Assembly (NCBI GenBank): GCA_018648805.1
Contig: JABGQM010000024.1
Span: 1,065-65,064, forward strand
Source of the DNA: Verrucomicrobiota bacterium
GTDB lineage: Bacteria; Verrucomicrobiota; Kiritimatiellia; UBA8416; JABMPJ01
Direction: 5' to 3'
Length of the DNA: 64,000 nucleotides
Shown: positions 1-64,000 of the stretch, in pieces
How the letters are laid out: each line of letters opens with the position of its first letter
How positions within the stretch are numbered: the first letter of the stretch is position 1
Notes under the pieces: model-generated
The model's input: only the letters and a program-made list of their open reading frames with translations
Told to the model about the DNA's origin: nothing
Databases searched by the model: none
Made by a program: the position numbers and the translations under genes

Positions 1-1198
1 GGCTGCCAGTGCACTGATCAGGCCGGACAACAGCAGTGCCCCGACTGCTTTTCTCGGACCGGACGCGGCGATCGCCCGGTGAAGCAGGCAGTCGACGCCC
101 CACAGCACAGGGACCACCACCGTGACTAGGGCCAGGTACATGCGATGTTCATTGTAGACATTCAGAGTGGGGGCCAGGCTGGATGATGGGGCCAGCAGCA
201 CGAAGAAGGCAAAGCCAAGGAATCCGAGCGGACGCCGCTTGATCGTACCGATCAGGCTGAACACAAACAGGATCGCCAATGGCAGCGCCGGCAGCAGGAT
301 TTCCTGCCAGCCTTGCGAGATGTGGTTGGTGTAGTCGAGCACGAGTCCGCGCGGCCAGAAGGCGAGCCGGAGGTACTTCAAGATGACCAAGGGCTGTGAA
401 GCGGCGTACCTCAGAACTCCGGTAGTGGATGCGTCGCGCGACATCCCTTCAAACGTCGCCGCCACCAGCAGGATCATGATGATCCAGGTTGAGATAAGCC
501 CGAGGTAGAGACCGCGTCGTTGCCGCCAGAGGTGCGCGGGCTTCTGTCCGCTGAACACGTAGTCGTACAGCATCACCAGTATGGGTGCAGTCACCATGCT
601 CTCCTTGGTTCCCATTCCCAGCGCGCAGGCGATCACGGCGATGGTCGGCCAGAGGCGTGGGCGGGTGGTGCTGGAGGCACGGATCGACGCGTAGAGCGTG
701 AGCAGATAGAACATCCCCATCAGCGAGACGGCGCGCTGCACGGTGTAGGTGACCGCCTCCGTCTGCAGCGGATGTACCGCCCACACCATCGCGGCAACCG
801 CGGCGAACGCCGCTGGAACGGCGTGCGGCCGGGACGCCGGCGGCAGGCCCGCGAGGGTCCGCCTCACGATACCGAACAGCAGGAGCGCCGAGGCCAGGTG
901 CACCAGAATATTGATGAGATGAAAGCCCCACGGCGCATCGCCCGTGAGCTGGTAGTTCAGCGCCAGGGAGAGGGCGAGGACCGGGCGCGTATCGACCGTC
1001 GCGCCCGTGTTCCAGAGCGGCAGGCAGAGCGGCTCGGAGAGCGGCCACAGTCGGCGGATATGGGGATTGTCACGGATCGATTCGACATCATCGACCTCAA
1101 AGAACTCCCCCTGCAGACCGCTGGAGAAGGCCAGAATGACGGGAAGGAGGATAAGGAGGAGGGGGAGGAAGCGGTGAAGTTGATGCTTCTTGGTCATA
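1..1198 (-). CDS. TMTC/PMT-like GT-C membrane glycosyltransferase paralog (N-terminal multi-pass domain; C-terminal TPR part lies beyond window edge), partial
   Basis: Reverse-strand translation from ATG at 1198 (MTKKHQLHRFLPLLLILLPVILAFSSG...SIRDNPHIRRLWPLSEP...HLINILVHLASALLLFG...VHPLQTEAVTYTVQRA) is >90% identical to paralog 2531..4492; single frame to window edge; not in ORF track because no stop in window. Confidence 0.7.
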
Positions 1199-1235
1199 CT
1201 TTCTCGTCCGTGCTCATCCACCCATCTCGATTCTG

Positions 1236-1330
1236 ATCAGAGATTAAGGCGAAAGACCAGGGAACCCAAGCACGGATACCTTAATCTTTCGCCTTAATCT
1301 TTTGCCCTGATCTTCTGCCCTGATTTTCTG
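1236..1330. repeat. GATTAAGGCGAAAG hairpin element (family D) + 12-nt tandem (ccctgatcttctg) upstream of paralog 1
   Basis: gattaaggcgaaagaccaggg aacccaagcacggatac cttaatctttcgccttaatc: arms reverse-complementary. Confidence 0.7.
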
Positions 1331-2400
1331 CGCGCCAGATGGTCTGCGATCCAGCGGGCAATCTGACGATTCGCGGGTGCGTTCCAATGTCCATCCGGTG
1401 CCAGCCACTCGCCGCCGTGCGCCAGGTACCCGCGTTCGAGGGGACCATAGAGGTCGAGCAGATCCACACCGGTCTCCTCGAAGGCCTGCCGCATCATCCC
1501 GTAAACGGGCGCATACGGTGCGTTGCGGCGCACATCGTTGATCCCCCGCGCCACGGGCATGGTCACCACGGTCAGTCCGATGTCGTGTTTCTCACACGTG
1601 GCTCTCACCCGAGCCAGTATCAGCCGACTGACCTCAATGGTTTCGTCCGCCTGGACCGGCCTGTCAAGCGTGTCCGGGAGTCGGCCGAAAAGGATGGCGG
1701 CAAGAAAGCAATGGCGGAAGATCCACGGCTGATGAGTGGCCGTCGGCACCGGAACGTTACGGACCGCCAATCCGGCATCGTCCACGTCGAAGTACGGCTT
1801 GGGATGCGTATAGAGGTCAGTCCGGTCACGGACGACGTCCGACGGCAGCATCACCACGAACACCGCGTGATCGGGGTTGAAACCGACCCCCTGCTGCTCC
1901 AGCCGGAGCATCATCTGACCGAAACCGTACGAATTCTCCCCGAAGTTAAGTGCTTCGGTGCCGGGCAGACATGTTTCCAAGAAGGCCGGTACCGTTTGGT
2001 CGTTGTCAACCCACTGCCCCCAGACGCAGGAGTCGCCAAACACGGCAATGCGCGTGATTCCCGAAGCAGGAGAAGGTGCGTAATCGCGAGTGGCGCGCAA
2101 CCCCTGGTTGTTAATTGTCAGCTTGAAGGGAAACAAGGCATCGCCGCGGAGCCCTGGGAGACTGGTCCACCCCAACACCCGGTGATACGTCTCGCCGTTG
2201 GAACGAAAAGCATCGCGCCCCCCGGACTCGGATATCCATTGAGCCACGCCGGTGATGCGCTCGATCTTCCTGTACCGCCAACGCAGGACAAGCTCGGCAC
2301 CAACCAGCACCACTAGCACGGCGAGCAGCACGGTGAGCAGGGCAAACACGCGCCGCTTTCCGCGCGTCGGCGCGTCACTAATGGAGTCGGCTTGTTTCAT
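1294..2400 (-). CDS. SGNH/GDSL-family hydrolase with N-terminal membrane anchor
   Basis: N-terminal TM helix (FALLTVLLAVLVVLVGAELVL); block I IAVFGDSCVWGQ (GDS), block V DGHWNAPAN (DxxH); C-terminal 12 codons read into hairpin repeat D. Confidence 0.65.
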   Translation of the reverse strand: MKQADSISDAPTRGKRRVFALLTVLLAVLVVLVGAELVLRWRYRKIERITGVAQWISESGGRDAFRSNGETYHRVLGWTSLPGLRGDALFPFKLTINNQGLRATRDYAPSPASGITRIAVFGDSCVWGQWVDNDQTVPAFLETCLPGTEALNFGENSYGFGQMMLRLEQQGVGFNPDHAVFVVMLPSDVVRDRTDLYTHPKPYFDVDDAGLAVRNVPVPTATHQPWIFRHCFLAAILFGRLPDTLDRPVQADETIEVSRLILARVRATCEKHDIGLTVVTMPVARGINDVRRNAPYAPVYGMMRQAFEETGVDLLDLYGPLERGYLAHGGEWLAPDGHWNAPANRQIARWIADHLARRKSGQKIRAKD

Positions 2401-2530
2401 TGGAGCATCGGCTCGGTCGCACTTCGCAGCTTGGGTACTTCGGGTTTCATCATTCCTTCAGGCTTCGCGCTTCGCTTGCTACGCCTGGACAAGTGGGTAT
2501 TGGGGTACCTTCCTCCAGAGGCGGACCAGC

Positions 2531-4492
2531 CTATGGCTGGGGGTATTGGGGTATTTCCACCCCTCCCTTTCCCATCATCTCCCTTGTCTTGCGCAGATTC
2601 TCACGTGCCGCATTATAATCCGGCTTCAGTCGCAACGCCCGCTCGAAATGCCGGATCGCGTCGGGAAGCCGGCCGCCGGCCCGGTAGACAATGCCCAGGT
2701 TGTTGTGAGCTTCAGCGAAGTCCGGCTTGAGCCGGACGGCCTGCCGGTAGTGCTCAATCGCTTCGCGGGGGCGGCCCAGCTTCAGCAGGGCGTTGCCCAG
2801 GTTGTAGTGGGCATCCGCCAGGTTCGGCTTGATCCGCACAGCCTCTTGATAGTGGACAATCGCTTCCTGCGGTCGCCCGAGCGCCTCGAGTGCGATGCCC
2901 CAGTTGAAGTGTGCCTCCGCGTGGTCGGGCTCGAGCCGTAGGGCTTCGCTGTAGAGAGGGATCGCCTCCAGTGGGCGGCTCAACTTCAATAGGACATTGC
3001 CCAGGTTGCTGTGAGCGTCTGCCATGCCGGGCTCGAGCCGCAGCGCTTCCTGCAAGTGCAGAACGGCTTCGCGCGGACGTCCCAGCTCCAGCAGGGCATT
3101 GCCCAGATCGTTGTGGGCGGTTGAAGAGTGGGGCCGTTTCTCGACGTTGTCGGTCCAGAATGCCAATGAAGTGCGCCAATCGCGGTTGCGCACGAAGGTT
3201 CCCGTGGCCAGGGCGACTATCAAGGCCGCCGCCAAGAACGCCTCAACGGCTCTGCGTGGGCCGGCCCTGGCGATCCCCCGACGCAGCAGGAGATCAAGCC
3301 CCGCCAGGGCGGAAATCACAACCGTGGCCAACGCCAGGTACATGCGGTGTTCATTGTAGACGTTCAGCGTGGGGGCAATGCTCGACGACGGAGCCAGCAG
3401 CACGAAGAAGGCGAAGCCCAGAAAAGCGACGGGACGCCGCTTGATGATACCGACTAGGCTGAAAACAAACAGAATGACCAACGGAAGCGCCGGCAGCAGG
3501 ATCTCCAACCAGCCTTGCGAGACGCGATTGGTGTAGTCGAGCACGAGCCCGCGTGGCCAGAAGGCGAGGCGCAGGTATTTCAGGATGACCAGGGGCTGTG
3601 ATCCGGCGTAGTGCAGAACGCCCGTACTGGACGCGTCGTGCGCCATCTTCCCGAATGTCGCCGCCACTAGGAGGATCATAATGACCCAGGTCGAGATCAG
3701 CCCGAGGTAGAGGCCGCGGCGTTGGCGCCAGAGGTGGGCGGGCGCCTGTCTACTTGTCTCTGATCCCCCTATGTGGCCTCGCTCTCGGCGAGAGCGGGCT
3801 ACACCCATTGTGCGTCCCTGTAGCCCGCGCTCGCCGAGCGCGAGGCCGCCCCTAAACACGTAGTCATACAGCATCACCAACAAAGGCGCAGTCACCATGC
3901 TCTCCTTGGTTCCCATTCCCAGCGCACAGGCGACGATGGCAATGGCGGTCCAGCGGCATGGGCGGGTGCTGGTGAAGGCGCGAATCGACGCATAGAGCGT
4001 GAGGAGGTAGAACATCCCCATCAGGGAGACGGCGCGCTGCACGGTGTAGGTGACCGCCTCGGTCTGCAGCGGGTGCACCGCCCAGACGGTCGCCGCGACG
4101 GCGGCGAACACCGTCGGCCCGGCGCGCGGCCGGGATGCCTCCGGCAGGGCGGCGAGGGTCCGCCGTGCGATACCGAACAGCAATAGCGCCGAGGCCAGGT
4201 GCACCAGCAGGTTGACCAGATGGAAGCCCCAGGGCGCATCGCCCGTGAGCTGGTAGTTCAGCGCCAAGGAGAGGGCGAGGACCGGTCGCGTATCGACCGT
4301 GGCGCCCGTGTTCCAGAGCGGCAGGCAGAGCGGCTCGGAGAGAGGCCACAGCCGGCGGATATGGGGATTGTCGCGGATCGATTCGACATCATCGACCTCA
4401 AAGAACTCGCCCTGCAGACCGCTGGAAAAGGCCAGAATGACGGGAAGGACGATCAGGAGGAGGGGGAGGAGACGTTTGAGTGGATGTTTCAT
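2531..4492 (-). CDS. TMTC/PMT-like GT-C membrane domain + TPR-repeat protein (paralog 2), with in-frame REP/BIME insertion
   Basis: Conserved N-term YDDxxSIRDNPHIR, HLVNLLVHLA, VHPLQTE(A/S)VTY, MGxK; C-terminal TPR units (AEAHxNLGxAL...). Insertion RGGLALGERGLQGRTMGVARSRRERGHIGGSETS absent from copy 1. Confidence 0.7.
   Translation of the reverse strand: MKHPLKRLLPLLLIVLPVILAFSSGLQGEFFEVDDVESIRDNPHIRRLWPLSEPLCLPLWNTGATVDTRPVLALSLALNYQLTGDAPWGFHLVNLLVHLASALLLFGIARRTLAALPEASRPRAGPTVFAAVAATVWAVHPLQTEAVTYTVQRAVSLMGMFYLLTLYASIRAFTSTRPCRWTAIAIVACALGMGTKESMVTAPLLVMLYDYVFRGGLALGERGLQGRTMGVARSRRERGHIGGSETSRQAPAHLWRQRRGLYLGLISTWVIMILLVAATFGKMAHDASSTGVLHYAGSQPLVILKYLRLAFWPRGLVLDYTNRVSQGWLEILLPALPLVILFVFSLVGIIKRRPVAFLGFAFFVLLAPSSSIAPTLNVYNEHRMYLALATVVISALAGLDLLLRRGIARAGPRRAVEAFLAAALIVALATGTFVRNRDWRTSLAFWTDNVEKRPHSSTAHNDLGNALLELGRPREAVLHLQEALRLEPGMADAHSNLGNVLLKLSRPLEAIPLYSEALRLEPDHAEAHFNWGIALEALGRPQEAIVHYQEAVRIKPNLADAHYNLGNALLKLGRPREAIEHYRQAVRLKPDFAEAHNNLGIVYRAGGRLPDAIRHFERALRLKPDYNAARENLRKTREMMGKGGVEIPQYPQP
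3775..3848. repeat. REP pair (BIME-like) inside CDS 2531..4492, in frame
   Basis: ggcctcgctctcggcgagagcgggctaca...ctgtagcccgcgctcgccgagcgcgaggcc; each REP = GTAG tail + 7-bp stem CGCGCTC/GAGCGCG with 3-nt loop. Confidence 0.85.
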
Positions 4493-4495
4493 CCT

Positions 4496-6460
4496 TCAGC
4501 CTTCATCCTTCATCCCTCTCTTCATCGTCGCCCTCGTCTCCCGCAGATTCCTCTGCGCCGCAGTATAATCCGGCTTCAGTCGCAACGCCCGCTCGAAATG
4601 CCGGATCGCGTCGGGAAGCCGGCCGCCGGCCCGGTAGACAATGCCCAGGTTGTTGTGAGCTTCAGCGAAGTCCGGCTTGAGCCGGACGGCCTGCCGGTAG
4701 TGCTCAATCGCTTCGCGGGGGCGGCCCAGCGCGACCACGGCATTGCCCAGGTTGTAGTGGGCCTCCGGCAGGCCCGGGCTGAGCCGCAGCGCTTCCCGGC
4801 AGTGCTCAGCCGCTTCCCGGGAGCGGCCCAAAGCGTGTAGCGTACTGCCCAGGTTGTTGTGGGCGTCGGCAAAGTCAGGCTTGTGCTGAAGGGCCTCCTC
4901 ATAGTGCAGAATCGCCTGAGCGATGTGCCCCAACGCCTGCAGGGCATTGCCCAGGTTGTGGTGGGCGCGGGCGAAGTCGGGATCGAGCGCCACGGCTGCC
5001 TTAAGATGCTGGGCCGCTTCCGCGTATCGTCCATCCTTCAGCAGGCACCAGCCCACGCCGTTCCGGGCAAACGAACTCTCCGGACGATGGGCGACATTGT
5101 CCTGCCAGATCCGCAGTTCACTGTGATAGTCCCTGTTGCGGGCGTGTGTGAGGCACCCGAGCGCGGCTACGACGGTCAGCGTCAGGCAGCCGCCCAGCAC
5201 GGCCCGCCGTTTCGGATGCGGGGCGAGCTTCCGAATAGCGTATTCAGCGCCAAGAACGGCAAGCATGACGACGGCAGCCAGCGACAGGTACATGCGGTGC
5301 TCAAAGATCGCCTGCCGCATGGGCGCGATGCTCGAGGTCGGCGCCAGGATCAGGAAGAACCACGCGAGCACAAACCCATACCACTTGCGGCGCCACAGGC
5401 CGCGGAACATCACGGCCAGCATGCCCAGGACGGCCAGCCCCGGGAACACGATGCGCGGCCATTGATCCTCCAGCGTCCAGCCGTAGGAGAGCACCAGCGG
5501 CGCGGGCCAGACCGCCAGACGCAGGTACTGCAGCAGAACGAGGGGCTGGGTCAGGGCATAGCGCAGCGGGCTGATGTTGACGAAATCGATCGTTGATTCC
5601 TGCCAGGTGGCGACGATGATCCCGAAGACGATCAGCCAGGTGGAACACAGGGCCGCGTAGAACCGGCCTCGCCCCGGACGTCCGGGGCGGGCTACATGGC
5701 CGCCTCTCTGTAGCCCGCGCTCGCCGAGCGCGAGGCCACCAGGTTTGAGGCCACCAGTGAATACGTAGTCATAGAGAATCACGAGCAGCGGCGCGCTGAA
5801 CATGGTTTGCTTGACCCCCATTCCGATGGCACAGGCGATGACGGCGGCCACGTACCAGCGTCCACCCTTGTCGCTCGTGAACCCACGGATGGAGCAGTAC
5901 ATCGTCAGGAGGAACAGCATGCCCATCAGTGATTCGGCACGTTGCACGATGTAGGTGACGCTCTCGGTCTGCAGCGGGTGCACCAGCCAGATCAGGGCGG
6001 TGGACAGGGCGAGCCAGGTTCCCCTCCTGCGCCAAGGCTCCGGCGGGCAGGCGCTGGATGCATACCGCTCCCGAAACTGCGGCAGGTCCAGCGTGCGCCT
6101 GACGATGCCAAACAGGAGCAGGCCGGCCGCGAGGTGGATCAGCAGGTTGACCAGGTGGTAGCCCCACGGCTCTGGACCGAAGAGCCAGTGGTTTAGGGCA
6201 AAGGAGAGGCTGAGCAGCGGCCGGCCATCCACGGTGACACCGGTGTTCCACAGCGGCAGCGACATGGATTCGCTGAGCGGCCACAGCGCCCGGATATGGG
6301 GATTGTCGCGAATGGAGTCGATATCGTCGAAGAGGAACACGCCGTCGAAACTGTTCCAGTACGCCAGCACCCCCACTAGGATGAGGAGCATGGGAGGGAG
6401 GAGGCGACTCAGCAGTATGTGAGTGTGTGGGTGTGTGGGTGTGTGGGTGTTGCTTTGCAT
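4496..6460 (-). CDS. TMTC/PMT-like GT-C + TPR protein (paralog 3), in-frame REP insertion
   Basis: Same architecture; stop 4 nt from start of paralog 2; loop insertion GGLALGERGLQRGGHVARPGRPGRGRF encoded by REP pair 5666..5737. Confidence 0.7.
   Translation of the reverse strand: MQSNTHTPTHPHTHILLSRLLPPMLLILVGVLAYWNSFDGVFLFDDIDSIRDNPHIRALWPLSESMSLPLWNTGVTVDGRPLLSLSFALNHWLFGPEPWGYHLVNLLIHLAAGLLLFGIVRRTLDLPQFRERYASSACPPEPWRRRGTWLALSTALIWLVHPLQTESVTYIVQRAESLMGMLFLLTMYCSIRGFTSDKGGRWYVAAVIACAIGMGVKQTMFSAPLLVILYDYVFTGGLKPGGLALGERGLQRGGHVARPGRPGRGRFYAALCSTWLIVFGIIVATWQESTIDFVNISPLRYALTQPLVLLQYLRLAVWPAPLVLSYGWTLEDQWPRIVFPGLAVLGMLAVMFRGLWRRKWYGFVLAWFFLILAPTSSIAPMRQAIFEHRMYLSLAAVVMLAVLGAEYAIRKLAPHPKRRAVLGGCLTLTVVAALGCLTHARNRDYHSELRIWQDNVAHRPESSFARNGVGWCLLKDGRYAEAAQHLKAAVALDPDFARAHHNLGNALQALGHIAQAILHYEEALQHKPDFADAHNNLGSTLHALGRSREAAEHCREALRLSPGLPEAHYNLGNAVVALGRPREAIEHYRQAVRLKPDFAEAHNNLGIVYRAGGRLPDAIRHFERALRLKPDYTAAQRNLRETRATMKRGMKDEG
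5666..5737. repeat. REP pair inside CDS 4496..6460, in frame
   Basis: gggctacatgg...ctgtagcccgcgctcgccgagcgcgaggcc. Confidence 0.85.
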
Positions 6461-6545
6461 GACAAACGATTAAGGTGAAAGATTAGGGCGAAAGATTAGG
6501 AAACCCAAGCACGGATACCTTAATCTTTCGCCTTAATCTTTTGCC
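6461..6545. repeat. Family D hairpin element, occupies whole 5' leader of paralog 3
   Basis: gattaaggtgaaagattagggcgaaagattagg aaacccaagcacggatac cttaatctttcgccttaatcttttgccctaatc; ends 5 nt before ATG (minus strand). Confidence 0.75.
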
Positions 6546-8606
6546 CTAATCCTCCACTCTCCCTTCCCCCTCCCCAATCATCTCCCTATCGATCATGCCC
6601 AAGTCTCGCAAAGCGATGCTCAGGTTGTTGTGGGCTTCGGCGTGGTCCGGCTTGAGCTGTAAGGCATGCCGGTAGTGCTCGACAGCCTCCCGCGGTTGCC
6701 CCAGTGCCAGCAGGGCGTTGCCCAGGTTGAAGGACGCTTCCGCCATATCAGGCTTGATCCGCAGCGCTTCCCGGCAGTGCGGGATGGCTGCCTGCAGGTG
6801 ACCCAGCGTCAGCAAGGCGTTGCCCAGGTTGTTGTGGGCTTCGGCGTGGTCGGGCTTGAGCTGCACGGCCTGCTGATAGTGGGGTATGGCTTCCTGCAGG
6901 CGCCCTGCCGCTGCCAGTGCCACCCCCAGGTTGTAGTGGGCCTCTACCCGGCCCGGATCGAGCTGCAAGGCCTGTTGATAATGTGATATCGCATCCTGTG
7001 GCCGCCCTGTCGCGTAAAGAGCCATACCCCAGTTGTTGTGGGCCTCCGCGTAGTCGGGTTTGAGCCGCAGCGCTTCCCGGTAGTGCGGGATGGCTTCCAG
7101 GGGCCGGCCCAGCGCATGCAAGGCGTTGCCCAGGTTGTTGTGGGCTTCGACGTGGTCGGGCTGGATCCTCAGGGCGGACCGGAGATGCCTGACCGCTTCC
7201 GCGTATCGTCCCTCATTCCGCAGGGAACAGGCCAGATTGTTGCGGGCAAAATGGCTCTCGGGGCAATGGGCGACATTGTCCTGCCAGATCCTCATCGCAC
7301 TGTGATAGTCCCGGTTGCGGTCGTGCGTGCGGTATCCCAACACGATCACGCTTGCCAGCGCCAGACAGCCGCCCACTGCGGCCCGTCGTTTCGGATGCGT
7401 GGCCAACTTTCGAACAGCGTATTCAGCGCCAAGAACGGCAAGCATGACGACGGCAGCCAGCGACAGGTACATGCGGTGCTCAAAGATCGCCTGCCGCATG
7501 GGCGCGATGCTGGAGGTCGGCGCCAGGATCAGGAAGAACCACGCGAGCACAAACCCGTACCACTTGCGGCGCCACAGGCCGCGGAACATCACGGCCAGCA
7601 TACCCAGGATGGCGATAGCCGGAAACACGATGCGCGGCCATTGATCCTCCAGTGTCCAGCCGTAGCTCAGCGCCAACGGCCAGGGCCAGATCGCTAAACG
7701 CAGGTAGGTTAGAAGTACGAGCGGCTGGGTGAGGGCATAGCGCAGCGGGCTGATTGTGACGAAATCGCTCGTCGACTCTTTCCAGGTGAGCCCGATGATC
7801 CCGAATACGATCAGCCAGGTGGAGCACAGGGCCGCGTAGAACCGGCCTCGCGCTCGGCGAGCGCGGGCTACAGGGGCCGCTCTCTGTAGCCCGCGCTCGC
7901 CGAGCGCGAGGCCACCAGGTTCGAGGCCACCAGTGAATACGTAGTCATAGAGAATCACGAGCAGCGGCACGCTGAACATCGTCTGCTTGACCCCCATGCC
8001 GATGGCGCAGGCGAGGACCGCCGCCACGTGCCAGCGTCCGCCCTTGTCGCTCGTGAACCCACGGATAGAGCAGTACATGGTCAACAGAAACAGCATGCCC
8101 ATCAGTGATTCAGCACGTTGCACGATATAGGTGACGCTCTCGGTTTGCAGCGGGTGCACGATCCAGATCAGGGCGGTGGCCAGGGCAAGCCAGGTCCCCC
8201 TGCTGCGCCAAGGCTCCGAAGGGCAAGCACTGCGTGCAAACCGCTCACGAAAGCGGGGCAGCGCAAGTGTGCGCCTGATCACCCCGAACAGCAGCAACCC
8301 GGCCCCGATGTGAATCAGCAGATTGACAAGATGGTAGCCCCACGGTTCCGGGCCAAAGAGCCAGTGGTTCAGGGCGAAAGAGAGGCTGAGCAGTGGCCGC
8401 CCGTCCACGGTCAACGCCGAGCTCCACAGCGGTAGCGACATGGCCTCGCTCAGCGGCCAGAGCTGGCGGATGTGGGGGTTATCGCGAATGGAGGCCAGGT
8501 CGTCGTAAACGAACACGCCGTCAAAGCTGCTCCAATAGACCAGCACACCCGCCAGGATGAGGAGGAGGGGGGGAAGGAGACGTCTTGTTTGCTGGAGGTC
8601 TTTCAT
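6546..8606 (-). CDS. TMTC/PMT-like GT-C + TPR protein (paralog 4), in-frame REP insertion
   Basis: Same motifs; insertion GGLALGERGLQRAAPVARARRARGRF encoded by REP pair 7855..7922. Confidence 0.7.
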   Translation of the reverse strand: MKDLQQTRRLLPPLLLILAGVLVYWSSFDGVFVYDDLASIRDNPHIRQLWPLSEAMSLPLWSSALTVDGRPLLSLSFALNHWLFGPEPWGYHLVNLLIHIGAGLLLFGVIRRTLALPRFRERFARSACPSEPWRSRGTWLALATALIWIVHPLQTESVTYIVQRAESLMGMLFLLTMYCSIRGFTSDKGGRWHVAAVLACAIGMGVKQTMFSVPLLVILYDYVFTGGLEPGGLALGERGLQRAAPVARARRARGRFYAALCSTWLIVFGIIGLTWKESTSDFVTISPLRYALTQPLVLLTYLRLAIWPWPLALSYGWTLEDQWPRIVFPAIAILGMLAVMFRGLWRRKWYGFVLAWFFLILAPTSSIAPMRQAIFEHRMYLSLAAVVMLAVLGAEYAVRKLATHPKRRAAVGGCLALASVIVLGYRTHDRNRDYHSAMRIWQDNVAHCPESHFARNNLACSLRNEGRYAEAVRHLRSALRIQPDHVEAHNNLGNALHALGRPLEAIPHYREALRLKPDYAEAHNNWGMALYATGRPQDAISHYQQALQLDPGRVEAHYNLGVALAAAGRLQEAIPHYQQAVQLKPDHAEAHNNLGNALLTLGHLQAAIPHCREALRIKPDMAEASFNLGNALLALGQPREAVEHYRHALQLKPDHAEAHNNLSIALRDLGMIDREMIGEGEGRVED
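7855..7922. repeat. REP pair inside CDS 6546..8606, in frame
   Basis: ggcctcgcgctcggcgagcgcgggctacag/ctgtagcccgcgctcgccgagcgcgaggcc, two inverted copies. Confidence 0.85.
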
Positions 8607-10145
8607 CTATAAAAGGGCCGCAGCCTTGGCCTCCTTTTCTATGGCCTCAGCCTGACGGTCCAGCTTCCGCAGGATGACTCCCCACGTCTGCCACACAGTC
8701 GCCTTTTCCGGTTCGAGGGCCGCGGCCTCCCGGCAGAGCGGCAGTGCTTCCTCGTCCCTCCCCAGCGTCGACAAGATCGTGGCAGCACTTATCCTGTACC
8801 CGGCCTTGTCGGGCGCCAATTCGGCCGCTTTCCGAAAGCCCGCCAATGCCGCCTGCAGATCGCCGGTTGCCGCCTGCATGACAGCCAACTCAGCCAACAG
8901 ATCGGGATCGTCCGGCCGCAGGCGCACCGCGTCCTGCAGGTGCTGAAGGCTTTTCTCGGGGTAAGAAGCCTGCAGACACCGCGCCTCACCGATGAGCGCG
9001 TCACTCATATCCTGCCAGCGCGCGTTCGTGCGCTGTGCGACGAACTCGGCCGCCGCAACGGCATCCTCGGTGAACGGTCCAGCGGCCGATGGAACGGCTC
9101 GCTCACCGCCCACCGCCGCCACCACCTCTTTGAGGGCCAGGGCCGCCACGGTACTCCCGGTTTCGTTGGGGTGCCACCCGTCGCCCACCGTGTAGGCGAG
9201 TTTCGGCCCGTTGCCAAGCTTTGTCGCGGCATAGTGTTGACGAAACGCGGGGGCAAGCCGGAAACACGGGATCCCCACCGCGCGGGCAAGCGGTTCAACG
9301 ATCAGGGTGGTGCCGTCCGGCATGAAAGGTATTTCGGTGATCGCGTCGTCCTCGAAGACGGGCCAAACAGCAACGGCCGGCCGAAACCCGTAGATGTCCG
9401 CGAGTCGCCGCAGCAGGGCCAGGCCCTGCACGACGTTGTTCGATCCGATCGCGGTCTTATTCCGCACTACCGGATCGCGCCGCATGCCGAAACTCGTCCA
9501 TCCGGCACTCACCAGCGTGGCGCGGAACAGGTGCGAACGGGCGAACAATGCCCGGAAGGCTGGCGAGGGCACGTCCTTGTCGGCAAGGGCCTCGACAATG
9601 GACGAATTAAAGTTCTCAAAATCGTTCCAAAAGAAGACGACGATCACGATGTCGGGTTCGAATTTCAGCCCTTTAACGCGCAGCAGTTCGACTTCGGCCA
9701 AGGTACAGTAGCCTCCGACGCCGAAGTTCAGTACCTCGGTCTTGCCGTCCGGGTAGAGCTTCTCGAGTTCACGATTCATGACATCGTTGACGTCGGAAAT
9801 CTCGGTGCTCTCGACGATAGAGTCGCCCAGCAGAATCACCCGGCGCACCCCCGGCGGCTTTGCGATGGTGCGCTCGATGTCGCGCTGCCCGTGGGCATTG
9901 ATCCTTTCGCAAGTAAAGTCGTGATCCGGACTCGGGTTGTAGTAGTCAGGCTTCAGCTCGTAGCCGAGGATGGGATTGTCCGAACGCCGGTAGATGGACT
10001 CGTGATCCTCGAAGGACACGGTGATACGCCGGAACGGCGGGGCGAGCTTGAGCGCCATGGCCAGGATCTCCCCCGCTCCGAGGGCCACTACAACCGCGAG
10101 GATCAGCAGCAGGAGGCGAAAGAGGAGGCGCGCGTTCTTGGTCAT
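8607..10145 (-). CDS. SGNH/GDSL hydrolase domain + C-terminal TPR protein, membrane anchored
   Basis: TM anchor LLFRLLLLILAVVVAL; ILLGDSIVES (GDS), GDGWHPNETG (DxxH); C-terminal TPR-like repeats; stop abuts start of paralog 4. Confidence 0.65.
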   Translation of the reverse strand: MTKNARLLFRLLLLILAVVVALGAGEILAMALKLAPPFRRITVSFEDHESIYRRSDNPILGYELKPDYYNPSPDHDFTCERINAHGQRDIERTIAKPPGVRRVILLGDSIVESTEISDVNDVMNRELEKLYPDGKTEVLNFGVGGYCTLAEVELLRVKGLKFEPDIVIVVFFWNDFENFNSSIVEALADKDVPSPAFRALFARSHLFRATLVSAGWTSFGMRRDPVVRNKTAIGSNNVVQGLALLRRLADIYGFRPAVAVWPVFEDDAITEIPFMPDGTTLIVEPLARAVGIPCFRLAPAFRQHYAATKLGNGPKLAYTVGDGWHPNETGSTVAALALKEVVAAVGGERAVPSAAGPFTEDAVAAAEFVAQRTNARWQDMSDALIGEARCLQASYPEKSLQHLQDAVRLRPDDPDLLAELAVMQAATGDLQAALAGFRKAAELAPDKAGYRISAATILSTLGRDEEALPLCREAAALEPEKATVWQTWGVILRKLDRQAEAIEKEAKAAALL

Positions 10146-12409
10146 TTCTGTATCTCCCCTCTCATCTCCCTCGTCTCCCGCAGATTCTCGACCGCTACAG
10201 CATAATCCGGATTCAATCGCACAGCCTCTTCGAAATGCCTGATCGCGTCCGTAAGCCGGCCGCTTTGCTGGTAGAGAGCACCCAGATTGTTGTGGGCCGA
10301 GGCGTCGGCCGGATTGATGCGCACCGCCTGCCGGCCGCGGGCGATGCCCTCATCGGTAAGGCCGAGATGGTGTAGAGCAACGCCCCAGTTCTTGTGGGCG
10401 CCAGCGTAATCCGGCTTGAGCTGCACGACCTGCCGGTAATGCTCGATGGCTTCCCGGGAGCGTCCCAATGCCAGCAGGGCATTGCCCAGGTTGTAGTGGG
10501 CGTCCACCAACGCCGGTTCGATCCGCACGGCCACTTGATAATGAGCAAGCGCGTCCTGCAACCGTCCTGCCGTCTGCAGTGCGATCCCCCAGTTGAAGTG
10601 GGTCTTTGCATCGCCGGGGTTAAGACGTAGCGCCTCCCGGTAGTGCCGAATGGCTTCCAGGGGTTGGCCCATCGCCAGTAGGGCATTGCCCAGGTTGAGA
10701 TGGGCCTCCCCCAGGCCCGGCTTGATCCGTAACGCTTCCCGGGAGTGCTCCGCAGCTTCCCGGGAGCGCCCCATCACCTGCAGAGCGTGACTCAGATTGC
10801 TGTGGGCTTCAGCGTAATTCGGCTGGATCCGCAGGGCCTGCTGATAGTGGACAATCGCCTCTTGCGGCCGCCCCAGGGCGTTAAGCGCAATCCCCAGGTT
10901 GTAGTGCGCCTCTGCGTAGTCCGGGCTGATCCGCAGCGCTTCGCGACAGTGCTCGAGCGCTTCCCGGGAGCGCCCCGAAGCCAGCAGGGCATTACCCAGG
11001 TTGTTGTGGGCCACATGACTCCCGGGACGATAGGTGACATTGTCCTGCCAGATCCCGATTTCGCTGTGATAGGTCCTGTTGCGACCGTGCGTCAGGACGC
11101 CCAACACGATCATGACCGCCATCGTCAGGCAGGCGCCCAGCGCCACACGTTGTTTCGGGATTTTGACGAGCTTTCGAATGGCAACGTCACCCAGCATGAC
11201 CGCCAACGTGACAACGGCAGCCAGCGAGAGATACATGCGATGTTCGAAGATCGCCTGGCGCGTGGGCGCAACGCTGGAGGTCGGGGCCAGGATCAGGAAG
11301 AACCATGCGAGCACAAACCCGTACCACTTGCGGCGCCGGATGCCGCGGCACATCACGGCCAGCAGGCCCAGGATGGCCAACGCAGGGAACACGATGCGAT
11401 ACCATTGATCCTCCATCCCCCATCCATAAGTGAGCACCAGCGGCGAGGGCCAGACCGCCAGACGAAGGTAATGAAGCAGGACAAGGGGTTGGGTAAGGAG
11501 ATAGCGCAGTGGGCTGATGTTGACGAAATCGCTCGTTGATTCCTGCCAGGTGAGCCCAATGATCCCGAAGACGATCAGCCAGGTCGAACAAAGGGCCGCG
11601 TAGAATCGGCCTCGCGCTCGGCCCATCCTTCGCGCTTCGCTGGCTACGGAGGGCAAGCGAGCGCGGGCTACAGAGAGTGGGCCTTGTAGCCCGCGCCCCG
11701 CAGAGCGGGGTAAACTCGCCGCTTGCCCCGCCTTGGCGGGGAGCGCGAGGCCACCAGGTTCGAGGCCACCAGTGAATATGTAATCGTAGAGAATCACGAG
11801 TAGCGGCGCGCTGAACATGGTCTGCTTGACCCCCATGCCGATGGCGCAGGCGAGGACCGCCGCCACGTGCCAGCGTCCACCCTTGTCGCTCGTAAACCCC
11901 CGAATCGAACAGTACATGGTCAGGAGAAACAGCATCCCCATGAGCGACTCGGCGCGTTGCACGATGTAGGTCACGCTCTCGGTCTGCAGCGGATGCACCA
12001 GCCAGATCAAGGCGACGGCAAGCGATAACCAGGTCGGGTTGCCCGGGCATCGCTCGCGAAGGCGCGGCAGGGCCAGTGTACGCCTGACCACCCCGAACAG
12101 CAGCAACCCGGCCCCGATGTGGATCAGCAGGTTGACTAGGTGATAGCCCCACGGTTCCGGGCCGAAGAGCCAGTGGTTCAGGGAGAAAGAGAGGCTGAGC
12201 AGTGGCCGCCCGTCCACGGTCAATGCCGAGCTCCACAGCGGTAGCGACATGGACTCGCTAAGCGGCCAGAGCAGGCGGATGTGGGGGTTATCGCGAATGG
12301 AGGCCAGGTCGTCGTAAACGAACACGCCATCGAAACTGTTCCAGTACGCAAGCACTCCTGCCAAGATGAGCAGGAGGAAGGGAAGCCAGCGCTTGAGTGG
12401 ATGTTTCAT
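10142..12409 (-). CDS. TMTC/PMT-like GT-C + TPR protein (paralog 5), long in-frame REP/BIME insertion
   Basis: Same architecture; ~57-aa insertion LALPAKAGQAASLPRSAGRGLQGPLSVARARLPSVASEARRMGRARGRF encoded by REP cluster 11608..11752. Confidence 0.7.
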   Translation of the reverse strand: MKHPLKRWLPFLLLILAGVLAYWNSFDGVFVYDDLASIRDNPHIRLLWPLSESMSLPLWSSALTVDGRPLLSLSFSLNHWLFGPEPWGYHLVNLLIHIGAGLLLFGVVRRTLALPRLRERCPGNPTWLSLAVALIWLVHPLQTESVTYIVQRAESLMGMLFLLTMYCSIRGFTSDKGGRWHVAAVLACAIGMGVKQTMFSAPLLVILYDYIFTGGLEPGGLALPAKAGQAASLPRSAGRGLQGPLSVARARLPSVASEARRMGRARGRFYAALCSTWLIVFGIIGLTWQESTSDFVNISPLRYLLTQPLVLLHYLRLAVWPSPLVLTYGWGMEDQWYRIVFPALAILGLLAVMCRGIRRRKWYGFVLAWFFLILAPTSSVAPTRQAIFEHRMYLSLAAVVTLAVMLGDVAIRKLVKIPKQRVALGACLTMAVMIVLGVLTHGRNRTYHSEIGIWQDNVTYRPGSHVAHNNLGNALLASGRSREALEHCREALRISPDYAEAHYNLGIALNALGRPQEAIVHYQQALRIQPNYAEAHSNLSHALQVMGRSREAAEHSREALRIKPGLGEAHLNLGNALLAMGQPLEAIRHYREALRLNPGDAKTHFNWGIALQTAGRLQDALAHYQVAVRIEPALVDAHYNLGNALLALGRSREAIEHYRQVVQLKPDYAGAHKNWGVALHHLGLTDEGIARGRQAVRINPADASAHNNLGALYQQSGRLTDAIRHFEEAVRLNPDYAVAVENLRETREMRGEIQK
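11608..11752. repeat. REP/BIME cluster (3-4 units) inside CDS 10142..12409, in frame
   Basis: contains gcgggctacagagagtgggccttgtagcccgcgccccgcagagcggggtaaactcgccgcttgccccgccttggcggggagcgcgaggcc. Confidence 0.8.
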
Positions 12410-12412
12410 CCT

Positions 12413-14455
12413 TCAGCCCTCATCCTTCATCCTTCTCGTCTCCCGCAAATTCTCTCGCGCCACACTGTACTCCGGTTTCAGTCGCAGCGCCTCTTCAAAA
12501 TGCCTGATCGCATCCGGGAGCCGGCCGCTTTCCTGATAGATGGCACCCAGGTTGTTGTGGGCCGAGGCGTCGGCGGGATTGATGCGCACCGCCTGCAGGC
12601 CGTGGACGATGGCCTCATCGTTGCGGCCCAGGTAGAGCAGCGCGACGCCCCAGTTTTTGTGGGCACCGGCGTAGTCCGGCTCACGCAGCAAGACCTGCCG
12701 GTACTGCTCGATCGCTTCCTGTGGTTGCCCCAGCGCCAGCAGGCGATTGCCCAGGTTGTAACGGGCGTCTACCAGGTCCGGGTCGATCCGCACGGCCTTC
12801 CGATAGTGAGACAGTGCGTCCCCCGGCTGCCCTCCCGCCTCAAGTGCGACCCCGTAGTTGTAAAGGGCCTCCGCGTGGCGGGGGTTTAGTCGCACAGCTT
12901 CGCGGTAGTGTTGCATGGCTTCGCGGAGGTCGCCCAGCGCCTGTAGGGCATTGCCCAGGTTGTTGTGGGCATCCGCGTCCATCGGGTCGATACGTAGCGC
13001 TTCCCGGCAGTGTTCGGCCGCTTCGCGGGAACGCCCCAGCGCCTGCAACGCATGGCCCAGGTTATTGTGGGCAACATGGCTCTCGGGTCGATGGGTGACA
13101 TTGTCCTGCCAGATCCGCAGTTGACTGTGATAGTCCCGGTTGCGATCGTGAGTGCGGTATCCCAACACGATCACGCTTGCCAGCGCCAGGCAGCCGCCCA
13201 CTGCGGCACGTCGTTTCGGGTCCGTGGCGAACTTTCGAACAGCGTACTCAGCGCCAAGAACGGCAAGCATGACAGCTGCCGCCAGCGACAGGTACATGCG
13301 ATGCTCGAAGATGGCCTGGCGCATGGGTGCGATGCTGGAGGTCGGGGCCAAGATCAGGAAGAACCACGCGAGAACGAATCCGTACCATTTGCGGCGGACT
13401 ATGCCGCGGAACATCACGGCGAGCATACCCAGGATGGCCAGAGCAGGAAACACGATGCGGGGCCATTGATCCTCCAGCGTCCAGCCGTAGGACAATACCA
13501 GCGGCGAAGGCCAGACCGCCAGGCGCAGGTACTGCAGCAGAACGAGGGGCTGGGTCAGGAGATAGCGCAGCGGGCTGATGCTGACGAAATCGCTCGTCGA
13601 TTCCTGCCAGGTGGCGACGATGATCGCAAAGACGATCAGCCAGGTCGAGCAAAGGGCCGCGTAGAACCGGCCTCGCGCTCGGCCCATCCTTCGCGCTTCG
13701 CTGGCTACGGAGGGCAGGCGAGCGCGGGCTACAGAGAGCGGGTCCTGTAGCCCGCGCCCCGCGGAGCGGGGTAAACTCGCCGCTTGCCCCGCCTTGGCGG
13801 GGAGCGCGAGGCCATCGGTGAATATGTAATCGTAGAGAATCACGAGTAGCGGCGCGCTGAACATGGTCTGCTTGACCCCCATCCCACAGGCACAGGCGAG
13901 GACGGTGGCCGCGTACCAGCGGCCACTCTTCTCGCCTCTGAGTCCCCGAATCGCGCAGTACATCGTCAGCAGGAAGAGCAGCCCCATCAGCGATTCGGCG
14001 CGCTGTACGATGTAGGTTACGCTCTCGGTCTGCAGGGGGTGGACCAGCCAGATCGCTGCCGTGGCCATGGCAATCCAACAGCCACTGCCCTCATACCGCT
14101 CGCGAAACTGTGGAAGATCAAGCGTGCGCCGGACCACTCCGAAGAGCAGCAGCCCGGCCGCGATATGAATCAGAAGGTTGACCAGATGGTAGCCCCGGGG
14201 CTCCGGACCGAGCAGGGCGTGGTTCAGGGCAAAGGAGAGGCTGAGCAGCGGCCGGCCATCCACGGTCATCCCCGTGCTCCACAGCGGCAGCGACATGGAT
14301 TCGCTCAGCGGCCACAGTCTACAGATGTGTGGGTTATCCCGGATGGAGTGGACGTCGTCGTACAGGAACACACCATCGAAGCTGTTCCAATACGCCGCCA
14401 CCCCCACCAGGATAAGGAGGAGGAAGGGAAGCCAGCTCTTGAGCGGATGTTTCAT
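12413..14455 (-). CDS. TMTC/PMT-like GT-C + TPR protein (paralog 6), in-frame REP/BIME insertion
   Basis: Same motifs; insertion identical in type to paralog 5 (REP cluster 13669..13813). Confidence 0.7.
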   Translation of the reverse strand: MKHPLKSWLPFLLLILVGVAAYWNSFDGVFLYDDVHSIRDNPHICRLWPLSESMSLPLWSTGMTVDGRPLLSLSFALNHALLGPEPRGYHLVNLLIHIAAGLLLFGVVRRTLDLPQFRERYEGSGCWIAMATAAIWLVHPLQTESVTYIVQRAESLMGLLFLLTMYCAIRGLRGEKSGRWYAATVLACACGMGVKQTMFSAPLLVILYDYIFTDGLALPAKAGQAASLPRSAGRGLQDPLSVARARLPSVASEARRMGRARGRFYAALCSTWLIVFAIIVATWQESTSDFVSISPLRYLLTQPLVLLQYLRLAVWPSPLVLSYGWTLEDQWPRIVFPALAILGMLAVMFRGIVRRKWYGFVLAWFFLILAPTSSIAPMRQAIFEHRMYLSLAAAVMLAVLGAEYAVRKFATDPKRRAAVGGCLALASVIVLGYRTHDRNRDYHSQLRIWQDNVTHRPESHVAHNNLGHALQALGRSREAAEHCREALRIDPMDADAHNNLGNALQALGDLREAMQHYREAVRLNPRHAEALYNYGVALEAGGQPGDALSHYRKAVRIDPDLVDARYNLGNRLLALGQPQEAIEQYRQVLLREPDYAGAHKNWGVALLYLGRNDEAIVHGLQAVRINPADASAHNNLGAIYQESGRLPDAIRHFEEALRLKPEYSVARENLRETRRMKDEG
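13669..13813. repeat. REP/BIME cluster inside CDS 12413..14455, in frame
   Basis: near-duplicate of 11608..11752 cluster. Confidence 0.8.
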
Positions 14456-14500
14456 CCTTCAGCTTTCATCCTTCATCCCTCATCCCTCATCCCTCATCCC
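14452..14500. repeat. Heptanucleotide tandem repeat (GAGGGAT)4-GAAGGAT spanning stop codon of paralog 7 and RBS/start of paralog 6
   Basis: minus-strand reading: agagggatgagggatgagggatgagggatgaaggatgaaagctgaaggATG; 2-3-unit versions at 4488..4520 and 12405..12440. Confidence 0.75.
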
Positions 14501-16699
14501 TCTCTTCATCATTTTCCTCGCCTTGCGCAGATTATCTCGCGCCGCAGTATAGTCCGGTTTCAATCGCAGCGCCTCTTCAAAATGCCGGATCGCCTCGGCG
14601 AGTCGGCCGCTTTTCTGGTAGGTCATGCCCAGCTTGTAGTGGGCTGGTGCGAACTCCGGTTCGAAACGCAGGGCGTCTCGATAGCAGTCCATCGCCTCCC
14701 CGGGCTTCCCGGCCGCTTCCAGTGCAATCCCCAGGTTGTACTTGACCTCGGGGGAGTGCGGCTTGAGACGGGCTGCTTCACGGTGGTGCCTGACCCCTTC
14801 CCGGGGCTGTCCCTGCGCCAATAGCGCGTTGCCCAGGTTGATGTGAGCTTCCGCGTGATTCGGGTCGAGCTGTATGGCCTCTCGGTAGCGGGCAATCGCT
14901 TGCCGCGGCTCACCGGCTGCCTCCAGGGCAACCCCCATATTGTAGTTGATTCCGACGGAGTCCGGCTTGAGCCTGAGCGCATCCCGGTAATGCACAATCG
15001 CCTCCCGTGGATGCCCGCCTCTCAGCAGGGCATCACCCAGATTGCCCTGGGCGTCTTCCAGGTCCGGCTTGATCCGTACGGCCTCTCGATAGTGATCTAT
15101 CGCCTCCCCCCGCTGTCCCGACACCTCCAGGGCGATACCCAGGTTGTAGTTGACATCGGCGTCGTCCGGTTTGAGCCGAAGCGCCGCCCGGTAGTGCCGT
15201 ATGGCTTCACGGGTCTGCTTCAGAGCTAGCAGGGCATTGCCCAGGTTGTTGTGAGCATCTGCATACTCCGGGTCGATCCGCAGCGCTTCCCGGCAATGCG
15301 GAAGCGCTTCCCGGGCGCGACCCGACGCCAGCAGGGCCTCGCCGAGATTGACGTGGGCCAGCTGGCTCTCCGGCCGATGCGCAACATTGTCCTGCCACAA
15401 CCCGATGGTGCTGTGATAGTCACGGTTGCGAGCATAGGTGAGGGCCCCGAGGACAACCACGACTACCGCTGCCAGGGCGCCACGCGCCATTGCACGCGTT
15501 GAAACCGTGCGAACGCATCGGACCACGCGCGAGACGCCGATCACCGCGAGGACCACGACCGCCGCGAGCGACAGGTACATGCGGTGCTCGACCATCGCCT
15601 GCCGTGTGGGTGCGATGCTGGAGGTCGGTGCGAGGATCAGGAGGAACCACGCCAGGACGAACCCATACCAGCGGCGGCGCCACAGGCCCCGAATCATCAC
15701 GGCCAGCATGCCCAGAATAACCAGGGCCGGAAACACGATGGGTGGCCACTGAGTTGTAAATGGCCACTCGTAAGACAGAACCAGTGGCGACGGCCAGACC
15801 GCCAGGCGCAGATACTGCAGTAGAACGAGGGGCTGGGTAAGGGCGTAGCGCAGCGGACTGATCTCGACAAAATCGATCGTCGATTCCTTCCAGGTTAACC
15901 CGATGATGCCGAGAACGATCAGCCAGGTGGCAAAGAGGCCCGCGTAGAACCGGCCTCGCGCTCGGCGAGCGCGGGCTACATGGCCCGATCTCTGTAGCCC
16001 GCGCTCGCCGAGCGCGAGGCCATCGGTGAATACGTAGTCATAGAGAATCACCAGCAGCGGTGCACTGAACATCGTCTGCTTGACTCCCATGCCGATGGCG
16101 CAGGCGACGACGGCGGCCACGTACCAGCGTCCACCCTTGTCGCTCGTGAACCCCCTAATCGCACAATACATCGTCAACAGAAACAACATCCCCATCAGTG
16201 ACTCGGCGCGTTGCACGATGTAGGTGACGCTCTCGGTCTGCAGCGGATGCACCAGCCAGATCAAGGCGACGGCAAGCGACAACCAGGTCGGGTTGCCCGG
16301 GCATCGCTCGCGAAAGCGCGGCAGGTCCAGTGTACGCCTGACCACCCCGAAGAGGAGCAACCCGGCCACGAGGTGAATCAGCAGGTTGACCAGGTGGTAG
16401 CCCCACGGTTCCGGGCCGAACAAGAAATGATTCAGAGCAAATGACAGACTGAGCAACGGCCGCCCGTCCACGGTCGTAGCCGTGCTCCACAGCGGCAGCG
16501 ACATAGCCTCACTGAGCGGCCACAGCGTGCGGATATGTGGGTTATCCCGAATGGAGGTTAGATCGTCGTACAGGAACACGCCGTCGAAGCTGTTCCAGTA
16601 CGCCAGCACACCCGCCAAGATCAGGAGCAAGGGGGGGAGGAAACGACTCAGCAGTATGTGAGTGTGTGGGTGTCTGGGTATGTTGGTGTTGCGTTGCAT
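14480..16699 (-). CDS. TMTC/PMT-like GT-C + TPR protein (paralog 7), in-frame REP insertion
   Basis: N-term MQRNTNIPRHPHTHILLSRFLPPLLLIL then conserved core; insertion DGLALGERGLQRSGHVARARRARGRF from REP pair 15952..16021. Confidence 0.7.
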   Translation of the reverse strand: MQRNTNIPRHPHTHILLSRFLPPLLLILAGVLAYWNSFDGVFLYDDLTSIRDNPHIRTLWPLSEAMSLPLWSTATTVDGRPLLSLSFALNHFLFGPEPWGYHLVNLLIHLVAGLLLFGVVRRTLDLPRFRERCPGNPTWLSLAVALIWLVHPLQTESVTYIVQRAESLMGMLFLLTMYCAIRGFTSDKGGRWYVAAVVACAIGMGVKQTMFSAPLLVILYDYVFTDGLALGERGLQRSGHVARARRARGRFYAGLFATWLIVLGIIGLTWKESTIDFVEISPLRYALTQPLVLLQYLRLAVWPSPLVLSYEWPFTTQWPPIVFPALVILGMLAVMIRGLWRRRWYGFVLAWFLLILAPTSSIAPTRQAMVEHRMYLSLAAVVVLAVIGVSRVVRCVRTVSTRAMARGALAAVVVVVLGALTYARNRDYHSTIGLWQDNVAHRPESQLAHVNLGEALLASGRAREALPHCREALRIDPEYADAHNNLGNALLALKQTREAIRHYRAALRLKPDDADVNYNLGIALEVSGQRGEAIDHYREAVRIKPDLEDAQGNLGDALLRGGHPREAIVHYRDALRLKPDSVGINYNMGVALEAAGEPRQAIARYREAIQLDPNHAEAHINLGNALLAQGQPREGVRHHREAARLKPHSPEVKYNLGIALEAAGKPGEAMDCYRDALRFEPEFAPAHYKLGMTYQKSGRLAEAIRHFEEALRLKPDYTAARDNLRKARKMMKRGMRDEG
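15952..16021. repeat. REP pair inside CDS 14480..16699, in frame
   Basis: ggcctcgcgctcggcgagcgcgggctaca...ctgtagcccgcgctcgccgagcgcgaggcc. Confidence 0.85.
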
Positions 16700-16775
16700 G
16701 ACAAACGATTAAGGCGAGAGATTAAGGCGAAAGAGTGGAAAACCCAAGCCGGAAACCCTAGTCCTTCGCCCTGAT
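16700..16775. repeat. Family D hairpin element (degenerate copy) in 5' leader of paralog 7
   Basis: gattaaggcgagagattaaggcgaaagagtgg aaaacccaagccggaaacc ctagtccttcgccctgatc. Confidence 0.6.
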
Positions 16776-17025
16776 CGTCCGGGGGCCTCGCCCGGACTTC
16801 CGACGCGGGCGAGAAAGGGAGGGCGGGGTCGAAAGGCGGGGGCATTGAGTGAGGCAGGGCCAGACCTAGAAACTGGAAAGTAGAGTGACGTTCGGGCGTG
16901 GCAGTCTTTCTGCATGCCGAGACCGTGGCGAGTACGATATCCTGGGCGAAGTACCATGTGACCAGCAGAGGCAATGGGCGAGCGCGTATCTTTCTGTGCC
17001 GGTCAGACAACCTGCGATTCCTCGA

Positions 17026-18357
17026 TCAGCTCGCGGCAGCGCTGGAGGCCGACAGCAGCCACTTCCAGGCGGGGATCACTTCAACGGTGACACCGTCGAT
17101 GTTCGTCGTTTCTTCGCTGTTGAACGTGATGATGCAGTTCCGGGTCGTTTTCAGGTGGGCGGCCGCCGGTGGAATGGCTCGGAGTTCACGCTCGCGCACC
17201 GAGGCGGTATCCATTGCATAGCACACCTGGTAGAGCTCCCTGTCTGAGGACCTTCCGCGCTTTCGAACCGCCACGAAATCCACTTCATGTCCCTGGCGTG
17301 TGCGGTAGTATGAAATCTTGTATCCCCGTCTCCGAAGCTCCAGGTAGATGAGATTCTCAAACTGCCGGGTTGGATCAACTCCCTCCGCTGGTACTATCGC
17401 GTCGGCTAAGGCCCAGTCCACTGCGTAGACCTTTCGGTAGTTCTGGCTTCGTACCTTCTCTGAACTGGAGAAGAACTCGACGGAAAACAGCATGTAGGCT
17501 TCCTGGAGATAGTGCATATATCTGTACAGGGTCTCCGCCGAGAACCTGACGCCATCCCGCCGCAGGTTGACGATGATCTTGTTTATCGTGACAGGACACG
17601 ACGTCCTGGACAGCAGGGCGTGCGAGAATCGCGAGAAGGCCACGATGTTGATGTTGTCGTCAGGATGGGCTTCAATGATGTCCCGCAGCACCATCGTATC
17701 CCAGTAGCTCTCCAGAAGGTCGCGATGCAGCTCAGGGGGTAGGTCCAGTAGCCCAGGGAAGCCGCCCTGTCGAATATAGCGTTGCAGCAGCTTTATGAGG
17801 CGCGTCGCACCGCCTGTTGAGACTGTATCCGGTTCGACCTCGTAGTGTCTTGCGAACTCACCAAACGAAAAGGGGAGGAGTTCGCGTGAAAAATTCTTGC
17901 CGCGCAACCCCGACGCAATATCTCCCTTGAGCAGCTTCGATGTAGACCCTGTGATCAGCACCTTGTTCCTGTGCCCGTCGAGAAGGTGAAGGACGTAATC
18001 TTCCCATCCCTCGATTCGATGGATTTCATCGAATATAAAGAAGATGTCTTCCTTACCTTGTTTCTCCGGATACAGCGCGAAGTAAGCGGTGTCGATCTGG
18101 GTCAGGTCGTCCACGGAGAGTGTTCTCAACCTTGGATCGTGAAACTGAATGCGGCAGATATTCTCCCGTGCCACCCCACGCTCAATCAGTTCGCTTGCAT
18201 ATTGGTAGGTCCTGAACGTCTTGCCGGCACGCCTGGAGCCAACGACGGCGAAAGACATGTTTGCGATGGGCGTTATCTCCAGATCCCGGCGGGTGAGGGG
18301 GGGGAACTCTGACTTCTGGAAATCGAGAATAATTCGCTGTAAAACCTCGATATTCAT
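17026..18357 (-). CDS. AAA+ superfamily ATPase (COG1373 / DUF4143-type)
   Basis: Walker A VVGSRRAGKT, Walker B IFFIFDEIH; start set at MNIEVLQ where GGGAG RBS precedes ATG (18357); the longer ORF-track start 18435 lacks an RBS. Confidence 0.7.
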   Translation of the reverse strand: MNIEVLQRIILDFQKSEFPPLTRRDLEITPIANMSFAVVGSRRAGKTFRTYQYASELIERGVARENICRIQFHDPRLRTLSVDDLTQIDTAYFALYPEKQGKEDIFFIFDEIHRIEGWEDYVLHLLDGHRNKVLITGSTSKLLKGDIASGLRGKNFSRELLPFSFGEFARHYEVEPDTVSTGGATRLIKLLQRYIRQGGFPGLLDLPPELHRDLLESYWDTMVLRDIIEAHPDDNINIVAFSRFSHALLSRTSCPVTINKIIVNLRRDGVRFSAETLYRYMHYLQEAYMLFSVEFFSSSEKVRSQNYRKVYAVDWALADAIVPAEGVDPTRQFENLIYLELRRRGYKISYYRTRQGHEVDFVAVRKRGRSSDRELYQVCYAMDTASVRERELRAIPPAAAHLKTTRNCIITFNSEETTNIDGVTVEVIPAWKWLLSASSAAAS

Positions 18358-18574
18358 GATCTGTAACTCCCTTTTTTTTTTGCGCGGCGATCTGGTATTG
18401 CGCGGTTGAGTTGTTGTCTTGTGAACAGAAGACATAGCATAAATAGTCTTCTTCTCGCAAGAAGATTGTCAAAAGGAAGAGGAGGATGAGAAGACCAAAG
18501 CGCTTAGGGCCAGGCCGGTGAAGCATTCGCCAAGGCCCTGGCCCCATCGCTCCAATCCAGCGTCAGTTAGCGCC

Positions 18575-18720
18575 CTGTAGCCCGTCCCGATTGCGAAACG
18601 CATCGGGACCAAGCGCGAGGCCCTCCCTGTAGCCCGCTCTCGCCGAGAGCGAGGCCGCTCTGTAGGTGGGCAGAGCTCTTGAGCATCCTGCCTCGCGCTC
18701 GGCGAGCGCGGGCTACAGGA
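18575..18720. repeat. Intergenic REP cluster
   Basis: four GTAGCCCG/CGGGCTAC units in alternating orientation. Confidence 0.8.
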
Positions 18721-18782
18721 CTCAGAGTGAAGGTGGCCCTCCCTGTGGTGTAGCGCGAGATCCGAGCTGGCACGGGGCCGGG

Positions 18783-18947
18783 TTAGAACAGCGTGTAGAT
18801 GAAGGGCGCGGCCGACTGACCCACGACCAGCAGCGCCGCCAGCAACAGCAGGACCAGCACGATGGGGATAATCCACCACGCCTTGTTATGCCAGGCGAAC
18901 TCGCCGAATTCCTTGAGCAGCCGCCCTATATGTTTAAGAAATAGCAT
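18783..18947 (-). CDS. SxtK-like small membrane protein (54 aa) of the kind associated with O-carbamoyltransferases
   Basis: MLFLKHIGRLLKEFGEFAWHNKAWWIIPIVLVLLLLAALLVVGQSAAPFIYTLF: single TM helix, C-terminal APFIYTLF signature recalled from sxtK-type proteins. Confidence 0.5.
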   Translation of the reverse strand: MLFLKHIGRLLKEFGEFAWHNKAWWIIPIVLVLLLLAALLVVGQSAAPFIYTLF

Positions 18948-19084
18948 GGAAGCGCATCTCCTCTTGTCCCATCCACCGCACCGATGTTCCAAACCCCAAT
19001 ATTAGCCTGATCTATTCATAAAATCCACTACGAATGCATATCTCCCGCCATCTCAAGGACTTTGCGACGAATGCCGATCTCAAC

Positions 19085-19545
19085 GTGTGCTAGCCGATCT
19101 GTTCATCACCTCTATGGCAACTCGACCAGACAGGAGAAGTTGCCCGCAGATCCCGCAGATGGACGCAGAAGAGAGTAGAGAGAGGGAGAATGTTGCGGGA
19201 ATCCGTCGGCGATGGAATACCATCGCCATAGGATTCCCGCAACGTGGCTCCCCGGCTGCTAATCGCAGCCGGTTGGGGCACTGGGAGCGCCGGAACGCTG
19301 GGCGTGAAGTACAGACGGGCGACACGTGCAGGCTCCCTATCGATGGGTCCTGACACGGGTCTTCCCGGGCGCGATTAGCGCCCGGCGGATAACGTTGCGG
19401 AAATTGAGTGGGGCCGGCATACCGCGCCGTAGCCTTGGCGAAGGCGGGTATTCCGGCCACGCCAATTCCCGCAACATTTCCCATCTCCCGATCTGCGTCC
19501 ATCTGCGTAATCTGCGGGCAGTCTCTCCCGTGAGTTGGTGAACAA
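19085..19545. repeat. Complex nested inverted-repeat region (MITE or structured RNA) between carbamoyltransferase and sxtK-like gene
   Basis: outer arms cccgcagatcccgcagatggacgcag (19137-19162) vs ctgcgtccatctgcgtaatctgcggg (19494-19519); inner hairpins gttgcgggaatcc...ggattcccgcaac and ccggcataccgcgcc...ggcgggtattccggcc. Confidence 0.6.
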
Positions 19546-19551
19546 TTCTGT

Positions 19552-21381
19552 CTAGTCCAGAACCCGCTCTTCGCGCCAGTCCTTTTCCTCGCTCCAGGGC
19601 GGTTGGTCCGGTTTGGCCACGAGGTAGGATCCCAGGACCAGGTAGTCCATCTCGGTGCGCATGAAGCAGGTGTAGGCATCCTCGGGCGTGCAGACAATCG
19701 GTTCCCCGCGCACGTTGAACGAGGTATTGATCAGAATGCCGTACTCCGTACGGTCTTCGAAGGACTTGATCAGGTCGTAATAACGGCCATTGGTTTCGTG
19801 ATTGACGGTCTGTACGCGGGCGGAGTAGTCCACGTGGGTGATCGCGGGCACATCCGAGCGCACCATGTTGACGCGCTCTGTCATCGGCACGTCTCCCGCA
19901 TCATCGCGGCGCACACAGCGCTCTTCGCGTAGCGGAGCGACCAGGAGCATATACGGCGATGGCTTATCCAGCTCGAAGAAGTCGCTCACGCGCTCTTCCA
20001 GACAGCTCGGCGCGAAGGGTCTGAAAGACTCCCGGTACTTGATTTTCAGGTTCATGACCGACTGCATCTTCGGTGAACGGGCATCGCCCACGATCGACCG
20101 GTTGCCCAGCGCCCGCGGTCCGAATTCCATGCGTCCGAGACAGAGCCCCACGACGTTCTCCTCGTCGATCAGCGCGGCGATGGTCGCGGCCCATTCCTCG
20201 TCCGCCAGCTTGCGCGCCGGATAGCCCCGCGCTTCCAGGAACGCCCCGATCTCGTCGTCGGAAAACTCCGGCCCCAGGTAAGAGCCCTTCATCGTGTCGT
20301 GCACACCGTCGGCTTTCCGGGGGTTGCCCTGAATGCCGTGCCAGGTGAACAGTGCCGCGCCCAGCGCCCCGCCGGCATCACCCGCCGCCGGCTGGATCCA
20401 CACGTTCTCGAAAGGCCCTTCGCGCAGTAGGCGGCCGTTCGCCACGCAATTGAGTGCCACCCCACCGGCCAGGCAGAGGTTCTTCTCGCCTGTGATCTCG
20501 TGCGCATGCCGCGCCATGCGCAAGACGATCTCCTCGGTGACGACCTGGATCGATTTGGCCATGTCCATCTCCCGCCGGGTGATGTCGCTTTCTTTCTTGC
20601 GCGCGGGCCCTTCAAACAGTTCCTCGAACTTCTTGTTGGTCATGCGCAGTTCGTCCAGATAACCGAAGTAGTCCATGTTCAAGCGGAACGAACCGTCTTC
20701 GCGCAGATCGACGAGGTTGTCGAGGATGAGGTCCACGTAGCGCGGCTCGCCGTAAGGGGCCAACCCCATCAGCTTGTATTCGCCCGAATTGACCCTGAAC
20801 CCCGCAAAGTAGGTAAAGGCGGAGTAGAGCAGCCCCAGTGAATGCGGAAAACGGATCTCCTTGATAATTTCGATCGTGTTGTCCTTGCCCCGGCCCACGG
20901 TGGTGGTGTCCCATTCGCCGACCCCGTCCAGGGTCAGGATCGCCGCGCTCTGGAACGGCGACGGCAGGAATGCGCTGGCGGCATGCGATTCATGGTGCTC
21001 GGGGAAGAAGAGGTCCTTCGGCATACGGAAACCGCTCTTCTCCACGGCCGATTCGATATGGTAAGGGATCCAGAGTTTCTCCTTCATGCAGACCGGCATG
21101 GCCATGAGGAACGAACGCAACCCCTTGGGTGCTACGGAGAAATACGTTTCCAGGATGCGGACGAACTTCGATATTGGCTTGTCATAGAAGGCCACGGCGT
21201 CCAACCCGTCGGCGGCCACCTCGCCCTTCGCCAGACAGTAATTGACGGCATTCACCGGGAAGCCGGCGTCCTGTTTCTTGCGGGTGAACCGCTCTTCCTG
21301 CGCCGCGGCGATGATGTCGCCGTCGCGGACCAGGACCGCTGCCGAATCATGGTAGAAAGCGCTAATGCCGAGAATGTTCAT
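19552..21381 (-). CDS. NodU/CmcH-family carbamoyltransferase
   Basis: MNILGISAFYHDSAAVLVRDGDIIAAAQEERFTRKK... and C-terminal YgjD-like and carbamoyltransferase blocks (GGVALNC, ITHVDYSARVQTV, LINTSFNVRGEPIV); start ATG 21381 overlaps stop of upstream gene (TGATG). Confidence 0.9.
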   Translation of the reverse strand: MNILGISAFYHDSAAVLVRDGDIIAAAQEERFTRKKQDAGFPVNAVNYCLAKGEVAADGLDAVAFYDKPISKFVRILETYFSVAPKGLRSFLMAMPVCMKEKLWIPYHIESAVEKSGFRMPKDLFFPEHHESHAASAFLPSPFQSAAILTLDGVGEWDTTTVGRGKDNTIEIIKEIRFPHSLGLLYSAFTYFAGFRVNSGEYKLMGLAPYGEPRYVDLILDNLVDLREDGSFRLNMDYFGYLDELRMTNKKFEELFEGPARKKESDITRREMDMAKSIQVVTEEIVLRMARHAHEITGEKNLCLAGGVALNCVANGRLLREGPFENVWIQPAAGDAGGALGAALFTWHGIQGNPRKADGVHDTMKGSYLGPEFSDDEIGAFLEARGYPARKLADEEWAATIAALIDEENVVGLCLGRMEFGPRALGNRSIVGDARSPKMQSVMNLKIKYRESFRPFAPSCLEERVSDFFELDKPSPYMLLVAPLREERCVRRDDAGDVPMTERVNMVRSDVPAITHVDYSARVQTVNHETNGRYYDLIKSFEDRTEYGILINTSFNVRGEPIVCTPEDAYTCFMRTEMDYLVLGSYLVAKPDQPPWSEEKDWREERVLD

Positions 21382-21899
21382 CAATACTGTTTCCGGTAAT
21401 AGTCGGGGGTTGAACGGCGCGGCGTCGATGTCCAGTATGTCTTCGTGTCCTTGTTCAGCTTGCGCTGCATGGGGTCCACCCCCCGCACAGCGAGAATGAG
21501 CCGACCCGGGATGAAGCAGAGCACGAAGAAGGGCACCAGCAAGATCCAGGTCAGTGCCAGACCTACTGCCTTCCCCAACCACGCCCCGAACCGTTCGATG
21601 GCCGCAAAGACCGGCGGCACGAACAGGCCGCTGAGCAATACCACGGTCGCCAGAACGCAAACCACGACCGCCATAGCCGGGTGTTTGACGACAAAAGCCA
21701 TCACGGCGGCAATGGCCGTCATCACGCAAGCCTGGATAAGCGCCTGGCGTCGTCGCGCACCGCCAGCGGCTGCCCCGGTCTGCCCCGCCGCGGTAACCCA
21801 GGGCCATATCGTCGCCGAGACACTGCTCTGCCGGTAGGGCGTTGCCGTATCTTCCGCCGCGTTAACCTGTTCGTTCATCATGGTCTCCCTCTCCCGCAC
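21381..21899 (-). CDS. SxtJ-like polytopic membrane protein translationally coupled to carbamoyltransferase (start may be the internal MMNEQ)
   Basis: Three to four predicted TM helices (AIAAVMAFVV, VVVCVLATVVLLSGLFV, ALTWILLVPFFVLCF); stop overlaps carbamoyltransferase start; size and context match sxtJ-type partners. Confidence 0.5.
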   Translation of the reverse strand: MRERETMMNEQVNAAEDTATPYRQSSVSATIWPWVTAAGQTGAAAGGARRRQALIQACVMTAIAAVMAFVVKHPAMAVVVCVLATVVLLSGLFVPPVFAAIERFGAWLGKAVGLALTWILLVPFFVLCFIPGRLILAVRGVDPMQRKLNKDTKTYWTSTPRRSTPDYYRKQY

Positions 21900-21929
21900 T
21901 GGTTTCTATCAAACCCACGCACGCCTGGC

Positions 21930-22223
21930 CAGCGCGGGCTACGTAGCCCAGAGTGAAGTTGGCCGGTCCGCATCCCGCATGGCCCTCCCAGTAGCCCGCT
22001 CTCGCCTGCCCTCCGTCTTGTCCTCCAAAGCTCGCAGAGCGACGGAGGAAGCCAGCGAAGCGCGAAGGATGGGCCGAGAGCGAGGCCGCTCTATGATGGT
22101 GCAGAGCTCTTAAGCATCCTGCCTCGCGCTTGGCAAGCGCGGGCTACATAGCCCAGAGTGAAGTCACCCGGTCCGCATCCTGCATGGCCCTCCCTGTAGC
22201 CCGCGCTCGCCGAGCGCGAGGCC
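21930..22223. repeat. Intergenic REP/BIME array (about six units with a ~90-bp composite unit duplicated at 21932 and 22138)
   Basis: gcgcgggctac(g/a)tagcccagagtgaagt...ctgtagcccgcgctcgccgagcgcgaggcc. Confidence 0.8.
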
Positions 22224-22345
22224 TCCCGGAAGATTACCTCGGAAGAATACGCAAACGCTCTGGGATGCTCTGGGACTGAAACACCCATTGCGTAGCGACA
22301 GGAACAGTGTTAGAGTTACAACCAATGGGTACGAGGTCGGGTGAC

Positions 22346-22639
22346 ATGATGCAATACGATTTCGAGTGGGACCCCGAGAAGGCTAGTCAGAACAGGGGGA
22401 AGCACGGCGTCACCTTCGACCAGGCCGCTGGAGTTTTTCATGACCCCAGGGCAGCATCGCTCTATGACACGGAACACAGCGAGACGGAAGACCGCTGGAT
22501 AACCATGGGTCTCTCGGCAGCAGGAGGCCTGCTGGTGGTGCACCACACATACTAGGAAATCGATGACAGCCGTGTGCGGATCAGAGTATTCTCCAGTCGC
22601 AAGGCGACACCTGAAGAGATCAGGCAATATACGGAATAG
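22346..22639 (+). pseudogene. brnT: BrnT-family (DUF497) toxin interrupted by an in-frame amber stop at 22553-22555
   Basis: MMQYDFEWDPEKASQNRGKHGVTFDQAAGVFHDPRA...LVVHHTY*EIDDSRVRIRVFSSRKATPEEIRQYTE: same frame on both sides of TAG; the downstream part is the canonical BrnT C-terminus. Confidence 0.7.
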
Positions 22640-22642
22640 GCC

Positions 22643-22843
22643 ATGAAGAAACAGTATGACTTTTCTACAGCGACGCGTGGTAAATTCTATCATCCGGATG
22701 CCCGGTTGAACCTTCCGGTATACCTGGAGGAAGAGGTGCGGCAGTTTGTTGCAGTGATTGCCGAGCGTAAGCACTCCGACGTGAATGAGGTCGTGAACGC
22801 CCTGCTTCGGTCCGATATTGGCTTGGCCAAGGCCATGCAGTAA
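22643..22843 (+). CDS. brnA: BrnA-family antitoxin
   Basis: MKKQYDFSTATRGKFYHP... 66 aa, directly after brnT remnant, typical BrnA N-terminus. Confidence 0.65.
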   Translation: MKKQYDFSTATRGKFYHPDARLNLPVYLEEEVRQFVAVIAERKHSDVNEVVNALLRSDIGLAKAMQ

Positions 22844-22860
22844 CGGATTCCGCCCGCTCC

Positions 22861-23030
22861 CTGTAGCCCGCCCCGCAGATGCAGGGCTTAACGTCGCCCA
22901 TTGGCCTCGCGCTTGGCAAGCGCGGGCAACATGCATCAGCTCCCCTGTAGCCCGCTCTCGCCGAGAGCGAGGCCGACTCCAGGTGGAAGCCTTGCCCTCC
23001 ATCATCCTGCCTCACGCTCGCCGAGCGCGG
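22861..23030. repeat. Intergenic REP cluster
   Basis: ctgtagcccgccccgcag...ctgtagcccgctctcgccgagagcgaggcc...cctcacgctcgccgagcgcgg. Confidence 0.75.
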
Positions 23031-23444
23031 GGTGTGCCCTGGCATCTTATCGATACGCTTAGCAGAGAAGTCCAGCCTGGGCGAGGTAGGCTACAGAAGA
23101 CCCCGAGACTGTCCGTTGACAGATGGTCTCTTCCTTTGACCTTTTCCAGGCGCACGGACGGCGTGGAAGCCGTCCCTCCAGCCCGATCGGCCAGCTCTGG
23201 TGTCCTGGAGGGTCGGGTTCCATCCCGACCGGGCCACTATCGGGCCAATCTGTCGTGGCGCATGGATGCGTTGCGCACTTTTGCGCCATAGACTCTGTCG
23301 CCCGTCATAAATCCGTTCGTTTTCGGAAAGATCGTAAAGTATGACTTCTCTACAGCGATCCTTTTGCCGCTTGGCGAAAGACCTCTGCCGCCTAACTCTG
23401 GTGACCCGAGGTCGCTCGTGAGAGGAGTCCCTGTCCCGATCTGC

Positions 23445-23681
23445 CTATTTTGCATCATGTGGATCAGCGGGAACGTCAGGAACTCTGGACATGATGTCAC
23501 GGAACTCCTTGCGCGAACCCGTGGCGGCACGTTTGGCAAGGTAGGTTTCTGTCATGAGTGCTGAAATCTTCTCGGCGACAGCCGTGGAGATTAGCTGATT
23601 GACAGAAATATGCTCTTCTCGGGCAAGGGCACGCGCCGTTTCATGAAGAGAGTCAGGCAGTCTTAGGCTGAGTGTGCTCAT
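23445..23681 (-). CDS. Ribbon-helix-helix type antitoxin
   Basis: 78 aa, ...HISVNQLISTAVAEKIS... (RHH/HicB-like C-terminal motif); overlaps PIN gene by 4 nt. Confidence 0.6.
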   Translation of the reverse strand: MSTLSLRLPDSLHETARALAREEHISVNQLISTAVAEKISALMTETYLAKRAATGSRKEFRDIMSRVPDVPADPHDAK

Positions 23682-24106
23682 TTCTCTTTCCCTTTCTCTT
23701 TCAGGAAGTCACCCGGGGTGATGGCAACAATCCCGAACTTTCCAATATCTCTGAAATCTCGAAGATTGAAGGTGACAATATACTCACATCGTCCGCTGAC
23801 AGCGGCCTCTAGGACCATGTCATCTTTCGGGTCCCGAAGAAACGGTCGCCACAGAAAGTGCACCTTGCGGCAGTCACTGACAGAGCAGACAAAACTCAAG
23901 TATCTTTCGATATCGATAGCACTGAAGGGCACTTCGGTTCGTGGGTCACACAGTGACTTTTCGTACTCCACCACCAGGGGCACCGTCACCACCGGGCGGT
24001 ACAACCGGCCCCCCAGAAATGACAGCATGCGGTAAGACATACCCCGTCTGGAGCGCAGGCCCGACACAAGGACGTTAGTGTCAATTACGACTCTGACCAA
24101 GCTCAT
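23678..24106 (-). CDS. PIN-domain toxin
   Basis: VVIDTNVLVSGL at N-terminus, acidic residues spaced as in PIN; 142 aa. Confidence 0.65.
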   Translation of the reverse strand: MSLVRVVIDTNVLVSGLRSRRGMSYRMLSFLGGRLYRPVVTVPLVVEYEKSLCDPRTEVPFSAIDIERYLSFVCSVSDCRKVHFLWRPFLRDPKDDMVLEAAVSGRCEYIVTFNLRDFRDIGKFGIVAITPGDFLKEKGKEK

Positions 24107-24509
24107 GGTGATACCGTATACGGTATTCCTCTGACTGTCAACTCATCCAGCAGAATGTGTCCGTATGGTCTTTCCCTATGGCCCGACAGTGCCCCGGTCG
24201 GGGTGGAACCCGACCCTCCACAGCACCACAATGGGCCGATGTCCAGTTGGAGGGCCGGCTTTTGTCCGCGCGCCTGGAAAAACCAAGGGAAAAGCCCATG
24301 TTTTGTCTCCTTCTTCGCAATCCCCGCTCGAATTCACTCGACAGGGGGGGGGGGATGGTATTTTTGACGGAGAGTTGAGCCAATATTATGTCTAAAAGCG
24401 TCAGTCTACATCCGAAAATAGAATTCAACGCGATGTCCCGTGGGGGGGATCGCGCGAGGCAGGGGAACCAACAAGTCAACAAACAAGTCAACAATATGGA
24501 GGACAGGCA

Positions 24510-25280
24510 GTGATGAAGAAACAATGGATAACAACAGTGGTCATGATCGCGATGGTGTTGGGTTTAGTGTCAGGAACGGTGTTGGGGGCTGACCTGTTCA
24601 GTGAACTCGGTATACTGGATCTGGATGCCAACGGCGGGATCAATCCAGCAACCGGCAACCCCTGGCAGGCTGGCGATACGTATCGGTTCGTCTTTTCATC
24701 CAGCGAGGTTTACCCCAGCGATATAACCAGTTCGGACACGATTGCCACGTACAACAACTGGATCCAGGGGCTCGCCGATGCCAGCAGCCTGCGTATTGGC
24801 ACCGCCGAAGGTGTCACATGGAACGCGCTCGTCTCTACAGCATCCGTCAACGCACGCGACAACACCTCAACCAATCCCAATACAGACGGGGATGGCGAAG
24901 GGATTTTCCTGTTGAATGGCACTACACGGGTTGTGGATGATTACGTTGAAGTCTGGAATGTTGGTGGTGTGAATGCCAGTCAGAATAGCGGTATCGTTAT
25001 AGACGAGAATGGGGATCCGTGGAATAACACTGACGCGACAATATGGGCAAACGCGAGCTACGGAGGCACATGGACAGGTACCAAGAACGACGGAACGGTT
25101 GGCTCTCCTCTGGCGACCGATGCCGATGTCACCTGGGGCGGGACGCCCTGGACCGACTACAACCACTGGATCTATCGGTCCAATGCGGACCCCTCCGCCA
25201 ATGCGGGGTTGATGTACGGCCTCTCCGAGACCCTGACGGTGTGGACCCCGCCCGCCGGAACGCTTGTGACAATCAGGTAG
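24510..25280 (+). CDS. Secreted hypothetical protein (signal peptide; Gly/Asn/Thr/Trp-rich)
   Basis: N-terminal signal MMKKQWITTVVMIAMVLGLVSGTVLGA; no recognised catalytic motif; 3' end lies inside a ~160-bp direct repeat. Confidence 0.5.
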   Translation: MMKKQWITTVVMIAMVLGLVSGTVLGADLFSELGILDLDANGGINPATGNPWQAGDTYRFVFSSSEVYPSDITSSDTIATYNNWIQGLADASSLRIGTAEGVTWNALVSTASVNARDNTSTNPNTDGDGEGIFLLNGTTRVVDDYVEVWNVGGVNASQNSGIVIDENGDPWNNTDATIWANASYGGTWTGTKNDGTVGSPLATDADVTWGGTPWTDYNHWIYRSNADPSANAGLMYGLSETLTVWTPPAGTLVTIR

Positions 25281-25420
25281 GACGCAAGACTCCCTGAGAC
25301 AGGGGTGAAGTGAATCACGAATGGGGTGGGGCATCTGTTGCCCCACCCCTCGTGTTATAGGTCCCCAATCGGACGCTAGCTCGACCGCCGCCCTGTCTCT
25401 CCCGCTCCCTGTAGCCCACT
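25262..25420. repeat. Direct repeat copy 1 (~160 bp; partner 28013..28178; fragment near 46270..46300)
   Basis: ...cgcttgtgacaatcaggtag...gggtgaagtgaatcacgaatggggtggggcatctgttgccccacccctcgtgttataggtccccaatcggacgctagctcgaccgccgccctgtctctcccgctccctgtagccc. Confidence 0.75.
25285..25370 (+). terminator. Probable intrinsic terminator hairpin after secreted-protein gene (inside direct repeat)
   Basis: ggggtggggcatctgttgccccacccc stem-loop followed by tcgtgttat. Confidence 0.45.
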
Positions 25421-25632
25421 CATTTGAGCGCAGTTCGCATCGCATTCTGAGGTGTGGCCAGATATGGCCGGATTTGCCAGCATAGCGACGATAGGTCGTC
25501 CCGTAATTCGCAACTGATTGTACTCCAGATGGATAGCAAACAACGACGCCCCAGGTCAGTCGCCACAGTGAAGCGTTTGCTCCCCCAAGAAGAATGATGT
25601 CCGGATTTGGCCGGATTTGGCCGGATTTTCGA

Positions 25633-27015
25633 TCACCGAGGCCCCCCTTGCACCCGGCGGTAGAGCGTGGCTCGTCCCTTTCCATGGCGCTCAATGATGC
25701 CGCGATCTTCCATGTCGGCCAGGTCACGCCGCGCTTGCCGTTCGCTGACGCCGGTGGCAGTCAGATAGTCCGCTGTCTTGAACTCCGCGCCGGGCTTGAG
25801 CGATTCGACGAACTCAGCCTGGCGGCCAGTCAGGGCCTCCTCCGCGGCCGGCTCGGGTGCCCGAAAGAGCGTTACGGACACGATCCCTCCTTCGGCACGC
25901 CACCTCGGCGTTTTTGCGCCAAGCTCCTTACATTCCCAGATCATCCTCTGCGTACCTATGCCGAGCTGGTCCATGAGTCTTCGCAGGTAGAAGACACGGG
26001 CAATGTCCGGGTTTACGGGAATTGAGCGGTGTTCCGTTCTGAGGCTGCCTGGCGTCAGATCACCCGGTAGGCTGCCCGGGTTGGTAACCACCAGTCGATC
26101 CGGGTAGATCTCTACCCGGATGCATCCCCCCACGGTCTCGTAGGATCGATGCGTAATGGCATTCACCAGGGATTCCCTGAGCGCGTAAACGGCGTAGGCA
26201 GGCCGGTCAACTCGCTCCAACTGATCCTTCTTGAAGCGTCCGGAGAACCCGGTGCGTTGCTGTATGATGGAGACGGCCTCACGCAGTGTGCTAACCGCGG
26301 GTCCATCCAGGATAACATCGTTGGCAATGGGGCCGGACTTGTTCCCTGCATATGAAATGACCCGCATGTATATGCTGGGGGACCATCTCCGCGTCTCAGC
26401 AGCGAAAAGGACCAAGGCCGCATTGGTAAGGACGCCGCCACGTCGCAGGTAGAGCTGCTCAAAAAGCGCGCCATCTTCAGCCGGAATGTTCCCACCGAAG
26501 CGCCCGGCCTCAGCTATGTCCGTGCGGGTCTTGGCCAGTTCATCCGTTCTGCAGTCCTCGATGCCGAAGCCGGGCATAGGGTCCCGCTCCCAGCGCTCAA
26601 GATCCGCTGCCGCCCGTTCGACGAGATCAGCACTGCGTTCTTCGCCTGCGCGCATCGTTGCGCTGCCAATGCGCACCCAAATCTGGCGATTGACGGAGTA
26701 GGGTTTGTCGGAGCCCGGGGGGACCCGAATGACGATGACGTCGATCCCATGGGCCTCCTGAACGGAAACAGAAAGGAAAGGACGCGGATTGATTCTGGAC
26801 ATGAAGAGTCGGTTCAGTTCCTCTGCCACGTCTGTTGCGTGTTGGATGCCCGTGGGCTCGCCCTGATCGTTCACACCCCATAGCAGAAAACCGCCTTGCT
26901 GGTTCAGCAAACCACAGACCGCACGTGAAAGCGTGTCTGGGGAACTCCGAGGCCCCTTGAACTCAACCGTTTCGGACTCACCCAGCTTGATCAACTGAAG
27001 GACACGTGAATTCAT
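25633..27015 (-). CDS. Schlafen/AlbA_2-like DNA-binding domain + HATPase-like + C-terminal wHTH protein (often annotated RecG-like regulator)
   Basis: N-term ESETVEFKGPRSSPDTLSRAVCGLLNQQGGFLLWGV (AlbA_2 signature); C-terminal HTH ...ADYLTATGVSERQARRDLADMEDRGII. Confidence 0.55.
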   Translation of the reverse strand: MNSRVLQLIKLGESETVEFKGPRSSPDTLSRAVCGLLNQQGGFLLWGVNDQGEPTGIQHATDVAEELNRLFMSRINPRPFLSVSVQEAHGIDVIVIRVPPGSDKPYSVNRQIWVRIGSATMRAGEERSADLVERAAADLERWERDPMPGFGIEDCRTDELAKTRTDIAEAGRFGGNIPAEDGALFEQLYLRRGGVLTNAALVLFAAETRRWSPSIYMRVISYAGNKSGPIANDVILDGPAVSTLREAVSIIQQRTGFSGRFKKDQLERVDRPAYAVYALRESLVNAITHRSYETVGGCIRVEIYPDRLVVTNPGSLPGDLTPGSLRTEHRSIPVNPDIARVFYLRRLMDQLGIGTQRMIWECKELGAKTPRWRAEGGIVSVTLFRAPEPAAEEALTGRQAEFVESLKPGAEFKTADYLTATGVSERQARRDLADMEDRGIIERHGKGRATLYRRVQGGPR

Positions 27016-27656
27016 GCCGGTCCTCCCTTGACGCGATTGCGAATTGCTTTTGTGTCTTTCAAGCGAGGCAGGTATTTCTCTGCAAGCTCACGATATCGAC
27101 GGAACTGAGCCGTGGCGAACAGTCTGGCGTCATCGTCCGGACCGAATGGCTGTACCCAGTTGGCTCGTCTGTGTTTGACCTCGGCAGCATCCAGGTTCAT
27201 AGCCTTCTCATAGAGGTCCAGAATGCGAAGATCTTCGAGAATAGGCGTGGCCTGGAATTCGATACCCGGCTTCAAACGGAATGTCGTCTCGTGATCGGGA
27301 TCTCGGTACGGTTTGAGGAGATGCCGGGCAATAGCGACGTTCTCGTGCACCAGGAACCAGCGAGGTTTGTTCAACTCGATGGCCCGAAGGGCCTCCCGGT
27401 GCGTGATGGAAAGCGAGTCCTTCTCTTCTCTGCCGGACCCATAGCGAGGCAGGATCATCCCAAGGAAGACGTCACACTTCTCTACGGCTTCAAGGCAGCT
27501 CGTCATGGCCGAGAGTTCGGGATCGATGGGCACGGTTCCCTTGTGGGACATCAGTACATCATACTGGTACTCGTCGAGCAAGGAGTAGATGCTTTCCAGC
27601 AGATCTTCGTAGCCATAGACAACAGATGACACAAGTATCTTCAGCTTTGTGCTCAT
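27012..27656 (-). CDS. DUF4062-domain protein
   Basis: MSTKLKILVSSVVYGYEDLLESIYSLLDE matches DUF4062 N-terminal pattern; start ATG 27656 with GGAGAG RBS; ATGA overlap with downstream gene. Confidence 0.5.
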   Translation of the reverse strand: MSTKLKILVSSVVYGYEDLLESIYSLLDEYQYDVLMSHKGTVPIDPELSAMTSCLEAVEKCDVFLGMILPRYGSGREEKDSLSITHREALRAIELNKPRWFLVHENVAIARHLLKPYRDPDHETTFRLKPGIEFQATPILEDLRILDLYEKAMNLDAAEVKHRRANWVQPFGPDDDARLFATAQFRRYRELAEKYLPRLKDTKAIRNRVKGGPA

Positions 27657-28012
27657 GAGAATGCTCTCTCCAGTAATCCGTCCTGCACAGCTATGGGTGT
27701 CGCGTATCGGTCGAGTTTGAGACGCGCTGGAAAGACGACCGTTGGTCGTCCCCCACTGATGAACAGGATGGGCATATGCCCTTGGAAACCAGCCTGAAAC
27801 AGCGTCGTCATGTGAAGAGAGCATGCCGCATAGGTGCTGGACGGTCAAGGCCGGGGATAAACGGCGTATGGGAGGCAGCGTGGCGGAGATGTCACCGCCA
27901 GGGTCAGACTGGAATAGCCCTGTCCTGCATAATGATGAACCCCACCTCGCCTGGCAATCCGATAGCCGTTGACTGAAGGCGGCCCCTACCTGTGCGCAAG
28001 CACGCGGTCCGC

Positions 28013-28178
28013 GCCCCCTCCGGCACGCTCGTGACGATCAGGTAAGGCGCAAGAATCCCTGAGAAAAGGGTGAAGTGAATCACGAATGGGGTGGGGCATC
28101 TGATGCACCACCCCTCGTGTTATAGGTCCCCAAAATCGGACGCTAGCTCGACCGCCGCCCTGTCTCTCCCGCTCCCTG
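28013..28178. repeat. Direct repeat copy 2 (~90% identical to 25262..25420)
   Basis: ...cgctcgtgacgatcaggtaag...gggtgaagtgaatcacgaatggggtggggcatctgatgcaccacccctcgtgttataggtccccaaaatcggacgctagctcgacc...ctccctgtagccc. Confidence 0.75.
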
Positions 28179-28243
28179 TAGCCCGCTCCCCGCGGAGCGG
28201 GGTAAACTCGCCGCTTGCCCCGCCTTGGCGGGGAGAGCGAGGC
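28176..28243. repeat. Intergenic REP units
   Basis: ctgtagcccgctccccgcggagcggggtaaactcgccgcttgccccgccttggcggggagagcgaggc. Confidence 0.75.
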
Positions 28244-28661
28244 TGGCTCTGCAGGTGGAGTAGAGCTCTTGAGTATCCCGACGTGACCCCGGCCTCAACC
28301 GGCCTTGTCCCGCGGCACTCGGGATACCCCCTGCAGCCCCAGAATTCGCCCCGGGTGGAGCTGCGCTTTTGCATGGGCTTTGCGCACTGCGGGCAGGTCG
28401 GGGCATTCAACCGGGAAAGAGCAGTTGGCCGAGAAGACAAGGGCAAAGATTAGGGTAAAGACGAGGGGACTGGATCTCTCCCTTAATCTCTCCAAAAGCG
28501 GCGGCGCTACCGAAGTACACCCAGCGGGTGCAAGCTCGGAGAACCGGATCGTCAATGCCGACAGGCTATTCCGGTGTTTCGCGCAGTTGAACTGCCGACT
28601 ATAAACTCAACCGGCGCCAGCATGATCGAGAGGGATATCCTCTGACCTGTGCCTTTGGCCC

Positions 28662-29120
28662 CTATTTCTTGGCCCAGTTTTCCACCTTCAGGCCCTGGAC
28701 GCGCTTGAATTCGGCTTCGTTGTTCGTCACAAGCGTCGCACCTTGCGCCTGGGCATGCGCGGCAATCATGAGGTCCATCGCCCCAATGGGGACGCCGGCC
28801 TTCTCTAGCATGCAGCGTATCTCGCCGTAGTGACGAGGAACATGAACGGCGTCGCAATCCAACAGGGCAAATGGCGCCAGAAGCTTCGATACGGCCCGTC
28901 GCTCCTTTTCTGGATGTGCGGACTTCCCGGCACCATACTCAAGTTCACAGACGGTCACCATGGACACACCCACAGTGGCACCGGCAGTGAGGTGACGCTG
29001 TATACGTCGCCGGATACGTTGCGCCTTTGTGTGGCGGGCAGACGTGTGGTCGGGATCCTTCAGTCCCCGGATCATGAAGATCAGAATATCCGTGTCGAGC
29101 ATGTAGAGGCCGGCAGCCAT
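28662..29120 (-). CDS. vapC: VapC-type PIN toxin
   Basis: MLDTDILIFMIRG...; conserved acidic residues; true start probably Met at 29102. Confidence 0.7.
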   Translation of the reverse strand: MAAGLYMLDTDILIFMIRGLKDPDHTSARHTKAQRIRRRIQRHLTAGATVGVSMVTVCELEYGAGKSAHPEKERRAVSKLLAPFALLDCDAVHVPRHYGEIRCMLEKAGVPIGAMDLMIAAHAQAQGATLVTNNEAEFKRVQGLKVENWAKK

Positions 29121-29123
29121 AAC

Positions 29124-29345
29124 TCAAAAGCCCCTGTCTTCAAGCGGCGGCTGATTCCGCTCTGCCAGGAAATCAGCCGGCAGCTCGGACACGCCCTCGT
29201 CAAACAGCGTCCACGGCTCCTTTTCTGTGAGAAGCAATCCATCAGCGGTGGGCTGGACGTTGACCTCCCGCGAATGGAAGCGATAACGCTTGGGCAACCT
29301 GACGGCCTGGCTGCGGCCCGATGTAAATACCTTGGCTGTGATCAT
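29124..29345 (-). CDS. vapB: AbrB/MazE/SpoVT-family antitoxin (VapB-like)
   Basis: MITAKVFTSGRSQAVRLPKRYRF (SpoVT/AbrB swapped-hairpin motif); 3 nt upstream of vapC. Confidence 0.7.
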   Translation of the reverse strand: MITAKVFTSGRSQAVRLPKRYRFHSREVNVQPTADGLLLTEKEPWTLFDEGVSELPADFLAERNQPPLEDRGF

Positions 29346-29460
29346 AGGGCACCGATCCTTTCTTTCCGTGATACCTACCAATGGGTATATACCATATGCG
29401 CCGGAATGTCAAGTCGAACGGGCTCCCATGATTATGCATCCGTCTCCCTTGCAGCCCTCC

Positions 29461-29658
29461 CTGTAGCCTTCCCTGTAGCCCGCGCTCGGCTCCCCCTGAG
29501 CTTGCCGAAGGGCCGAGCGCGAGGCAATCCTGCCACATGATTCTGCTCAGGTCCGATTTTGCCACGTTTGCCACACCACGCCGCCCGTCCCGCGTCGCTA
29601 CATCTTTCTTCCCCTGCAGCCCTCTTCCCTGTAGCCCGCGCTCGCCGAGCGCGAGGCC
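29461..29658. repeat. REP cluster flanking RAYT (downstream side)
   Basis: ctgtagcc...ctgtagcccgcgctcggc...ctgtagcccgcgctcgccgagcgcgaggcc. Confidence 0.8.
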
Positions 29659-29681
29659 AAAACTCGCAGAGTCTTACGCCA

Positions 29682-30332
29682 TCACAGCACGCGTCCTCCC
29701 CACGACCCATACGGCCACGCCTCGGCATCATCTACCAGGCCTGCTCGAACGGGGTTCTGCCTGATATAGTGGGCGATGCGGTCGGTCTCGTCGGCGGACC
29801 TCGACCAGTGATCGAACCATTCGTCCTGCCAGAACCGTTGGCCGGTGCGTCCGAGAAGCTGGTTCGCCTGTCGAGCGGTCCAGCGCTTGAAATCGGTCAG
29901 CAGCTCTCTCATGCCCACTTGGCCACCGATGTAGAGAATGTGGAGGTGACTCGGCATGACAACCCAGTGCAGAGGACGCCAGACACCGTTTGCGGCCCGT
30001 TTGGCGATGGCTTCACCCAGCATGCGGGCCACCTCCGGATTGCCCAGCCACTGCACGCGCTCGGTGTGGTCGAGCCATTCCTCCATCTGCTTGAAGATAA
30101 GCTTCAGCCTGCGGGTGTAGTCCCTGTCGCCCCGGTGGCAGAGCGATGCCGCATCCGCACGGATGCGCTGCATCGCCTCCTTGGGAATAGCACCACGCAG
30201 ATGCAGCGTCAGAAAGATCGGGCGGCCCAGCACATCCCAGTGCGGCAGGTTGCCACCCCAGAACGCGCGTGTCTGTGGCTGGCCGTCGTAGACAACCGGA
30301 GGATAGCCATCATGCGGGCGGGCAGATTGCAT
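29682..30332 (-). CDS. REP-associated tyrosine transposase (RAYT, IS200/IS605 Y1 family)
   Basis: HUH-like motif MPSHLHILY, C-terminal ...WQDEWFDHWSRS...IAHYIRQNPVRAGLV typical of Y1 transposases; flanked on both sides by REP clusters (29461..29658 and 30352..30509); start set at second Met because the first 12 codons are REP sequence. Confidence 0.7.
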   Translation of the reverse strand: MQSARPHDGYPPVVYDGQPQTRAFWGGNLPHWDVLGRPIFLTLHLRGAIPKEAMQRIRADAASLCHRGDRDYTRRLKLIFKQMEEWLDHTERVQWLGNPEVARMLGEAIAKRAANGVWRPLHWVVMPSHLHILYIGGQVGMRELLTDFKRWTARQANQLLGRTGQRFWQDEWFDHWSRSADETDRIAHYIRQNPVRAGLVDDAEAWPYGSWGGRVL

Positions 30333-30351
30333 AGGCGCAGTGTGGCAGATG

Positions 30352-30509
30352 GGCCTCGCGCTTGGCAAGCGCGGGCTACAGGAAACCCATCCAGCCTCCC
30401 CGCATCACTTCTCCGCCATGTAGCCCGCGCTCGCCGAGCGCGAGGCAAGATGCTCGATGGCATTACTCCCAATGAAACCAGCCACGCTCTCGCCGAGAGC
30501 GGGCTACAG
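30352..30509. repeat. REP cluster flanking RAYT (upstream side)
   Basis: ggcctcgcgcttggcaagcgcgggctacagg...tgtagcccgcgctcgccgagcgcgaggc...ctctcgccgagagcgggctacag. Confidence 0.8.
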
Positions 30510-31568
30510 AGAAAGTCTCTCCCGTGCCGACAGGTTGCCGGTCAACGCCGCGACGAGACCGCCGGGCAGCGCGCTCAACAGTGTCATGGCGCGCACCAGC
30601 ACGGCGAGGGTGAGGACCAGGCTCGGATTGCCCGCCGCGACGAAGTAGAGCAGGTAGAGCTCTTCCATCACACCGATTCCGCCGGGGGTGATGGGCAGGG
30701 CCGAGATGATCAGGATCAGCGGAACATGCAGGAAGTAGTGCGGCCAGGGCACATCCAGCCCGAGCGCCACGCCCAGCAGGAAGACGAAAGCGCTGCCGAG
30801 AAACTGGGCCAGCAGGGAGATGAGGAATGCCCGCACCAGTGTGCCCGGGGCCGCGCGGTAGCCATCCGCGGCGTCACCTGCTGCCGCGAGGTGTTTCGCG
30901 ATCGGCAGGCGGGCATAGAGCTTCTGGAGACCGCACAGGCGCCGCAGGCGTGGACTCAGCAACAACGCCAGAACGGCGCAGGCAGCGGTAAACACAACGG
31001 CCACGGATGGTGCGCTGACATGGAGTAGATCGCGGTCGCGCACTCCCATGGCCAGGAGAAGCGCCAACATGACGGCGGCCGTAAAGACCATGGCGCAGAC
31101 CCCCAGCAGGCGGTCCACAAAAACACTGACAAGCACGTGCGCCTTGTGCGTCGTCTTTCGCATCACGCAATAGGCCTTTACGACATCCCCGCCAACCATC
31201 CCGGGAATCACGGTATTGAAGAACTCACCCATGAACTGCAGCTTGACCATCTCGCCGATGGAGATGTGGACGCCCTGTACGGCAAGCAGGAGACGCCATC
31301 GCAACGCGGCGACCCCCAGCGAGGCGATCGAAACGGCGAATGCTGCCGCCAGCCACCGCGGGTCCGCGCCGGACATGCTGGAGAGGATTCCCGGGCAGCT
31401 AACCGTAAGGCCGGCCTCATCCGTCACCGGGTAGTCACGCCAGTGCACTTGCGAGATCACGAATCCCAGGAGGGCGAGCGCGATGATGATTTGCAGAGCC
31501 CGGAACAGCGGGTGGCGTGCCTTACGGGATGCGAAGTGCGCGAGGCGGGTCAGGGCATGCAAGGGCAT
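30504..31568 (-). CDS. Lysylphosphatidylglycerol-synthase-TM-like (UPF0104) flippase-like membrane protein
   Basis: 8 predicted TM helices, motif FMGEFFNTVIPGMVGGDVVKAY typical of LPG_synthase_TM family. Confidence 0.65.
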   Translation of the reverse strand: MPLHALTRLAHFASRKARHPLFRALQIIIALALLGFVISQVHWRDYPVTDEAGLTVSCPGILSSMSGADPRWLAAAFAVSIASLGVAALRWRLLLAVQGVHISIGEMVKLQFMGEFFNTVIPGMVGGDVVKAYCVMRKTTHKAHVLVSVFVDRLLGVCAMVFTAAVMLALLLAMGVRDRDLLHVSAPSVAVVFTAACAVLALLLSPRLRRLCGLQKLYARLPIAKHLAAAGDAADGYRAAPGTLVRAFLISLLAQFLGSAFVFLLGVALGLDVPWPHYFLHVPLILIISALPITPGGIGVMEELYLLYFVAAGNPSLVLTLAVLVRAMTLLSALPGGLVAALTGNLSARERLSL

Positions 31569-31577
31569 TGGCGCGCC

Positions 31578-32243
31578 TTACTCAAAATAGATGAAGGAGT
31601 AATCACCGCTGTAGCCGAAGTGCCCGTACAACCACACCCACTCTTCCGGCGTAAAGAAACACTCGCACGTGAGCTGCCAGTACAGGAGATTGGCCTTCTC
31701 TTTTTCGGACCGGTAGGACTCGACCACAAGGTAGCTGTTGGTGCGCGTGACGCGTTCGATCTCGGTGAGGGCCGACGCCAGTCCATCGATGGTGAGGTTG
31801 TGCAGGGTATTCAGGGAAATCACCAGGTCAAAGCTGTTGTCTTCGTAGGGCAGGTCGCGCGCGTTGCCCTCATCCAGAAAGGGTCGGACCTCTTCTTTGG
31901 CGTGCTCGATGGCGTAGGGCGAGACGTCCAGCCCGCGGATCTCGATGCCGGGCGCTGCCACCTGGAGTTCGTACAGCAGGTGCGCCTTGCCACAGCCGAC
32001 ATCCAGTACGCGGCTGCCCTCGCGCAGACCATAGTGTTCGATCAACGCCTTGGCGATCGGGGCCCACCGCCCATCGTACGTGTACCCGCCATACCCGTGG
32101 CGGCGGTCACCGTCCCAGTAGTCGCGACCGAACTGCTTGGCCACGGCGGCGCACGCCGCCTTGTCGTGTTCGGCGACGCGTTCGAGATAGTTTCGCTGTG
32201 TGCTTGTGTGTAGCGGCGCAAGAAAGTCTACGTATTCCATCAC
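31578..32243 (-). CDS. Class I SAM-dependent methyltransferase
   Basis: Motif I VLDVGCGKAHLL, motif II/post-I DLVISLNTLHNL. Confidence 0.75.
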   Translation of the reverse strand: MMEYVDFLAPLHTSTQRNYLERVAEHDKAACAAVAKQFGRDYWDGDRRHGYGGYTYDGRWAPIAKALIEHYGLREGSRVLDVGCGKAHLLYELQVAAPGIEIRGLDVSPYAIEHAKEEVRPFLDEGNARDLPYEDNSFDLVISLNTLHNLTIDGLASALTEIERVTRTNSYLVVESYRSEKEKANLLYWQLTCECFFTPEEWVWLYGHFGYSGDYSFIYFE

Positions 32244-32278
32244 TCTTCTCCTGGTTGTGCCTCTGATCTCCCGGGGTG

Positions 32279-32347
32279 GCCTCGCTCTCGGCGAGAGCGG
32301 GCTACAGGGAGGTGCATCATGTAGCCCGCGCTCGCCGAGCGCGAGGC
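32279..32347. repeat. Intergenic REP pair
   Basis: ggcctcgctctcggcgagagcgggctacaggg...tgtagcccgcgctcgccgagcgcgaggcc. Confidence 0.85.
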
Positions 32348-32372
32348 CATTCCTGATAGCCCAAAATCATCA

Positions 32373-33452
32373 TCAAACAAAATCCATGTGCTCCTGGTCG
32401 GCCTCGAAGAAGTCGATCAGCGCAAGGTTCTTTCCGTGGGAGACGCAGTGGTGGCGACACTCCCGGCTTGGGTCCAGGTTCTGCAGCCGCTCGCGCAGCT
32501 CTGTGCTGGACCACAGGTCCGCGAAGCTGCGCTCGCGAATCGACCCCAGCAGCCCATCTGTCGTGTAGGCTTTGTCCTGGCAGGTGTAGACATTCTGGTC
32601 GGCGGCGATGATCGTCAGGCAGCGCGTCATGGGGCACCACGTGTACTCCCGCACGTAATTTTCGCGCATCGAGTCGGGGAAGTGGACCTTATCGATGACC
32701 GAGAAGTGCTCGTTGGCCAGCGTGGTCTCTGCCTCCCTGATCTGCGCCTTGACCTCGTCGTAGAATGCGGCCATGTAACGGCGATTCTCCTCCGGTTCGG
32801 TCGACGTGACCACTCCGGATACCTTGACGTGATCGACGCCGATCTCCCGGGCCATTTCCAGGAAGTGGAGCACCTGGGCGCTGTTCTCCTGCGTCACGAT
32901 AAAGTTCACCCCCAGCACGCACGTGCGGCCGGGCATGGCCGCGAAAGCCCGCATGTTGTTGCAGACGCGATCGAATTCCCCGAGCCCCACCGAGCGTACG
33001 CGTGCATAGGATTCGGGGTCGACTGCACCGATCGACACGCGGACCCACGTGGCGCGTTGCGCCAGCAGCTCGGCGGCCTCGCCGTCGAGCCGGGCGCCGT
33101 TGGTCAGCATGGCAACCTTGATTCCGCCGTCCATCAAAGCGTTCGCCGTCTCCACGATGTGCGGATAGCAGAGCGGCTCACCGCCCCCGCTGAACGTCAC
33201 TGCGCGCACGCCCATGTCAACCAGGTCGGCCACAATCTCGCGCATCTTGGCCGGTGGGATCTGGTCGCGCTCCTGCATGTGCTCGCCAAGCTGGAGGTCC
33301 GGGTTGCGGTAGCAGCAGTAGGCGCAGTTGTGATTGCACCGGTTGGTCGGCTTGAGCCGTATATGGATCGGCGGGGGGATCTCCTTTGCCGCGATCTTTT
33401 GGAGTCGGTCCGGGAAATGAAAAATCTTACTGCTGGAATAGACATTACCCAT
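32373..33452 (-). CDS. Radical SAM / SPASM-type enzyme
   Basis: CNHNCAYCC (CxxxCxxC), GGGEPL; C-terminal Cys cluster CPMTRC...CQDK...CRHHC. Confidence 0.85.
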   Translation of the reverse strand: MGNVYSSSKIFHFPDRLQKIAAKEIPPPIHIRLKPTNRCNHNCAYCCYRNPDLQLGEHMQERDQIPPAKMREIVADLVDMGVRAVTFSGGGEPLCYPHIVETANALMDGGIKVAMLTNGARLDGEAAELLAQRATWVRVSIGAVDPESYARVRSVGLGEFDRVCNNMRAFAAMPGRTCVLGVNFIVTQENSAQVLHFLEMAREIGVDHVKVSGVVTSTEPEENRRYMAAFYDEVKAQIREAETTLANEHFSVIDKVHFPDSMRENYVREYTWCPMTRCLTIIAADQNVYTCQDKAYTTDGLLGSIRERSFADLWSSTELRERLQNLDPSRECRHHCVSHGKNLALIDFFEADQEHMDFV

Positions 33453-34362
33453 GATTCAGGATCCTCCCGGCGATATCGCCTGCCGTCAATCCGTAGGCTG
33501 CCCGCAGGTACGCCTGGCTACCGGCCTCGCACGCGTAGGCGTCGGGCAGAGCGAACCGTAACATCCGCACGCCGGCACCGGCCGCCAGGATGGTGTCGCC
33601 CACCGCGCTGCCCAGCCCGCCCCGTGCCACATGCTCTTCGATGGTCGCGATCGTTCCACAACGGCGCGCGACGTCGAGAACCAGCTCCTCATCCAGCGGC
33701 TTCACGGTGTGCATGCTGATGACTTCCGGTTCGAGTCCACTTTCGGCGAGAATCTCGGCGGCGGCGACGGCCGTCGGCAGCATGCTGCCGGACGCGATCA
33801 ACGCCACGCCGCGCCCCTCGCGCAAGCGGATGCCGCGGCCAATGCGGAAATCGGCGGGCTCGTCTTGATGCACGACCGGTTCGCCGCTCTTGCCCAGCCT
33901 GAGGTAGCAGGGACCCGGTAGCGACATGATCTCCCTGGTGGCGGCGCCGGCCTCTACCGGATCGCCCGGGCAGACAACGGTCATGTTGGGCAGAGCGCTC
34001 AGCACCGCGACGTCTTCGATCGTGTGATGGGTCACCCCGGCCGGTCCGTAGGTCAGCCCGGCCCCGACCCCGACGATCGTCACAGGCAGATTGGCGTAGC
34101 AGAGATCGACACGAATCTGCTCAAAGCAGCGGAAGGTCACAAAGGGGGCAATTCCGTAGACGAATACCCGTTTACCGGCCACGGCCAGTCCGGCGGCCAT
34201 GCCGACCATGGCGGCCTCGCAGAGGCCCGTGTTGAGGTAACGGTCACGGAACGTCTCCTGAAAATCGTCGAAGACGTGGAAACCCGTATCGCCCACCAAG
34301 AGATAGACGGAAGGATCCTGCTCCATGCTACGCGTCAGTTCTTTCAGAAACGCCTGTCTCAT
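33445..34362 (-). CDS. Transketolase, C-terminal (pyrimidine-binding) subunit of split transketolase
   Basis: ...FHVFDDFQETFRDRYLNTGLCEAAMVGMAAGLA..., typical TK C-terminal half; overlaps N-subunit gene. Confidence 0.85.
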   Translation of the reverse strand: MRQAFLKELTRSMEQDPSVYLLVGDTGFHVFDDFQETFRDRYLNTGLCEAAMVGMAAGLAVAGKRVFVYGIAPFVTFRCFEQIRVDLCYANLPVTIVGVGAGLTYGPAGVTHHTIEDVAVLSALPNMTVVCPGDPVEAGAATREIMSLPGPCYLRLGKSGEPVVHQDEPADFRIGRGIRLREGRGVALIASGSMLPTAVAAAEILAESGLEPEVISMHTVKPLDEELVLDVARRCGTIATIEEHVARGGLGSAVGDTILAAGAGVRMLRFALPDAYACEAGSQAYLRAAYGLTAGDIAGRILNHG

Positions 34363-35171
34363 GGGGTCTCCCCATCAATCTCACTCACAAACGCGTCCAC
34401 CTTATCTTCGGGTACGGAGAAGTAGTGCCACCCCAGCCTGTCTTCCATTTCGGCGACGCCCTTGCCCAGCACCGTCCGTGCGATCAGAACCGAGGGCTTG
34501 CCCGGCTCAAAGGGCGTCCGGGCGAAGGTCTCCGAGAGCTGCGTCAGGTCGTGTCCGTCGACCTCGGCCGTCGCCCAGCCAAAAGCGTCAAACCGGCGCG
34601 CCAGTGTCTCAACAGGCTGGATCTCCCCCACGCGGCCGTAGCCCTGCAAGTCGTTGGCGTCGATCACCGCCGTAATGGAGTCGAGCCCCAGGCGTGCTGC
34701 CTGGATCGCGGCTTCCCACACGGTTCCCTCCTGCAGCTCGCCGTCCCCCATCAGGACGAAGAAGCGGTGCGTCTCGTCGTCGTGGGCGGCGGCCAGAGCC
34801 ATGCCCACGGTAAGCGCCAGTCCGTGTCCCAGTGAACCGGTCGAGAGCTCCACCCCCGGGACCAAGCCGGCGCAGGGGTGGCCCATCAACGGGCTGCCGT
34901 CGGCCAGGAACTGCGTGAGGGTCGATCGATCGATGAACCCCTTCTGCGCCAACGTCGCGTAGAGGGCCGCCGCCGCGTGGCCCTTGCTGAGAATGAAGCG
35001 GTCCCGCGCGGGATCGTCGGGGGAGGGCAGATGCATCCGGTCGAAGTAGAGCGCGGTCAGGATGTCGACGGCCGACATCGCCGATCCCACGTTCGATCCC
35101 CGGCGATGCATGCGCACCACGTCTTTCCGAATCTCACGGGCTATGGAATCGAGTGTCATGTCAGTCACCAC
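34359..35171 (-). CDS. Transketolase, N-terminal (TPP-binding) subunit
   Basis: SKGHAAAALYA, GSLGHGL, MGDGELQEG TPP-binding motif. Confidence 0.85.
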   Translation of the reverse strand: MVTDMTLDSIAREIRKDVVRMHRRGSNVGSAMSAVDILTALYFDRMHLPSPDDPARDRFILSKGHAAAALYATLAQKGFIDRSTLTQFLADGSPLMGHPCAGLVPGVELSTGSLGHGLALTVGMALAAAHDDETHRFFVLMGDGELQEGTVWEAAIQAARLGLDSITAVIDANDLQGYGRVGEIQPVETLARRFDAFGWATAEVDGHDLTQLSETFARTPFEPGKPSVLIARTVLGKGVAEMEDRLGWHYFSVPEDKVDAFVSEIDGETP

Positions 35172-35204
35172 CCAACCTGTGCTGTGGTATGCGGTTTGTG
35201 CAAC

Positions 35205-35296
35205 ATGTAGCCCGCGCTCGCCGAGCGCGAGGCCGACTCCATGTAGAAGCCCTGCCCTTGACTATCCTGCCTCGCGCTTGGCAAGCGCGGGCTACA
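35205..35296. repeat. Intergenic REP pair
   Basis: tgtagcccgcgctcgccgagcgcgaggcc...cctcgcgcttggcaagcgcgggctaca. Confidence 0.85.
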
Positions 35297-35324
35297 TTCG
35301 GATGGACCCTCTGCGTAACAGAAA

Positions 35325-36386
35325 CTAAATAAAATCATCATGATCCATCGGATTCTTGAGGCGGTCGAGGTAGCAGTTGCATTCGTCCATGCGGCAGATG
35401 TCGCGGCATTCCTTTGCGATGTCGAGGTCGTGGTCGATGAAATCCAGGACGGCCTGCCGTCGCGGCCCACGCCAGATGGCCCCCAGACTCTCTTCGCGCG
35501 CATTGCCCGTCAGGAACCGGGGGTCTCCGTCGAACACGTTACATTCGCACACGTTGCCATTGGCCGAGACGAAACTGATAAAATGCGTGCCGTGGCATTT
35601 CTCGTACCGCTTTTCGCTGTTCACCCGATCGATCGACCGGGCACGGTAAATGACCTTGAACGACTCGTCCTGCAGGGCTTCCAGTGCGTCCTCAAGATGC
35701 GCTTGCGCGGCATAATCCGGCTTCAATTGACACTCGCTCAGCGGATGCTGTGAAAAGGGCTTCACGCTAAAATAGTCCACGCCTACCGCTTTCAGGCGAC
35801 GCGCGAAGTCGACCAGTTCTCCTGCATTTTCGTCGAGCAGCACGAGCTGAACACCGATCACGACACCCAGTTTGCGGCTTCGCTTGCGTTCAACCGCCCG
35901 CTCAAGGTTCGTCATCACTTGGTCGAAGGCGGCTTCGGGGACACGGTGCACGGCGGCATAGTTGGCGGCATCGCACCCGTTGATCGAGAAGCGAATCCAT
36001 TTCAGTCCGTCGATCAGCGGCAACTTGGCGTCGTCAAGCGGGTAGCCATTCGTCGTGACCGAGGTACTCATCTTGGCTGATGCGTGCGAAATGATCTCCA
36101 ACGCGTCGGTGTGCAGAAGTGATTCCCCGTGCCCGGCGAACATGACCGCGCGGTTGCCGAGGCCGTGCAGCTCGTCGATGATGCGCTTCGCGTCGGCCGT
36201 CTCGATATCGTCATGCGTCTTGTTGACAAGGTAATCAACGCCGCAGAAAACGCAGCGGCAATTGCAGCGTGTCGACAGCGCCATCTCCGTATAGAGCGGG
36301 CCACGCGACTGTCCGTGCTCGAGCCAGTGGGCCACCTCGCCGGGATGGAACATTAGACGTTGCATATCGAAATTGCTGTCGTACAT
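35325..36386 (-). CDS. Radical SAM / SPASM-type enzyme
   Basis: CNCRCVFCG; C-terminal CxxC/CxC cluster (CHGTHF...CECNVF...CRDICRMDECNC). Confidence 0.85.
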   Translation of the reverse strand: MYDSNFDMQRLMFHPGEVAHWLEHGQSRGPLYTEMALSTRCNCRCVFCGVDYLVNKTHDDIETADAKRIIDELHGLGNRAVMFAGHGESLLHTDALEIISHASAKMSTSVTTNGYPLDDAKLPLIDGLKWIRFSINGCDAANYAAVHRVPEAAFDQVMTNLERAVERKRSRKLGVVIGVQLVLLDENAGELVDFARRLKAVGVDYFSVKPFSQHPLSECQLKPDYAAQAHLEDALEALQDESFKVIYRARSIDRVNSEKRYEKCHGTHFISFVSANGNVCECNVFDGDPRFLTGNAREESLGAIWRGPRRQAVLDFIDHDLDIAKECRDICRMDECNCYLDRLKNPMDHDDFI

Positions 36387-37315
36387 CAGACTAGTATCCT
36401 CTCAACGTGTTCGAATATCAATGCGGGACTGATCCCGCGCATGCAGGTCTCATCCAAAACGCAGTCGGTGGCATAGCATGGACGGCAGGCGCAGGGCGTG
36501 GGCGAGCTGGCGATGTGCAGGTTATCCCAGTGGCCCAGGTCAGACGACGTGGTCGGCCCGAACAGGGCAAGGACCTGTTTGCCGAGGGCCAGCCCCAGGT
36601 GCAGCCCGAGCGAGTCGTTGGTGACCAGGAGTCGACAGCTGTTAATCCAGTCCATGTAGCCGTCAAGATCCTGCAGGCATTGTTGATAGGACGTCCGGTA
36701 CTTCCCCGCGACGCGCGCATTCAAATCGTCCCAGCAATCCGCGGGCCAGGCCTTGAGAGGACAGAGCGTGCCAACATTCACGTTGAAGCCAATATCGTAG
36801 CACTCGCTGGTTTTCGGCTGATAGCCGAGAAGATAGCCCTCGCCCTGCCAGGTGGCGCCGAGCATATCGTACACCAGCTCGACCCAGGATCGCGTCAAGC
36901 GCTGCGCATCTTCATGTGTGCGGATGACAAGGGATTCGTAGGCCTCTTCACAGGCCGCGGCTTTTCCGGTTCGGGGGTCCAGCGTGAACCCGTACCGCTT
37001 CCAGGCCTGGATTCGGTCCGCCATCCCGCAAAGCTCGGGCACCTTCTCCAGGTTGACCACCTTGTCAAAACGTTCACCCTCTATCTCAAGCACCTTCAGA
37101 TCGCCGAACGTGACCAACCGGTCGATGCGTGAATTGCCCTGCAACAGCGGGACGGCCGCTTCATCCGTCAGCCATGTCACGTGGTGGTCCTTGAAAAGAT
37201 GCAGAATCGGCGTGGTACGCAGCACGTCACCCAGGCTGCAAACGGCACGCACATGCGGCACGAACGTCTCGGAGTAGCCGGGCTTGATAATCAGGACGGT
37301 GTGCTGGCGGCTCAT
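36386..37315 (-). CDS. Glycosyltransferase family 9 (heptosyltransferase-like)
   Basis: N-term LIIKPGYSETF...LGDVLRTTPIL matches GT9 N-terminal signature; C-terminal LVTNDSLGLHLGLALG. Confidence 0.7.
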   Translation of the reverse strand: MSRQHTVLIIKPGYSETFVPHVRAVCSLGDVLRTTPILHLFKDHHVTWLTDEAAVPLLQGNSRIDRLVTFGDLKVLEIEGERFDKVVNLEKVPELCGMADRIQAWKRYGFTLDPRTGKAAACEEAYESLVIRTHEDAQRLTRSWVELVYDMLGATWQGEGYLLGYQPKTSECYDIGFNVNVGTLCPLKAWPADCWDDLNARVAGKYRTSYQQCLQDLDGYMDWINSCRLLVTNDSLGLHLGLALGKQVLALFGPTTSSDLGHWDNLHIASSPTPCACRPCYATDCVLDETCMRGISPALIFEHVERILV

Positions 37316-37321
37316 CTGATC

Positions 37322-38188
37322 CTATGCCCCCGCTTCCCGCGCACCGCGAATGTCGACGGAGGTGTGGCCGAACTGCTGAAAACGGTTTGTCTTGATCTTA
37401 ATATCACAGGGGTTGCAGAAACCAAAGGACGTGCAGGGCCGGAAGTCGGTGTCGATGTCAAAATCCTCGTGACAGAGATGCCCAATGCCCGGTCGCCCCT
37501 CGTACAGGTCACCGTGGCAGCGGAAGATGTCACCGGAAGGACCGACGATCAATTCGGTCGTCCGGCAGTCTACGGATGGATGCTGGCGGCGACTCAACCC
37601 GTCGGGATACTTGTACGATCCGTATAAGCGTCCCTCGTGATCGCCCAGAAACTCCTTCAGGCGGAAGTCAATGCCGCGCTCCGTGCAGACCCGCCGGGCT
37701 TCATCGATGGCCGGCCCGTTGCCGGGGTGGTCAACCGCCCACACGCCGATCGAATAGCCGCGCTCAAGCATCCGGCTGACCTTGGCCACCGTTGCTTCAA
37801 GCGCCATCTCGCCGGGGTGATACGAAACGCGAATGGAGGCGTAGGGCGCATCGCGGCTGACGCGTTCGGGCGGTACCGACGCCATGAAGGCCTCGATATC
37901 GAACTGCAGGTTCGTCAGGATATCGATTCTGAGGTCACTGCGCAGGCCGTTGACGATGCTGAAGAAGTCGGGGTGCAGGCTCGGTTCGCCGCCCTGCAAC
38001 GTAATCGGCAGGTTGGGTCGGGACACAATACGATTGAGACCGGCAAGCCACTGATCGCCGCTCATCATGGGGTAACGCTGGTCGGCATCGCCGTAGCGGT
38101 TGATACAGAACGGGCAGCGCAGATTGCATCCCAGCGTGAGAAACACAGCGATGTAGTTGTAGTCTTCTGGTATGGTTAACGCATTCAT
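37322..38188 (-). CDS. Radical SAM enzyme
   Basis: CNLRCPFC, LQGGEPSL. Confidence 0.8.
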   Translation of the reverse strand: MNALTIPEDYNYIAVFLTLGCNLRCPFCINRYGDADQRYPMMSGDQWLAGLNRIVSRPNLPITLQGGEPSLHPDFFSIVNGLRSDLRIDILTNLQFDIEAFMASVPPERVSRDAPYASIRVSYHPGEMALEATVAKVSRMLERGYSIGVWAVDHPGNGPAIDEARRVCTERGIDFRLKEFLGDHEGRLYGSYKYPDGLSRRQHPSVDCRTTELIVGPSGDIFRCHGDLYEGRPGIGHLCHEDFDIDTDFRPCTSFGFCNPCDIKIKTNRFQQFGHTSVDIRGAREAGA

Positions 38189-38243
38189 GTCTGACAAACA
38201 CATAGTCTAGTTTCTGCCACGGAAAGGGCCTGCCATCGCGCTC

Positions 38244-38337
38244 CCTGTAGCCCGCTCTCGCCGAGAGCGAGGCCAGATGCTCGAGGGCAATACGCCAACA
38301 TGGTGCCGGCCTCGCGCTCGGCGAGCGCGGGCTACAA
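38244..38337. repeat. Intergenic REP pair
   Basis: ctgtagcccgctctcgccgagagcgaggcc...ggcctcgcgctcggcgagcgcgggctaca. Confidence 0.85.
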
Positions 38338-38640
38338 CCATGAACAGTCCTTATACACAACAAGAGACAGTCTAACATCCATGGCGCTTGAATAGGCACA
38401 CTTTTTTCCAGCAAACTTGTCTGAGGGCGCATCTACGATCTGTTGCATAGAGAGGCGCAGTAGGCACATATCTCCGAGATGTGCCCATGGTGAGGGAGTG
38501 CGTCTCGGAGATACGCACGTACAGTCCACTACTTCGCCATGTGCACCACATCACTCATGGCACATTGCACTATTGCGGTCGGAGTGCCTCTGCGGCTAGA
38601 CTATCCATTCGCCGCTTTGTTGAAAGGACTGAACAACACT

Positions 38641-39765
38641 ATGAAATCGAGCGAGGCGATAGCAACACCAGCCGCTAGGTCTGACGTTCCGTGGTGGTGG
38701 GTAGACATCGGTGATGATGAGGCCCGCGCTATCGTTGCCGCTATCCGGGATCACCGCATTCAATGCGGCCCGATCTGTCGCGAGCTGGAATCGCGCCTGG
38801 CCGAGGAGCTCCAGGTGGCCCACGTGGTCATGATGTCCTCCGGCAGTGCCGCGCTGGCGGCCGCGCTGATGGCGTGCGGGATCGGACCCGGCGACGAGGT
38901 CATCATTCCCGCCGCGTCGTACATTGCCACCGCGCATGCCTGCCTGCTGATCGGCGCCAAGGTCGTCCTGGTCGATATCGGCCCCGACCGACCGGTCATC
39001 GATCCGGCCGGCATCGAGGCGGCTGTCACGGACAAGACCCGCGCGATCATGCCCGTGCACCTGAATGGCGCTGCCTGTGATATGGGCGCTATCGGGGCTA
39101 TCGCCAAACGCCACGGACTGCGCGTCGTCGAGGATGCCGCCCAGGCGTTCTGCTCCCGCACATCAGACCGTTTTCTCGGAACACAGGGCGACGTCGGTGC
39201 ATTCTCGATGTCGATCGCCAAGCTGGTCACCACCGGCGAAGGCGGGTTTGCCGTCACGAACGATGATGATCTGGCCGACCGGCTGCACAAGGCGCGCAAC
39301 CAGGGCGTGCAGGCGGTGGCGAACAACCTTTTCGATGCTCTGGGCTTCAATTTCCGCCTGACAGACATGCTCGCGGCCATGGGCGTAGCCCAGCTCGGCA
39401 AACTGGAAGAGAAGGTCGATACGACGCGACGGGTGTACGCATTCTACAAGGAGGCGCTGGCCGACCTGCCGACCATCGATCTCCTGCCGTGCCGGATTGA
39501 CGAAGGGGAACTGCCGCTGTGGCCCGTGGCGCTCTGCCGCGATCGCGAGCGCGTCGTGGAGCTGCTGGCGGCCCGCGGCATTCAGACCCGCCCGGTCAAC
39601 CCGTGCCTGGCCGAGTCTCCCCAGGTGCACTGCGCGGGTCGCTTCGAGAATGCGCAGCGGTTCGCGGCCGCCGGCCTGCGCCTGCCCGGCGGACCCGACC
39701 AGCCGCGTGAAAACCTCGAACGGACCGCAGAGGCACTGCACGACATTGGAAACAGTGAACCGTGA
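38641..39765 (+). CDS. DegT/DnrJ/EryC1/StrS-family PLP-dependent sugar aminotransferase
   Basis: GDEVIIPAASYIATAHA, MPVHLNGAACDM, SMSIAKLVTTGEGG (active-site Lys). Confidence 0.85.
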   Translation: MKSSEAIATPAARSDVPWWWVDIGDDEARAIVAAIRDHRIQCGPICRELESRLAEELQVAHVVMMSSGSAALAAALMACGIGPGDEVIIPAASYIATAHACLLIGAKVVLVDIGPDRPVIDPAGIEAAVTDKTRAIMPVHLNGAACDMGAIGAIAKRHGLRVVEDAAQAFCSRTSDRFLGTQGDVGAFSMSIAKLVTTGEGGFAVTNDDDLADRLHKARNQGVQAVANNLFDALGFNFRLTDMLAAMGVAQLGKLEEKVDTTRRVYAFYKEALADLPTIDLLPCRIDEGELPLWPVALCRDRERVVELLAARGIQTRPVNPCLAESPQVHCAGRFENAQRFAAAGLRLPGGPDQPRENLERTAEALHDIGNSEP

Positions 39766-40493
39766 CTGACACCCACCCTATACAAGCCAACACACTATCG
39801 GTCGCTGTCCCGGCGCGGGACGAGGAAGCCAACCTTGAAGAGGCCGTGGCCGTGATGATTCCGGTCATCGAGCGCCATTTCAGCGACTACGAGATCTTCA
39901 TCTACGATGACGGCAGCTCGGACCGCACCGGTGAGATTGCCGAGCAGCTGGCCGCACAATACGAGCATGTCAGCGCGTTCCACAACCGGCCCTCAATCGG
40001 ACTGGGCGGTGTCGTTCGCGAAGGGCTTAAGCGGGCCGGCATGGAGTATTTCATGTATATTGACGGCAAAGCGGCCACAACAGCCGCGGCCCTCGATCTG
40101 ATCTTCGCGGCACGCACGGAGGCCGATCTCGTCGTGCCGTATATGGCCAACCGTGGGGAACGCTCCCTGGGACGGCGTGTGGTCTCCCGGCTGTTCGTGG
40201 CGATCCTCAACACCACGTTCAGACTCGACCTGCAGTACTACAACCACCTCCTGCTGTGCCGCACGGAAGTCGCCCGGCGCGCGAACGTGCGGACCGCGTC
40301 CTACGCCTTCCAGGCGGAACGCACCATCAAGCTGATCAAGTCGGGTTGCAGCTACGTGCAGGTTGGTGTCGAGGATCGCTACGACCTTCCCGGGCGGCGA
40401 ACCAAGGCCTTCCATCTGCGCAACGTGCTGGGCGTGGCCGCTTTCTATATTCACGTCCTGCGGGATGTGCGTGCCATGCGAGGGCGTCAATGA
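39762..40493 (+). CDS. GT2 glycosyltransferase, DPM1-like (polyprenol-phosphate sugar synthase type), paralog A
   Basis: LSVAVPARDEEANLE, IFIYDDGSSDRTGEIA, DLVVPY; GTG start overlaps degT stop. Confidence 0.8.
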   Translation: MTDTHPIQANTLSVAVPARDEEANLEEAVAVMIPVIERHFSDYEIFIYDDGSSDRTGEIAEQLAAQYEHVSAFHNRPSIGLGGVVREGLKRAGMEYFMYIDGKAATTAAALDLIFAARTEADLVVPYMANRGERSLGRRVVSRLFVAILNTTFRLDLQYYNHLLLCRTEVARRANVRTASYAFQAERTIKLIKSGCSYVQVGVEDRYDLPGRRTKAFHLRNVLGVAAFYIHVLRDVRAMRGRQ

Positions 40494-41875
40494 AACGGGT
40501 CCTGCTCCTTAATCCCCCCGCCGATCCGCCTGTTTCGCGTGACTACTATTGCGGGCACTTCACCAAGGGGCGCTACTACTGGCCCCAGATTGACCTGCTG
40601 GTGATGAGCGGCATGCTGGCCGGGCACTACGAGGTGCAGGTGCTTGACGCCGTGGTCGAGGACCTTACCCCGGACGAGACCCACGCCCGGATCGCGGCGC
40701 TCAGCCCCGATGCCGTGGTAGCCGTAACGGCCTCGGTCTCGTGGTCGGGCGACATGGCATTCCTCTCCCGACTCAAAGAAACACACCCGTTGCCGATTCT
40801 CGTCAGCGGCGATTACCCCAGGGCAGAGCCGCAAGCCGTGCTGGCGCACCACCCGGCTATCGACGCGGTTGTCCTTGATTTCACGGAGAACGACGCCGTC
40901 GCATTCATCGGCGGGAAACGCGGGCCGGGGCTGCGCAATCTCTACACGCGCACGGATTCCGGTGAACCCCAGATTGAAGGCTCCAGCGTCTTCTGCTATC
41001 CGACACCGCGCCATGAGCTCTTTCCCCTCAAGCGTTACTACATGCCACAGAGCCTGCACCATCCGGCCGTCCCGATTCTGACGGACTTCGGATGCCCTTT
41101 CGCCTGCGACTTCTGTTTCATGGAGCGCGTCCAATACAGGCTGCGCGATATGGCCGATGTGACCGCCGAGCTGGCGGCACTACGCAAGCTGGGTGTCAGG
41201 GAACTGTTCCTGGCCGACCAGAGTTTCGGCTCGCATGCGACCCACGCCCGCGAGGTCTGTCAGACCATCCGCGATGTGGGACGGGGACGTTTCACGTGGG
41301 CGGCCTCCATGCGGGTCGATGCCGCTACCCCGGAACTCTTGCAGGTCATGCGGGATGCCGGCTGCCACACGCTGATGTTTGGTGTAGAGACGCCTTCGCA
41401 GGAAGTTCTGGATGCCCATCACAAGCGTACAACGGTAGACCAAATACAGGTCGCCTTTGCCCTCGCAAGGAAAATGGGATTCCGCAGGTTGGCCCATTTC
41501 ATTATCGGGCTGACCGGTGAAGATGAAGCGTCGTTGGAGCGTCTGGTCGAGTTTGCGATTGCGCTGGATCCCGATATTGCCTCTTTCAATGTCGCCGCCC
41601 CGGCATGGAATACCTCTTTTGGCGACCACATCCGGGACGAAAGCTGGCAGCTCGGTGAAGGCGTGGAGATCGCCGGACCCGACGCGGCACCGGTATGGGA
41701 ACAGCCCGGGTTGCCCATCCAGACGATTCTGCGGCTGCGGGACCAGGCCGTCCGCCGTTTCTACATGCGGCCCGGCTACATCCTGAAACAGCTCACGCGC
41801 GTCCGCTCAACTTACCAGTTGCGTACCCTCTTCCGTGAAGGCATCGGTATGCTTAGAGATCGCATGGGGAGCTAG
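40490..41875 (+). CDS. B12-binding radical SAM enzyme (probable C- or N-methyltransferase type)
   Basis: N-terminal B12-binding-like region then DFGCPFACDFC; ATGA overlap with upstream GT2. Confidence 0.8.
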   Translation: MKRVLLLNPPADPPVSRDYYCGHFTKGRYYWPQIDLLVMSGMLAGHYEVQVLDAVVEDLTPDETHARIAALSPDAVVAVTASVSWSGDMAFLSRLKETHPLPILVSGDYPRAEPQAVLAHHPAIDAVVLDFTENDAVAFIGGKRGPGLRNLYTRTDSGEPQIEGSSVFCYPTPRHELFPLKRYYMPQSLHHPAVPILTDFGCPFACDFCFMERVQYRLRDMADVTAELAALRKLGVRELFLADQSFGSHATHAREVCQTIRDVGRGRFTWAASMRVDAATPELLQVMRDAGCHTLMFGVETPSQEVLDAHHKRTTVDQIQVAFALARKMGFRRLAHFIIGLTGEDEASLERLVEFAIALDPDIASFNVAAPAWNTSFGDHIRDESWQLGEGVEIAGPDAAPVWEQPGLPIQTILRLRDQAVRRFYMRPGYILKQLTRVRSTYQLRTLFREGIGMLRDRMGS

Positions 41876-42122
41876 CGGGTAGTGCTCAGGCTTATGACAA
41901 TGGGAAATCGGTTGACGATGTCGGCGACGAGAGCGGATAACGAGGGGAGAGCAACCAATCAGCCTGCCCTCCATAGCGCGAAGCGCGACGGAGGGTCCAC
42001 CGCTATCGTCGCCGCTATCGTCCACCGGAATGGCAGGAAAATGAGGAGCAGACAGAGATGCTGCTGATTTCGTATGCTGTCAGTTGTGACAGCACGAGTC
42101 AGCCGAAGAGGAATACACAATT

Positions 42123-43154
42123 ATGACCATTGCCATCAATAGCCACGCCGAATGGCACCCGCTGAAGGACGTCGTCGTGGGAATCGCCACCGGCGCGCGC
42201 AACCCCACTGTCAAGGACGAGTCGCTGCACAGTATCTGCTACGGCGATCTTTCCGACGAGGCCTTTGCCGCCGCCAGCTCGGGGCCCTTTCCTGATCGCA
42301 TTATCAAGGAGACCAACGAGGATCTCGATGGCTTTGCCGACAAACTGCGCAACCTGGGCATCACGGTCCATCGCCCGCGTGAGGTGGACTTCGGTCAACT
42401 GTATAGTACCGATGACTGGACCGTTGACGGGTATTACGGTTACTGTCCGCGCGATACGGTGCTGACGGTCGCCAATGAGGCGATCGCCGCCCCCATGGTC
42501 CTGCGCCATCGCCAGAACGAAGCCGACCGGATTTTTGATGGGCTGTTCGACATGACATCGGCCCCCGTACCGCGCCTGCTCGACAGCATGTACGACCGCA
42601 GCCACCTGGGGAAGCCGACCCTGATGAACCATGAGCCCGCTTTTGACGCGGCGAACTGCCTGAAAATCGGTGAGGACATTCTCTACCTGGTCTCCAACAC
42701 CGGCAACCATGCCGGTGCCGACTGGCTCCAGGATCACCTCGGTAGCGGCTATCGCGTTCATCGCGTCGAGGATGTCTATGTCTTCATTCACATTGACTCC
42801 ACGTTCACGGTGCTGCGGCCCGGCCTGGTGCTGCTCTGCCCCGACCGCGTCAACGAAAAGAACCTGCCCGACCTGTTCCGCGGGTGGGACAAGATCTATG
42901 CGCCCGAGCCGGATCCGATCTCGTGCCTGGAAGGGTGGGGCGGCGCGTCGAAATGGATCGCGATGAACCTGCTCAGTCTGGGCCCCGACCTCGTGGCCGT
43001 TGAAGAGAACCAGGTCGCCTTGATGCGCGTCCTCGCCGGCTACGGCATCGACTCTCTGCCCATCCGCCTTCGGCACACGCGCACGCTCGGCGGCGGCCCA
43101 CACTGCACCACCCTTGACCTCGTGCGGGAAGGAGAACTGGAGGACTACCGGTGA
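42123..43154 (+). CDS. Amidinotransferase (glycine/inosamine-phosphate amidinotransferase superfamily, StrB1-like)
   Basis: Overall architecture plus C-terminal catalytic Cys motif RTLGGGPHCTTLDL (GGGxHCxT). Confidence 0.75.
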   Translation: MTIAINSHAEWHPLKDVVVGIATGARNPTVKDESLHSICYGDLSDEAFAAASSGPFPDRIIKETNEDLDGFADKLRNLGITVHRPREVDFGQLYSTDDWTVDGYYGYCPRDTVLTVANEAIAAPMVLRHRQNEADRIFDGLFDMTSAPVPRLLDSMYDRSHLGKPTLMNHEPAFDAANCLKIGEDILYLVSNTGNHAGADWLQDHLGSGYRVHRVEDVYVFIHIDSTFTVLRPGLVLLCPDRVNEKNLPDLFRGWDKIYAPEPDPISCLEGWGGASKWIAMNLLSLGPDLVAVEENQVALMRVLAGYGIDSLPIRLRHTRTLGGGPHCTTLDLVREGELEDYR

Positions 43155-44251
43155 CGAATACAGCCATCAGCTCCGATACCGGACCGGCCACCCCGCGCGC
43201 TATTTTCAACCAGGATCGCGTCTGTGTCGTCGATGCGGCGCTGATTGAGAAGCTGAAGACGGAGGCACTGCGCTCCCCGCTGGGGCGCTATCGGCTCTGC
43301 ATGCATCACTCCACCGGCGACCCCGCCCAGGACATGGTCGTCGCGCATCGGTGCGGCACCTACACGCAGCCGCACTGCCACCCTGCTGCGGCCACGTCGT
43401 TCGCGATGATCGAAGGGCGATTGGATGTCCTGATCTTCGACGACACCGGTGCCTTGACGCGGCGAGTTCGCATGGGACGTTTGGGTGACCGCTACGCCGA
43501 CACCGTCAGCCTGCATCTCTCCACCGGTGTAATACACATGGAAGACTGCCTGACCGAGACCGCCGTGTTCCACGAAACCCTGTCGGCGCCCAACCAGGAT
43601 GGCGGGGCGACGCGCTACGCCGCGTGGAGCCCCCCCGAGGACGACCCCGATCGCGCGGCGGCATTTCGCCGCCGGCTGGGACAGGAACGTCAGTCAAACG
43701 AGAGCGATGAAACGCTTCGACCGCGTGTCGCTGCCGACCAGCCTTCGGGGCCCGGTGCCTTTTTTAACCGGGATCGCGTCTGTGCGGTCGATGCGACGTT
43801 GATTGAAAGGCTGAAGACGGAGGCGTTGCGCTCCCCGCTCGGCCGCTTCCGGCTGTGCATGCATCACTCCACGAGTGACCCGATGCAGGACATGATTATC
43901 GTGCATCGGCGCGGCAACTACTCCCGGCCGCACTACCACCCGAACGCGGCCATGTCCTATACGATGATCGAAGGACGCATGGATATACTGCTTTTTGACG
44001 ATGCCGGCTCCGTGACGGAGCGCGTTCGCATGGGGTGTCACGGAGACCCCGAATCCGATGCCGTTGGCATCCGCCTCGCTGCCGGGACCGTCTACACGCC
44101 GGTTTGCCTCACGGAGGCCGCCGTCTTCCACGAAACTCTATCTGCGCCGAACCCGGATGGCGAAGCGACGCACTACGCCGCGTGGAGTCCCGCTGACGAT
44201 GAACCGGACCGCATCGCGGCATTTCACCGCGGGCTGGGCATTGGAGTGTAA
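43151..44251 (+). CDS. Tandem double WbuC-family cupin protein
   Basis: Two ~170-aa halves each with LRSPLGR(Y/F)RLCMHHST(G/S)DP(A/M)QDM..H..G.Y..PH.HP; DNA 43190-43690 and 43750-44240 ~85% identical. Confidence 0.7.
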   Translation: MTNTAISSDTGPATPRAIFNQDRVCVVDAALIEKLKTEALRSPLGRYRLCMHHSTGDPAQDMVVAHRCGTYTQPHCHPAAATSFAMIEGRLDVLIFDDTGALTRRVRMGRLGDRYADTVSLHLSTGVIHMEDCLTETAVFHETLSAPNQDGGATRYAAWSPPEDDPDRAAAFRRRLGQERQSNESDETLRPRVAADQPSGPGAFFNRDRVCAVDATLIERLKTEALRSPLGRFRLCMHHSTSDPMQDMIIVHRRGNYSRPHYHPNAAMSYTMIEGRMDILLFDDAGSVTERVRMGCHGDPESDAVGIRLAAGTVYTPVCLTEAAVFHETLSAPNPDGEATHYAAWSPADDEPDRIAAFHRGLGIGV

Positions 44252-44260
44252 ATCGACCGT

Positions 44261-44390
44261 GTAGCCCGCTCTCGCCGAGAGCGAGGCTCCCCGTGGATAT
44301 GGGCATTGGCGCCATCTCTGCCTCGCGCTCGGCGAGCGCGGGCTACATGATGCACGTTCCCTGTAGCCCGCGCTTGCCAAGCGCGAGGCC
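44261..44390. repeat. Intergenic REP cluster (3 units)
   Basis: tgtagcccgctctcgccgagagcgaggc...cctcgcgctcggcgagcgcgggctaca...ctgtagcccgcgcttgccaagcgcgaggcc. Confidence 0.85.
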
Positions 44391-44401
44391 ATCCCGGAAG
44401 A

Positions 44402-45166
44402 CTAGGGCAAAAGATTCGGGTCGGACCGATCTCTCACGGCTTTCCGTCCTCGAACGCGCAGATCCCAGAGCAGCCGGAACAGGCATGCGATCACGGCGAC
44501 ACTGTTCCGCCACCGATAAGATCGCGTGCGCCCACCATCTTCGAACGCATCCGTTACCCCTACCTCGCAATAGCTGCAGCCGCCACGAATCAGCTTGCAC
44601 AAGGCCTCGGCTTGAAAGGCATAGCTGCAGGTCCGAATCTCTATGCCGTTGAGATCCTCCCGCCTGTACAGGGGCAAGTGCATGTAGTACTTCAACTTCA
44701 GGCCGGCCACGAGCCCTATGGCGCTTGTCAGGCCATGCGAAATGAGTCGCCGTAGCACAGGCCGCTCGTGGCTATTCAGAGTATAGGGCACGATGATGTC
44801 GGCGCTTCCGGCCCGTTCCCATATCCGGCTCATCTCCTCGGCCGTGTTGCCGCCCTTGCCGTGGTAAAGCGTAACAAAGTCCATCCCGGCGCGGGTCAGC
44901 CCGCTCTTGAACGCGCCGCCAAGGTTGTGTGGCCGGTCGTGATGGATGACACTGATCCGCCCGTCCGCGGCGGCCAGCTCGTCCGCGATGCGGCCCGTGC
45001 CGTCCGTGCTGCCGTCATCGACGATAATGATCTCGTAGTCCCGGAAATGGCGTGGCGCGGCATCTGCCACGACACCGACCGAACGCCTGAGAAAACGCTC
45101 CTCGTTCAATGCCGGGATGATCACCGATACCGTTTTGCGGTGCGATGCACCGTCGTCCTGTTGCAT
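44402..45166 (-). CDS. GT2 glycosyltransferase, DPM1-like, paralog B
   Basis: VSVIIPALNEERFL, IIIVDDGSTDGTGRIA, DIIVPY. Confidence 0.8.
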   Translation of the reverse strand: MQQDDGASHRKTVSVIIPALNEERFLRRSVGVVADAAPRHFRDYEIIIVDDGSTDGTGRIADELAAADGRISVIHHDRPHNLGGAFKSGLTRAGMDFVTLYHGKGGNTAEEMSRIWERAGSADIIVPYTLNSHERPVLRRLISHGLTSAIGLVAGLKLKYYMHLPLYRREDLNGIEIRTCSYAFQAEALCKLIRGGCSYCEVGVTDAFEDGGRTRSYRWRNSVAVIACLFRLLWDLRVRGRKAVRDRSDPNLLP

Positions 45167-45172
45167 GGCTGC

Positions 45173-46102
45173 TCAGCTTTGCTTTGTTCCGGTTCCGTCG
45201 GTGGCGTGCTTGTTTTCGTTCCAGGTCATGCACCCGTCGCACAGCTCGATAGTGTGACGCTGATGGTTCAGGTGCAGCTCGCGTATGCGGGTCATCTCGG
45301 GTCCCTGCCATATCTCGGCCAGAGAGTGCGTGCGCGTGTCGCCCACCACGATGTCGCCATTCGTGTCGTTGCAGCACATGTGTACCTTGCCATCCGCGTA
45401 GATGTCCATCGATCCCCACAAGGTGATGCACGGAATGGCGTTGGCGGCCGCGCTCCTGGGCTCCAGGTCCCGGATGCGCCCCCAGCCGAACACACGTTGA
45501 ATCACGACTTGATCGTGCGACATCAGATGTTCGGTCCAGTGCCGCATAAAGTCCTCTTGCTCGCCCGCGTTCAGGTCCTGGGCCACCATCTGGATCCGTA
45601 TCTGTGTTTCCGGTCGCAGCGCGTCCCGCGCCCAAATGAAGTTCCGTAGGTTGCGATAGACGTCGTCAAAATTCAACCCGATGCGAATCGCTTCAAACGT
45701 AGCCTTGTCGAGCGAGTCCAGTGAGATGCCGACATAGTCGATCCCGGCACGAAGCAGCCCCTCGGCTCTCGCTTCGGTCAGCAAGCTGGCGTTTGTGGTG
45801 ACATGCACGCGCCGGATGCCGGCCTGCTTGAGGCGCGCGACCTTATCCTCGAGCCCGGAATCCGCCAGGGCCTCACCGTTCCCCCCCAGCGACACCCACC
45901 GGACGTGTTCGGCGTTCTCCGCAAGCTCGCCAAGCAGCTTGTCGAAGATCTCCGGCGGCAGCTTCTGACGGCTTCGCCTGTCCGGGTCGACGCCGCACAT
46001 GACACAGCGGGCATTGCAGAAATCGATCACCTCAATGCTGACATATTTCGGATAGCGCACCAGCTCGTGCAAGGGCAAGCCTTGCCGCCGTTCAACATGC
46101 AC
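45173..46102 (-). CDS. Radical SAM enzyme (SPASM/twitch-like C-terminus)
   Basis: CNARCVMC, SLGGNGEAL; C-terminal CCNDTNG...CDGC. Confidence 0.8.
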   Translation of the reverse strand: MHVERRQGLPLHELVRYPKYVSIEVIDFCNARCVMCGVDPDRRSRQKLPPEIFDKLLGELAENAEHVRWVSLGGNGEALADSGLEDKVARLKQAGIRRVHVTTNASLLTEARAEGLLRAGIDYVGISLDSLDKATFEAIRIGLNFDDVYRNLRNFIWARDALRPETQIRIQMVAQDLNAGEQEDFMRHWTEHLMSHDQVVIQRVFGWGRIRDLEPRSAAANAIPCITLWGSMDIYADGKVHMCCNDTNGDIVVGDTRTHSLAEIWQGPEMTRIRELHLNHQRHTIELCDGCMTWNENKHATDGTGTKQS

Positions 46103-46500
46103 CCGTGCCTCTTCTTCGCTGTCGATCGTACACCCCTTTTCCCGCTAGCGGCTCGTACTCTGCCTGGCGCCTATTGTTAAGTCTCTTGTCTTATTCTAAA
46201 GGCTCTGGCAAATTGAGTGCATAACACAGATGCATTTCCCGCGCAATAGAATCGTAGCTGCAGAGACTCACCGTGTTGTAGGGCCCCAATCGGATGTTAC
46301 TCTCTTGCCGTGTGCATTGCCTCCAGCGGCCACGCAGACCAGATTGGCTCGCCTGCGCTGGGTCGGCCCGAACGCGTTGCGCAGCAACGTGTCTGGGGAC
46401 TCCGTGGAAACCGTCTCGGGTGACCACCGCCCTACGTGTCATCATTTGCAGTGAGCCTGAACCCCATGTGTTCCTTGCGGCACGAGCGCTTGCATCCTTT

Positions 46501-47538
46501 CTACCCCGTGATGGTTGCCAGTATGCCGGCGATGTCCCGTTCAAAGATGGGGAGATAGGCTTCTGCGACGTAGTTCCTGTCGTCCGTGATGTCGAATTCG
46601 ATTCCGCTAGCGTGCAAGTCGTCTCGGGCCTCCCGCATAGCTGATCGCATCTTTGACGAAACAATATACTCGTCTGCGCGCGACTCATCCAGGCCATATG
46701 CTTCACGCCAAACTGCTGTCAGACCACGGACAAGCGGTCGCCAATTCACCCAGCGCGGAGGGCAAGTCTGATCTGGCAGCATGACGGGGTTCCATCGGTC
46801 CCGATCAATCCGGTATTGCTTGGCTTTCCCCTCGGTACGGACAACGATGAACCCGGCATCTGCCAGCGCCGTCAGAACACTCTGCACTCGCATATGGTTG
46901 AAGCCGAGAAGCTCCGCAATACGTCGCGCATGTCCGCCTTCTGTTGTCAGCAGATAGGCTACAACATCTGCACGGATGTTGATGCCGAACAGGGCACGGG
47001 AGCGAAAGATGATGTTTGCCGCATCACTCATGTTTACGGGCTGGGTCATGCCGCGCGTTTGTACCACTTCACGTATCAGGCCATACTGCTCGAAATGCGG
47101 GTCCGGTTGCTCGACCACCAACATGGGACCGGTCGGCGCGGATCGGAACAGAACCTCTGTCGGGGGCGGTACATCGGTCTTATGTCGTTTCGCGATACCC
47201 CTCCATTTCATCGACTTGTCGCGGGCACACATCCACGCCGCCATCGCACCGACTGCCTTTGGGCAACCGATCCGATCCCGTTTCATGATGGCCGTCAGGC
47301 GTTGTGTGTTGATCCACGCGCCGTTCTTGGCGAGCCAGTCGAGTACTTCATCAAACAGGCGTGCATCGTACCGACCTACTTCGCTTGTGAACGCCAGCAG
47401 CGCTTCCGGGTCAATCACCCAGTTGTTGCCCATCCGTGAGGAGCCAGATACACCCAGCCTACACCATTGCTGCCAGACAAAATCGAGCAGCCGCTCCTTC
47501 AGCTCATTCCGGAATGTCATTGCTGATATTGTCATAGT
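46501..47538 (-). CDS. Hypothetical protein with winged-HTH (partner of NTase gene)
   Basis: HARRIAELLGFNHMRVQSVLTALADAGFIV helix-turn-helix; start uncertain (47520-47553). Confidence 0.45.
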   Translation of the reverse strand, partial: TMTISAMTFRNELKERLLDFVWQQWCRLGVSGSSRMGNNWVIDPEALLAFTSEVGRYDARLFDEVLDWLAKNGAWINTQRLTAIMKRDRIGCPKAVGAMAAWMCARDKSMKWRGIAKRHKTDVPPPTEVLFRSAPTGPMLVVEQPDPHFEQYGLIREVVQTRGMTQPVNMSDAANIIFRSRALFGINIRADVVAYLLTTEGGHARRIAELLGFNHMRVQSVLTALADAGFIVVRTEGKAKQYRIDRDRWNPVMLPDQTCPPRWVNWRPLVRGLTAVWREAYGLDESRADEYIVSSKMRSAMREARDDLHASGIEFDITDDRNYVAEAYLPIFERDIAGILATITG

Positions 47539-48118
47539 CCAATGCTCCCACAACCGTCCTCATGTTGTTTCGAAATTGAGGAGATGTCTCTCTGTTCAGC
47601 AGCCACTCAACAGCAGCGCGCACTTCCTCCTCAGATGGCTTGATACGGTACACCAAATCCTCCAAGTGTCTCGCACGGGCCTTGGGGTCCATCGCTGCCA
47701 GCAGTTTGAAATGCACCTGGTCCAAGCGGCTGATGAAGAACGCTTTCAGCGACGGTCCATAGTCGCGCACCTCCCACCGTTTCATCATCCCTTCCGGTGC
47801 ACCGTAGACAGCCAGCACGTCCTTCGGCCCCATGTTCAGCCAGTCCTCCTCCAACTGCAGATCCTGTGCAACCCAGGCAACTACTTCCCGGAAGTCGTCC
47901 GGCAACGTCTTGTCAGGCCGAAGCACAACTCCAGACTCCGTTTCCTCCACAATCGCCAGCACATCAACGTCTTTGGTTGTCCGGTGGGCCACATTCAGAA
48001 CATTCAATGCACTGCCGCCGCAGATTACCAAGGCGATCGGATCCGTGTATTCATACACCAAACGCGACCCAAGCCGCTGCAAAGCACCGTCAATTTGATC
48101 TGGACTGTCAAAACTCAT
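47504..48118 (-). CDS. Minimal nucleotidyltransferase-fold protein (possible AbiEii/MNT-like toxin)
   Basis: ICGGSALNV...TKDVDVL = hG[GS]...DhD pol-beta NTase signature. Confidence 0.45.
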   Translation of the reverse strand: MSFDSPDQIDGALQRLGSRLVYEYTDPIALVICGGSALNVLNVAHRTTKDVDVLAIVEETESGVVLRPDKTLPDDFREVVAWVAQDLQLEEDWLNMGPKDVLAVYGAPEGMMKRWEVRDYGPSLKAFFISRLDQVHFKLLAAMDPKARARHLEDLVYRIKPSEEEVRAAVEWLLNRETSPQFRNNMRTVVGALDYDNISNDIPE

Positions 48119-48356
48119 GACTGCACTGTAGCATACAATGCGGCTGCTACAATGCAAAAAAACTGTACGACGCTGGAGGCACTAGTTTAGCGGTCTCAAC
48201 CGACTTTCAAGCGCTTCGGGCGCACCGCCCGTCTTTCGCGGACCCCTACAAGGCGGGGAACTTACTGGGGCTGGAGTAATGGGAAGGATTTGACGTAAGG
48301 TCTGTAATATCGTACGTTATGGTGTTTACTGGTCAGTTTCATAGGATTTATGAATC

Positions 48357-48710
48357 ATGAGTGCGCGAGATAACAAGCTGCCGATTCCCGTCCGTAGGGC
48401 CTTGGTCAAGCTGGGCGAGGACATTCGTGATGCGCGGCGGCGGCGGCGCATACAAGTCAAAGTAATGGCTGAGCGGGCCTCAATCACGCGTTCCACACTT
48501 CACCGCGTCGAAAAGGGCGATTCAGGGGTCTCACTGGGCATCTACGCATCGGTGCTGTTCGTCTTGGGGATGCTTGATCGCCTGGTTGATATTGCCGACG
48601 TGGCGCACGATCAGCTCGGCCTGTCCCTTGAGGCAGAAGCCCTTCCCAAACGGATTCGGCATTCCGCGCCACGTGTCGTAGGTCAGAGAGGCGGTCAGCG
48701 GCTGGCGTGA
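48357..48710 (+). CDS. XRE-family HTH transcriptional regulator
   Basis: IQVKVMAERASITRSTLHRVEKGDSGVSLGIYASVL Cro/C1-type HTH. Confidence 0.65.
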   Translation: MSARDNKLPIPVRRALVKLGEDIRDARRRRRIQVKVMAERASITRSTLHRVEKGDSGVSLGIYASVLFVLGMLDRLVDIADVAHDQLGLSLEAEALPKRIRHSAPRVVGQRGGQRLA

Positions 48711-48812
48711 TGTGGCGGCAGGTCTGGATATTTCTCCCCGCCAGATCGATCGAATGGCCTCCGCCTTCTGGGAGTAGCATGCCATAGAGATGGCGACTGT
48801 GAGTGTATAGAG

Positions 48813-51170
48813 ATGAACGACAGGATAGACAAACAAGAGCCCCACACACCCACACACTCACACGCTCATGCTCTGCTCCCCCGTCTCCTCCCCTTCCTCC
48901 TCATCATCCTGGCCGGCGTGCTGGCCTACTGGAACAGCTTCGACGGTGTGTTCGTCTATGACGACCTGGACTCCATTCGCGATAACCTGCACATCCGCAA
49001 GCTCTGGCCGCTCAAGGAGTCCCTCTCGCTGCCGCTGCTGAGCAGTGCAACCACCGTGGACGGGCGGCCGTTGCTGAGTCTCTCACTGGCGTTGAACCAC
49101 TCGCTTTTCGGTCCGGAGCCGTGGGGCTACCACCTGGTCAACCTGCTAATCCACCTCGCGGCCGGACTGCTCCTGTTTGGCGTCGTCAGGCGTACGCTGC
49201 ACCTGCCGCAGTTTCGTGAGCGCTACGCGCGAAGTGCTTGCCCTTCGGAGCCTTGGCGCAGTAGGGGACGCTGGCTCGCCCTGGCCACCGCCCTGATCTG
49301 GCTGGTCCATCCCCTGCAGACCGAGAGCGTCACCTATATCGTGCAACGCGCCGAATCACTGATGGGCATGCTGTTTCTGCTGACGATGTATTGTGCGATT
49401 CGCGGGTTTACGAGTGGGGAGAGTCGGGAGGAAGACGGGTCGCACGGTGCCCAGGAACATGCAAAGGTCCCGGCCGAGAGGAACTACAGCGAGAACTTTG
49501 TCGTGAACCATTCCGATTCTAACTATTCCGTGAACTTTGCCGAGAACTACTTCGGACTAGTTTACGGCAAAGTTTACGGGATAGTCCGGCGATGTAGTTT
49601 ACGACAAAGTTCACGATGTAGCTGCAGGTCAGGCACAAAGAACCCATCCCTTTGGTACGTGGCGGCGATCATCGCCTGCGCCATCGGGATGGGGGTCAAG
49701 CAAACCATGTTCAGCGTGCCGCTACTGGTCTTGCTCTACGACGCCCTGTTCATCTCCGACTCGTTTCGTGCCGCGCTGACGAAGCGGTGGCGGCTCTACG
49801 CGGCCCTCTGTTCGACCTGGCTGATCATTTTCGGGATCATGGCGCTCTCATGGCAGGAATCGACGATCGACTTCGTCAAGATCAGTCCGCTGCGCTACGC
49901 CCTCACTCAGCCGCTTGTGATTCTGTACTACCTGCGCTTGGTGTTCTGGCCCTCGCCGCTGGTGCTGGAGTACGGCTGGGCATTGGAGGATCAATGGCAT
50001 CGCATCGTGTTCCCGGCTCTCGCCATCCTGGGCATGCTTGCCGCAATGTTCCGCGGCATAGTCCGCCGCAAGTGGTACGGGTTCGTGGCCGCGTGGTTCT
50101 TCCTGATCCTGGCCCCGACGTCAAGCATTGCGCCCACACGGCAGGCCATCTTCGAACACCGCATGTACCTGTCGCTGGCAGCGGTTGTCATGCTCGTGGT
50201 CGTTGGTGGTGAGGCCGCGCTGCGCAAGCTGGTCACGGAGCGGAAACGACGTGTCGTGCTCGGTGGCTGCATGGTGACGGCAATCATGATTGTACTCGGA
50301 TGCCTGACACACAACCGCAACACGGATTATCATAGTGAGATCGGGATTTGGCAGGATGATGTCGCCCATCGCCCCGGGAACGCGCTCGCGCATCTCAACC
50401 TGGGCAATGCCGTGCAGGGGGTGGGACGTCCGCGGGATGCGGTCGCACATTACCGCGAAGCGCTGCGATTGAAACCGGACTACGCGGAGGCTCACTACAA
50501 TTGGGGGGTTGCACTGGAGGCGGCGGGTCAGACGCAGGAGGCGATGGTCCACTATCAACAGGCCCTGCAGCTCAAGCCGGACTATGCCGAAGCCCACAAC
50601 AACATGGCCCACGCGCTGGAGGCCTCGGGACGCCCCCGGGAAGCTGTTGAGCACTGCCGCAAGGCCCTGCAAATCAGGCCTGGACTGCCGGACGTCCACT
50701 TCAACCTGGGCAACGCCCTGCAGGCGCTGGGCCGTTCCGGGGAAGCTATTCAGCACTACCGTGAGGCGCTACGGCTGAGACCCGACTACGCCGAAGCCCA
50801 TCTTGGCTGGGGCAACGTGCTGTTGGTGTCGGGCCGGCTGGAGGAAGCGGTCGGGCAGTACCGGGAAGCGCTGCGACTGAAACCGGACTACGCGGAGGCC
50901 CACTATCACTGGGGGATGGCACTGGACGCGGCACGGCGGCCGCAGGAATCGATGACGCACTATCAACAGGCCGTGCGGATCAAGCCGACTATGGCGGCCG
51001 CGCACCTTAACCTGGGCAATGCCGTGCTGGCGCTGGGCCGCCCCCGCGAAGCAATTCCACATTACCGGCAGGCCCTGCGGATCAGGCCGGACTACGTCCA
51101 CGCCCGCGACAACCTGCGTCAAGTCCAGGCGATGCTGCGGGAGGGCAGGGGGACGAACATCGAACACTGA
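48813..51170 (+). CDS. TMTC/PMT-like GT-C + TPR protein (paralog 8, plus strand) with in-frame insertion of GTGAAC-type repeat
   Basis: Same conserved core as array paralogs; ~70-aa low-complexity insertion (NYSENFVVNHSDSNYSVNFAENYFGLVYGKVYG...) encoded by repeat 49480..49626; no REP insertion. Confidence 0.7.
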   Translation: MNDRIDKQEPHTPTHSHAHALLPRLLPFLLIILAGVLAYWNSFDGVFVYDDLDSIRDNLHIRKLWPLKESLSLPLLSSATTVDGRPLLSLSLALNHSLFGPEPWGYHLVNLLIHLAAGLLLFGVVRRTLHLPQFRERYARSACPSEPWRSRGRWLALATALIWLVHPLQTESVTYIVQRAESLMGMLFLLTMYCAIRGFTSGESREEDGSHGAQEHAKVPAERNYSENFVVNHSDSNYSVNFAENYFGLVYGKVYGIVRRCSLRQSSRCSCRSGTKNPSLWYVAAIIACAIGMGVKQTMFSVPLLVLLYDALFISDSFRAALTKRWRLYAALCSTWLIIFGIMALSWQESTIDFVKISPLRYALTQPLVILYYLRLVFWPSPLVLEYGWALEDQWHRIVFPALAILGMLAAMFRGIVRRKWYGFVAAWFFLILAPTSSIAPTRQAIFEHRMYLSLAAVVMLVVVGGEAALRKLVTERKRRVVLGGCMVTAIMIVLGCLTHNRNTDYHSEIGIWQDDVAHRPGNALAHLNLGNAVQGVGRPRDAVAHYREALRLKPDYAEAHYNWGVALEAAGQTQEAMVHYQQALQLKPDYAEAHNNMAHALEASGRPREAVEHCRKALQIRPGLPDVHFNLGNALQALGRSGEAIQHYREALRLRPDYAEAHLGWGNVLLVSGRLEEAVGQYREALRLKPDYAEAHYHWGMALDAARRPQESMTHYQQAVRIKPTMAAAHLNLGNAVLALGRPREAIPHYRQALRIRPDYVHARDNLRQVQAMLREGRGTNIEH
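49480..49626. repeat. GTGAAC-type palindromic element (family B) inside CDS 48813..51170, in frame
   Basis: gagaactttgtcgtgaacca...ccgtgaactttgccgagaactac...gtagtttacgacaaagttcacgatgtag; arms are reverse complements. Confidence 0.75.
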
Positions 51171-51254
51171 ACACTGAACATCGAAGGGCGCATGGCAGTT
51201 GCGTAGGTTCCTCCTACATCATGCAGGACGGAAATATGAGGTTAGTCGCAGCCG

Positions 51255-51455
51255 ACGTAGTTCACGACAAAGTCCACGGGCTGGTTTTTCGAGGTAGTTC
51301 ACGACAATGTTCACGATGTAGTGTTCAGCTCCATCGCATGGGGCGCGAAGCCACTGTTGTCCATAGTCCTGTTAGAGCACTCACCTCGTGAACTTTGTCG
51401 TGAACTACCCCGCAATAACTACAGCGTTGAACTTTGTCGTCAACTATTTCGATCC
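51255..51455. repeat. Family B palindromic element, intergenic
   Basis: gtagttcacgacaaagtccacggg/gtagttcacgacaatgttcacgatgtag ... cgtgaactttgtcgtgaactacc/gttgaactttgtcgtcaactatttc. Confidence 0.75.
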
Positions 51456-51617
51456 ACCAGGCACTCCGCCCACCTCAGATGTTCGAATTATCCACACAGC
51501 TGCCATGCGCCCAACATCGAACATCCCCGTTTTCCTCCGTGACTTCGCGTTCCCGGGGCGAGTACTCTCGGGAGCACTGGAAAACGAGAATCGAGAGAGT
51601 ACGGTAACCTGACTATC

Positions 51618-52634
51618 ATGACGTCCGATGTAGCACCACAGACGGCCATCGATCTGCTCCGGCGTATGGAGCGTATACGCCTCCTCGAGGAGGCGATTGC
51701 GGAGCGCTATCCCGAGGAGAAGATGCGCTGTCCCACGCATCTCTCGACCGGGCAGGAGACGGTGCCATCGGCCATTGGCGTTGCCCTCCGCCGGGACGAC
51801 CAGGTTTTCAGCACCCACCGCTCGCATGCACACTACGTCGGGAAAGGCGGCGACCTGGGCGCGTTGGTCGCCGAGCTGTACGGCAAGGCCGGCGGCTGCT
51901 GCGGCGGGCGCGGCGGGTCGATGCACCTGTCGGACCGGTCGGTCGGCTTCGTGGCCAGCACGGCCATCGTGGCCAACTCGATCCCGCTGGCCGTAGGCGC
52001 GGCCCTGGCGAATCGCCTGCTTGGCAACGGGCGGGTCGGCTGCGCACTCTTCGGCGATGCGGCGGTTGAGGAAGGCGTTTTCAGCGAATCGGTCAACTTC
52101 GCGGCCCTGCGCGCGCTGCCCGTCCTCTTCGTCTGCGAGAACAACCAGTATTCCGTCTTCACGCATCTGCGTGACCGGCAGCCCGCGGGGCGCCGCATTC
52201 ACGAGATGGTGGCGGCGATGGGGGTGCGGACGGTGGTGGGCGACGGGAACGATGCCCTCGCGGTGCTGGCGGCCGTGGAGGATGCCGCGGCCCATGCCCG
52301 CAACAGGAAGGGCCCCGTTTTCCTCGAGTTTGCGACGTATCGCTGGCGGGAGCATTGCGGGCCGTTCTACGACAACGACCTGGGCTACCGGACGGCCGGG
52401 GAGTTCGAGGCGTGGCGCGCGCGTGATCCGGTGGCCCGGCTGGAGGGCGAGCTGGTGTCGCGCGGCGACCTGGACGCGGCCGGGCTGCGCTCGCTGCAGG
52501 AATCGGTGCGCGCGGAAGTCGCCGCCGCGTTCGACGTTGCGGAGGCCTCGCCGTTCCCGCCGGCGGCGGACGCCTACCGGGAACTGTTCGTGGCGCAAGA
52601 CGGCATGCCGTCGCAAGGGAGCCACACGGAGTAG
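51618..52634 (+). CDS. TPP-dependent dehydrogenase E1 component alpha subunit
   Basis: GQE, HRSHAHY, GGCCGGRGGSMH, CENNQY motifs. Confidence 0.85.
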   Translation: MTSDVAPQTAIDLLRRMERIRLLEEAIAERYPEEKMRCPTHLSTGQETVPSAIGVALRRDDQVFSTHRSHAHYVGKGGDLGALVAELYGKAGGCCGGRGGSMHLSDRSVGFVASTAIVANSIPLAVGAALANRLLGNGRVGCALFGDAAVEEGVFSESVNFAALRALPVLFVCENNQYSVFTHLRDRQPAGRRIHEMVAAMGVRTVVGDGNDALAVLAAVEDAAAHARNRKGPVFLEFATYRWREHCGPFYDNDLGYRTAGEFEAWRARDPVARLEGELVSRGDLDAAGLRSLQESVRAEVAAAFDVAEASPFPPAADAYRELFVAQDGMPSQGSHTE

Positions 52635-52635
52635 T

Positions 52636-53697
52636 ATGACTGCGCGATCCATCACATATGCCGCCGCGATCCATGAGGCCATCCAGACGGCGATGACGCT
52701 CGATGAGCGGGTGATCTGCTACGGGCTCGGCGTTCCGGATCCCAAGGGCGTCTTCGGAACGACACTCGGCCTCCAGGAGCAGTTCGGGGCCGAGCGCGTG
52801 TTCGATATGCCTACCTCCGAGAACGCGATGACCGGGGTGGCGGTCGGCGCGGCGTTGGCCGGGTTGCGTCCCGTGGTCACACACCAGCGTGTCGATTTTT
52901 TCCTCCTGGCCATGGACCAGTTGGTCAACAGCGCGGCGAAATGGCGCTACATCTTCCGCGGGGAGATGGCCGTGCCGCTGACGATCCGACTCGTGATCGG
53001 GCGCGGGTGGGGCCAGGGCCCGACCCACTCACAGAGCCTGCAGGCCTGGTTTGCGCATGTGCCGGGGCTGAAGGTGGTCATGCCGTCCCTTGCGGCTGAC
53101 GCGAAGGGCCTGCTGCTCGCCAGCATCGCCGACAACAACCCCGTCGTGTTTCTCGAACACCGCTGGCTGCACAACCAGGCGGGGGCTGTTCCCGAGGGGG
53201 ACTACCGCGTGCCACTTGGCAAGGCCGCCGTGCTGCGCGAGGGGGCGGATGTCACGCTGGTCGGGATGTCCTTTATGACGATGGAGGCGCTGCGGGCGGC
53301 GGAGCACCTGGCCGGCCGCGGTGTGACGTGTGACGTGGTGGACCTGCGCACGATCGCCCCTCTGGACTGGGACACCGTGCTGGGCTCGGTTTCGAAAACG
53401 GGCCGTCTGCTCGCACTCGACACGAGCTGGATCACCGGTTCGGTTGCCGGCGAGATCGTGGCCCGTGCCGCCACCGAGTGCTGGGAGGCTCTCAAGTGCG
53501 CGCCGCAGCGGCTGGGCCTGCCGGACTTCCCTGTCCCCGCCGGCTACTCTCTCACGCGCGGGTTCTATCCCACCGCCTGCGACGTGGTGCGCAAGGTTGA
53601 GCAGATGCTGGGGCGCGAGCTGGGGGCGGAGGCACTTGCGATTCCGGCCGACGAGCACCATGACGTCCCCGGGGAGTGGTTCAAGGGGCCTTTTTGA
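52636..53697 (+). CDS. TPP-dependent dehydrogenase E1 component beta subunit
   Basis: FDMPTSENAMTGVAVGAALAG, transketolase-like C-terminal domain; ATG 2 nt after alpha stop. Confidence 0.85.
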   Translation: MTARSITYAAAIHEAIQTAMTLDERVICYGLGVPDPKGVFGTTLGLQEQFGAERVFDMPTSENAMTGVAVGAALAGLRPVVTHQRVDFFLLAMDQLVNSAAKWRYIFRGEMAVPLTIRLVIGRGWGQGPTHSQSLQAWFAHVPGLKVVMPSLAADAKGLLLASIADNNPVVFLEHRWLHNQAGAVPEGDYRVPLGKAAVLREGADVTLVGMSFMTMEALRAAEHLAGRGVTCDVVDLRTIAPLDWDTVLGSVSKTGRLLALDTSWITGSVAGEIVARAATECWEALKCAPQRLGLPDFPVPAGYSLTRGFYPTACDVVRKVEQMLGRELGAEALAIPADEHHDVPGEWFKGPF

Positions 53698-53814
53698 GTG
53701 AACCGGCCGCGGCTCGTCGCTGGGACAGACGCATGCAACGTCGCAGGACTATCCCCAGTTCTTGAGTAGTGTTTCTCGTCAGTCATTGCAGATGAATAAG
53801 CTGAGCCACAGGGC

Positions 53815-53965
53815 ATCTGAATATCCAATATCCAACACTCAAATCCAATGTCCAAGGATGGGCGCCCCGCAGGGGCGCAATTGCCTTGGACATTGGATAT
53901 TCCTTGTTGGCTGTTGGACATTGAACCGGGCTGGGGCTTTGAAACTGGGGAATGTCCAAATTCAA
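53815..53965. repeat. CCAATATCCAACAAGG-type MITE-like inverted-repeat element (family C)
   Basis: atccaatatccaacactcaaatccaatgtccaagg...ccttggacattggatattccttgttggctgttggacattg with central gggcgccccgcaggggcgc hairpin. Confidence 0.7.
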
Positions 53966-54048
53966 CGTCGTGCTTGACTCGCCCCCTCACCTTCTGGCTA
54001 CCCTTATTCAGTTGGCCGCACCGTTCCGCAGCTGCCTGAGGATCGTCC

Positions 54049-55140
54049 ATGAGTAACGAACACCTGCATGCAAAGCACGAGGCCATGACCAACGTGATCT
54101 ATGCCACCCCGGGCATGCTCCCCAACCGGTACGTGTTTGTGGTCACCAACCTGTGCAATCTGAAATGCCGTTTCTGTTTCCAGGCCCGTGACAAGAGGGC
54201 AGACGCCATGCGCTTGGAGGACTGGCTCAACGTGGCCCGTCAGCTGCCTTCCTACGCCCGCGTGACCCTCACGGGGGGCGAACCACTCATGTTCCCCGGC
54301 TTCAAGGAGCTCTTCGTCCATGTCGCCGAACGGTTTGACTGCAACATGATCACCAACGGCCTGCTGCTTGACGAGCAGACCATTGACCTCCTGCTCGAAC
54401 ACCCGAAGTTTCGCGTCCTGTCGATCTCGATGGACGGTCTGAACAACAAGAGCAGGGGCGTGAGCGAAGGACAGTGGCAGCGTGTGGAAGCCATGCTGCG
54501 GTACTTCGTAGAGCGTAAGGCTGCAACCGGGAGCAACTGCGTTCTGGACATCAAGGCTCTGATCCTGGACGAAAACGCGGAGTCCCTGTTCGAGCTGTAC
54601 CGGCACTGCGTCGAGGAGATAGGGTGCAATTCCTTTGCATTCCAGCTGCTGAAGGGCTCATCGATGCAGCACGCCGACGTGATGTACCCCTTCGACGATA
54701 TCTTCAAGGAATCTCCCGCGCCGGTCTATAAGAACTTCCCGGAGATCCTGAGGCAGCTCAAAAGGGTCCGCGAGTATAGCCTGAAGACAGGAACCAAGGC
54801 GTTCCTGCATCCCAAAGTCGCGTCCCTGATGTCGGATGCCGACATCGGGGATATTGACTACATCAACCGACGCACCTTTCCGCAAGAGCGCTTCCTGCCC
54901 TGTCGGGCGCCGTGGTCCAGTATCCATATCAATGTCGACGGAGACGTCTTCCCGTGTCTGGCCGTGCCGATGGGAAACGTCAAGACCATGCCGCTTGAGA
55001 AAATCATCCATGGAGAGGCGTTCTCGAGGTTCAAAGAAACCATCCGTGAGCGCGGGGAAGTGGCGGCATGCAACCGTTGCGGCTGGCTCAAGCCGGCACC
55101 GCCCGACGCTACCGTGCTCCCAAGATCGGATGTCGTCTAG
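54049..55140 (+). CDS. Radical SAM / SPASM-type enzyme
   Basis: CNLKCRFC, LTGGEPLM; C-terminal CRAPW...CLAVPMG...CNRCGW. Confidence 0.85.
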   Translation: MSNEHLHAKHEAMTNVIYATPGMLPNRYVFVVTNLCNLKCRFCFQARDKRADAMRLEDWLNVARQLPSYARVTLTGGEPLMFPGFKELFVHVAERFDCNMITNGLLLDEQTIDLLLEHPKFRVLSISMDGLNNKSRGVSEGQWQRVEAMLRYFVERKAATGSNCVLDIKALILDENAESLFELYRHCVEEIGCNSFAFQLLKGSSMQHADVMYPFDDIFKESPAPVYKNFPEILRQLKRVREYSLKTGTKAFLHPKVASLMSDADIGDIDYINRRTFPQERFLPCRAPWSSIHINVDGDVFPCLAVPMGNVKTMPLEKIIHGEAFSRFKETIRERGEVAACNRCGWLKPAPPDATVLPRSDVV

Positions 55141-55857
55141 ATGCCGGCCCCCACTATCTCCATAGTCATACCGGCGTTCAATGAAGAACAACACCTTGAG
55201 CAGACGGTCCTTGGTGTCATAGGCCTCCTCGACAGTAGCGTCGGGCGTGACTCCGAAATACTCATCTTCGATGATGGCAGCACGGACGGGACGGGCGTGA
55301 TCGCCGAGGAGCTGTCGCAACGATATCCGTTCATAAGGTCCTTCCATTTCAAGCAGAACCAGGGACTGGGTCACGTGGCACGCCGTGCGATAAAGGAGGC
55401 GGGCAAGGACTACATCATGTGGCATACGGGAGACGGCTCCGTTGACAGCCGGTCACTGGTCCCCGCCATGCGCTCGATTGGCAAGGCCGACATCATCGTC
55501 GCCTACCTGGAGAATCAGAACGACCGCATATGGATCAGGAGCGCCCTCTCCCGATCATTCGTGGCGCTCTATAACGTGCTGTTTCATTTGAAGCTCAGGT
55601 ACTACAGCGGACCGTCCATCTTCCCCTGTGAGGTCCTGAGGAGCCTGTCCATCAAGTCCGGCCGGTATGAGTTCTGGGCGGAGATCATGGTCCGATGCCT
55701 GAAGCTGGGACTGACGCATATCGAAATGCCTTTTGTCCACAACCCGCCCGCTGACAATTCCCTGGCAACCGTCAGACCGAAGAACGTGGGCAATGCGCTG
55801 AGGATCGCGCTCATCCTGATGAACGACCTGTACCTCAGGAAGAATGTACGGGGCTAG
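55141..55857 (+). CDS. GT2 glycosyltransferase, DPM1-like, paralog C
   Basis: ISIVIPAFNEEQHLE, ILIFDDGSTDGTGVIA, DIIVAY; ATG immediately after radical-SAM stop. Confidence 0.8.
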   Translation: MPAPTISIVIPAFNEEQHLEQTVLGVIGLLDSSVGRDSEILIFDDGSTDGTGVIAEELSQRYPFIRSFHFKQNQGLGHVARRAIKEAGKDYIMWHTGDGSVDSRSLVPAMRSIGKADIIVAYLENQNDRIWIRSALSRSFVALYNVLFHLKLRYYSGPSIFPCEVLRSLSIKSGRYEFWAEIMVRCLKLGLTHIEMPFVHNPPADNSLATVRPKNVGNALRIALILMNDLYLRKNVRG

Positions 55858-55892
55858 GGGGGAATGGCGCTTAGTTAAGCCACTTCTCCCAC

Positions 55893-56027
55893 TATTTCGT
55901 AAACTTTGTCGTGAACTATCTCGATCCCTACTACTCCGTGAACCTTGTCGTAAACTACTCCGGAATAGTTCACGACAAGGTTTGCGAGGTAGTTATTCGG
56001 TTATAGTTCACGACAAAGTTCACGATC
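55893..56027. repeat. Family B palindromic element, intergenic
   Basis: cgtaaactttgtcgtgaactatc...ccgtgaaccttgtcgtaaactac...tagttcacgacaaggtttgcgagg...tagttcacgacaaagttcacgatc. Confidence 0.75.
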
Positions 56028-56044
56028 CAGTCCAGCCCCCTCAC

Positions 56045-56140
56045 AGTCCCAAACTCTCTTATCTAAGTGCCATTCCAGGCTAGTACGGAATTCTCACCAA
56101 TGAACGCCTTATCTAAGCGCCATTCCAGGCTAGTAGGCCT
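56045..56140. repeat. Tandem direct repeat (2 x ~50 bp) related to family C
   Basis: cttatctaagtgccattccaggctagta(cggaattctcaccaatgaacgc)cttatctaagcgccattccaggctagta. Confidence 0.7.
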
Positions 56141-56582
56141 GCTGCACGAAGTGCTCGTTGATGTAGGTCACCGCCTCTTCGAGGGATGGCAGGATCTTGG
56201 TGCAGAACTTCACCATCCAGGGGTTGCACTCCTTGAAGTCGAACGGACTGAAGCCGACCACGAACTTGCCCAGGTCGTGCGAGGCATAGAAGACCTCCAT
56301 CGCGGTGCCGATGGAGGGCTTGTTGTAGTTCACCAGGATGATATCGGCGTCGCGTACGTCCTGCAGATCGAACTCGACGATCTCGTTGGCGCTGTCGACC
56401 TCGCGGTCCTTGAAATTGCGGCGCATCGGGTCGAGCATCACGAAGCGGCGGCCCAGTCCCTCATGCGCGGCCTCGCGCCACTCGCGGGCAGTGCCTGCAT
56501 GCTCGTCCATAATCGGACCACACAGATAAATTTTACGTAGGCTGTTGCTCACGGCTGTTTCTCCTGGTTTAGACCCCTGCAC
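56130..56582 (-). CDS. Nucleoside 2-deoxyribosyltransferase-like (flavodoxin-like fold) protein
   Basis: KIYLCGPIMDEH...DADIILVNYNKPSIGTAMEVFYA pattern; probable GTG start at 56541 with AGGAG RBS. Confidence 0.5.
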   Translation of the reverse strand: MQGSKPGETAVSNSLRKIYLCGPIMDEHAGTAREWREAAHEGLGRRFVMLDPMRRNFKDREVDSANEIVEFDLQDVRDADIILVNYNKPSIGTAMEVFYASHDLGKFVVGFSPFDFKECNPWMVKFCTKILPSLEEAVTYINEHFVQQAY

Positions 56583-57664
56583 AGTGACAGCAGAAAGTCC
56601 CGGTTGTCGGCGCAGGCATACCGCATGGCGCCCCCCATTCTGTTAAAGGTCTTGCAGTATCGCAGATAATAAGCCGGGTTGTCCATGGGCGGCTCGCCAT
56701 GGGCCTGCCAGTCCCACGTGGCCGCGGCCAGGTCGACCACGGCAATGAAGTGGTCATCAATGGGACCGCCCGCCTGGCGGGCCAGGTTCTGGGCCATCGC
56801 GAACGCCTTCTCGAAGATCATGGGCGACATGACGGCCGAGCCCACCGAGAGATAGACCCCCCCGTCAATCTGCCGTACGGCCTCCGCAAAACGCAGGTAG
56901 TCGCGCTGGGCCGTGCGGCCGATCGCGGCGCCGTGATTCATGGGGTGGTTGTAAATGATGTCGTGCCCGAACATGGGGTGACCGGTGAACGGAATCTCGA
57001 GGCGGCAGGCCGCCGCCTGGGCGCTGTAGGCTTTGGCGGGGTGGGGGATGGCCAGCCAACCGGGGGCCAGGTCAAAGTCGCGCATGCCGGCCAGCAGGTC
57101 GGCCGCCGCGGCGGCATGCTCCGGATCTTCGTTGGCCGCGGCACAGGCGGCGAGGAGGACCTCGGGTGTGGGCAGGTCCAGGCCGTCGTTGGCGATCATG
57201 TGGCCGACCGACTCGCCGTAGCCCCGTCCCTCCCAGGCCCCCACGCGCAGGGCCAGGTTAAGGTAGCGGCCGGTCTCCTCCCAGATGCCAAACTGACCCG
57301 TATGGACGTAGGCCTCCACGTCCTCGCTGGTCTGCCCCTGAAAGGCGAATTCCCAGTCGTGGATGATGCCGGCCCCGTTGGTGGCCAGGTGCGTTACCCA
57401 GCCGCGCTCCATCAGGTCGATCAGGACCGGGCCCAGCCCGTTTTTGATCGTGTGCGCCCCGAAGGCCAGGATCACGGATGCCCCGCGGGCGCGGGCGCGG
57501 CGGATGCGCCCGACTGTTTCGGTCACGACCGCCGTCGTGGCGTCTGAGAGGACACCCGGCTGCGCCGTGGGTGCAACATGGTCGCGCTCAATCTCCAGCT
57601 TGCTCGTGCGTTCGGCCAGTGGACGAATATGCAGCCGATGGCGATCAAACTCGGGATGGGTCAT
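56549..57664 (-). CDS. Conserved hypothetical protein (371 aa), function unrecognised
   Basis: ATG 57664 with GGAGGA RBS; ORF-track extension to 58141 has no RBS and overlaps upstream gene; no motif I can assign. Confidence 0.45.
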   Translation of the reverse strand: MTHPEFDRHRLHIRPLAERTSKLEIERDHVAPTAQPGVLSDATTAVVTETVGRIRRARARGASVILAFGAHTIKNGLGPVLIDLMERGWVTHLATNGAGIIHDWEFAFQGQTSEDVEAYVHTGQFGIWEETGRYLNLALRVGAWEGRGYGESVGHMIANDGLDLPTPEVLLAACAAANEDPEHAAAAADLLAGMRDFDLAPGWLAIPHPAKAYSAQAAACRLEIPFTGHPMFGHDIIYNHPMNHGAAIGRTAQRDYLRFAEAVRQIDGGVYLSVGSAVMSPMIFEKAFAMAQNLARQAGGPIDDHFIAVVDLAAATWDWQAHGEPPMDNPAYYLRYCKTFNRMGGAMRYACADNRDFLLSLCRGLNQEKQP

Positions 57665-57687
57665 GGGTCGTCCTCCAGCACGTCCAG

Positions 57688-58047
57688 TTAGGAGGAGTCT
57701 GTCATATACGCCTCGACCTTGGCAATCTTGCGGTCGGCATAGGCGCTTGCCGCTTCCGCCAGGCCGCGACGGGTAATGACGTCGTGACAACGCTGGCGGA
57801 TCGTGGCCACCAAGTGATCCAGGTTGTCGAAGTTGTCGACCTCCACCCCGTCGAGGATCTCGACAAAATGCTGTACCCCCAGCGCCTCGTTGCGCAGCGT
57901 GGCCACGTTTTCGAGGCAGACCCGCTCGCTCTCCTCGTGCGCCTCCTGTCGGCGGTAATTCTCTGCGACCAGGAACTCGAGGTCGGCCTCGAGGTCTTCC
58001 ATCTCTATGCGCAGTACCTTGACAAATTTCACCATCGCCATTCGCAT
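57688..58047 (-). CDS. Small acidic hypothetical protein (~119 aa)
   Basis: Start chosen at MRMAMVKFV; coding-like composition; no recognisable domain. Confidence 0.35.
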   Translation of the reverse strand: MRMAMVKFVKVLRIEMEDLEADLEFLVAENYRRQEAHEESERVCLENVATLRNEALGVQHFVEILDGVEVDNFDNLDHLVATIRQRCHDVITRRGLAEAASAYADRKIAKVEAYMTDSS

Positions 58048-58140
58048 CACATGCCCCTCTCGTGTACCAGGGGCAGTGTGAAACGATCGGATGACGATTG
58101 CAATGGGATTGTGCACTTCCCCCTCTACCCTCGAATGGCA

Positions 58141-58340
58141 CCTAGATAAGCACGGGTCTGCCCATTTCAATATCCAATATCCAACAAGGAACTCCCAATA
58201 TCCAAGTGAGCGCTATCAGCGAATGGTGTGTCATGTGACTGGACATTCGCCCTTCGCACGCACTTGGGAGTTGGGAGTTCCTTGTTGGATATTGGGTGTT
58301 CAATTTCCTCCAATGAGCGCCTTATCCAAGTGCTATTTTC
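58141..58340. repeat. Family C MITE-like element
   Basis: atccaatatccaacaaggaactcccaatatccaagtg...cacttgggagttgggagttccttgttggatattgggtg (≈38-bp terminal inverted repeats). Confidence 0.75.
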
Positions 58341-58342
58341 CA

Positions 58343-59143
58343 CTATCCCCTGATGGTGCCATCCACCCCGACGACGACCTCCTCGAAGACGAGATCGCTT
58401 CGTCCGCACTGGGCCACCGCCTCCTGAACGATGTGTGTCAGGCCGCCACAACAGGGCACTTCCATGCGTAGCACGATCACTTTCGGAATCGTGGTGTCCT
58501 GCAGGATACCCGCCAGCTTCTCGACGTAGGGTTCGGTGCGATCCAGCTTGGGGCAGGCCACCACCACGCCACGTCCACGCATATAGCGCCAGTGCACATC
58601 CGCTGAAGCGATGGGTGAACAGGTGCTCAGCACCACCAGCTCCTTGTTCTGGAAGAACGGCGCGCCCGGCTGCACGAGATGCAGCTGTACCGGCCATTGC
58701 TGCAGGGCGGAAGGGTTAACCTGGCCCGGCAGTCCGGCCGCGGTGGCCGTTGCCGCCGGAGCGTTCGCCGGCTGGGCCGTGCGCATGCGTGAACCCGGAC
58801 AGCCGCCGCCGGTTGGGGCCGCTAGCGGTGCCGGTGCCTCTACAGGCGGTGCGGCGTGACGGGCCGCGGCGGCCTTCATGCGGTCCACGGCGGCCTGACC
58901 GCTGCTCTCGAGGAGATGCTCCTCCACCGCCTTGGGGTCGAAGGGATCGCATTCGCGATCTTCAATCGTCAGCGCACCCGTGGGGCACTCGCCCATGCAG
59001 TCGCCAAATCCGTCGCAGAGCAGGTCTTTCACAATCTTGGCTTTGCCGTCAATCAGCGCCAAAGCGCCTTCGGCACAGGCCGTGATGCAATTTCCACAGC
59101 CATTGCAGAGCTCCTCGTCGATCTTGATGATCTTGCGTTTCAT
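58343..59143 (-). CDS. 4Fe-4S ferredoxin-domain protein (hcp-associated type)
   Basis: MKRKIIKIDEELCNGCGNCITAC...CDGFGDCMGECP: two CxxCxxCxxxCP clusters. Confidence 0.75.
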   Translation of the reverse strand: MKRKIIKIDEELCNGCGNCITACAEGALALIDGKAKIVKDLLCDGFGDCMGECPTGALTIEDRECDPFDPKAVEEHLLESSGQAAVDRMKAAAARHAAPPVEAPAPLAAPTGGGCPGSRMRTAQPANAPAATATAAGLPGQVNPSALQQWPVQLHLVQPGAPFFQNKELVVLSTCSPIASADVHWRYMRGRGVVVACPKLDRTEPYVEKLAGILQDTTIPKVIVLRMEVPCCGGLTHIVQEAVAQCGRSDLVFEEVVVGVDGTIRG

Positions 59144-59157
59144 TTCACTTCTCCTAT

Positions 59158-59305
59158 GTTCAACACCCAATATCCAACAAGGAATGTCCAACGTCCAAGT
59201 GCGCGAGGATTGAGAATGTCCGGTGTAGCACCATCCATTCTCGCCCCTCGCTCACCTTCTTCATTGGATATTGAGTGTTGGCTGTTGGATATTCAGCTTC
59301 CCTGT
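59158..59305. repeat. Family C MITE-like element between ferredoxin gene and hcp
   Basis: caacacccaatatccaacaaggaatgtccaacgtccaagtgcgc...cattggatattgagtgttggctgttggatattcag. Confidence 0.7.
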
Positions 59306-59329
59306 TCTCTTAGCCTCTTCGACCTTACC

Positions 59330-60979
59330 CTATCCCAGGATCGCCTTCAGGTCATCTTCGGCTGTGGTGATCGGCTTGATGCCGAACGTGTCAACCAGCA
59401 CCTGCAGCACGGCCGGTGTTACAAAGGCCGGCAGGCTCGGTCCGAGACGGATGTCTTTGATGCCGAGGTGCAGCAGCGACAGGAGGATACACACCGCCTT
59501 CTGTTCGTACCACGACAGCACCATCGAAAGCGGCAGGCTATTCACATCCGTGTCGAAGGCGTCGGCCAGGGCCACCGCAATCTGGATCGCCGAGTAGGCG
59601 TCGTTGCACTGTCCGCAGTCGAGCAGGCGTGGAATGCCGCCGATGTCACCGAAGTCGAGCTTGTTGAAGCGGTACTTACCGCAGGCCAGTGTCAGAATCA
59701 CGCAATCCTCCGGCACCCCTTCAGCCAGCTCGGTGTAGTAGTTGCGGCCGCTCTTGGCGCCGTCACAGCCGCCGATGAGGAAGAAGTGACGGATGTCACC
59801 CCCCTTGACCGCATCGATGACCTTATCGGCCACGCCCATCACCGCGTTGTGGGCGAACCCGACCATAATGGTCTTGTCCGATCCATCCTTGGTGAAGCCT
59901 TCGGCGGCCAGGGCCGCATCAATCACCGGCGCGAAGTCGTTGTTCTCGATATGGGTCACGCCCGGCCAGGCGACCAATCCGCTCGTGAAGAGTCGGCCCT
60001 GGTAGCTGTCGTGCGGACGCTGGATGCAGTTGGTGGTCATCAGGATCGAGCCCGGGAAGGCCTCGAACTCTTTCTGCTGATCCTGCCAGGCCCCGCCGTA
60101 GTTACCGGCCAGGTGGCTGTACCGCTTCAGCTCCGGGTAGCCGTGTGCGGGCAGCATCTCACCGTGCGTGTAGATGTTGATGTCTTCGCCCTCGGTCTGC
60201 TTGAGCAGCTCTTCGAGATCCTTCAGCTCATGCCCCGATACGAGAATCGCATTGCCCTTGATCGGTTCAATGCGCACAGATGTCGGAACGGGATGGCCGT
60301 AGGTGTCCGTGTTGGCGCTGTCCAACAGCCCCATCACCTTGAGATTGACCTCGCCGCAGCGCAGGTTCATGCCCAGCAGACCATCCACGGTCGGCGCATC
60401 CTGCGTCAGGAAGTCGAGGGCCTCGTGGAAGAACATGTAGACCGCACGGTCTTCCTTGCCGAGGATATAGGCGTGGTCGGCATAGGCGGCCGTGCCCTTG
60501 AGACCGTAAGTCAACAGCTCCATGAGGGCCGTAATATCCTCGCCGAGGGCTTCCTTGCGCGCCGGGATACCCACTTCGAGTCCTTCGGTCACCAGGCCCT
60601 GGCGGTCAGCGGCAGGCTGCCACATGGCCGGTCCTGAGAGCTCTTCTTCGATGTTTCCGGCCTTGATCGCGGCGTCATGGTAGAGCGTCTTGGCTGTGGC
60701 CTTGATCTCGGCGGCCTGGCGCACCAGTCCTTCGAGGCGCGCGGCATCAAAGTTGACGTTCGTGACCGTCGTGAAGAGGGCCTCCACCACGAAAAGGTCC
60801 ACATCGTGGTCGTGTGCGCCCAACAGCCCGGCGCGGTGCGCATACATCGAAATGCCCTTGGCCGCATGTACCAGGAGGTCCTGCAGCGCGGAGACCTCGG
60901 GATCCTTACCGCACACCCCGAACTTCGTACATCCCTCACCCTTGGCGGTCTGCTCACACTGATAACAAAACATGCTCAT
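59330..60979 (-). CDS. hcp: Hybrid-cluster protein / hydroxylamine reductase
   Basis: MSMFCYQCEQT..CTKFGVCGK N-terminal cluster motif and Hcp-length conserved body; GGAGAG RBS. Confidence 0.9.
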   Translation of the reverse strand: MSMFCYQCEQTAKGEGCTKFGVCGKDPEVSALQDLLVHAAKGISMYAHRAGLLGAHDHDVDLFVVEALFTTVTNVNFDAARLEGLVRQAAEIKATAKTLYHDAAIKAGNIEEELSGPAMWQPAADRQGLVTEGLEVGIPARKEALGEDITALMELLTYGLKGTAAYADHAYILGKEDRAVYMFFHEALDFLTQDAPTVDGLLGMNLRCGEVNLKVMGLLDSANTDTYGHPVPTSVRIEPIKGNAILVSGHELKDLEELLKQTEGEDINIYTHGEMLPAHGYPELKRYSHLAGNYGGAWQDQQKEFEAFPGSILMTTNCIQRPHDSYQGRLFTSGLVAWPGVTHIENNDFAPVIDAALAAEGFTKDGSDKTIMVGFAHNAVMGVADKVIDAVKGGDIRHFFLIGGCDGAKSGRNYYTELAEGVPEDCVILTLACGKYRFNKLDFGDIGGIPRLLDCGQCNDAYSAIQIAVALADAFDTDVNSLPLSMVLSWYEQKAVCILLSLLHLGIKDIRLGPSLPAFVTPAVLQVLVDTFGIKPITTAEDDLKAILG

Positions 60980-61094
60980 TGTCACTCTCCTATTTGAGTT
61001 GGTTCCCGTTCATCTATGGGCGTATGATCACACACGTCAGATTTTAGTTCCTTGATCCGGATCAAGAAAGACCATAATTAAGCAAAACATCACC

Positions 61095-61490
61095 ATGAAG
61101 GACATGAAGAACATGAAGAGGGAGTTCAGTGAATTGTCAAATTGTGTCATAGGGTGTGCAATCGAGGTGCACAAGGTTCTTGGTCCCGGGTTGTTGGAGT
61201 CTACATACCAGCACTGCTTGGCACATGAGTTAGATTTACGGGGAGTGCGGTACAAGACAGAGCATCCGTTGCCTGTTGAGTACAAAGATACTCGGCTGGA
61301 TTGCGGGTATCGTATCGATCTGCTGGTTGAAGATTGCATCATTCTTGAGCTTAAGAGTGTGAACGCACTTAAAGGCATCCATGAAGCTCAGCTGCTGACC
61401 TATATGAGGCTGGCCAACATCCAACAAGGATTTCTGATCAATTTCAACGTACGACTGCTGAAAGAAGGTTTGAAGAGTTTTGTGCTCTGA
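61095..61490 (+). CDS. GxxExxY-family protein (PD-(D/E)XK-like)
   Basis: CAIEVHKVLGPGLLESTYQHCLAHEL...YRIDLLVEDCIILELKSV...AQLLTYMRLANIQQGFLINFN. Confidence 0.8.
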   Translation: MKDMKNMKREFSELSNCVIGCAIEVHKVLGPGLLESTYQHCLAHELDLRGVRYKTEHPLPVEYKDTRLDCGYRIDLLVEDCIILELKSVNALKGIHEAQLLTYMRLANIQQGFLINFNVRLLKEGLKSFVL

Positions 61491-61542
61491 GCCGGCCCCG
61501 GCTCCCCTTCATGTCCTTCATGTCCTTCATGGTGAGATTCTA

Positions 61543-62187
61543 ATGAATGCTGAACAATTGCAGGCAGAGACCCTCCTTAGGCGAGCGGAATTCTTTGCGG
61601 GGCTTCCCGCTGCCGGCCTGCGCGCCCTGGCGCAGGTGGCGCGCCTGCAAGATCACCCCAAAGGCGAGGTGCTGTTCCATGAGGGACAGACCGGCAGCTC
61701 CATGTATCTTGTCGCCGCCGGCAAGGTCCAACTCTACCGCACAACGCCCGACGGGCGTGATGTCACGATCCGCGTGATTGGTGCCAATGAGGTCTTCGCC
61801 GAAGTGATCCTCTTCGAAAGCGATGAATACCCCGTCACGGCCGAATGTATCGCCGAGACACGCCTGATCGCGCTGCCACGCCGTGAGATCTACCGCCTCC
61901 TGGCCGATCCCGATTTTCGGGCCGCCTTTATCGGGCATCTCATGACCAAGATGCGCTACCTGACCGGACGCATCCGTGAGCTCACGCTGCACGATGTCGA
62001 AACCCGCTTCTTCACCTTCCTCGATGAGCACTATGGGGCGTGCGCCGAGATCACACTGGATATCTCTAAGAAGGATCTCGCCGCCGCCATCAGCACTACC
62101 CCCGAATCGCTCTCACGCCTCATTACCCGTCTCACCCGGGATGGTGTCATCACGTGGCAAGGCAAGGTGCTGCACCGACTTGGCTGA
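61543..62187 (+). CDS. Crp/Fnr-family transcriptional regulator (HcpR-like, divergent from hcp)
   Basis: cNMP-binding-like domain (GEVLFHEGQTGSSMYLVAAGKVQL) and C-terminal HTH (KKDLAAAISTTPESLSRLITRL). Confidence 0.75.
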   Translation: MNAEQLQAETLLRRAEFFAGLPAAGLRALAQVARLQDHPKGEVLFHEGQTGSSMYLVAAGKVQLYRTTPDGRDVTIRVIGANEVFAEVILFESDEYPVTAECIAETRLIALPRREIYRLLADPDFRAAFIGHLMTKMRYLTGRIRELTLHDVETRFFTFLDEHYGACAEITLDISKKDLAAAISTTPESLSRLITRLTRDGVITWQGKVLHRLG

Positions 62188-62313
62188 CAGCTCCGCCTTG
62201 GACATTGGGTGTTGAGCGTTCGATCGGTGGAAAATCGCGAAAATGCGGTTGGGAGATCCGGATTGAGCCATAAATGAGGTGATTCGGAAACAGCTTTCTG
62301 CAACCGGCACGAC

Positions 62314-63738
62314 CTACGGTTCGAGCAGACGCGAGAAGGGAACAAGAAAATCGAAGAACCCCTCTGTCTCGATGCGGGAGTCAAGGTTGCCCTCGTAGAC
62401 CAGAGCTGTTCTTACGGATTGGTGGCGGGCGACCGACAGGCGATGAACCTTCTCGCGCACCTCGTCGATCACGGAGAACCCGATCTTCCTGCGGCTCTTG
62501 ACTTCAACTACATAGAGCGAGTGCTTACTCCGCATCAACAAGTCGATCTGGCAGGCTTTCCGGCGGGCCGCGGCGCGCTGGATATAGGGGCCGGCGGCGA
62601 GCAACGGTGTGCGCCCAAGGCCAAGGATCCTCGCCACGGGCAACACGTTGCTCAGCACCAGGTTTTCGAACTGTAGCCCCATGGCAGCTTCCCATTCGGG
62701 AAGCTGGTCCACGGCCACGTCGTGCAGGAGCCCCTTTTCGATGCTCTCCCGTCGAGGCACAATGTATCGCAGATAGAAGCGGGAGTAGTTGTCACGCAGG
62801 CGATAGACCTCTTTGCGGCTCACGCGCCCCGTCGCGGGGTCGAATACGGCATCCTTTGCTACGAACCCGGCAAGAACCAAGTCGCGCATGTATTCGGTCA
62901 TATGGCCGCTGCGCGCCTTTCCAAGCGCCGCGCTGATCTCTGAAAGTGTCCGGCTCCCATGGGTAAGCGTCCCGAGGATTAACCGGTAGCCCTCCGAGCG
63001 TTTGCCAAAGACATCACTGAAGATCTGTCCGAAATCCCTAAACAGAATGCCGCCTCGCTGAAAGCAGAGCCGCCGGATATTCTCCTCGGCCGACAGCCCG
63101 GGATCCACTTCCTCAAGGTATTTCGGAATACCACCGGTAACGGACAGCAACCTGAATTTCTCCCTTGGACTGATACGCTCGCCCGCATCCCCCCAAAACC
63201 GATTGCAGTCGTGCAGCGGGAGCTCATCAAGAACGATATCCCAGGAATCGCGCCCCACGAAGCCGGTGTTCTCGAGGATGTTATCCACAATCCATGCCGA
63301 CACGGACCCGCATAGAACGAGAATGAGTTTCGGGTGCGCCTTGAACACCGTGTCCCAGGCCGCCTTCAAGTGCCCGGCAAAATCAGGATCGTACCCTCCC
63401 ATCCAGGAGATCTCATCCAACATCACGACCGTTGATTCGTCTCGAATGGTGCTGGCGAGAAGCTGAAATGCCTGCGGCCAGTTGTCCGGCGTAAGTGGAG
63501 GAAGTTCCGTCTGTTCGGCAAGCAGACGACCGAATTCGTGAAGTTGATCCCGGTTCGATAAGCCGGGGCGTGGGGGAAGTCCTTCGAGGGACATGAACCG
63601 TGCCGCCCGCTTCCCAAACTCGCGAATCAGCGTACTCTTGCCAATGCGGCGCCGTCCTCGGCAAGTAACGAGGGATGCGGTCTGTTTCCGCAACAGGGCT
63701 GACAGGTCAGCCAGCTCTTGCTCTCGGCCGAAAAACAT
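62314..63738 (-). CDS. AAA+ ATPase (PF01637-type ATPase domain + DUF234)
   Basis: MFFGREQELADL..., Walker A GRRRIGKST, Walker B VVMLDE; start 63738 has AGGAGG RBS. Confidence 0.7.
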   Translation of the reverse strand: MFFGREQELADLSALLRKQTASLVTCRGRRRIGKSTLIREFGKRAARFMSLEGLPPRPGLSNRDQLHEFGRLLAEQTELPPLTPDNWPQAFQLLASTIRDESTVVMLDEISWMGGYDPDFAGHLKAAWDTVFKAHPKLILVLCGSVSAWIVDNILENTGFVGRDSWDIVLDELPLHDCNRFWGDAGERISPREKFRLLSVTGGIPKYLEEVDPGLSAEENIRRLCFQRGGILFRDFGQIFSDVFGKRSEGYRLILGTLTHGSRTLSEISAALGKARSGHMTEYMRDLVLAGFVAKDAVFDPATGRVSRKEVYRLRDNYSRFYLRYIVPRRESIEKGLLHDVAVDQLPEWEAAMGLQFENLVLSNVLPVARILGLGRTPLLAAGPYIQRAAARRKACQIDLLMRSKHSLYVVEVKSRRKIGFSVIDEVREKVHRLSVARHQSVRTALVYEGNLDSRIETEGFFDFLVPFSRLLEP

Positions 63739-64000
63739 GGTCAACTCCTCCTTGGTTAACGCCCCGTCTGCCATCACACGGGGATCAATCCGGGCTCCAA
63801 ACAATCAATATGTTCGTCTGGTGCCCAAATGTCAAGGCTCAGATCGGGCACGAAATCGACATGTCGTCGCGATTGGAGCCCGGAATCCAGTGCCTTTTTC
63901 GGGCACGAACGATCGAACAGGGACCGGCCCCAGCGCCCCCAGCGCCCCAAGTAGTGACCCACAAATAGGCACACAAAGAGTGCGGGTGCAAGGCAGGGCG

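Follow-up and report, generated by a model that had tools for sequence, protein, structure and literature searches.

A carbamoyltransferase trio with SxtJ-like and DUF5989 partners, putatively membrane docked, in a verrucomicrobial genome

A 64-kb stretch of verrucomicrobial DNA (hereafter, the window) encodes an O-carbamoyltransferase (CT) together with two small membrane proteins, one SxtJ-like and one of the DUF5989 (SxtK-type) family. We assign a probability of roughly 0.55 to the reading that these proteins form a membrane-docked O-carbamoylation module that acts on an envelope glycan and is separate from a StrB1-like amidinotransferase encoded elsewhere in the window. The trio is a variant of a known module that is uncharacterized as yet. 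The features discussed below are the following:

18783..18947, minus strand: DUF5989 (SxtK-type) protein, 54 aa (Pfam PF19451)
19006..19552, no strand: non-coding insertion that separates the CT stop codon from the DUF5989 gene (comparison with relatives)
19552..21381, minus strand: CT of the NodU/CmcH/TobZ family, 609 aa (Pfam)
21381..21881, minus strand: polytopic membrane protein resembling SxtJ, 166 aa when started at the ATG at 21881
42123-43154, plus strand: StrB1-like amidinotransferase with the motif GGGPHCTT (PDB matches 1bwd and 6u1r)

According to the list of open reading frames, the genes run in the order J-like, CT, K-like. The TGA stop of the J-like gene and the ATG of the CT gene share one base (TGATG), and the two genes are translationally coupled. 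This overlap and the Pfam assignment bear out a preliminary description of the sequence, which had placed a NodU/CmcH-type CT at 19552-21381 and coupled it to a polytopic membrane protein. That description had also matched the locus to the sxtI-sxtJ-sxtK arrangement, with a 54-aa single-transmembrane protein following the CT. The small protein is real and ends in APFIYTLF, but it lies 604 nt downstream of the CT gene rather than directly after it; likewise, the SxtJ and SxtK families are represented, whereas the order is J-CT-K and not I-J-K.

The CT spans both of its Pfam models over their full length, Carbam_trans_N at 337.2 bits (E 1.8e-100) and Carbam_trans_C at 237.2 bits (E 9.5e-71), and joins a Kae1-like (Kae1/ASKHA-like) N-terminal domain to a YrdC-like C-terminal domain. 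Matches in the PDB include 7xb6 (E 2.4e-90), GdmN, NovN, and TobZ, soluble antibiotic CTs that have this two-domain architecture and its motifs in common with the window enzyme. The alignment to 7xb6 retains HHxxH, DG, GD(A/P)G, GPRALGNRSI, REPFRPFAP, and NTSFNV; we take HHxxH, DG, and GD-x-G in the N-domain and GPRALGNRS, RE-x-FRPFAP, and NTSFN in the C-domain to be catalytic and metal-binding motifs. TobZ reportedly proceeds through a carbamoyl-adenylate, and, by analogy, the window CT is expected to share this chemistry with TobZ-type enzymes. The antibiotic CTs act on soluble antibiotics, however, and score only about 250-307 bits against the window CT; to our knowledge, they also work without SxtJ- or SxtK-type partners. 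The Nod-factor CTs NodU and NolO belong to the same Pfam family, but assignment as NodU was rejected, with the NCBIfam equivalog NF041651 reaching 149.8 bits against a cutoff of 1000. CTs encoded with J and K partners in Planctomycetes, Gemmatirosa, and Sinorhizobium share 57-61% identity with the window CT, which supports the placement of the latter, as judged by sequence, in a clade traveling with such partners. The concern that the enzyme might instead group with unrelated nodulation or antibiotic CTs, raised in the preliminary description, is thereby answered. Hydropathy analysis found no hydrophobic or transmembrane segment in the CT.

Translation of the J-like gene probably begins at the ATG at 21881, which follows a Shine-Dalgarno-like GGGAGAGGGAGA and is also the start called in relatives (166 aa); the GTG at 21899, which opens the longest ORF, is a less likely start. 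The N-terminal region of the protein varies and includes a VWPW motif, and residues ~46-136 form a hydrophobic core. The basic C-terminal tail contains the motif G-x-D-P-[ML]...T-Y-W...Y-R-K-Q-Y; in hydropathy and charge analysis, its 9 K/R residues give a net charge of +6. An AlphaFold2 model (mean pLDDT 80.5) places helices at 42-65, 68-87, and 89-133. The protein has no Pfam or NCBIfam match, and PF19588 (SxtJ; gathering score 24.4 bits) is absent even at E values up to 10. Its family alignment (A2) nevertheless matches the PF19588 member WP_068422840 with an hhalign probability of 97.7% (E 2.5e-12, 118 columns); the score of 74 compares with 16.8 for the reversed control and 22.4 for the best of 60 shuffles. 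A tblastn comparison with an SxtJ-family protein gave 26.5% identity over 113 aa. These similarities support the interpretation of the J-like protein as a divergent SxtJ homologue. In an exhaustive profile search, 6761 cluster representatives scored an E value of 0.001 or better, and the Pfam SxtJ model overlooks large parts of the SxtJ family.

Assignment of the 54-aa protein to DUF5989 is direct (PF19451, 65.3 bits against a cutoff of 27). The comparison of both small ORFs with the SxtJ and SxtK families, suggested in the preliminary description, thus came out positive for DUF5989 by Pfam and for the J-like protein by hhalign but not by Pfam SxtJ. The DUF5989 protein begins with a basic, amphipathic segment, continues with a single transmembrane helix, and ends in an invariant A-P-F-I-Y-T-L-F, of which the P-F-I-Y-T-L-F end is predicted to face outward; its family alignment (A1) contains 17 invariant columns and a conserved N-K-x-W-W motif. 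It is 70-100% identical to the 120 homologues listed, from Verrucomicrobia, Kiritimatiellia, Lentisphaerae, and Marinimicrobia. A GAGGAG lies 10 nt 5' of its ATG. The 604-nt gap between the CT and DUF5989 genes includes 547 nt of insertion (19006-19552), which is missing from two relatives with about 91% DNA identity (L004 and L006), where the equivalent of window position 19553 joins 19005 directly and leaves a 46-nt spacer; two others (L003 and L007) contain an identical insert. With inverted-repeat arms at 19130-19202 and 19465-19531 and a palindrome at 19192-19243, the insertion looks like a miniature inverted-repeat (MITE-like) element, and it has no Rfam family match. Despite this upstream insertion, the DUF5989 gene differs from those of L004 and L006 by 10 and 7 nucleotides, respectively, with 0 amino acid changes, and this restriction to synonymous changes points to strong purifying selection. 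Given the 604-nt distance from the CT gene and no sigma-70-like promoter predicted in 18500-22400, co-expression of DUF5989 in this strain is uncertain.

Conservation among relatives indicates that the small ORFs are genuine CT partners, as the preliminary description had held. Sufficient upstream sequence was available at 75 DUF5989 loci; a CT gene lies directly upstream in 56, and every one of these (56/56) also has a J-like gene directly upstream of the CT; co-occurrence of the J and K families with the CT is thereby confirmed in 56 loci. The 1-nt overlap of J stop and CT start recurs in 24 of these 56 loci (J stop to CT stop offset of 1829 nt). The remaining 19 of the 75 lack a same-strand CT immediately upstream, so the position of DUF5989 is not strictly bound to the CT; at L064, which is among these 19, the CT and J genes adjoin on the opposite strand. 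When neighboring ORFs were clustered, CT and J-like proteins were the only ones present in more than 17 loci out of about 65. Compared with the proteins of the window, the median identity across 60 loci was 72% for CT, 74% for DUF5989, and 40% for the J-like protein. SGNH/GDSL genes occur at 22 of 59 trio loci, about 17 of them directly adjacent and co-directional, and no such gene adjoins the window trio. A convergent GT2 gene lies just downstream of the trio in 12 loci, and one trio (L002) sits beside genes for a GT2 and a Wzm/Wzt-type ABC transporter. In several genomes, housekeeping genes surround the trio and glycan genes are missing from its vicinity, which counts against a glycan target. 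The trio recurs in unrelated contexts in at least seven phyla and moves independently of neighboring genes.

The same three families are found together in saxitoxin and suomilide clusters. Cyanobacterial saxitoxin clusters have the order sxtI-J-K-L, with sxtI of 1839 bp and sxtK of 165 bp (PMC2679770), and the suomilide cluster carries sxtI/J/K-like genes followed by an SGNH gene (PMC10157211). Like the window, these clusters encode a ~610-aa CT, a small polytopic membrane protein, and a 54-aa protein; a GDSL/SGNH gene often comes next, whereas the window trio has none adjacent. SxtI-SxtJ-SxtK differs from the window order J-CT-K, in which J is coupled to the CT, and SxtJ (~134 aa) is shorter than the 166-aa J-like protein, whose N-terminal VWPW extension is additional and which Pfam SxtJ does not detect. 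The saxitoxin host is cyanobacterial rather than verrucomicrobial, and the window has no other sxt genes. We liken the window DUF5989 protein to cyanobacterial SxtK (ABI75101) by its 165-bp gene length and by the corresponding place of DUF5989 after an SxtJ-family gene in annotated loci. A complex of CT, J, and K has been put forward in the literature as a hypothesis only (PMC2679770, PMC2885083, PMC12300590).

Other bacteria carry related modules. On plasmids of three Planctomycetes (Planctomyces SH-PL62, Paludisphaera borealis, and Aquisphaera giovannonii), CT-SxtJ-DUF5989 is followed by a sugar O-acetyltransferase, inside exosortase/EpsI/tyrosine-autokinase polysaccharide loci. This CT is 60% identical to the window CT over ~598 aa and the DUF5989 protein 50-54%; the SxtJ protein, to which the profile of the window J-like family aligns at 97.7% probability, shares a C-terminal G-x-D-x-L...[ST]-Y-W...K-Q-F motif with that family but, unlike the window protein, passes the PF19588 cutoff (41.8 and 34.1 bits). 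The planctomycete order is CT-J-K, in contrast to J-CT-K. Sinorhizobium meliloti pSymB and NGR234 pNGR234b encode J (143 aa), K (49 aa), and CT in that order, with a divergent SGNH gene. Their CTs are 57-60% identical to the window CT over the full 609 aa, the 49-aa protein is a DUF5989 member (PF19451, 86.6 bits), and the J-like protein, also missed by Pfam SxtJ, matches alignment A2 at 95% probability (E 3e-8). The adjacent Sinorhizobium SGNH protein has an N-terminal multi-span anchor and is without a counterpart next to the window trio. In Gemmatirosa, the CT gene lies upstream of a K-like ORF. Across phyla, the CT, J, and K families stay together despite permuted order.

In the reading that we favor, the YrdC-like C-terminal domain of the CT would convert carbamoyl phosphate and ATP into carbamoyl-adenylate, in the manner of TobZ and GdmN, and the Kae1-like N-terminal domain would pass the carbamoyl group to an acceptor hydroxyl. 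The J-like protein, through its basic cytoplasmic tails, and DUF5989, through its amphipathic N-terminus, may dock the CT at the inner side of the cytoplasmic membrane; we propose this docking because the CT has no membrane segment, whereas J has a hydrophobic core and K combines one transmembrane helix with a basic N-terminus. The acceptor of the docked CT would then itself be membrane-bound, with a lipid-linked or nascent surface polysaccharide as the likeliest candidate, and the SGNH/GDSL protein adjacent in about a third of loci may act on the same product. A glycan target is plausible, and the preliminary description had also suggested one. It is not the sole possible acceptor, since the presumed acceptor of the saxitoxin and suomilide modules is a small soluble metabolite, and the toxin-antitoxin and defense genes that flank the trio in the window count against it. 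So does the neighboring array of PMT_2+TPR proteins, which is unlinked to the trio even where a strain matches the window at 99.85% identity over their common stretch.

The preliminary description had further proposed that the CT trio and the amidinotransferase jointly add carbamoyl and guanidino groups to one glycan sugar or cyclitol in a streptomycin- or saxitoxin-like manner. The window does encode both enzymes, the amidinotransferase 21 kb off (previously given as about 20 kb) and with the predicted GGGxHCxT motif. Glycan genes are also plentiful there (GT2, GT9, DegT, seven PMT_2+TPR proteins, and radical SAM enzymes), and saxitoxin clusters pair SxtG with SxtI/J/K (PMC2679770). However, the amidinotransferase belongs to a tight operon of its own (DegT aminotransferase, GT2, B12-radical SAM, amidinotransferase, DUF6016), with about 8 kb of toxin-antitoxin and defense genes between it and the trio. 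A count restricted to 8-kb flanks found no amidinotransferase at the 58 other trio loci, whereas the distance in the window is 21 kb. The recurrence of the trio in unrelated contexts likewise argues against joint action. Pfam yields only a sub-threshold ADI match for the amidinotransferase, which is much nearer StrB1 (1bwd; E 5.2e-89, residues 5-343, 302 bits) than SxtG (6u1r; E 2.5e-48, 168 bits). This enzyme is part of a different glycan or aminocyclitol operon, outside the trio module, and we regard joint carbamoyl and amidino transfer as improbable. A saxitoxin-like guanidine-alkaloid pathway could be invoked from the SxtI/J/K-like composition of the trio and the SxtG-related amidinotransferase, yet the gene content largely rules it out. 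A scan of the window's 49 largest ORFs found no PKS or NRPS, as previously stated, and no domains of the core sxt enzymes (the PKS-like SxtA, SxtB, D, S, U, and H/T). The module also stands alone in many genomes, its order is unlike sxt, and the host is a verrucomicrobial MAG lineage, leaving this pathway with a negligible likelihood.

That the small ORFs are chance neighbors unrelated to CT function is similarly hard to credit. The J-like protein has no Pfam or NCBIfam match, and DUF5989 also occurs without an adjacent CT; against this stand the invariable pairing of J-like and CT genes in the 56 loci, their conserved stop/start overlap, three gene orders that all keep CT, J, and K together, and the purifying selection on DUF5989. 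A more elaborate scheme is a trans-envelope relay, in which the CT loads the cytoplasmic side, the SxtJ-like and DUF5989 proteins translocate the carbamoyl group, and a periplasmic membrane-anchored SGNH/AlgX-like protein transfers it to the polymer. Its template is the MBOAT-plus-SGNH O-acetylation systems (AlgI/J/F/X and PatA/B). The roughly 17 adjacent, co-directional SGNH/GDSL genes are consistent with such a relay, as are weak AlgX-domain matches and N-terminal hydrophobic anchors in some SGNH proteins, the equivalent positions of sxtL and the suomilide SGNH gene beside the module, and the invariant, predicted outward-facing end of DUF5989. Most trio loci, including that of the window, lack an adjacent SGNH gene, however, and a carrier role is unlikely for two membrane proteins this small. 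TobZ, GdmN, and NovN transfer carbamoyl straight to the final acceptor, and we know of no biochemical precedent for carbamoyl translocation, making the relay doubtful at best. More speculatively, the CT, SxtJ-like, and DUF5989 proteins, often with a membrane-anchored SGNH/AlgX-like protein, might constitute a widespread and hitherto unrecognized envelope O-carbamoylation machine for surface polysaccharides, in which J and K, beyond anchoring the enzyme, hand carbamoyl or the acceptor across or along the membrane in the way that MBOAT-plus-SGNH systems serve O-acetylation, and which saxitoxin and suomilide pathways later recruited; we consider this unlikely as a whole. Direct action of a membrane-docked CT on an envelope glycan remains our preferred reading.

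For the window, these results remove the suggested carbamoyl-plus-amidino pathway. More broadly, no function has been attributed to SxtJ and SxtK since the saxitoxin cluster was described, and reviews assume a complex with SxtI. Far from being confined to toxin pathways, the CT-J-K set is a mobile unit of three genes, kept together through three gene orders and distributed over Verrucomicrobiota, Kiritimatiellia, Lentisphaerota, Planctomycetota, Gemmatimonadota, Alphaproteobacteria, and Cyanobacteria, often with an SGNH protein and often in polysaccharide loci. Its presence on pSymB of S. meliloti 1021 provides a tractable system for the roles of J and K.

The carbamoyltransferase locus of the window was examined as a putative three-gene module consisting of an SxtJ-like membrane protein (J-like), a NodU/CmcH/TobZ-type O-carbamoyltransferase (CT), and an SxtK-type protein of the DUF5989 family (PF19451; K-like). 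The relevant features are as follows:

21381-21899, minus strand: J-like membrane protein, hydrophobic (longest ORF; likely start ATG at 21881)
19552-21381, minus strand: CT, 609 aa, two carbamoyltransferase Pfam domains
19006-19552: non-coding insertion of 547 nt, absent from the related loci L004 and L006
18783-18947, minus strand: DUF5989 (K-like) protein, 54 aa, C-terminus APFIYTLF, Pfam DUF5989 at 65.3 bits

ORF and Pfam analyses bore out the coordinates and character that the preliminary description had given for the three genes. The J-like protein likely starts at ATG 21881, given the GGGAGAGGGAGA a short way upstream and the length of 165-166 aa called in relatives; its TGA stop shares one base with the CT start codon. 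CT covers both carbamoyltransferase Pfam domains from end to end (E = 1.8e-100 and 9.5e-71), scores 250-307 bits against the solved O-carbamoyltransferases 7xb6, GdmN, NovN, and TobZ with the family motifs conserved, and contains no detectable hydrophobic segment. The 54-aa protein can be assigned unambiguously to DUF5989 from its sequence, with homologues in Verrucomicrobia, Kiritimatiellia, Lentisphaerae, and Marinimicrobia at 70-100% identity. This gene had been thought to follow CT directly; instead, 604 nt separate the two, and DUF5989 is preceded by its own ribosome-binding site (GAGGAG).

CT and DUF5989 usually lie 2-100 nt apart in the 66 related loci compared. The 604-nt spacer recurs identically in L003 and L007, and in L004 and L006 (~91% DNA identity to the window) the base corresponding to 19553 is joined straight to 19005, leaving a spacer of 46 nt. 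The 547-nt insertion carries terminal inverted repeats of ~70 nt (19130-19202 and 19465-19531) plus an internal palindrome and appears MITE-like, with no further copy in the window. An Rfam scan of 17-24 kb returned just sub-threshold chance matches to microRNA families, so the spacer does not correspond to a known RNA, and a promoter/terminator scan of the same region predicted no sigma-70-like promoter. Nucleotide changes in the DUF5989 gene number 10 relative to L004 and 7 relative to L006, none of which alters an amino acid; the gene therefore remains under purifying selection despite the insertion. Just downstream of DUF5989 lies a separate GC-rich palindromic element (18626-18719; 30-nt arms, 93% complementary) that resembles a REP-type repeat by look and likewise gave sub-threshold chance microRNA matches alone in Rfam. 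Similar intergenic copies occur at ~22875-23031 in the window and at 11970-12102 in L003.

Conservation of the trio was assessed with a DUF5989-pattern scan using one genome per species, which yielded 79 loci and recovered the close subfamily only, from the PVC group (Planctomycetes-Verrucomicrobia-Chlamydiae) and a few other lineages. CT lies directly upstream of DUF5989 in 56 of the 75 loci with enough upstream sequence, and a J-like gene directly precedes CT in all 56, with the 1-nt overlap between J stop and CT start recurring in 24. No other family of neighboring ORFs occurs in more than 17 of ~65 loci, and the surroundings vary by locus from housekeeping genes to adhesins and ABC transporters. 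The preliminary description had equated the locus with the sxtI-J-K arrangement of saxitoxin clusters, whereas the window order is J-CT-K. Further permutations exist: CT-J-K in Planctomycetes, J-K-CT on Sinorhizobium meliloti pSymB and NGR234 pNGR234b, and a K-like ORF downstream of CT in Gemmatirosa, with CTs that are 57-61% identical to that of the window. Because the three families stay together even where gene order is permuted, the case that CT, J, and K function together is strong. The CT-DUF5989 fusion that locus L029 seems to encode was dismissed, since this ORF of GC-rich DNA is out of frame.

Some DUF5989 genes lack a neighboring CT (10 loci, including L023, L027, L062, L073, and L074), so this small protein may have a function, or partners, apart from the carbamoyltransferase. 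A repeated neighbor in these cases is a conserved gene whose N-terminus was assigned by eye to the metallo-beta-lactamase-fold type. Locus L041 encodes two tandem DUF5989 copies (7818-8159). On the Kiritimatiellia-type contig L009 (8254-9931), CT is broken up into three ORFs, perhaps through pseudogenization or a sequencing error; J-like and DUF5989 are intact there, with a GDSL gene directly adjacent.

The identity of the J-like protein was less readily established. Neither Pfam nor NCBIfam scans gave a match, and NCBIfam was also silent on genuine SxtJ proteins, indicating that it holds no usable SxtJ model. Homologues numbered 42 when searched with the single sequence and 169 with the family alignment (A2), all unnamed or "hypothetical", so that names gave no connection to SxtJ. 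A much larger superfamily is indicated by an exhaustive profile search, which reached 6761 cluster representatives (E up to 0.001); SxtJ proper was not among the closest 150 representatives listed. A bridge was provided by three planctomycete plasmids on which "carbamoyltransferase", "SxtJ family membrane protein", and "DUF5989 family protein" are annotated in series. SxtJ proteins from two of these plasmids were scanned, and both pass Pfam SxtJ (PF19588). The A2 profile aligned with one planctomycete SxtJ at 97.7% probability (E = 2.5e-12) over 118 columns reaching the C-terminus, with the common motif G-x-D-P-L-x-R...T-Y-W...Y-x-K-Q-F. The real alignment scored 74, compared with 16.8 for the reversed control and 22.4 for the best of 60 shuffles. 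On this profile evidence, the window protein is a divergent SxtJ homologue lying outside the current Pfam model. When the J-like model was compared by fold with PDB structures, nothing scored below E = 3.7, which says little for a small helical membrane protein. The link to the saxitoxin proteins themselves runs through the Pfam family definition, gene position, and the length of sxtK (165 bp, matching the 54-aa gene; PMC2679770) rather than direct comparison with cyanobacterial SxtJ and SxtK. The proposed resemblance of the two small ORFs to SxtJ and SxtK thus holds by family match for DUF5989 and by alignment for the J-like protein, which misses the Pfam model. Literature searches found nothing on DUF5989 and nothing relevant on the Sinorhizobium gene.

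Genomic context at some trio loci points toward surface glycans. Planctomycete copies of the trio reside inside exosortase/EpsI/tyrosine-autokinase polysaccharide loci, adjoining a sugar O-acetyltransferase. An SGNH/GDSL gene is present at 22 of 59 trio loci (directly adjacent and co-directional in ~17), and a convergent GT2 gene lies just downstream at a further 12. The SGNH pairing mirrors the saxitoxin cluster, in which the GDSL lipase gene sxtL follows sxtK (PMC2679770), and the suomilide cluster, in which an SGNH gene follows an sxtK-like gene (PMC10157211). Beside the Sinorhizobium trio, a divergent SGNH gene encodes a protein with a multi-span anchor. In these rhizobia (S. meliloti pSymB, L095/L096, NC_003078.1 ~483.9-486.4 kb; NGR234 pNGR234b, L098), J (143 aa) and K (49 aa) accompany CT and are annotated only as hypothetical or, in the tables used, not at all. 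Most likely, the two small subunits, J and K, would dock the soluble CT on the inner membrane face, where it would act on an acceptor bound to the membrane, probably a glycan of the cell surface; we infer both the docking and the acceptor. The cited papers put forward an SxtI/J/K complex only as a hypothesis (PMC2679770, PMC2885083, PMC12300590).

A broader proposal, that carbamoyl and amidino transfer act jointly, drew on an amidinotransferase gene ~21 kb from the trio. The features concerned are as follows:

42123-43154, plus strand: StrB1-like amidinotransferase (1bwd, E = 5.2e-89; SxtG, E = 2.5e-48; GGGPHCTT)
38539-44251, plus strand: amidinotransferase operon (DegT aminotransferase, GT2, B12-binding radical SAM enzyme, amidinotransferase, DUF6016/cupin)
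32373-38203, minus strand: genes alongside the operon (three radical SAM(-SPASM), GT9, split transketolase)

The enzyme is a genuine StrB1-like amidinotransferase with its catalytic motif intact, and its operon, together with these neighbors, might produce a sugar or cyclitol carrying a guanidino group. It belongs to its own operon, toxin-antitoxin and defense genes separate it from the trio, and the 8-kb flanks of 58 other trio loci contain no amidinotransferase (distances of 20 kb fall outside these flanks); combined chemistry is therefore not supported. The intervening island (~22300-28000) encodes a BrnT toxin, a PIN_3 protein with a HicB/DUF6290-like antitoxin, and a DUF4062 plus Schlafen AlbA_2/HATPase_c_4 protein. 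Farther along, a second transketolase-like, radical SAM-SPASM, and GT2 set (52021-55857) resembles the one found at 33-37 kb and 44-46 kb and hints at a duplication of glycan-modification modules.

Seven large paralogues combine a hydrophobic N-terminal half with C-terminal TPR repeats (six head-to-tail at 2531-16699, the seventh at 48813-51170); the N-terminal half of five shows weak, mostly sub-threshold PMT_2 (GT-C-like) matches. Inside the head-to-tail array is a GDSL-lipase-TPR protein (8607-10145), and beside it an AlgX-like SGNH protein (1294-2400). The array was considered as a functional partner of the trio and rejected, because a verrucomicrobial MAG contig (GCA_018673455.1) that is 99.85% identical over 17044-28947 diverges and carries other genes beyond 17044, and because no other trio locus has PMT_2+TPR-type genes. 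Synteny ends right after an AAA_14/DUF4143 ATPase gene (17026-18435), which is absent from the more distant L004 and L006, and the break marks a recombination or insertion hotspot beside the module.

Taken together, the observation and the SxtJ/SxtK likeness stand, and the combined carbamoyl and amidino chemistry is not supported. The locus is a variant, with a new gene order and a divergent SxtJ, of a known, widespread, and functionally uncharacterized module; existing annotation and the saxitoxin literature already connect J and K with carbamoyltransferases. What the locus adds is that the SxtJ-type family extends far past the Pfam SxtJ model, that an SGNH partner recurs with the trio, and that a tractable copy is present in S. 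meliloti.

Follow-up and report, generated by a model that had tools for sequence, protein, structure and literature searches.

A DUF4062 and Schlafen-ATPase gene pair as a candidate two-gene anti-phage module in a variable islet of a Verrucomicrobiota genome

Introduction

The locus described here raises two questions, namely what two overlapping genes lying between a pair of direct repeats do for a Verrucomicrobiota bacterium, and whether the repeats record the arrival of these genes. The window, i.e. the whole stretch of DNA analysed, covers 64,000 nucleotides. One gene encodes a DUF4062 protein and the other a Schlafen (SLFN) domain combined with a GHKL ATPase. DUF4062 has been described as a TIR-like NADase of abortive-infection defence, for which a sensor region is required (10.64898/2026.05.01.722283; 10.64898/2026.06.25.731849). 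In SLFN-pAgo, the SLFN domain with its motif E-x4-(D/E)-x-K cleaves tRNA after GHKL/ATP-driven tetramerisation (10.64898/2026.05.29.728809). Schlafen-HisK-wHTH proteins are widespread beside BREX (PMC12839542), and when four pSlfn architectures, HisKinase included, were assayed alone, defence was obtained from the DUF262 and Ig-like fusions only (PMC13056530). The literature searched contained no link between DUF4062 and Schlafen-GHKL and reported no DUF4062 partner for Schlafen.

Organization of the cassette

The two genes, their domain calls and their overlap, as proposed in the initial annotation, were confirmed in the sequence and by Pfam: gene 27012..27656 (DUF4062) shares ATGA with gene 25633..27015 (SLFN_AlbA_2, GHKL HATPase_c_4 and wHTH) (Table 1). 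The protein of the flanking gene A had no match in Pfam or NCBIfam, and an identical gene A protein adjoins the cassette in every case among the metagenome contigs. The region upstream of the operon held one weak sigma70-like site (27957-27929), not above chance in the promoter scan, and showed no remnant of gene X (introduced below) or gene A by tblastn and no homology to other loci of the pair by blastn. The neighbours in the window include BrnT, PIN_3/HicB and PIN toxin-antitoxin genes and a REP-associated tyrosine transposase (RAYT)-like gene, whose Y1_Tnp match (E=1.3e-4, 22.6 bits) fell just below the 23-bit cutoff and whose bracketing REPs form inverted repeat I2 (34 nt, 91%).

Table 1. 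Features of the cassette and its flanks, with positions in the window
Feature	Position	Strand	Basis or detail
Gene A, 256-aa secreted protein ending PPAGTLVTIR	24510..25280	+	ORF; signal peptide; flank, outside module
Left direct repeat, 3' module of gene A	25251..25421	+	Final 10 codons and stop, GC hairpin 25323-25349, REP head ~25400-25421
Distal cis cluster, AAATCCGGCC ATATCTGGCC, two direct 10-nt units	25456..25478	-	Repeat search
Spacer between the two cis clusters, non-conserved	25479..25597	-	Locus comparison
Proximal cis cluster, three direct copies of AAATCCGG(C/A)C	25598..25632	-	10-nt period; begins 2 nt past stop codon
Schlafen-GHKL ATPase-wHTH ('Schlatpase'-HTH, pSlfn HisKinase-HTH type), 460 aa	25633..27015	-	Pfam
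Short stand-alone DUF4062 (TIR-like/NDT-like) protein, 214 aa	27012..27656	-	Pfam
Operon upstream region, presumed promoter	27657..28015	-	Homology to other loci stops ~27660 (blastn)
Right direct repeat, orphan 3' module of gene X	28016..28188	+	Tag codons 28016-28045, hairpin 28088-28114, REP from ~28165
PIN toxin (28662..29120) and MazE/AbrB-like antitoxin (29124..29381)	28662..29381	-	Flank
REP-associated tyrosine transposase-like gene (29682..30368), bracketed by inverted REPs	29625..30385	-	Flank

Origin of the flanking repeats

Two direct repeats of about 90% identity had been noted around the cassette, and the repeat search and blastn bore this out with boundaries shifted by a few bases, the two copies (171 and 173 nt) being 91.9% identical (E=3e-66). 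The left copy encodes PPAGTLVTIR with a TAG stop and is the true 3' end of gene A. The right copy encodes APSGTLVTIR with a TAA stop, its shared GTLVTIR codons differ synonymously only, and it is orphaned by an in-frame stop 23 codons upstream. Each repeat had been read as the C-terminus of the secreted protein with a terminator and a REP unit; tag codons, hairpin and REP head are indeed present in both, but the right copy belongs to another gene, and the terminator scan called neither hairpin (T-tail poor). The left hairpin is the stronger (-31.6 kcal/mol, z -4.9) and the right one weaker (-24.2 kcal/mol, z -2.7).

The source of the right copy was revealed by strain contig L101, which is 99.8% identical to window positions 29430-28009. 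There an intact secreted-protein gene unrelated to gene A, gene X (ending in LAPPPSGTLVTIR and a stop), has the right repeat as its own true 3' end. Distant homologues of gene X in other organisms carry similar C-terminal tags; the contig runs out 672 bp into gene X. The two repeats are therefore paralogous 3' modules of gene A and gene X, each consisting of codons for a putative C-terminal sorting tag, a hairpin and a REP, and not the product of an insertion, which also accounts for their 8% divergence and the synonymous-only coding differences. The slot to the left of the right repeat thus holds different cargo in the window and in L101. In another strain variant (L001) the sequence diverges at 28244, inside the REP, and the PIN toxin and MazE/AbrB-like antitoxin are absent. 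The islet around the cassette is variable and rich in REP/RAYT and toxin-antitoxin elements, and the cargo lying between such modules is probably exchanged there.

The proposal that a 3' end and terminator were duplicated around an inserted cassette is accordingly not supported, given gene X in L101 and the lack of any recombinase or integrase gene between the repeats; nor was a single-copy empty site, which had been suggested as a check, found in any contig carrying the flanking genes. We consider it quite improbable that the cassette entered the 3' end of the secreted-protein gene by integration, be it site-specifically or by a Campbell-type event through a carried 170-bp module, leaving flanking direct repeats. 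Such an event would explain why the cassette lies exactly between the repeats, why its conserved unit stops ~33 nt from the left repeat and why the window/L101 breakpoint (28009-28016) falls on the first base of module homology, as recombination within the module would give; but the right copy belongs to the gene-X type from end to end, being 99.8% identical to the L101 copy without chimerism, and such flanks occur at no other locus of the pair. Two independent copies of a dispersed repeat had been the other origin considered at the outset. The last ~20 nt (CCCTGTAGCCCGC) are the head of a dispersed REP, of which the window contains at least 15 copies, many sharing the core CTGTAGCCCGC of the left repeat; the first ~150 nt occur just twice in the window.

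Distribution and genomic neighbourhood

Looking for the gene pair elsewhere, we found that a DUF4062 homologue has the Schlafen-ATPase gene directly downstream on the same strand, frequently with a 4-nt overlap, at every one of 80 genome loci, which are spread over many phyla of bacteria and archaea. Across 185,579 species genomes, relatives were encoded at 180 of 186 pattern matches, i.e. in ~0.1% of the genomes, with a patchy cross-phylum distribution, protein identities across phyla of up to 65-84% and near absence from plasmids and viral contigs. One natural fusion, a 640-aa DUF4062-SLFN-HATPase-wHTH protein (P0206/L115), is a single cluster representative from one contig, where a 1-nt error could join the overlapping genes. 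The GC3 of the cassette (0.64-0.68) is below that of neighbouring core genes (0.75-0.83), and from this together with the cross-phylum identities we infer that the cassette was probably acquired horizontally.

Type I or other DNA methyltransferases made up 24-27 of 128 immediate neighbours, and GmrSD, PglZ, BrxC-like, DUF6361 and SNF2 or DEAD helicases were also found. Ten neighbours that were scanned included methyltransferases, GmrSD, PglZ, a faint BrxC-like match (DUF6079) and a DEAD helicase, and two of the ten had no Pfam family. The pair is not present as a system in PADLOC v2. Of the suggestion that it is a small defence module acquired by insertion, the discrete, defence-type accessory module is supported, by its strict synteny, R-M and BREX neighbours and low GC3, but the insertion-duplication origin is not.

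The neighbourhoods of the pair are variable and dominated by defence genes. An ordinary housekeeping role, such as nucleotide metabolism with a regulator and unrelated to conflict, could draw on the LPS or glycan biosynthesis genes that also flank the pair in the window, but is hardly credible for genes so rare, so patchily spread and yet so similar across phyla. The pair might also be a toxin-antitoxin-like addiction module that stabilises the islet rather than sensing phage, with DUF4062 as toxin and the Schlafen-ATPase as antitoxin or regulator. The two genes overlap, type II toxin-antitoxin pairs abound in the islet around them, NADase toxins are known and the module spreads horizontally; we nevertheless regard this as very unlikely, as the partner, with its 460 aa, several enzymatic domains and a conserved nuclease site of its own, is not a small labile antitoxin, the promoter region has no operator, the putative toxin gene comes first and a fusion exists, both of which are atypical, and the favoured neighbours are R-M and BREX rather than mobile-element maintenance genes.

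Domains and conserved residues

The DUF4062 domain (Pfam 1.4e-14, 54.5 bits) has 786 relatives with up to 89% identity, and no PADLOC model matches the protein. Among 78 DUF4062 sequences, conservation of the motif S83-I-T-H-x-E88 reaches at least 95%. Glu88 of this motif is the predicted catalytic residue and would be equivalent to E97 of KpSwz, by motif position rather than residue-level superposition. The natural fusion retains E88 and not E105. The AF2 model has beta-alpha topology at low confidence (pLDDT 55), and its top Foldseek matches were NDT, TIR-STING, DNPH1, SARM1 and ThsB.

The partner protein matches SLFN_AlbA_2 (1.5e-19) and HATPase_c_4 (1.3e-18), while its wHTH-type matches were all below Pfam thresholds (DIP2311-like_C 23.7 against 27 bits, HTH_DeoR 18.2 against 21). 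A partial PADLOC match of residues 38-391 is to the N-terminal region of the SLFN-pAgo model, and PDB 3LMM is the sole relative with a solved structure. In the SLFN motif E13-x4-E18-x-K20, E13 is found in 63 of 70 sequences, E18 in 62 and K20 in just 43; N38 is present in 69 of the 70, and the GHKL residues E281, N285, N312, G314, G352 and G354 in every one. In the DUF4062, SLFN and GHKL domains alike, the residues predicted to act in catalysis are conserved.

A repeat element downstream of the operon

The conserved unit includes, just past the stop codon, two clusters of 10-11-nt direct repeats (AAATCCGGMC), which are newly recognised here as part of it. In loci of Acidobacteriota and Planctomycetota the proximal cluster keeps 94-97% identity, against ~65% for the coding DNA, and the second lies at +110 to +175 past the stop in most wHTH-type-1 loci, the spacer being 68-138 nt in other loci. 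The spacer showed no conserved sequence, no promoter-like hexamers in constant register, no RNA-structure signal (mean z -0.2 and -0.6) and no Rfam match. The tandem motif occurred in 22 of 35 wHTH-type-1 loci against 1 of 35 others (p=6e-8). Since their occurrence is tied to one wHTH subtype, the repeats are probably its operator, although their place downstream of the operon is odd for an autoregulatory one.

These repeats also bear on the reading that the Schlafen-ATPase-wHTH protein is mainly a regulator or sentinel of neighbouring defence genes, with the repeats as operator of an outward-facing promoter, DUF4062 as accessory enzyme or signal generator and the pair in the window a regulator whose target has been lost. 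The element points away from the operon in every case, being upstream and inverted between divergent genes in Myxococcales, and roughly half of the loci have, past the repeats, a co-directional defence gene that begins 35-200 nt beyond the distal cluster, which together with the wHTH link fits such a role. We still judge it unlikely, as no co-directional gene follows in the window or in L017, L023, L030, L036, L076 and L077, no promoter-like hexamers keep a constant register, a pure regulator would not need conserved nuclease, ATPase and TIR-like catalytic residues, and a second subfamily with a different C-terminal domain, mostly from Gammaproteobacteria and Spirochaetes, keeps the same gene pair without the repeats.

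Proposed mode of action

The reading we favour, with moderate confidence, is that the two genes make up a self-contained anti-phage module of the abortive-infection type, spread by horizontal transfer. Gene 1 would provide a DUF4062 protein with a TIR/NDT-like fold and a conserved E88, predicted to hydrolyse NAD+ like the Swarozyc and Evangelion enzymes. Gene 2, translationally coupled to it, would supply the Schlafen nuclease, GHKL ATPase and wHTH, and both proteins may form one complex. The GHKL domain could act as an ATP-driven oligomerisation switch, as in SLFN-pAgo, gathering the SLFN domains into an active RNase or tRNase and the TIR-like domains into an active NADase, so that infection would lead to NAD+ depletion and/or tRNA cleavage and to growth arrest. 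For the wHTH, the most likely binding target is the set of AAATCCGGMC repeats in helical phase that closes the conserved unit, bound either as a resting DNA-bound complex or in control of an outward-facing transcript or neighbouring gene. Within the islet, the cargo lying between 3' modules would be swapped, the body of gene X filling this slot in another strain.

Comparison with known systems

Both 170-bp repeats end in REP units (core and GC palindrome), an IS200-like Y1 transposase lies between inverted REPs 1.5 kb away and strain rearrangements occur inside REPs. Of the repeat, the REPs account for no more than the last ~20 nt; they also account for the stretch that follows the right copy and may underlie the plasticity of the islet, but they do not explain the cassette itself.

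ParR-parC of plasmid R1 is an iteron or centromere-like array. The putative operator resembles it in layout only, with two clusters of 10-11-bp helically phased direct repeats flanking a short spacer, as expected for cooperative binding by a small DNA-binding domain; it differs in having no partition ATPase, no plasmid context and another repeat sequence.

With Thoeris (ThsB/ThsA) and SPARTA (TIR-APAZ/pAgo) the pair shares a TIR-type NAD+-processing domain, a separately encoded sensing or oligomerising partner and a predicted abortive-infection-type outcome. Its partner, however, lacks any SLOG, Macro, SIR2 or Argonaute domain, and no Thoeris or SPARTA model of PADLOC matches the pair.

SLFN-pAgo (RzAgo), 'Schlatpase' and pSlfn HisKinase-HTH proteins have, like the partner protein here, SLFN_AlbA_2 followed by the PF13749 GHKL ATPase in the same order, with the E-x4-(D/E)-x-K motif, a SAFAN-like box and the GHKL ATP-binding residues. 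Unlike SLFN-pAgo, the pair has no Argonaute sensor, a wHTH standing in its place, and includes a TIR-like partner gene.

Swarozyc, Evangelion and 'NIR' share with the pair the DUF4062 TIR-like domain, a conserved Glu in the equivalent motif, occurrence in defence islands and horizontal spread, and NAD+ depletion and abortive infection are likewise predicted for the pair. In each of them one protein joins DUF4062 to the C-terminal AUX sensor that defence requires, whereas the pair has a 214-aa DUF4062 protein without AUX, an obligatory separate Schlafen-GHKL-wHTH partner, a dedicated sequence clade (MSHKGT and NKPRWFLVH motifs) and the cis repeat element. Because the same pair and its DNA repeats recur in many defence islands, it is very probably a two-gene variant of recently described anti-phage systems.

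Organization and distribution of the DUF4062-Schlafen gene pair

Only two genes lie between the direct repeats of this region, both on the minus strand, one for a DUF4062 protein and the other for a protein with Schlafen (SLFN), GHKL ATPase and predicted winged helix-turn-helix (wHTH) regions. Their ATGA overlap, described in the initial annotation, is seen in the sequence (Table).

The pair was found to be widespread. With one genome scanned for each species, 180 loci were located, and all of the best 80 of these 180, which were fetched, carried the same pair in several phyla, with a Schlafen homologue directly downstream on the same strand in 80/80 (tblastn with the window Schlafen protein as query) and frequently with the 4-nt gene overlap seen in the window. 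The fetched loci belong to Verrucomicrobiota, Planctomycetota, Acidobacteriota, Myxococcota, Pseudomonas, Alteromonadales, Spirochaetes, Akkermansia, Methanoculleus, Methanothrix and others, and the candidate system occurs in roughly 0.1% of species genomes of Bacteria and Archaea. A profile-free search with the DUF4062 protein across 1.84 billion representatives returned 620 clusters at E<=1e-3, 64 of them at E<=1e-30, and the best 150 representatives were mostly of 150-260 aa, the size of stand-alone proteins or of fragments of them. Metagenomes contributed hundreds of relatives with 65-89% identity, the few with source names being from Verrucomicrobia, Fermentibacteraceae, Aegiribacteria, Kiritimatiellae and Opitutia; the window is itself part of a Verrucomicrobia MAG. 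A natural DUF4062-SLFN-HATPase-wHTH fusion of 640 aa (P0206, contig L115) supports the two products working as a single unit, though it is one representative in which a 1-nt error could join overlapping genes. At four loci (L035, L036, L074 and L077) the modules are decaying, with DUF4062 or Schlafen copies truncated or frameshifted and the downstream repeat clusters retained.

Table. Positions of the gene pair, its repeat arrays and neighbouring features in the window
Feature	Position	Strand	Remarks
Tandem ORF series	2531-16699	-	seven ORFs, 512-755 aa
REP-like palindromes	11663-11773; 13725-13835		within two ORFs of the tandem series
Islet	about 22300-30400		~8 kb
Gene A	24510..25280	+	256-aa signal-peptide protein; ends ...PPAGTLVTIR*; left repeat is its true 3' end
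C-terminal tag, gene A	25248-25280		
Left repeat	25251-25421		171 nt
Left hairpin	25323-25349		-31.6 kcal/mol (z -4.9)
Distal cluster	25456-25478	-	second AAATCCGGMC cluster
Proximal cluster	25598-25632	-	three direct copies of AAATCCGG(C/A)C, 10-nt period, right after the stop codon
Schlafen gene	25633..27015	-	460 aa; SLFN_AlbA_2 1.5e-19, HATPase_c_4 1.3e-18, sub-threshold wHTH-type matches
DUF4062 gene	27012..27656	-	214 aa; 54.5 bits
Right repeat	28016-28188		173 nt
C-terminal tag, right repeat	28016-28045		
Right hairpin	28088-28114		-24.2 kcal/mol (z -2.7)
Y1 transposase, IS200-like/RAYT-like	29682..30368 (bracketed region 29625-30385)		Y1_Tnp E=1.3e-4, 22.6 bits, just below the 23-bit cutoff

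A DUF4062 protein without a sensor region

The DUF4062 family is a TIR-like NADase. In Swarozyc and Evangelion, both single-gene systems, it confers defence of the abortive-infection type, for which a C-terminal auxiliary region (AUX) is required (10.64898/2026.05.01.722283; 10.64898/2026.06.25.731849). The Pfam DUF4062 model spans just half of the fold (Swarozyc supplement), and in the protein studied here PF13271 matched residues 6-91 well clear of the gathering score (54.5 against 24.7 bits). No additional domain was found along the chain, which hence is without the C-terminal auxiliary sensor region. A sequence search returned no solved DUF4062 structure. The AF2 model, built from a low-diversity alignment of 16 sequences and taken for topology and coarse fold class only, showed the expected beta-alpha-beta order at low confidence (pLDDT 55). 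The top Foldseek matches of this model (pLDDT 55) were NDT, TIR-STING, DNPH1, SARM1, SPARTA TIR and ThsB, with E values of 1e-4 to 1e-2. The motif S83-I-T-H-x-E88 was at least 95% conserved among 78 DUF4062 homologues; E88, which starts helix C in the low-confidence model (pLDDT 55), is kept in the fusion P0206, where E105 is lost. By motif position, E88 is the predicted catalytic glutamate and putative counterpart of KpSwz E97 and TEP1 E1008. The defence-model search proposed in the initial annotation was carried out with PADLOC, and the DUF4062 protein matched none of its models.

Domains of the Schlafen-GHKL-wHTH protein

The partner carries SLFN_AlbA_2 (71.1 bits, cutoff 25.3) followed by the PF13749 GHKL ATPase (67.2 bits, cutoff 26), the supradomain known as Schlatpase. 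This is the effector of SLFN-pAgo, where ATP-driven tetramerisation switches on a tRNase with the motif E-x4-(D/E)-x-K (10.64898/2026.05.29.728809). All three residues of that motif (E13, E18 and K20) are in the window protein, and among 70 full-length relatives E13 was found in 63, E18 in 62, K20 in 43 and N38, in a SAFAN-type box, in 69. The GHKL ATP-binding residues of the N, G1 and G2 boxes (E281, N285, N312, G314, G352 and G354) were present in 70/70. The predicted C-terminal wHTH region gave only matches below the Pfam thresholds (DIP2311-like_C, 23.7 against 27 bits; HTH_DeoR, 18.2 against 21 bits) and aligned weakly with the C-terminus of PDB 3LMM; its RQARRDL...GKGxATxY pattern was conserved in 35 loci. 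PADLOC matched the protein to the SLFN-GHKL part of the pAgo model only. Unpaired Schlatpases in two contigs (L023 and L051), inspected for the repeat arrays described below, have other C-termini and are uninformative in this respect.

Repeat arrays accompanying the module

Distant loci are homologous to the window at the nucleotide level from about 27660 down to about 25598, where the homology ends in a stretch of ~30 nt that is 94-97% identical across phyla, against about 65% only for the coding DNA. This stretch is the proximal of two clusters of AAATCCGGMC units at the distal end of the operon. This arrangement recurs in about 30 loci, each with two clusters of 2-3 units (10-11-nt period) and, between them, 68-138 nt of non-conserved spacer; clusters were recorded in the window, L016-L036, L069, L074, L076, L077, L080, L084 and L115, the last being the fusion locus, which has downstream 10-11-nt tandem repeats too, with one cluster inverted. 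In the 64-kb window the tandem motif was found at three places of this element only, against 0.39 expected by chance, and 1.6 Mb of fetched loci yielded just seven tandem matches outside the element sites, four of which are the same two-cluster element, upstream and inverted, in two Myxococcales loci.

The element was present in 22/35 loci with the RQARRDL-type wHTH against 1/35 of the others (p=6e-8); Pseudomonas capsici and P. avellanae (L056, L050) are examples of loci that lack it. Its units come in two variants, AAATCCGGCC and AAATCCGGAC, and residue 2 of the predicted recognition helix is S versus V/T. Both clusters of a locus share one variant, which follows residue 2: GGCC went with V-S in 13/13 loci and GGAC with V-V, V-T or I-T in 9/10, counts that ignore phylogeny. 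A non-coding RNA in the spacer was rejected as the leading idea, as there was neither an Rfam match nor an excess of folding energy (25 loci, both strands), and the best sigma70-like matches of a promoter scan of the spacer lay at no constant distance from the clusters. The most economical reading, and our best guess, is that the arrays are the DNA operator of the predicted wHTH. Such phased repeats, travelling with the module, offer a testable handle on the regulation of a wHTH-bearing defence protein.

Origin of the flanking repeats

The direct repeats flanking the pair are real, with 91.9% identity (E=3e-66; MAFFT, blastn). Their first ~150 nt are found at no other site of the window, and their last ~20 nt form the head of a dispersed palindromic repeat (REP). 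The core of the REP, CTGTAGCCCGC with a GC palindrome after it, is common to both repeat ends and to many window sites, including inverted repeats (34 nt, 91%) around the Y1 transposase gene, and REP heads are scattered across the window. The initial annotation had dissected each repeat into a GTLVTIR-coding end, a terminator hairpin and a REP unit; the coding tag, the GC hairpin and the REP hold, but neither copy was called by the terminator scan and the T-tails are poor. The right hairpin differs from the left by two substitutions and its stem is ~7 kcal/mol weaker.

The right repeat encodes ...APSGTLVTIR*, an orphan in the window owing to an in-frame stop 23 codons upstream, and its shared GTLVTIR codons differ from those of the left copy by synonymous changes and TAG/TAA only. 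Exact-protein look-ups of gene A, the Schlafen protein and the two flanking PIN genes recovered about a dozen contigs from the same population in metagenomes, to which a metagenome scan with gene A added nothing. No empty site was found by the look-ups or the scan; all junction-spanning contigs had the cassette except the variant L101 (ENA ERZ4200996 NODE_30458, from an oxygen-minimum-zone metagenome), which matches window 29430-28009 at 99.8% and is divergent beyond. In L101 an intact gene, gene X, has the right repeat as its 3' end; its product is a secreted beta-strand-repeat protein, at least 223 aa long, with the C-terminus LAPPPSGTLVTIR*. Gene X occupies the position of the upstream region of the cassette and also bears the weakened, right-type hairpin; the contig stops short of the left junction. 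A search for full-length gene X gave only four distant homologues; context is available for one of them (L112), and its neighbourhood is unrelated. Three distant homologues from other organisms end in the similar tags PPGTVLLVR, AAGTLIYFK and SAGTMFVFE, so the coding part of the repeat is a conserved C-terminal tag, and the synonymous-only differences between the repeats follow from this. A tag of the form PP.GT[LVM]h.h[RKE]* ends the unrelated secreted proteins of gene A, gene X (L101 1386-2057) and the X homologues (P0121-P0123). Secreted proteins of the Verrucomicrobia type may use it as a C-terminal signal for sorting or anchoring, one that is as yet undescribed.

The repeats had been interpreted as a 3' end and terminator duplicated by insertion of the cassette. 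That interpretation is not supported by the comparison, and we regard such an origin as unlikely: the two copies do enclose the pair, but they are only 92% identical, the right one belongs to intact gene X in L101, no empty site was found by the look-ups or the scan, and neither of the two enclosed genes is a recombinase gene. An integrative element with att duplication was rejected on the same grounds. Remnants of gene X or gene A were absent from 27400-28050 except the 9-aa tag, with no body of X left of 28016, and the repeat copies are not chimeric. With the right copy on an intact gene X, no X remnant, no recombinase and no chimerism, the repeats are hence best read as paralogous modules at the 3' ends of genes A and X and not as an insertion-made duplication. 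The correction carries a caution, as shared gene ends made of a tag, a hairpin and a REP can look like target duplications.

The cargo of the slot between the repeats varies from strain to strain. The breakpoint between the window and L101 falls at the first base of module homology, which hints at recombination within the modules, L101 being too short a contig for more than a hint. A further contig (L001) is identical to the window from about 19500 to 28243 and then has another right flank without the PIN pair, the switch lying within the REP next to the right repeat, and the REPs appear to be recombination joints of the islet. Beyond 28243/28244, the right flank of L001 and L009 carries a variant of the REP-associated tyrosine transposase (RAYT; 87% identity) and HicB-like, DUF6036 and HEPN/NTase genes.

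Genomic context

The islet breaks up glycan or LPS biosynthesis genes and harbours, with the pair, BrnT, HicB/PIN_3, a PIN/MazE-like pair and the RAYT. The GC3 of the pair (0.64-0.68) resembles that of the toxin-antitoxin genes and is below that of the core neighbours (0.75-0.83). A toxin-antitoxin-like addiction module may be considered in such company, but it is improbable: the partner is a multidomain enzyme of 460 aa and not the small DNA-binding antitoxin of type II systems, which autoregulates at the promoter, and the 400 nt upstream contain no repeat motif, either in the window or in most loci. Elsewhere in the window, TPR repeats were found in 4/4 scanned ORFs of the tandem series, two of which also matched the PMT_2 glycosyltransferase domain.

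Across the fetched loci, type I or other DNA methyltransferases made up 24-27 of the 128 immediate neighbours of the pair, and GmrSD, PglZ, BrxC-like, DUF6361, SNF2/ZorD-like helicase and DEAD helicase genes were further neighbours. In many gammaproteobacterial loci the pair is inside a type I restriction-modification (R-M) operon. In nine of them (L039, L042, L044, L053, L055, L058, L064, L070 and L093) it lies between two different hsdM-like genes, with hsdS and hsdR after; members of this subfamily carry another C-terminal domain (…EHFRKxYLxPAL…KPxSxxQKYRLT), with TPEVT-like peptide repeats ahead of it. Carriage by phages or plasmids is not typical of the module, the pair being found in only two plasmid records and one viral contig. 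The proposal of a defence module was strengthened by the synteny of the pair in 80/80 fetched loci and by its R-M, BREX-type and other defence neighbours, and we consider it probable that the pair is a two-gene defence module of the abortive-infection type. Set beside these neighbours, a housekeeping role of the pair is hardly credible.

Proposed mechanism and comparison with known systems

In such a defence module the Schlafen-GHKL-wHTH protein would serve as a regulated oligomerisation platform and probably also as an RNase, while the DUF4062 protein lacking the AUX would supply NADase activity. Complex formation, the enzyme activities, the trigger and DNA binding we infer throughout. One speculative form of the model, which we hold to be unlikely, is a dual-effector (NADase and tRNase) complex that guards self DNA, its resting state being the wHTH tethered to the AAATCCGGMC arrays. 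Binding to the arrays at its own locus would keep an ATP-dependent oligomer inactive; should this DNA be lost or remodelled in the course of an infection (through degradation of the chromosome, a change of topology or competing phage DNA), both enzymes would be set free and become active. This would be a mechanism described for no defence system; a parallel may be drawn with SLFN-pAgo, in which a guide-RNA filament locks the complex. The pair might instead be a sentinel regulator of adjacent defence genes, a doubtful reading with which the outward orientation of the arrays and the frequent co-directional defence neighbours agree.

A role in phage defence was shown for DUF4062 and prokaryotic Schlafen-GHKL proteins in 2025-2026 only, and always as single proteins. 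The Schlafen-HisKinase-HTH architecture accounts for 19% of prokaryotic Schlafens (PMC13056530) and is often found beside BREX (PMC12839542). Four Schlafen architectures, HisKinase fusions included, were tested alone, with protection reported for DUF262 and Ig-like fusions only (PMC13056530), and an obligate coupling to DUF4062 is a possible reason that the HisKinase constructs were not reported protective. No joint mention of DUF4062 and Schlafen was found in the literature searched, and a word search of the NIR preprint text (10.64898/2026.09.04.749371) returned none of the terms Schlafen, SLFN, AlbA and HTH. That literature likewise yielded neither the obligate pairing nor a dedicated clade of DUF4062 proteins lacking the sensor region nor the repeat arrays that accompany the module. 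For annotation, the signature is, in order, a DUF4062 protein of the MSHKGT/NKPRWFLVH type, a Schlafen-GHKL protein and AAATCCGGMC arrays.

Membership in Thoeris or SPARTA was rejected on the PADLOC results for the two proteins; the markers of those systems, ThsA (SIR2/TM with SLOG/Macro) or a short pAgo partner and a ThsB or TIR-APAZ profile match, are absent here. Swarozyc and Evangelion each consist of one gene with a C-terminal sensor, whereas the partner gene is separate in 80/80 fetched loci. The window locus and the 80 related loci make up a dedicated clade in which DUF4062 and Schlafen are obligately coupled by operon and occasionally by fusion, and the pair would be a natural case of a TIR-like enzyme that relies on a Schlafen-ATPase for its sensor or oligomerisation switch.

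What the first reader, a model, noticed from the sequence alone, without database searches (positions are those of the whole stretch)
29461..30509. RAYT transposase bracketed by its own REP family, which recurs ~17 times in the window
ORF 29682..30332 has the Y1/HUH transposase signatures HLHILY and the C-terminal WQDEWFDHWSRS...YIRQNPV block. It sits between two REP clusters. The REP unit is GTAG + CCCGCGCTCG(C/G)CGAGCGCGAGGCC: a 5' GTAG tail plus an imperfect palindrome. This is the architecture RAYTs are known to recognise and mobilise. The same unit, often as inverted pairs (BIME-like), appears at ~17 loci here, both intergenic and inside CDS. This one element family appears to be shaping the locus.
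Basis: partly seen in the sequence, partly recalled or inferred. Interest (0 to 1): 0.6.

Follow-up and report, generated by a model that had tools for sequence, protein, structure and literature searches.

The report
RAYT transposase with its REP repeats
This is an ordinary example, in an uncultured Verrucomicrobia genome, of a known pair: one domesticated tyrosine (HUH) transposase gene (RAYT) and the short GTAG-headed hairpin repeats (REPs) it most likely spreads, six of which lie in frame inside glycosyltransferase genes.

Summary
The observation and the interpretation both hold. ORF 29682-30332 (minus strand, 216 aa) is a REP-associated tyrosine transposase. Its HUH histidines (H129, H131), catalytic Tyr189, N193 and the GTAG-contact residues are invariant in 45 relatives. 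Its predicted fold matches E. coli TnpA-REP (4ER8) best. It is bracketed by five units of one repeat, GTAG plus a 9-bp bulged hairpin. That repeat has 26 canonical copies (0 expected) and about 10 variant units, at 16 loci within the first 44.4 kb.

The stem keeps pairing through compensatory double changes only. Most copies are inverted doublets made of one consensus arm and one variant arm, so the doublet is copied as a unit (REPIN-like). The same repeat occurs on 29 further metagenome contigs. Relatives of the gene across Planctomycetota, Lentisphaerota and Verrucomicrobiota are flanked by their own GTAG hairpins, 24-fold enriched next to the gene.

Six doublets lie in frame inside six tandem GT-C/TPR glycosyltransferase paralogs and add about 19-50 residues to one loop. 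Some repeat loops carry nested hairpin inserts.

All of this is published for the PVC superphylum (Di Nocera 2013; Quentin 2018). It is a new member of a known kind, of low to moderate interest. Catalysis and mobility are inferred, not shown.

The parts
29682..30332 (-). RAYT (TnpA-REP-type HUH/Y1 tyrosine transposase), 216 aa. HUH is H129-L-H131. The catalytic Tyr is Y189 in YIRQNP. N193 and the GTAG-contact block W168 Q169 ... D174 H175 ... R178 are present.
30353..30379 (-). REP (TTG/CAA stem variant), 20 nt upstream of the RAYT start codon, on the same strand as the gene, with its head distal to the gene
30420..30507 (.). Tail-to-tail REP doublet: consensus arm 30420-30446 (+), 34-nt spacer, CTC-variant arm 30481-30507 (-). 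The TAG of the GTAG head of the minus-strand arm is the stop codon (30504-30506) of the neighbouring LPG_synthase_TM gene.
29631..29657 (+). Consensus REP 24 nt downstream of the RAYT stop codon, inverted relative to the upstream REP at 30353-30379
29475..29525 (+). REP with a 23-nt insert in its loop. It is preceded by a duplicated CCCTGTAGCC at 29461-29474.
3776..3846 (.). Head-to-head REP doublet (CTC arm + consensus arm) in frame inside GT-C/TPR paralog p1 (2531-4492, minus). It is followed by a tail that resembles the one beside the intergenic copy at 32279-32347.
5666..5736 (.). Head-to-head doublet (alternative-stem arm GTAGCCCGCCCCGGACGTCCGGGGCGAGGC + consensus arm) in frame in paralog p2 (4496-6460, minus)
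7845..7912 (.). Head-to-head doublet (consensus + consensus) in frame in paralog p3 (6546-8606, minus). It encodes GLALGERGLQ-RAAP-VARARRARGR.
11609..11751 (.). Head-to-head doublet in frame in paralog p4 (10142-12409, minus). Both loops carry nested inserts of +36 and +39 nt.
13670..13812 (.). The same doubly nested doublet, in frame in paralog p5 (12413-14455, minus)
15953..16020 (.). Head-to-head doublet (consensus + consensus) in frame in paralog p6 (14480-16699, minus)
18577..18716 (.). Intergenic cluster: an alternative GTAG hairpin (18577-18610) and a tail-to-tail doublet (18629-18655 +, 18690-18716 -)
21915..22222 (.). Intergenic cluster upstream of the carbamoyltransferase gene: a partial unit (head at 21942, minus strand), a three-level nested REP (21991-22086), and REPs at 22121-22147 (-) and 22196-22222 (+)
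22863..22973 (.). A partial nested-type unit plus a head-to-head doublet (22904-22930 -, 22947-22973 +). They overlap the 5' end of an ORF with no Pfam match (22316-23005), which is probably not coding there.
28178..28243 (+). Intergenic REP (CTC-variant stem) carrying the same +39-nt nested insert as the copies in p4 and p5
32279..32347 (.). Head-to-head doublet between the radical-SAM gene (32373-33452) and the methyltransferase gene (31578-32243), which run in the same direction
35207..35295 (.). Tail-to-tail doublet between the radical-SAM/SPASM gene and the transketolase-N gene, which run in the same direction
38247..38335 (.). Tail-to-tail doublet between divergent genes (a radical-SAM gene and a DegT aminotransferase gene)
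44261..44389 (.). REP triplet (CTC +, consensus -, TTG +) that fills the gap between convergent genes (DUF6016 and GT2). It is the last copy in the window.

Best explanation
The locus is a cognate RAYT-REP (REPtron/REPIN) system of a Verrucomicrobia MAG.

**Proposed mechanism.**
1. The 216-aa protein is a single-domain HUH/Y1 single-strand DNA endonuclease of the TnpA-REP type.
2. It most likely binds the folded REP hairpin on single-stranded DNA, for example during replication.
3. It reads the 5' GTAG foot with the W-Q...D-H...R block.
4. It cuts and rejoins next to the hairpin through a covalent 5'-phosphotyrosine link to Tyr189, with the HUH histidines holding the metal ion.
5. This copies or moves REP doublets to new sites, while the gene itself stays single-copy at a fixed place between REPs.

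**What is shown here.**
- The catalytic and GTAG-contact residues are intact and invariant, and the fold matches.
- The hairpin is maintained by compensatory changes.
- The doublet is inherited as a unit.
- The repeat is dispersed well beyond this window.
- Relatives carry their own lineage-specific GTAG hairpins next to the gene.

**What is inferred.**
- Catalysis.
- That this protein mobilises these repeats.
- That it is active now.

**Intragenic copies.** The six intragenic doublets are insertions into a short Arg-rich loop of GT-C/TPR glycosyltransferases. I infer that this loop faces the cytoplasm. They are tolerated because the frame in use avoids the TAG and encodes an Ala/Arg/Gly-rich peptide. 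They then spread among the tandem paralogs by duplication, by gene conversion, or by repeated insertion at the same spot.
For: **Protein.**
- NCBIfam REP_Tyr_transpos: E = 2.1e-22. It is hit by 45 of 45 relatives, against 5 of 45 for the IS200 model.
- Alignment to 4ER8 puts H129/H131 on H59/H61 and Y189 on Y115.
- H129, H131, W168, Q169, D174, H175, R178, Y189, N193 and P194 are invariant in 45 sequences. These correspond to W94, Q95, E100, H101, R104 and N119, which PMC6006769 lists as GTAG-contact or essential residues.
- AlphaFold pLDDT is 85.6. The best Foldseek match in the PDB is 4ER8_A (E = 5.6e-9, TM 0.70), followed by the ISDra2, IS608 and IS200 TnpA structures.

**Repeat.**
- 26 copies against 0 expected.
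- In 96 copies (13 distinct sequences), all 9 stem pairs are 100% paired. Three pairs change on both sides and none on one side only. Slid controls give 28-56% paired.
- As single-stranded DNA the hairpin folds at -11.7 kcal/mol (z = -3.9). Doublets fold at -40 to -50 kcal/mol (z = -7 to -11).
- 22 of 26 head-to-head doublets pair a consensus arm with a variant arm. Arm frequencies are 56 consensus, 28 CTC and 10 TTG.

**Dispersal.** 35 metagenome contigs carry the exact 27-mer, and 29 of them lie outside the window.

**Fixed single locus.** The exact protein was found on 11 contigs. The five places shown all have the context LPG_synthase_TM | RAYT | PIN module. There is only one copy in the window.

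**Cognate pairing in relatives.**
- L041 (70% identity) is flanked by 3 + 3 units of two GTAGCCC-headed hairpins with different stems.
- Across 81 loci, GTAG hairpins reach 3.49 per kb near the gene against 0.143 per kb away from it. Control tetramers give 0.25-0.64 per kb.

**Intragenic copies.**
- The ORFs are continuous, with PMT_2 and TPR domains on either side of the insert.
- Homologues without the repeat carry a short ancestral loop, F-x-S-GSLRAAL-RRRW-x-LY.
Against: - No biochemical or population evidence of movement was obtained, and no empty orthologous site was found.
- The curated HMM cutoffs are narrowly missed: NCBIfam 79.6 against 80, Pfam Y1_Tnp 22.7 against 23.
- Within the window alone, REPs on both sides of one gene are only weakly surprising, because about a quarter of the intergenic gaps in the first 44 kb hold REPs.
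- The many identical copies could reflect constraint or gene conversion rather than recent transposition.
- Genome-wide copy number is unknown.
Confidence: 0.85

Rival explanations
1. The repeats persist mainly because the host uses them, for example as mRNA-stabilising or attenuating hairpins between genes of the glycan-biosynthesis operons. On this view the RAYT is a domesticated nuclease that processes or maintains them and no longer transposes them.
For: - The intergenic copies sit in short gaps between co-directional or convergent genes of one biosynthetic cluster.
- One REP supplies a stop codon.
- The gene is single-copy and at a fixed position.
- PMC3733652 argues that many REPs act as RNA elements.
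Against: - No T-run terminators and no Rfam family were found.
- Copies inside coding loops, and nested copies inside other REP loops, are hard to explain by an operon function.
- Heterodimer doublets copied as units at 20 or more unrelated sites point to replication of the element.
- This rival is not exclusive of the best explanation.
Confidence: 0.2
2. The system is a relic. The RAYT is inactive, and the REPs are decaying leftovers spread only by duplication and recombination of the host DNA.
For: - The six intragenic copies can be explained by gene duplication and conversion. Paralogs p1 and p2 share a 100% identical 3' stretch of about 300 nt. Contig L008 lacks window 2839-4512.
- Several units are partial or disrupted (21942, 22863, and the left arm in P0134).
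Against: - The ORF is intact, with every catalytic and DNA-contact residue conserved.
- 54 of 96 copies have the consensus 27-mer exactly, and 37 share one identical 28-mer.
- The copies are flanked by unrelated sequence on 29 other contigs.
- The stem shows only compensated changes.
Confidence: 0.08
3. The ORF is the TnpA of an ordinary autonomous IS200/IS605 insertion sequence, and the hairpins are its left and right ends.
For: There is a weak Pfam Y1_Tnp match and structural similarity to the IS608, ISDra2 and IS200 transposases.
Against: - The IS200 model scores only 14.9 bits against a cutoff of 55, while the RAYT model scores 79.6.
- There is no tnpB next to the gene. The neighbours are an LPG synthase gene and a PIN toxin module.
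- There is one copy in the window, always in the same context.
- The flanking hairpins are inverted, GTAG-headed, and far more numerous than the gene.
Confidence: 0.02

Closest known systems
E. coli TnpA-REP / RayT (YafM) with REP/BIME elements (PDB 4ER8)
   Same: - HUH + Tyr single-domain fold. It is the best structural match.
- H59/H61, Y115, N119 and the GTAG-contact residues W94, Q95, H101 and R104 are conserved.
- The repeat has a 5' GTAG foot and a bulged hairpin.
- The gene is flanked by inverted REPs.
   Different: - Only about 19% identity.
- This protein is 216 aa against 165 aa. In the model it has an extra N-terminal beta-hairpin carrying an invariant F..LPHW motif, and a helical hairpin of about 45 aa between the first core strand and the next helix.
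- E100 is replaced by Asp.
- The stem sequence is unrelated.
- The doublets are simple HH/TT pairs, not BIMEs with Y/Z types.
Pseudomonas fluorescens SBW25 RAYT-REPIN system (Bertels & Rainey 2011, PMC3116915)
   Same: - A single-copy transposase flanked by its repeats.
- Inverted REP doublets behave as the replicating unit. Here this shows as a heterodimer bias.
- Lineage-specific pairing between repeat and gene.
   Different: - A different RAYT subclass: Pseudomonas belongs to Quentin 2.5 / Bertels group 3, while this protein fits the 2.7 signature better.
- A different phylum.
- Many copies here lie inside genes.
GTAG REP families of Opitutus terrae and other PVC bacteria (Di Nocera et al. 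2013, PMC3733652)
   Same: - The same superphylum.
- GTAG-tagged REPs with REPtrons.
[quoted passage not shown]
   Different: - A different repeat sequence family and an uncultured host.
- Here the intragenic doublet recurs at one homologous loop in six tandem paralogs.
- Some REP loops carry nested hairpin inserts, which that paper does not describe.
Rickettsia palindromic elements (RPEs)
   Same: Palindromic repeats inserted in frame into protein-coding genes that stay open (as cited in PMC3733652).
   Different: - The intragenic R. conorii repeats RPE-4 and RPE-6 belong to the CGTC class, which has no dedicated transposase (PMC3733652).
- The repeats here have a cognate RAYT.
IS200/IS605 TnpA (IS608, ISDra2)
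   Same: The same HUH/Y1 fold, and presumably the same single-strand DNA chemistry guided by hairpins.
   Different: There is no IS structure, no tnpB, and only a single copy. The hairpins are dispersed independently of the gene.

Membership tests
RAYT / TnpA-REP (REP-associated tyrosine transposase) | HUH metal-binding motif | tested here: met
   H129-L-H131 aligns to E. coli H59-M-H61. Both His are invariant in 45 relatives.
RAYT / TnpA-REP (REP-associated tyrosine transposase) | Catalytic Tyr in a YIxxNP helix, followed by the essential Asn | tested here: met
   Y189 in YIRQNP aligns to Y115, and N193 to N119. Y189, N193 and P194 are invariant. The residue roles are taken from PMC6006769.
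RAYT / TnpA-REP (REP-associated tyrosine transposase) | GTAG-contact residues (E. coli W94, Q95, E100, H101, R104) | tested here: met
   W168, Q169, D174 (E to D, as in subclasses 2.5 and 2.7), H175 and R178 are all invariant.
RAYT / TnpA-REP (REP-associated tyrosine transposase) | Score at or above the curated family HMM cutoff | tested here: inconclusive
   NCBIfam NF047646 scores 79.6 bits against a cutoff of 80 (E = 2e-22). Pfam Y1_Tnp scores 22.7 against 23. The shortfall comes from the N-terminal insert that splits the core. 45 of 45 relatives hit NF047646.
RAYT / TnpA-REP (REP-associated tyrosine transposase) | TnpA-REP fold | tested here: met
   The best Foldseek hit is 4ER8_A: E = 5.6e-9, TM (target) 0.70, rmsd 2.9 A. 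The model has pLDDT 85.6.
RAYT / TnpA-REP (REP-associated tyrosine transposase) | Gene flanked by REPs in inverted orientation | tested here: met
   30353-30379 (-) lies upstream and 29631-29657 (+) downstream, with more units on both sides. The same holds in 62 of 81 related loci.
RAYT / TnpA-REP (REP-associated tyrosine transposase) | Single copy per genome, vertically inherited | not testable with these tools
   Only a 64-kb window is held. There is one copy in the window. The exact protein is on 11 contigs, and the five places shown share the same context.
RAYT / TnpA-REP (REP-associated tyrosine transposase) | Cleaves and rejoins single-stranded REP DNA | not testable with these tools
   This needs biochemistry.
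REP / REPIN repeats (GTAG class) | Imperfect palindrome of 20-40 nt with a 5' GTAG foot | tested here: met
   The unit is GTAG + CC + CGCGCTC + GCC loop + GAGCGCG + bulged A + GG. GTAG is conserved in 94 of 96 copies.
REP / REPIN repeats (GTAG class) | Hairpin under selection (compensatory change) | tested here: met
   All cells are paired (100%). Three pairs change on both sides and none on one side only. 0 of 500 shuffles reach the observed covariation score.
REP / REPIN repeats (GTAG class) | Many dispersed copies in the genome | tested here: inconclusive
   There are about 36 units at 16 loci in the window, and 29 further contigs carry the repeat. A whole-genome count was not possible.
REP / REPIN repeats (GTAG class) | Inverted doublet as the unit of replication (REPIN) | tested here: met
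   26 head-to-head and 11 tail-to-tail doublets were found. 22 of the 26 head-to-head doublets are consensus + variant heterodimers. From the arm frequencies I estimate about half would be expected by chance.
REP / REPIN repeats (GTAG class) | Extragenic location | tested here: inconclusive
   10 of 16 loci are intergenic and 6 are in frame inside genes. Intragenic GTAG REPs are already documented in Verrucomicrobia.
Quentin et al. 2018 TnpA-Y1 subclass 2.7 | Signature [ND]HVH / WQ / YI[LR][NQ]NP, about 213 aa, long variable N-terminus, E100 replaced by D, canonical GT[AG]G REPs nearby | tested here: inconclusive
   - Observed signature: SHLH / WQ / YIRQNP, 216 aa, with D174 in place of E100.
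- N-terminal extension and GTAG REPs are present.
- The HuH prefix differs (S or N in the family).
- The authors' HMM was not available.
IS200/IS605 insertion sequence | Transposase matches the IS200 model. The element has its own ends, often carries tnpB, and is multi-copy. | tested here: not met
   The IS200 model scores 14.9 bits against a cutoff of 55. There is no tnpB neighbour. There is a single copy.

The most novel reading that the evidence does not exclude
In this Verrucomicrobia lineage the RAYT may insert doublets preferentially into exposed single-stranded hairpin loops and into a few coding hot spots.

- This would explain the two- and three-level nested REPs.
- It would also explain the recurrence of in-frame doublets at the same loop in glycosyltransferase lineages whose closest repeat-free relatives keep the ancestral loop.
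- REP-encoded Ala/Arg/Gly-rich peptides would then be a recurrent, frame-selected source of loop variation in envelope-glycan enzymes, and not only tolerated junk.
Probability: 0.15. Interest if true: 0.5.

Novelty: new member of a known kind. Interest (0 to 1): 0.3.

Why it matters
The locus adds a clean, well-resolved RAYT-REPIN pair from an uncultured Verrucomicrobia lineage. Together with about 80 related loci, it shows that a whole PVC-wide RAYT clade keeps the GTAG foot while its hairpin stems diversify with the gene.

For annotation:
- The 216-aa ORF should be named a REP-associated tyrosine transposase, even though it falls 0.4 bits under the curated cutoff.
- The GLALGERGLQ...VARARRARGR segments in the TPR/GT-C proteins are repeat-encoded.

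It does not change the current understanding of how these systems work.

Tried and rejected
- **Species-representative genomes.** An exact-match scan of 185,579 genomes for the REP 27-mer found nothing. The host species is therefore not in that set, and no whole-genome census was possible.
- **Rfam.** A gathering-threshold scan of the whole window gave no family.
- **Promoters and terminators.** A consensus scan around the gene found nothing upstream of the RAYT or in the REP clusters. The only hit was one promoter-like site inside the PIN gene, and there were no terminators.
- **Six independent hits in the paralogs.** I considered this and rejected it as stated. The left boundary is the same in all six, and the paralogs recombine.
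- **A single ancestral insertion.** This is not clean either. On a neighbour-joining tree, repeat-free homologues P0135-P0138 fall inside the repeat-bearing clade, and p1 groups with repeat-free P0162. The tree has no support values, so the history is left open.
- **A recent conversion tract around the p1 doublet.** Sliding-window identity showed only a modest local peak there, which overlaps a protein-constrained motif.
- **Empty sites.** I did not search for orthologous empty sites of the intergenic doublets, because the related contigs I fetched were not syntenic at those sites.
Full report
**1. What is in the sequence**

The window has 61% G+C. Between 29461 and 30509 there is one minus-strand ORF, 29682-30332. 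It starts at an ATG and encodes 216 aa.

A longer TTG-started version (to 30368) would run into a repeat. Gene callers on 11 public contigs chose the 216-aa form.

The repeat GTAGCCCGCGCTCGCCGAGCGCGAGGC occurs 26 times at 3 or fewer mismatches on both strands, against 0.00 expected in 100 dinucleotide-preserving shuffles. Counting long-loop and alternative-stem variants gives about 36 units at 16 loci. All lie between 3776 and 44389, and none in the last 19.6 kb.

Five units bracket the ORF:
- 29475-29525 (+, with a 23-nt insert in the loop) and 29631-29657 (+) lie on its 3' side.
- 30353-30379 (-), 30420-30446 (+) and 30481-30507 (-) lie on its 5' side.

The two units nearest the gene are inverted relative to each other, with their GTAG heads pointing away from the gene.

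**2. The protein**

*Family models.* Pfam gives only Y1_Tnp at 22.7 bits (cutoff 23). NCBIfam gives REP_Tyr_transpos at 79.6 bits (cutoff 80, E = 2e-22), and the IS200 model at 14.9 bits (cutoff 55). All 45 aligned relatives hit the RAYT model, and only 5 hit the IS200 model.

*Sequence alignment to a solved structure.* A search against solved structures finds E. coli TnpA-REP (4ER8). Query HLH falls on H59-M-H61, and query HYIRQNPV on DYIYINPV, so Y189 corresponds to Y115.

*Conservation.* In the 45-sequence family alignment these residues are invariant: H129, H131, W168, Q169, W172-R178, Y189, N193 and P194. According to Quentin et al. 2018 (PMC6006769), W94, Q95, E100, H101 and R104 of the E. 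coli enzyme contact the GTAG foot, and N119 is essential. E100 is Asp in their subclasses 2.5 and 2.7. The residues here (W168, Q169, D174, H175, R178, N193) match that pattern.

*Predicted structure.* The AlphaFold model (pLDDT 85.6, pTM 0.83) matches 4ER8_A best in the PDB (E = 5.6e-9, TM 0.70). The ISDra2, IS608 and IS200 transposases follow.

*Differences from the E. coli enzyme.* In the model, the family has an N-terminal beta-hairpin with an invariant F..LPHW motif. It also has a helical hairpin of about 45 residues inserted after the first core strand. That insert is why the profile matches start only at residue 91 and fall just short of the cutoffs.

*Subclass.* The signature SHLH / WQ / YIRQNP, the 216-aa length and the long N-terminus fit Quentin's small subclass 2.7 best. 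I could not test this with their models.

**3. The repeat**

Folded as single-stranded DNA, the unit forms a 9-bp stem: CC + CGCGCTC pairs with GAGCGCG + GG, with one bulged A and a GCC loop. The energy is -11.7 kcal/mol (z = -3.9).

I aligned 96 copies from the window and from non-overlapping metagenome contigs (13 distinct sequences). Every stem cell is paired. Three pairs show changes on both sides (G10:C20 to T:A, C13:G17 to T:A, C11:G19 to T:A), and none shows a one-sided change. No shuffle reaches the observed covariation score, and slid registers give 28-56% pairing.

The copies pair up in two ways:
- Head-to-head doublets: CTAC, 14-17 nt, GTAG.
- Tail-to-tail doublets: spacers of 29-35 nt.

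Of 26 head-to-head doublets, 22 join a consensus arm to a variant arm, and 18 of these are CTC + consensus. Overall arm frequencies are 56 consensus, 28 CTC and 10 TTG. Some metagenome loci are the same site assembled more than once, so the independent count is somewhat lower.

This heterodimer bias means the doublet is inherited as one unit, which is the REPIN concept. The compensated differences between the two arms create mismatches in the long doublet hairpin. The constraint therefore acts on each single REP hairpin. That is the form bound by TnpA-REP in 4ER8.

**4. Beyond the window**

- **Species-representative genomes.** The exact 27-mer is absent from 185,579 of them.
- **Metagenome contigs.** It is present on 35 JGI contigs from a handful of samples. 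Of these, 29 do not overlap the window at 200 nt or more. The family is therefore dispersed in this organism or its close relatives.
- **Host.** A window protein is 100% identical to an NCBI protein from a 'Verrucomicrobia bacterium' MAG contig of 66,853 bp.
- **Fixed gene position.** The exact RAYT protein is on 11 contigs. The five places shown all have the context LPG_synthase_TM | RAYT | small ORF + PIN.
- **A 70%-identical relative (L041).** It sits in a different gene context. It is flanked by three units on each side of a 93-nt repeat made of two GTAGCCC-headed hairpins with different stems.
- **Eighty further relatives.** They are 33-65% identical. They come mostly from Planctomycetota, Lentisphaerota/Victivallales, Verrucomicrobiota, Kiritimatiellae and Hydrogenedentota.
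- **Enrichment next to the gene.** GTAG-headed hairpins reach 3.49 per kb within 600 nt of the gene and 0.143 per kb elsewhere. 62 of 81 loci have at least two. Five control tetramers give 0.25-0.64 per kb.
- **Cognate pairs.** The foot stays GTAG while the stems differ by clade (GTAGGTCCCGCC..., GTAGCCCCGGCCCG..., GTAGGCCTTCGCTCG...). That is the pattern expected of cognate enzyme-repeat pairs.

**5. Copies inside genes**

Six tandem minus-strand ORFs of 653-755 aa are paralogs: 2531-4492, 4496-6460, 6546-8606, 10142-12409, 12413-14455 and 14480-16699. Each has an N-terminal GT-C/PMT_2-like membrane domain and C-terminal TPR repeats. Public sources call them 'protein O-mannosyl-transferase' or 'tetratricopeptide repeat protein'.

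Each holds a head-to-head doublet in frame at the same place, directly after the conserved LYDY(V/I)F motif. The inverted arm reads GLALGERGLQ and the forward arm reads VARARRARGR. The forward arm is read as GTA GCC ..., which avoids the TAG.

Homologues without the repeat have a short loop instead, F-x-S-GSLRAAL-RRRW-x-LY. These include some that are 59-73% identical to paralog p3. The doublet is therefore an insertion into, and partial replacement of, an Arg-rich loop.

The history of the insertion is not simple:
- On a neighbour-joining tree with the insert masked, p1 and its orthologue P0172 group with repeat-free P0162. Repeat-free P0135-P0138 fall among the repeat-bearing p2-p6 clade (no support values).
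- The p1 insert also carries an extra tail that resembles the one beside the intergenic doublet at 32279-32347.
- Recombination among the paralogs is real. p1 and p2 share a 100% identical 3' stretch of about 300 nt. One metagenome contig lacks window 2839-4512.

I therefore leave open whether the doublet reached the paralogs by gene conversion or by repeated insertion at a hot spot.

A related contig, L122, shows that such hits recur. P0138 lacks this doublet, but it carries two in-frame doublets of a second GTAG family at other sites. The window's own family lies intergenic on the same contig. That second family flanks RAYTs that are 41-42% identical to this one (L090, L099, L104).

**6. Nested units**

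Several REPs carry extra hairpins inside their loops:
- A +39-nt insert occurs at window 11686-11751, 13747-13812 and 28178-28243.
- A +36-nt insert occurs at 11609-11671 and 13670-13732.
- A 23-nt insert occurs at 29475-29525.
- A three-level structure occurs at 21991-22086.

The +39 insert occurs in both the consensus and the CTC stem background, and also on non-window contigs L015 and L035. The +36 insert occurs on L007 and L018. Inside the genes both insert lengths are multiples of three, so the frame is kept.

**7. Comparison with what is known**

- RAYTs flanked by REPs were described in 2010-2011, and the REPIN concept in 2011 (PMC3116915).
- Di Nocera et al. 2013 (PMC3733652) report GTAG REPs and REPtrons in the PVC superphylum. 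[quoted passage not shown] - Quentin et al. 2018 describe REPs inserted in frame in genes and the residues that read the GTAG foot.
- I did not find hairpins nested inside REP loops in Di Nocera et al., who describe the converse: REP dimers inside larger palindromes.

The finding is thus a correct call on a known kind of system. It adds a new repeat family, a new host and some modest curiosities.

**8. Verdict**

- Best explanation: a cognate RAYT-REP/REPIN system (confidence 0.85). Catalysis and current mobility are inferred.
- Novelty: new member of a known kind.
- Interest: 0.3.

Noticed in passing
window 2531-16699 (minus strand): Six tandem paralogs of a GT-C/PMT_2-like membrane domain fused to TPR repeats, interrupted by one GDSL-lipase/TPR gene (8607-10145). 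They form part of a larger glycan-biosynthesis cluster: a carbamoyltransferase, several radical-SAM enzymes, a methyltransferase, a DegT aminotransferase and a GT2.
   Followed up: partly
window 2531-2838 vs 4496-4800; locus L008: Paralogs p1 and p2 are only about 50-65% identical over most of their length but 100% identical over the last ~300 nt. Metagenome contig L008 lacks window 2839-4512, exactly between these identical stretches. Both point to recent gene conversion and unequal recombination in the array.
   Followed up: partly
window 30504-30507: The TAG stop codon of the LPG_synthase_TM gene (30504-31568, minus) is the TAG inside the GTAG head of REP 30481-30507. The repeat therefore defines the end of that protein (...ARERLSL*).
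   Followed up: yes
window 11609-11751, 13670-13812, 21991-22086, 28178-28243, 29475-29525: REP hairpins with other small hairpins nested in their loops, up to three levels deep. The same +39-nt and +36-nt inserts recur in different stem backgrounds and on unrelated contigs (L007, L015, L018, L035).
   Followed up: partly
L122:10578-10643 and 11264-11359: A second GTAG repeat family (GTAGCCCCGGCCCGTCC..., GTAGCGCGGCGCCG...) lies in frame at two other sites of the related glycosyltransferase P0138. The same family flanks RAYTs 41-42% identical to this one in L090, L099 and L104.
   Followed up: partly
window 18577-18610; L122:13900-13933: A third GTAG-headed hairpin type (GTAGCCCGTCCCGATTGCGAAACGCATCGGGACC) lies next to a REP doublet and recurs next to REPs on L122.
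   Followed up: no
window 25633-29381: Next to the RAYT there is a PIN-domain toxin gene (28662-29120) with a small upstream ORF (29124-29381), which looks like a VapBC-type module. Beyond it lie a DUF4062 gene and a SLFN_AlbA_2/HATPase_c_4 gene, which look like defence-island genes.
   Followed up: no
window 44390-64000: No unit of the REP family occurs in the last 19.6 kb of the window, although the first 44.4 kb holds about 36.
   Followed up: no
window 5666-5695: In paralog p2 one arm keeps the GTAGCCCG...CGAGGC frame, but its inner stem is replaced by an unrelated palindrome (CCCCGGAC/GTCCGGGG), still in frame.
   Followed up: no
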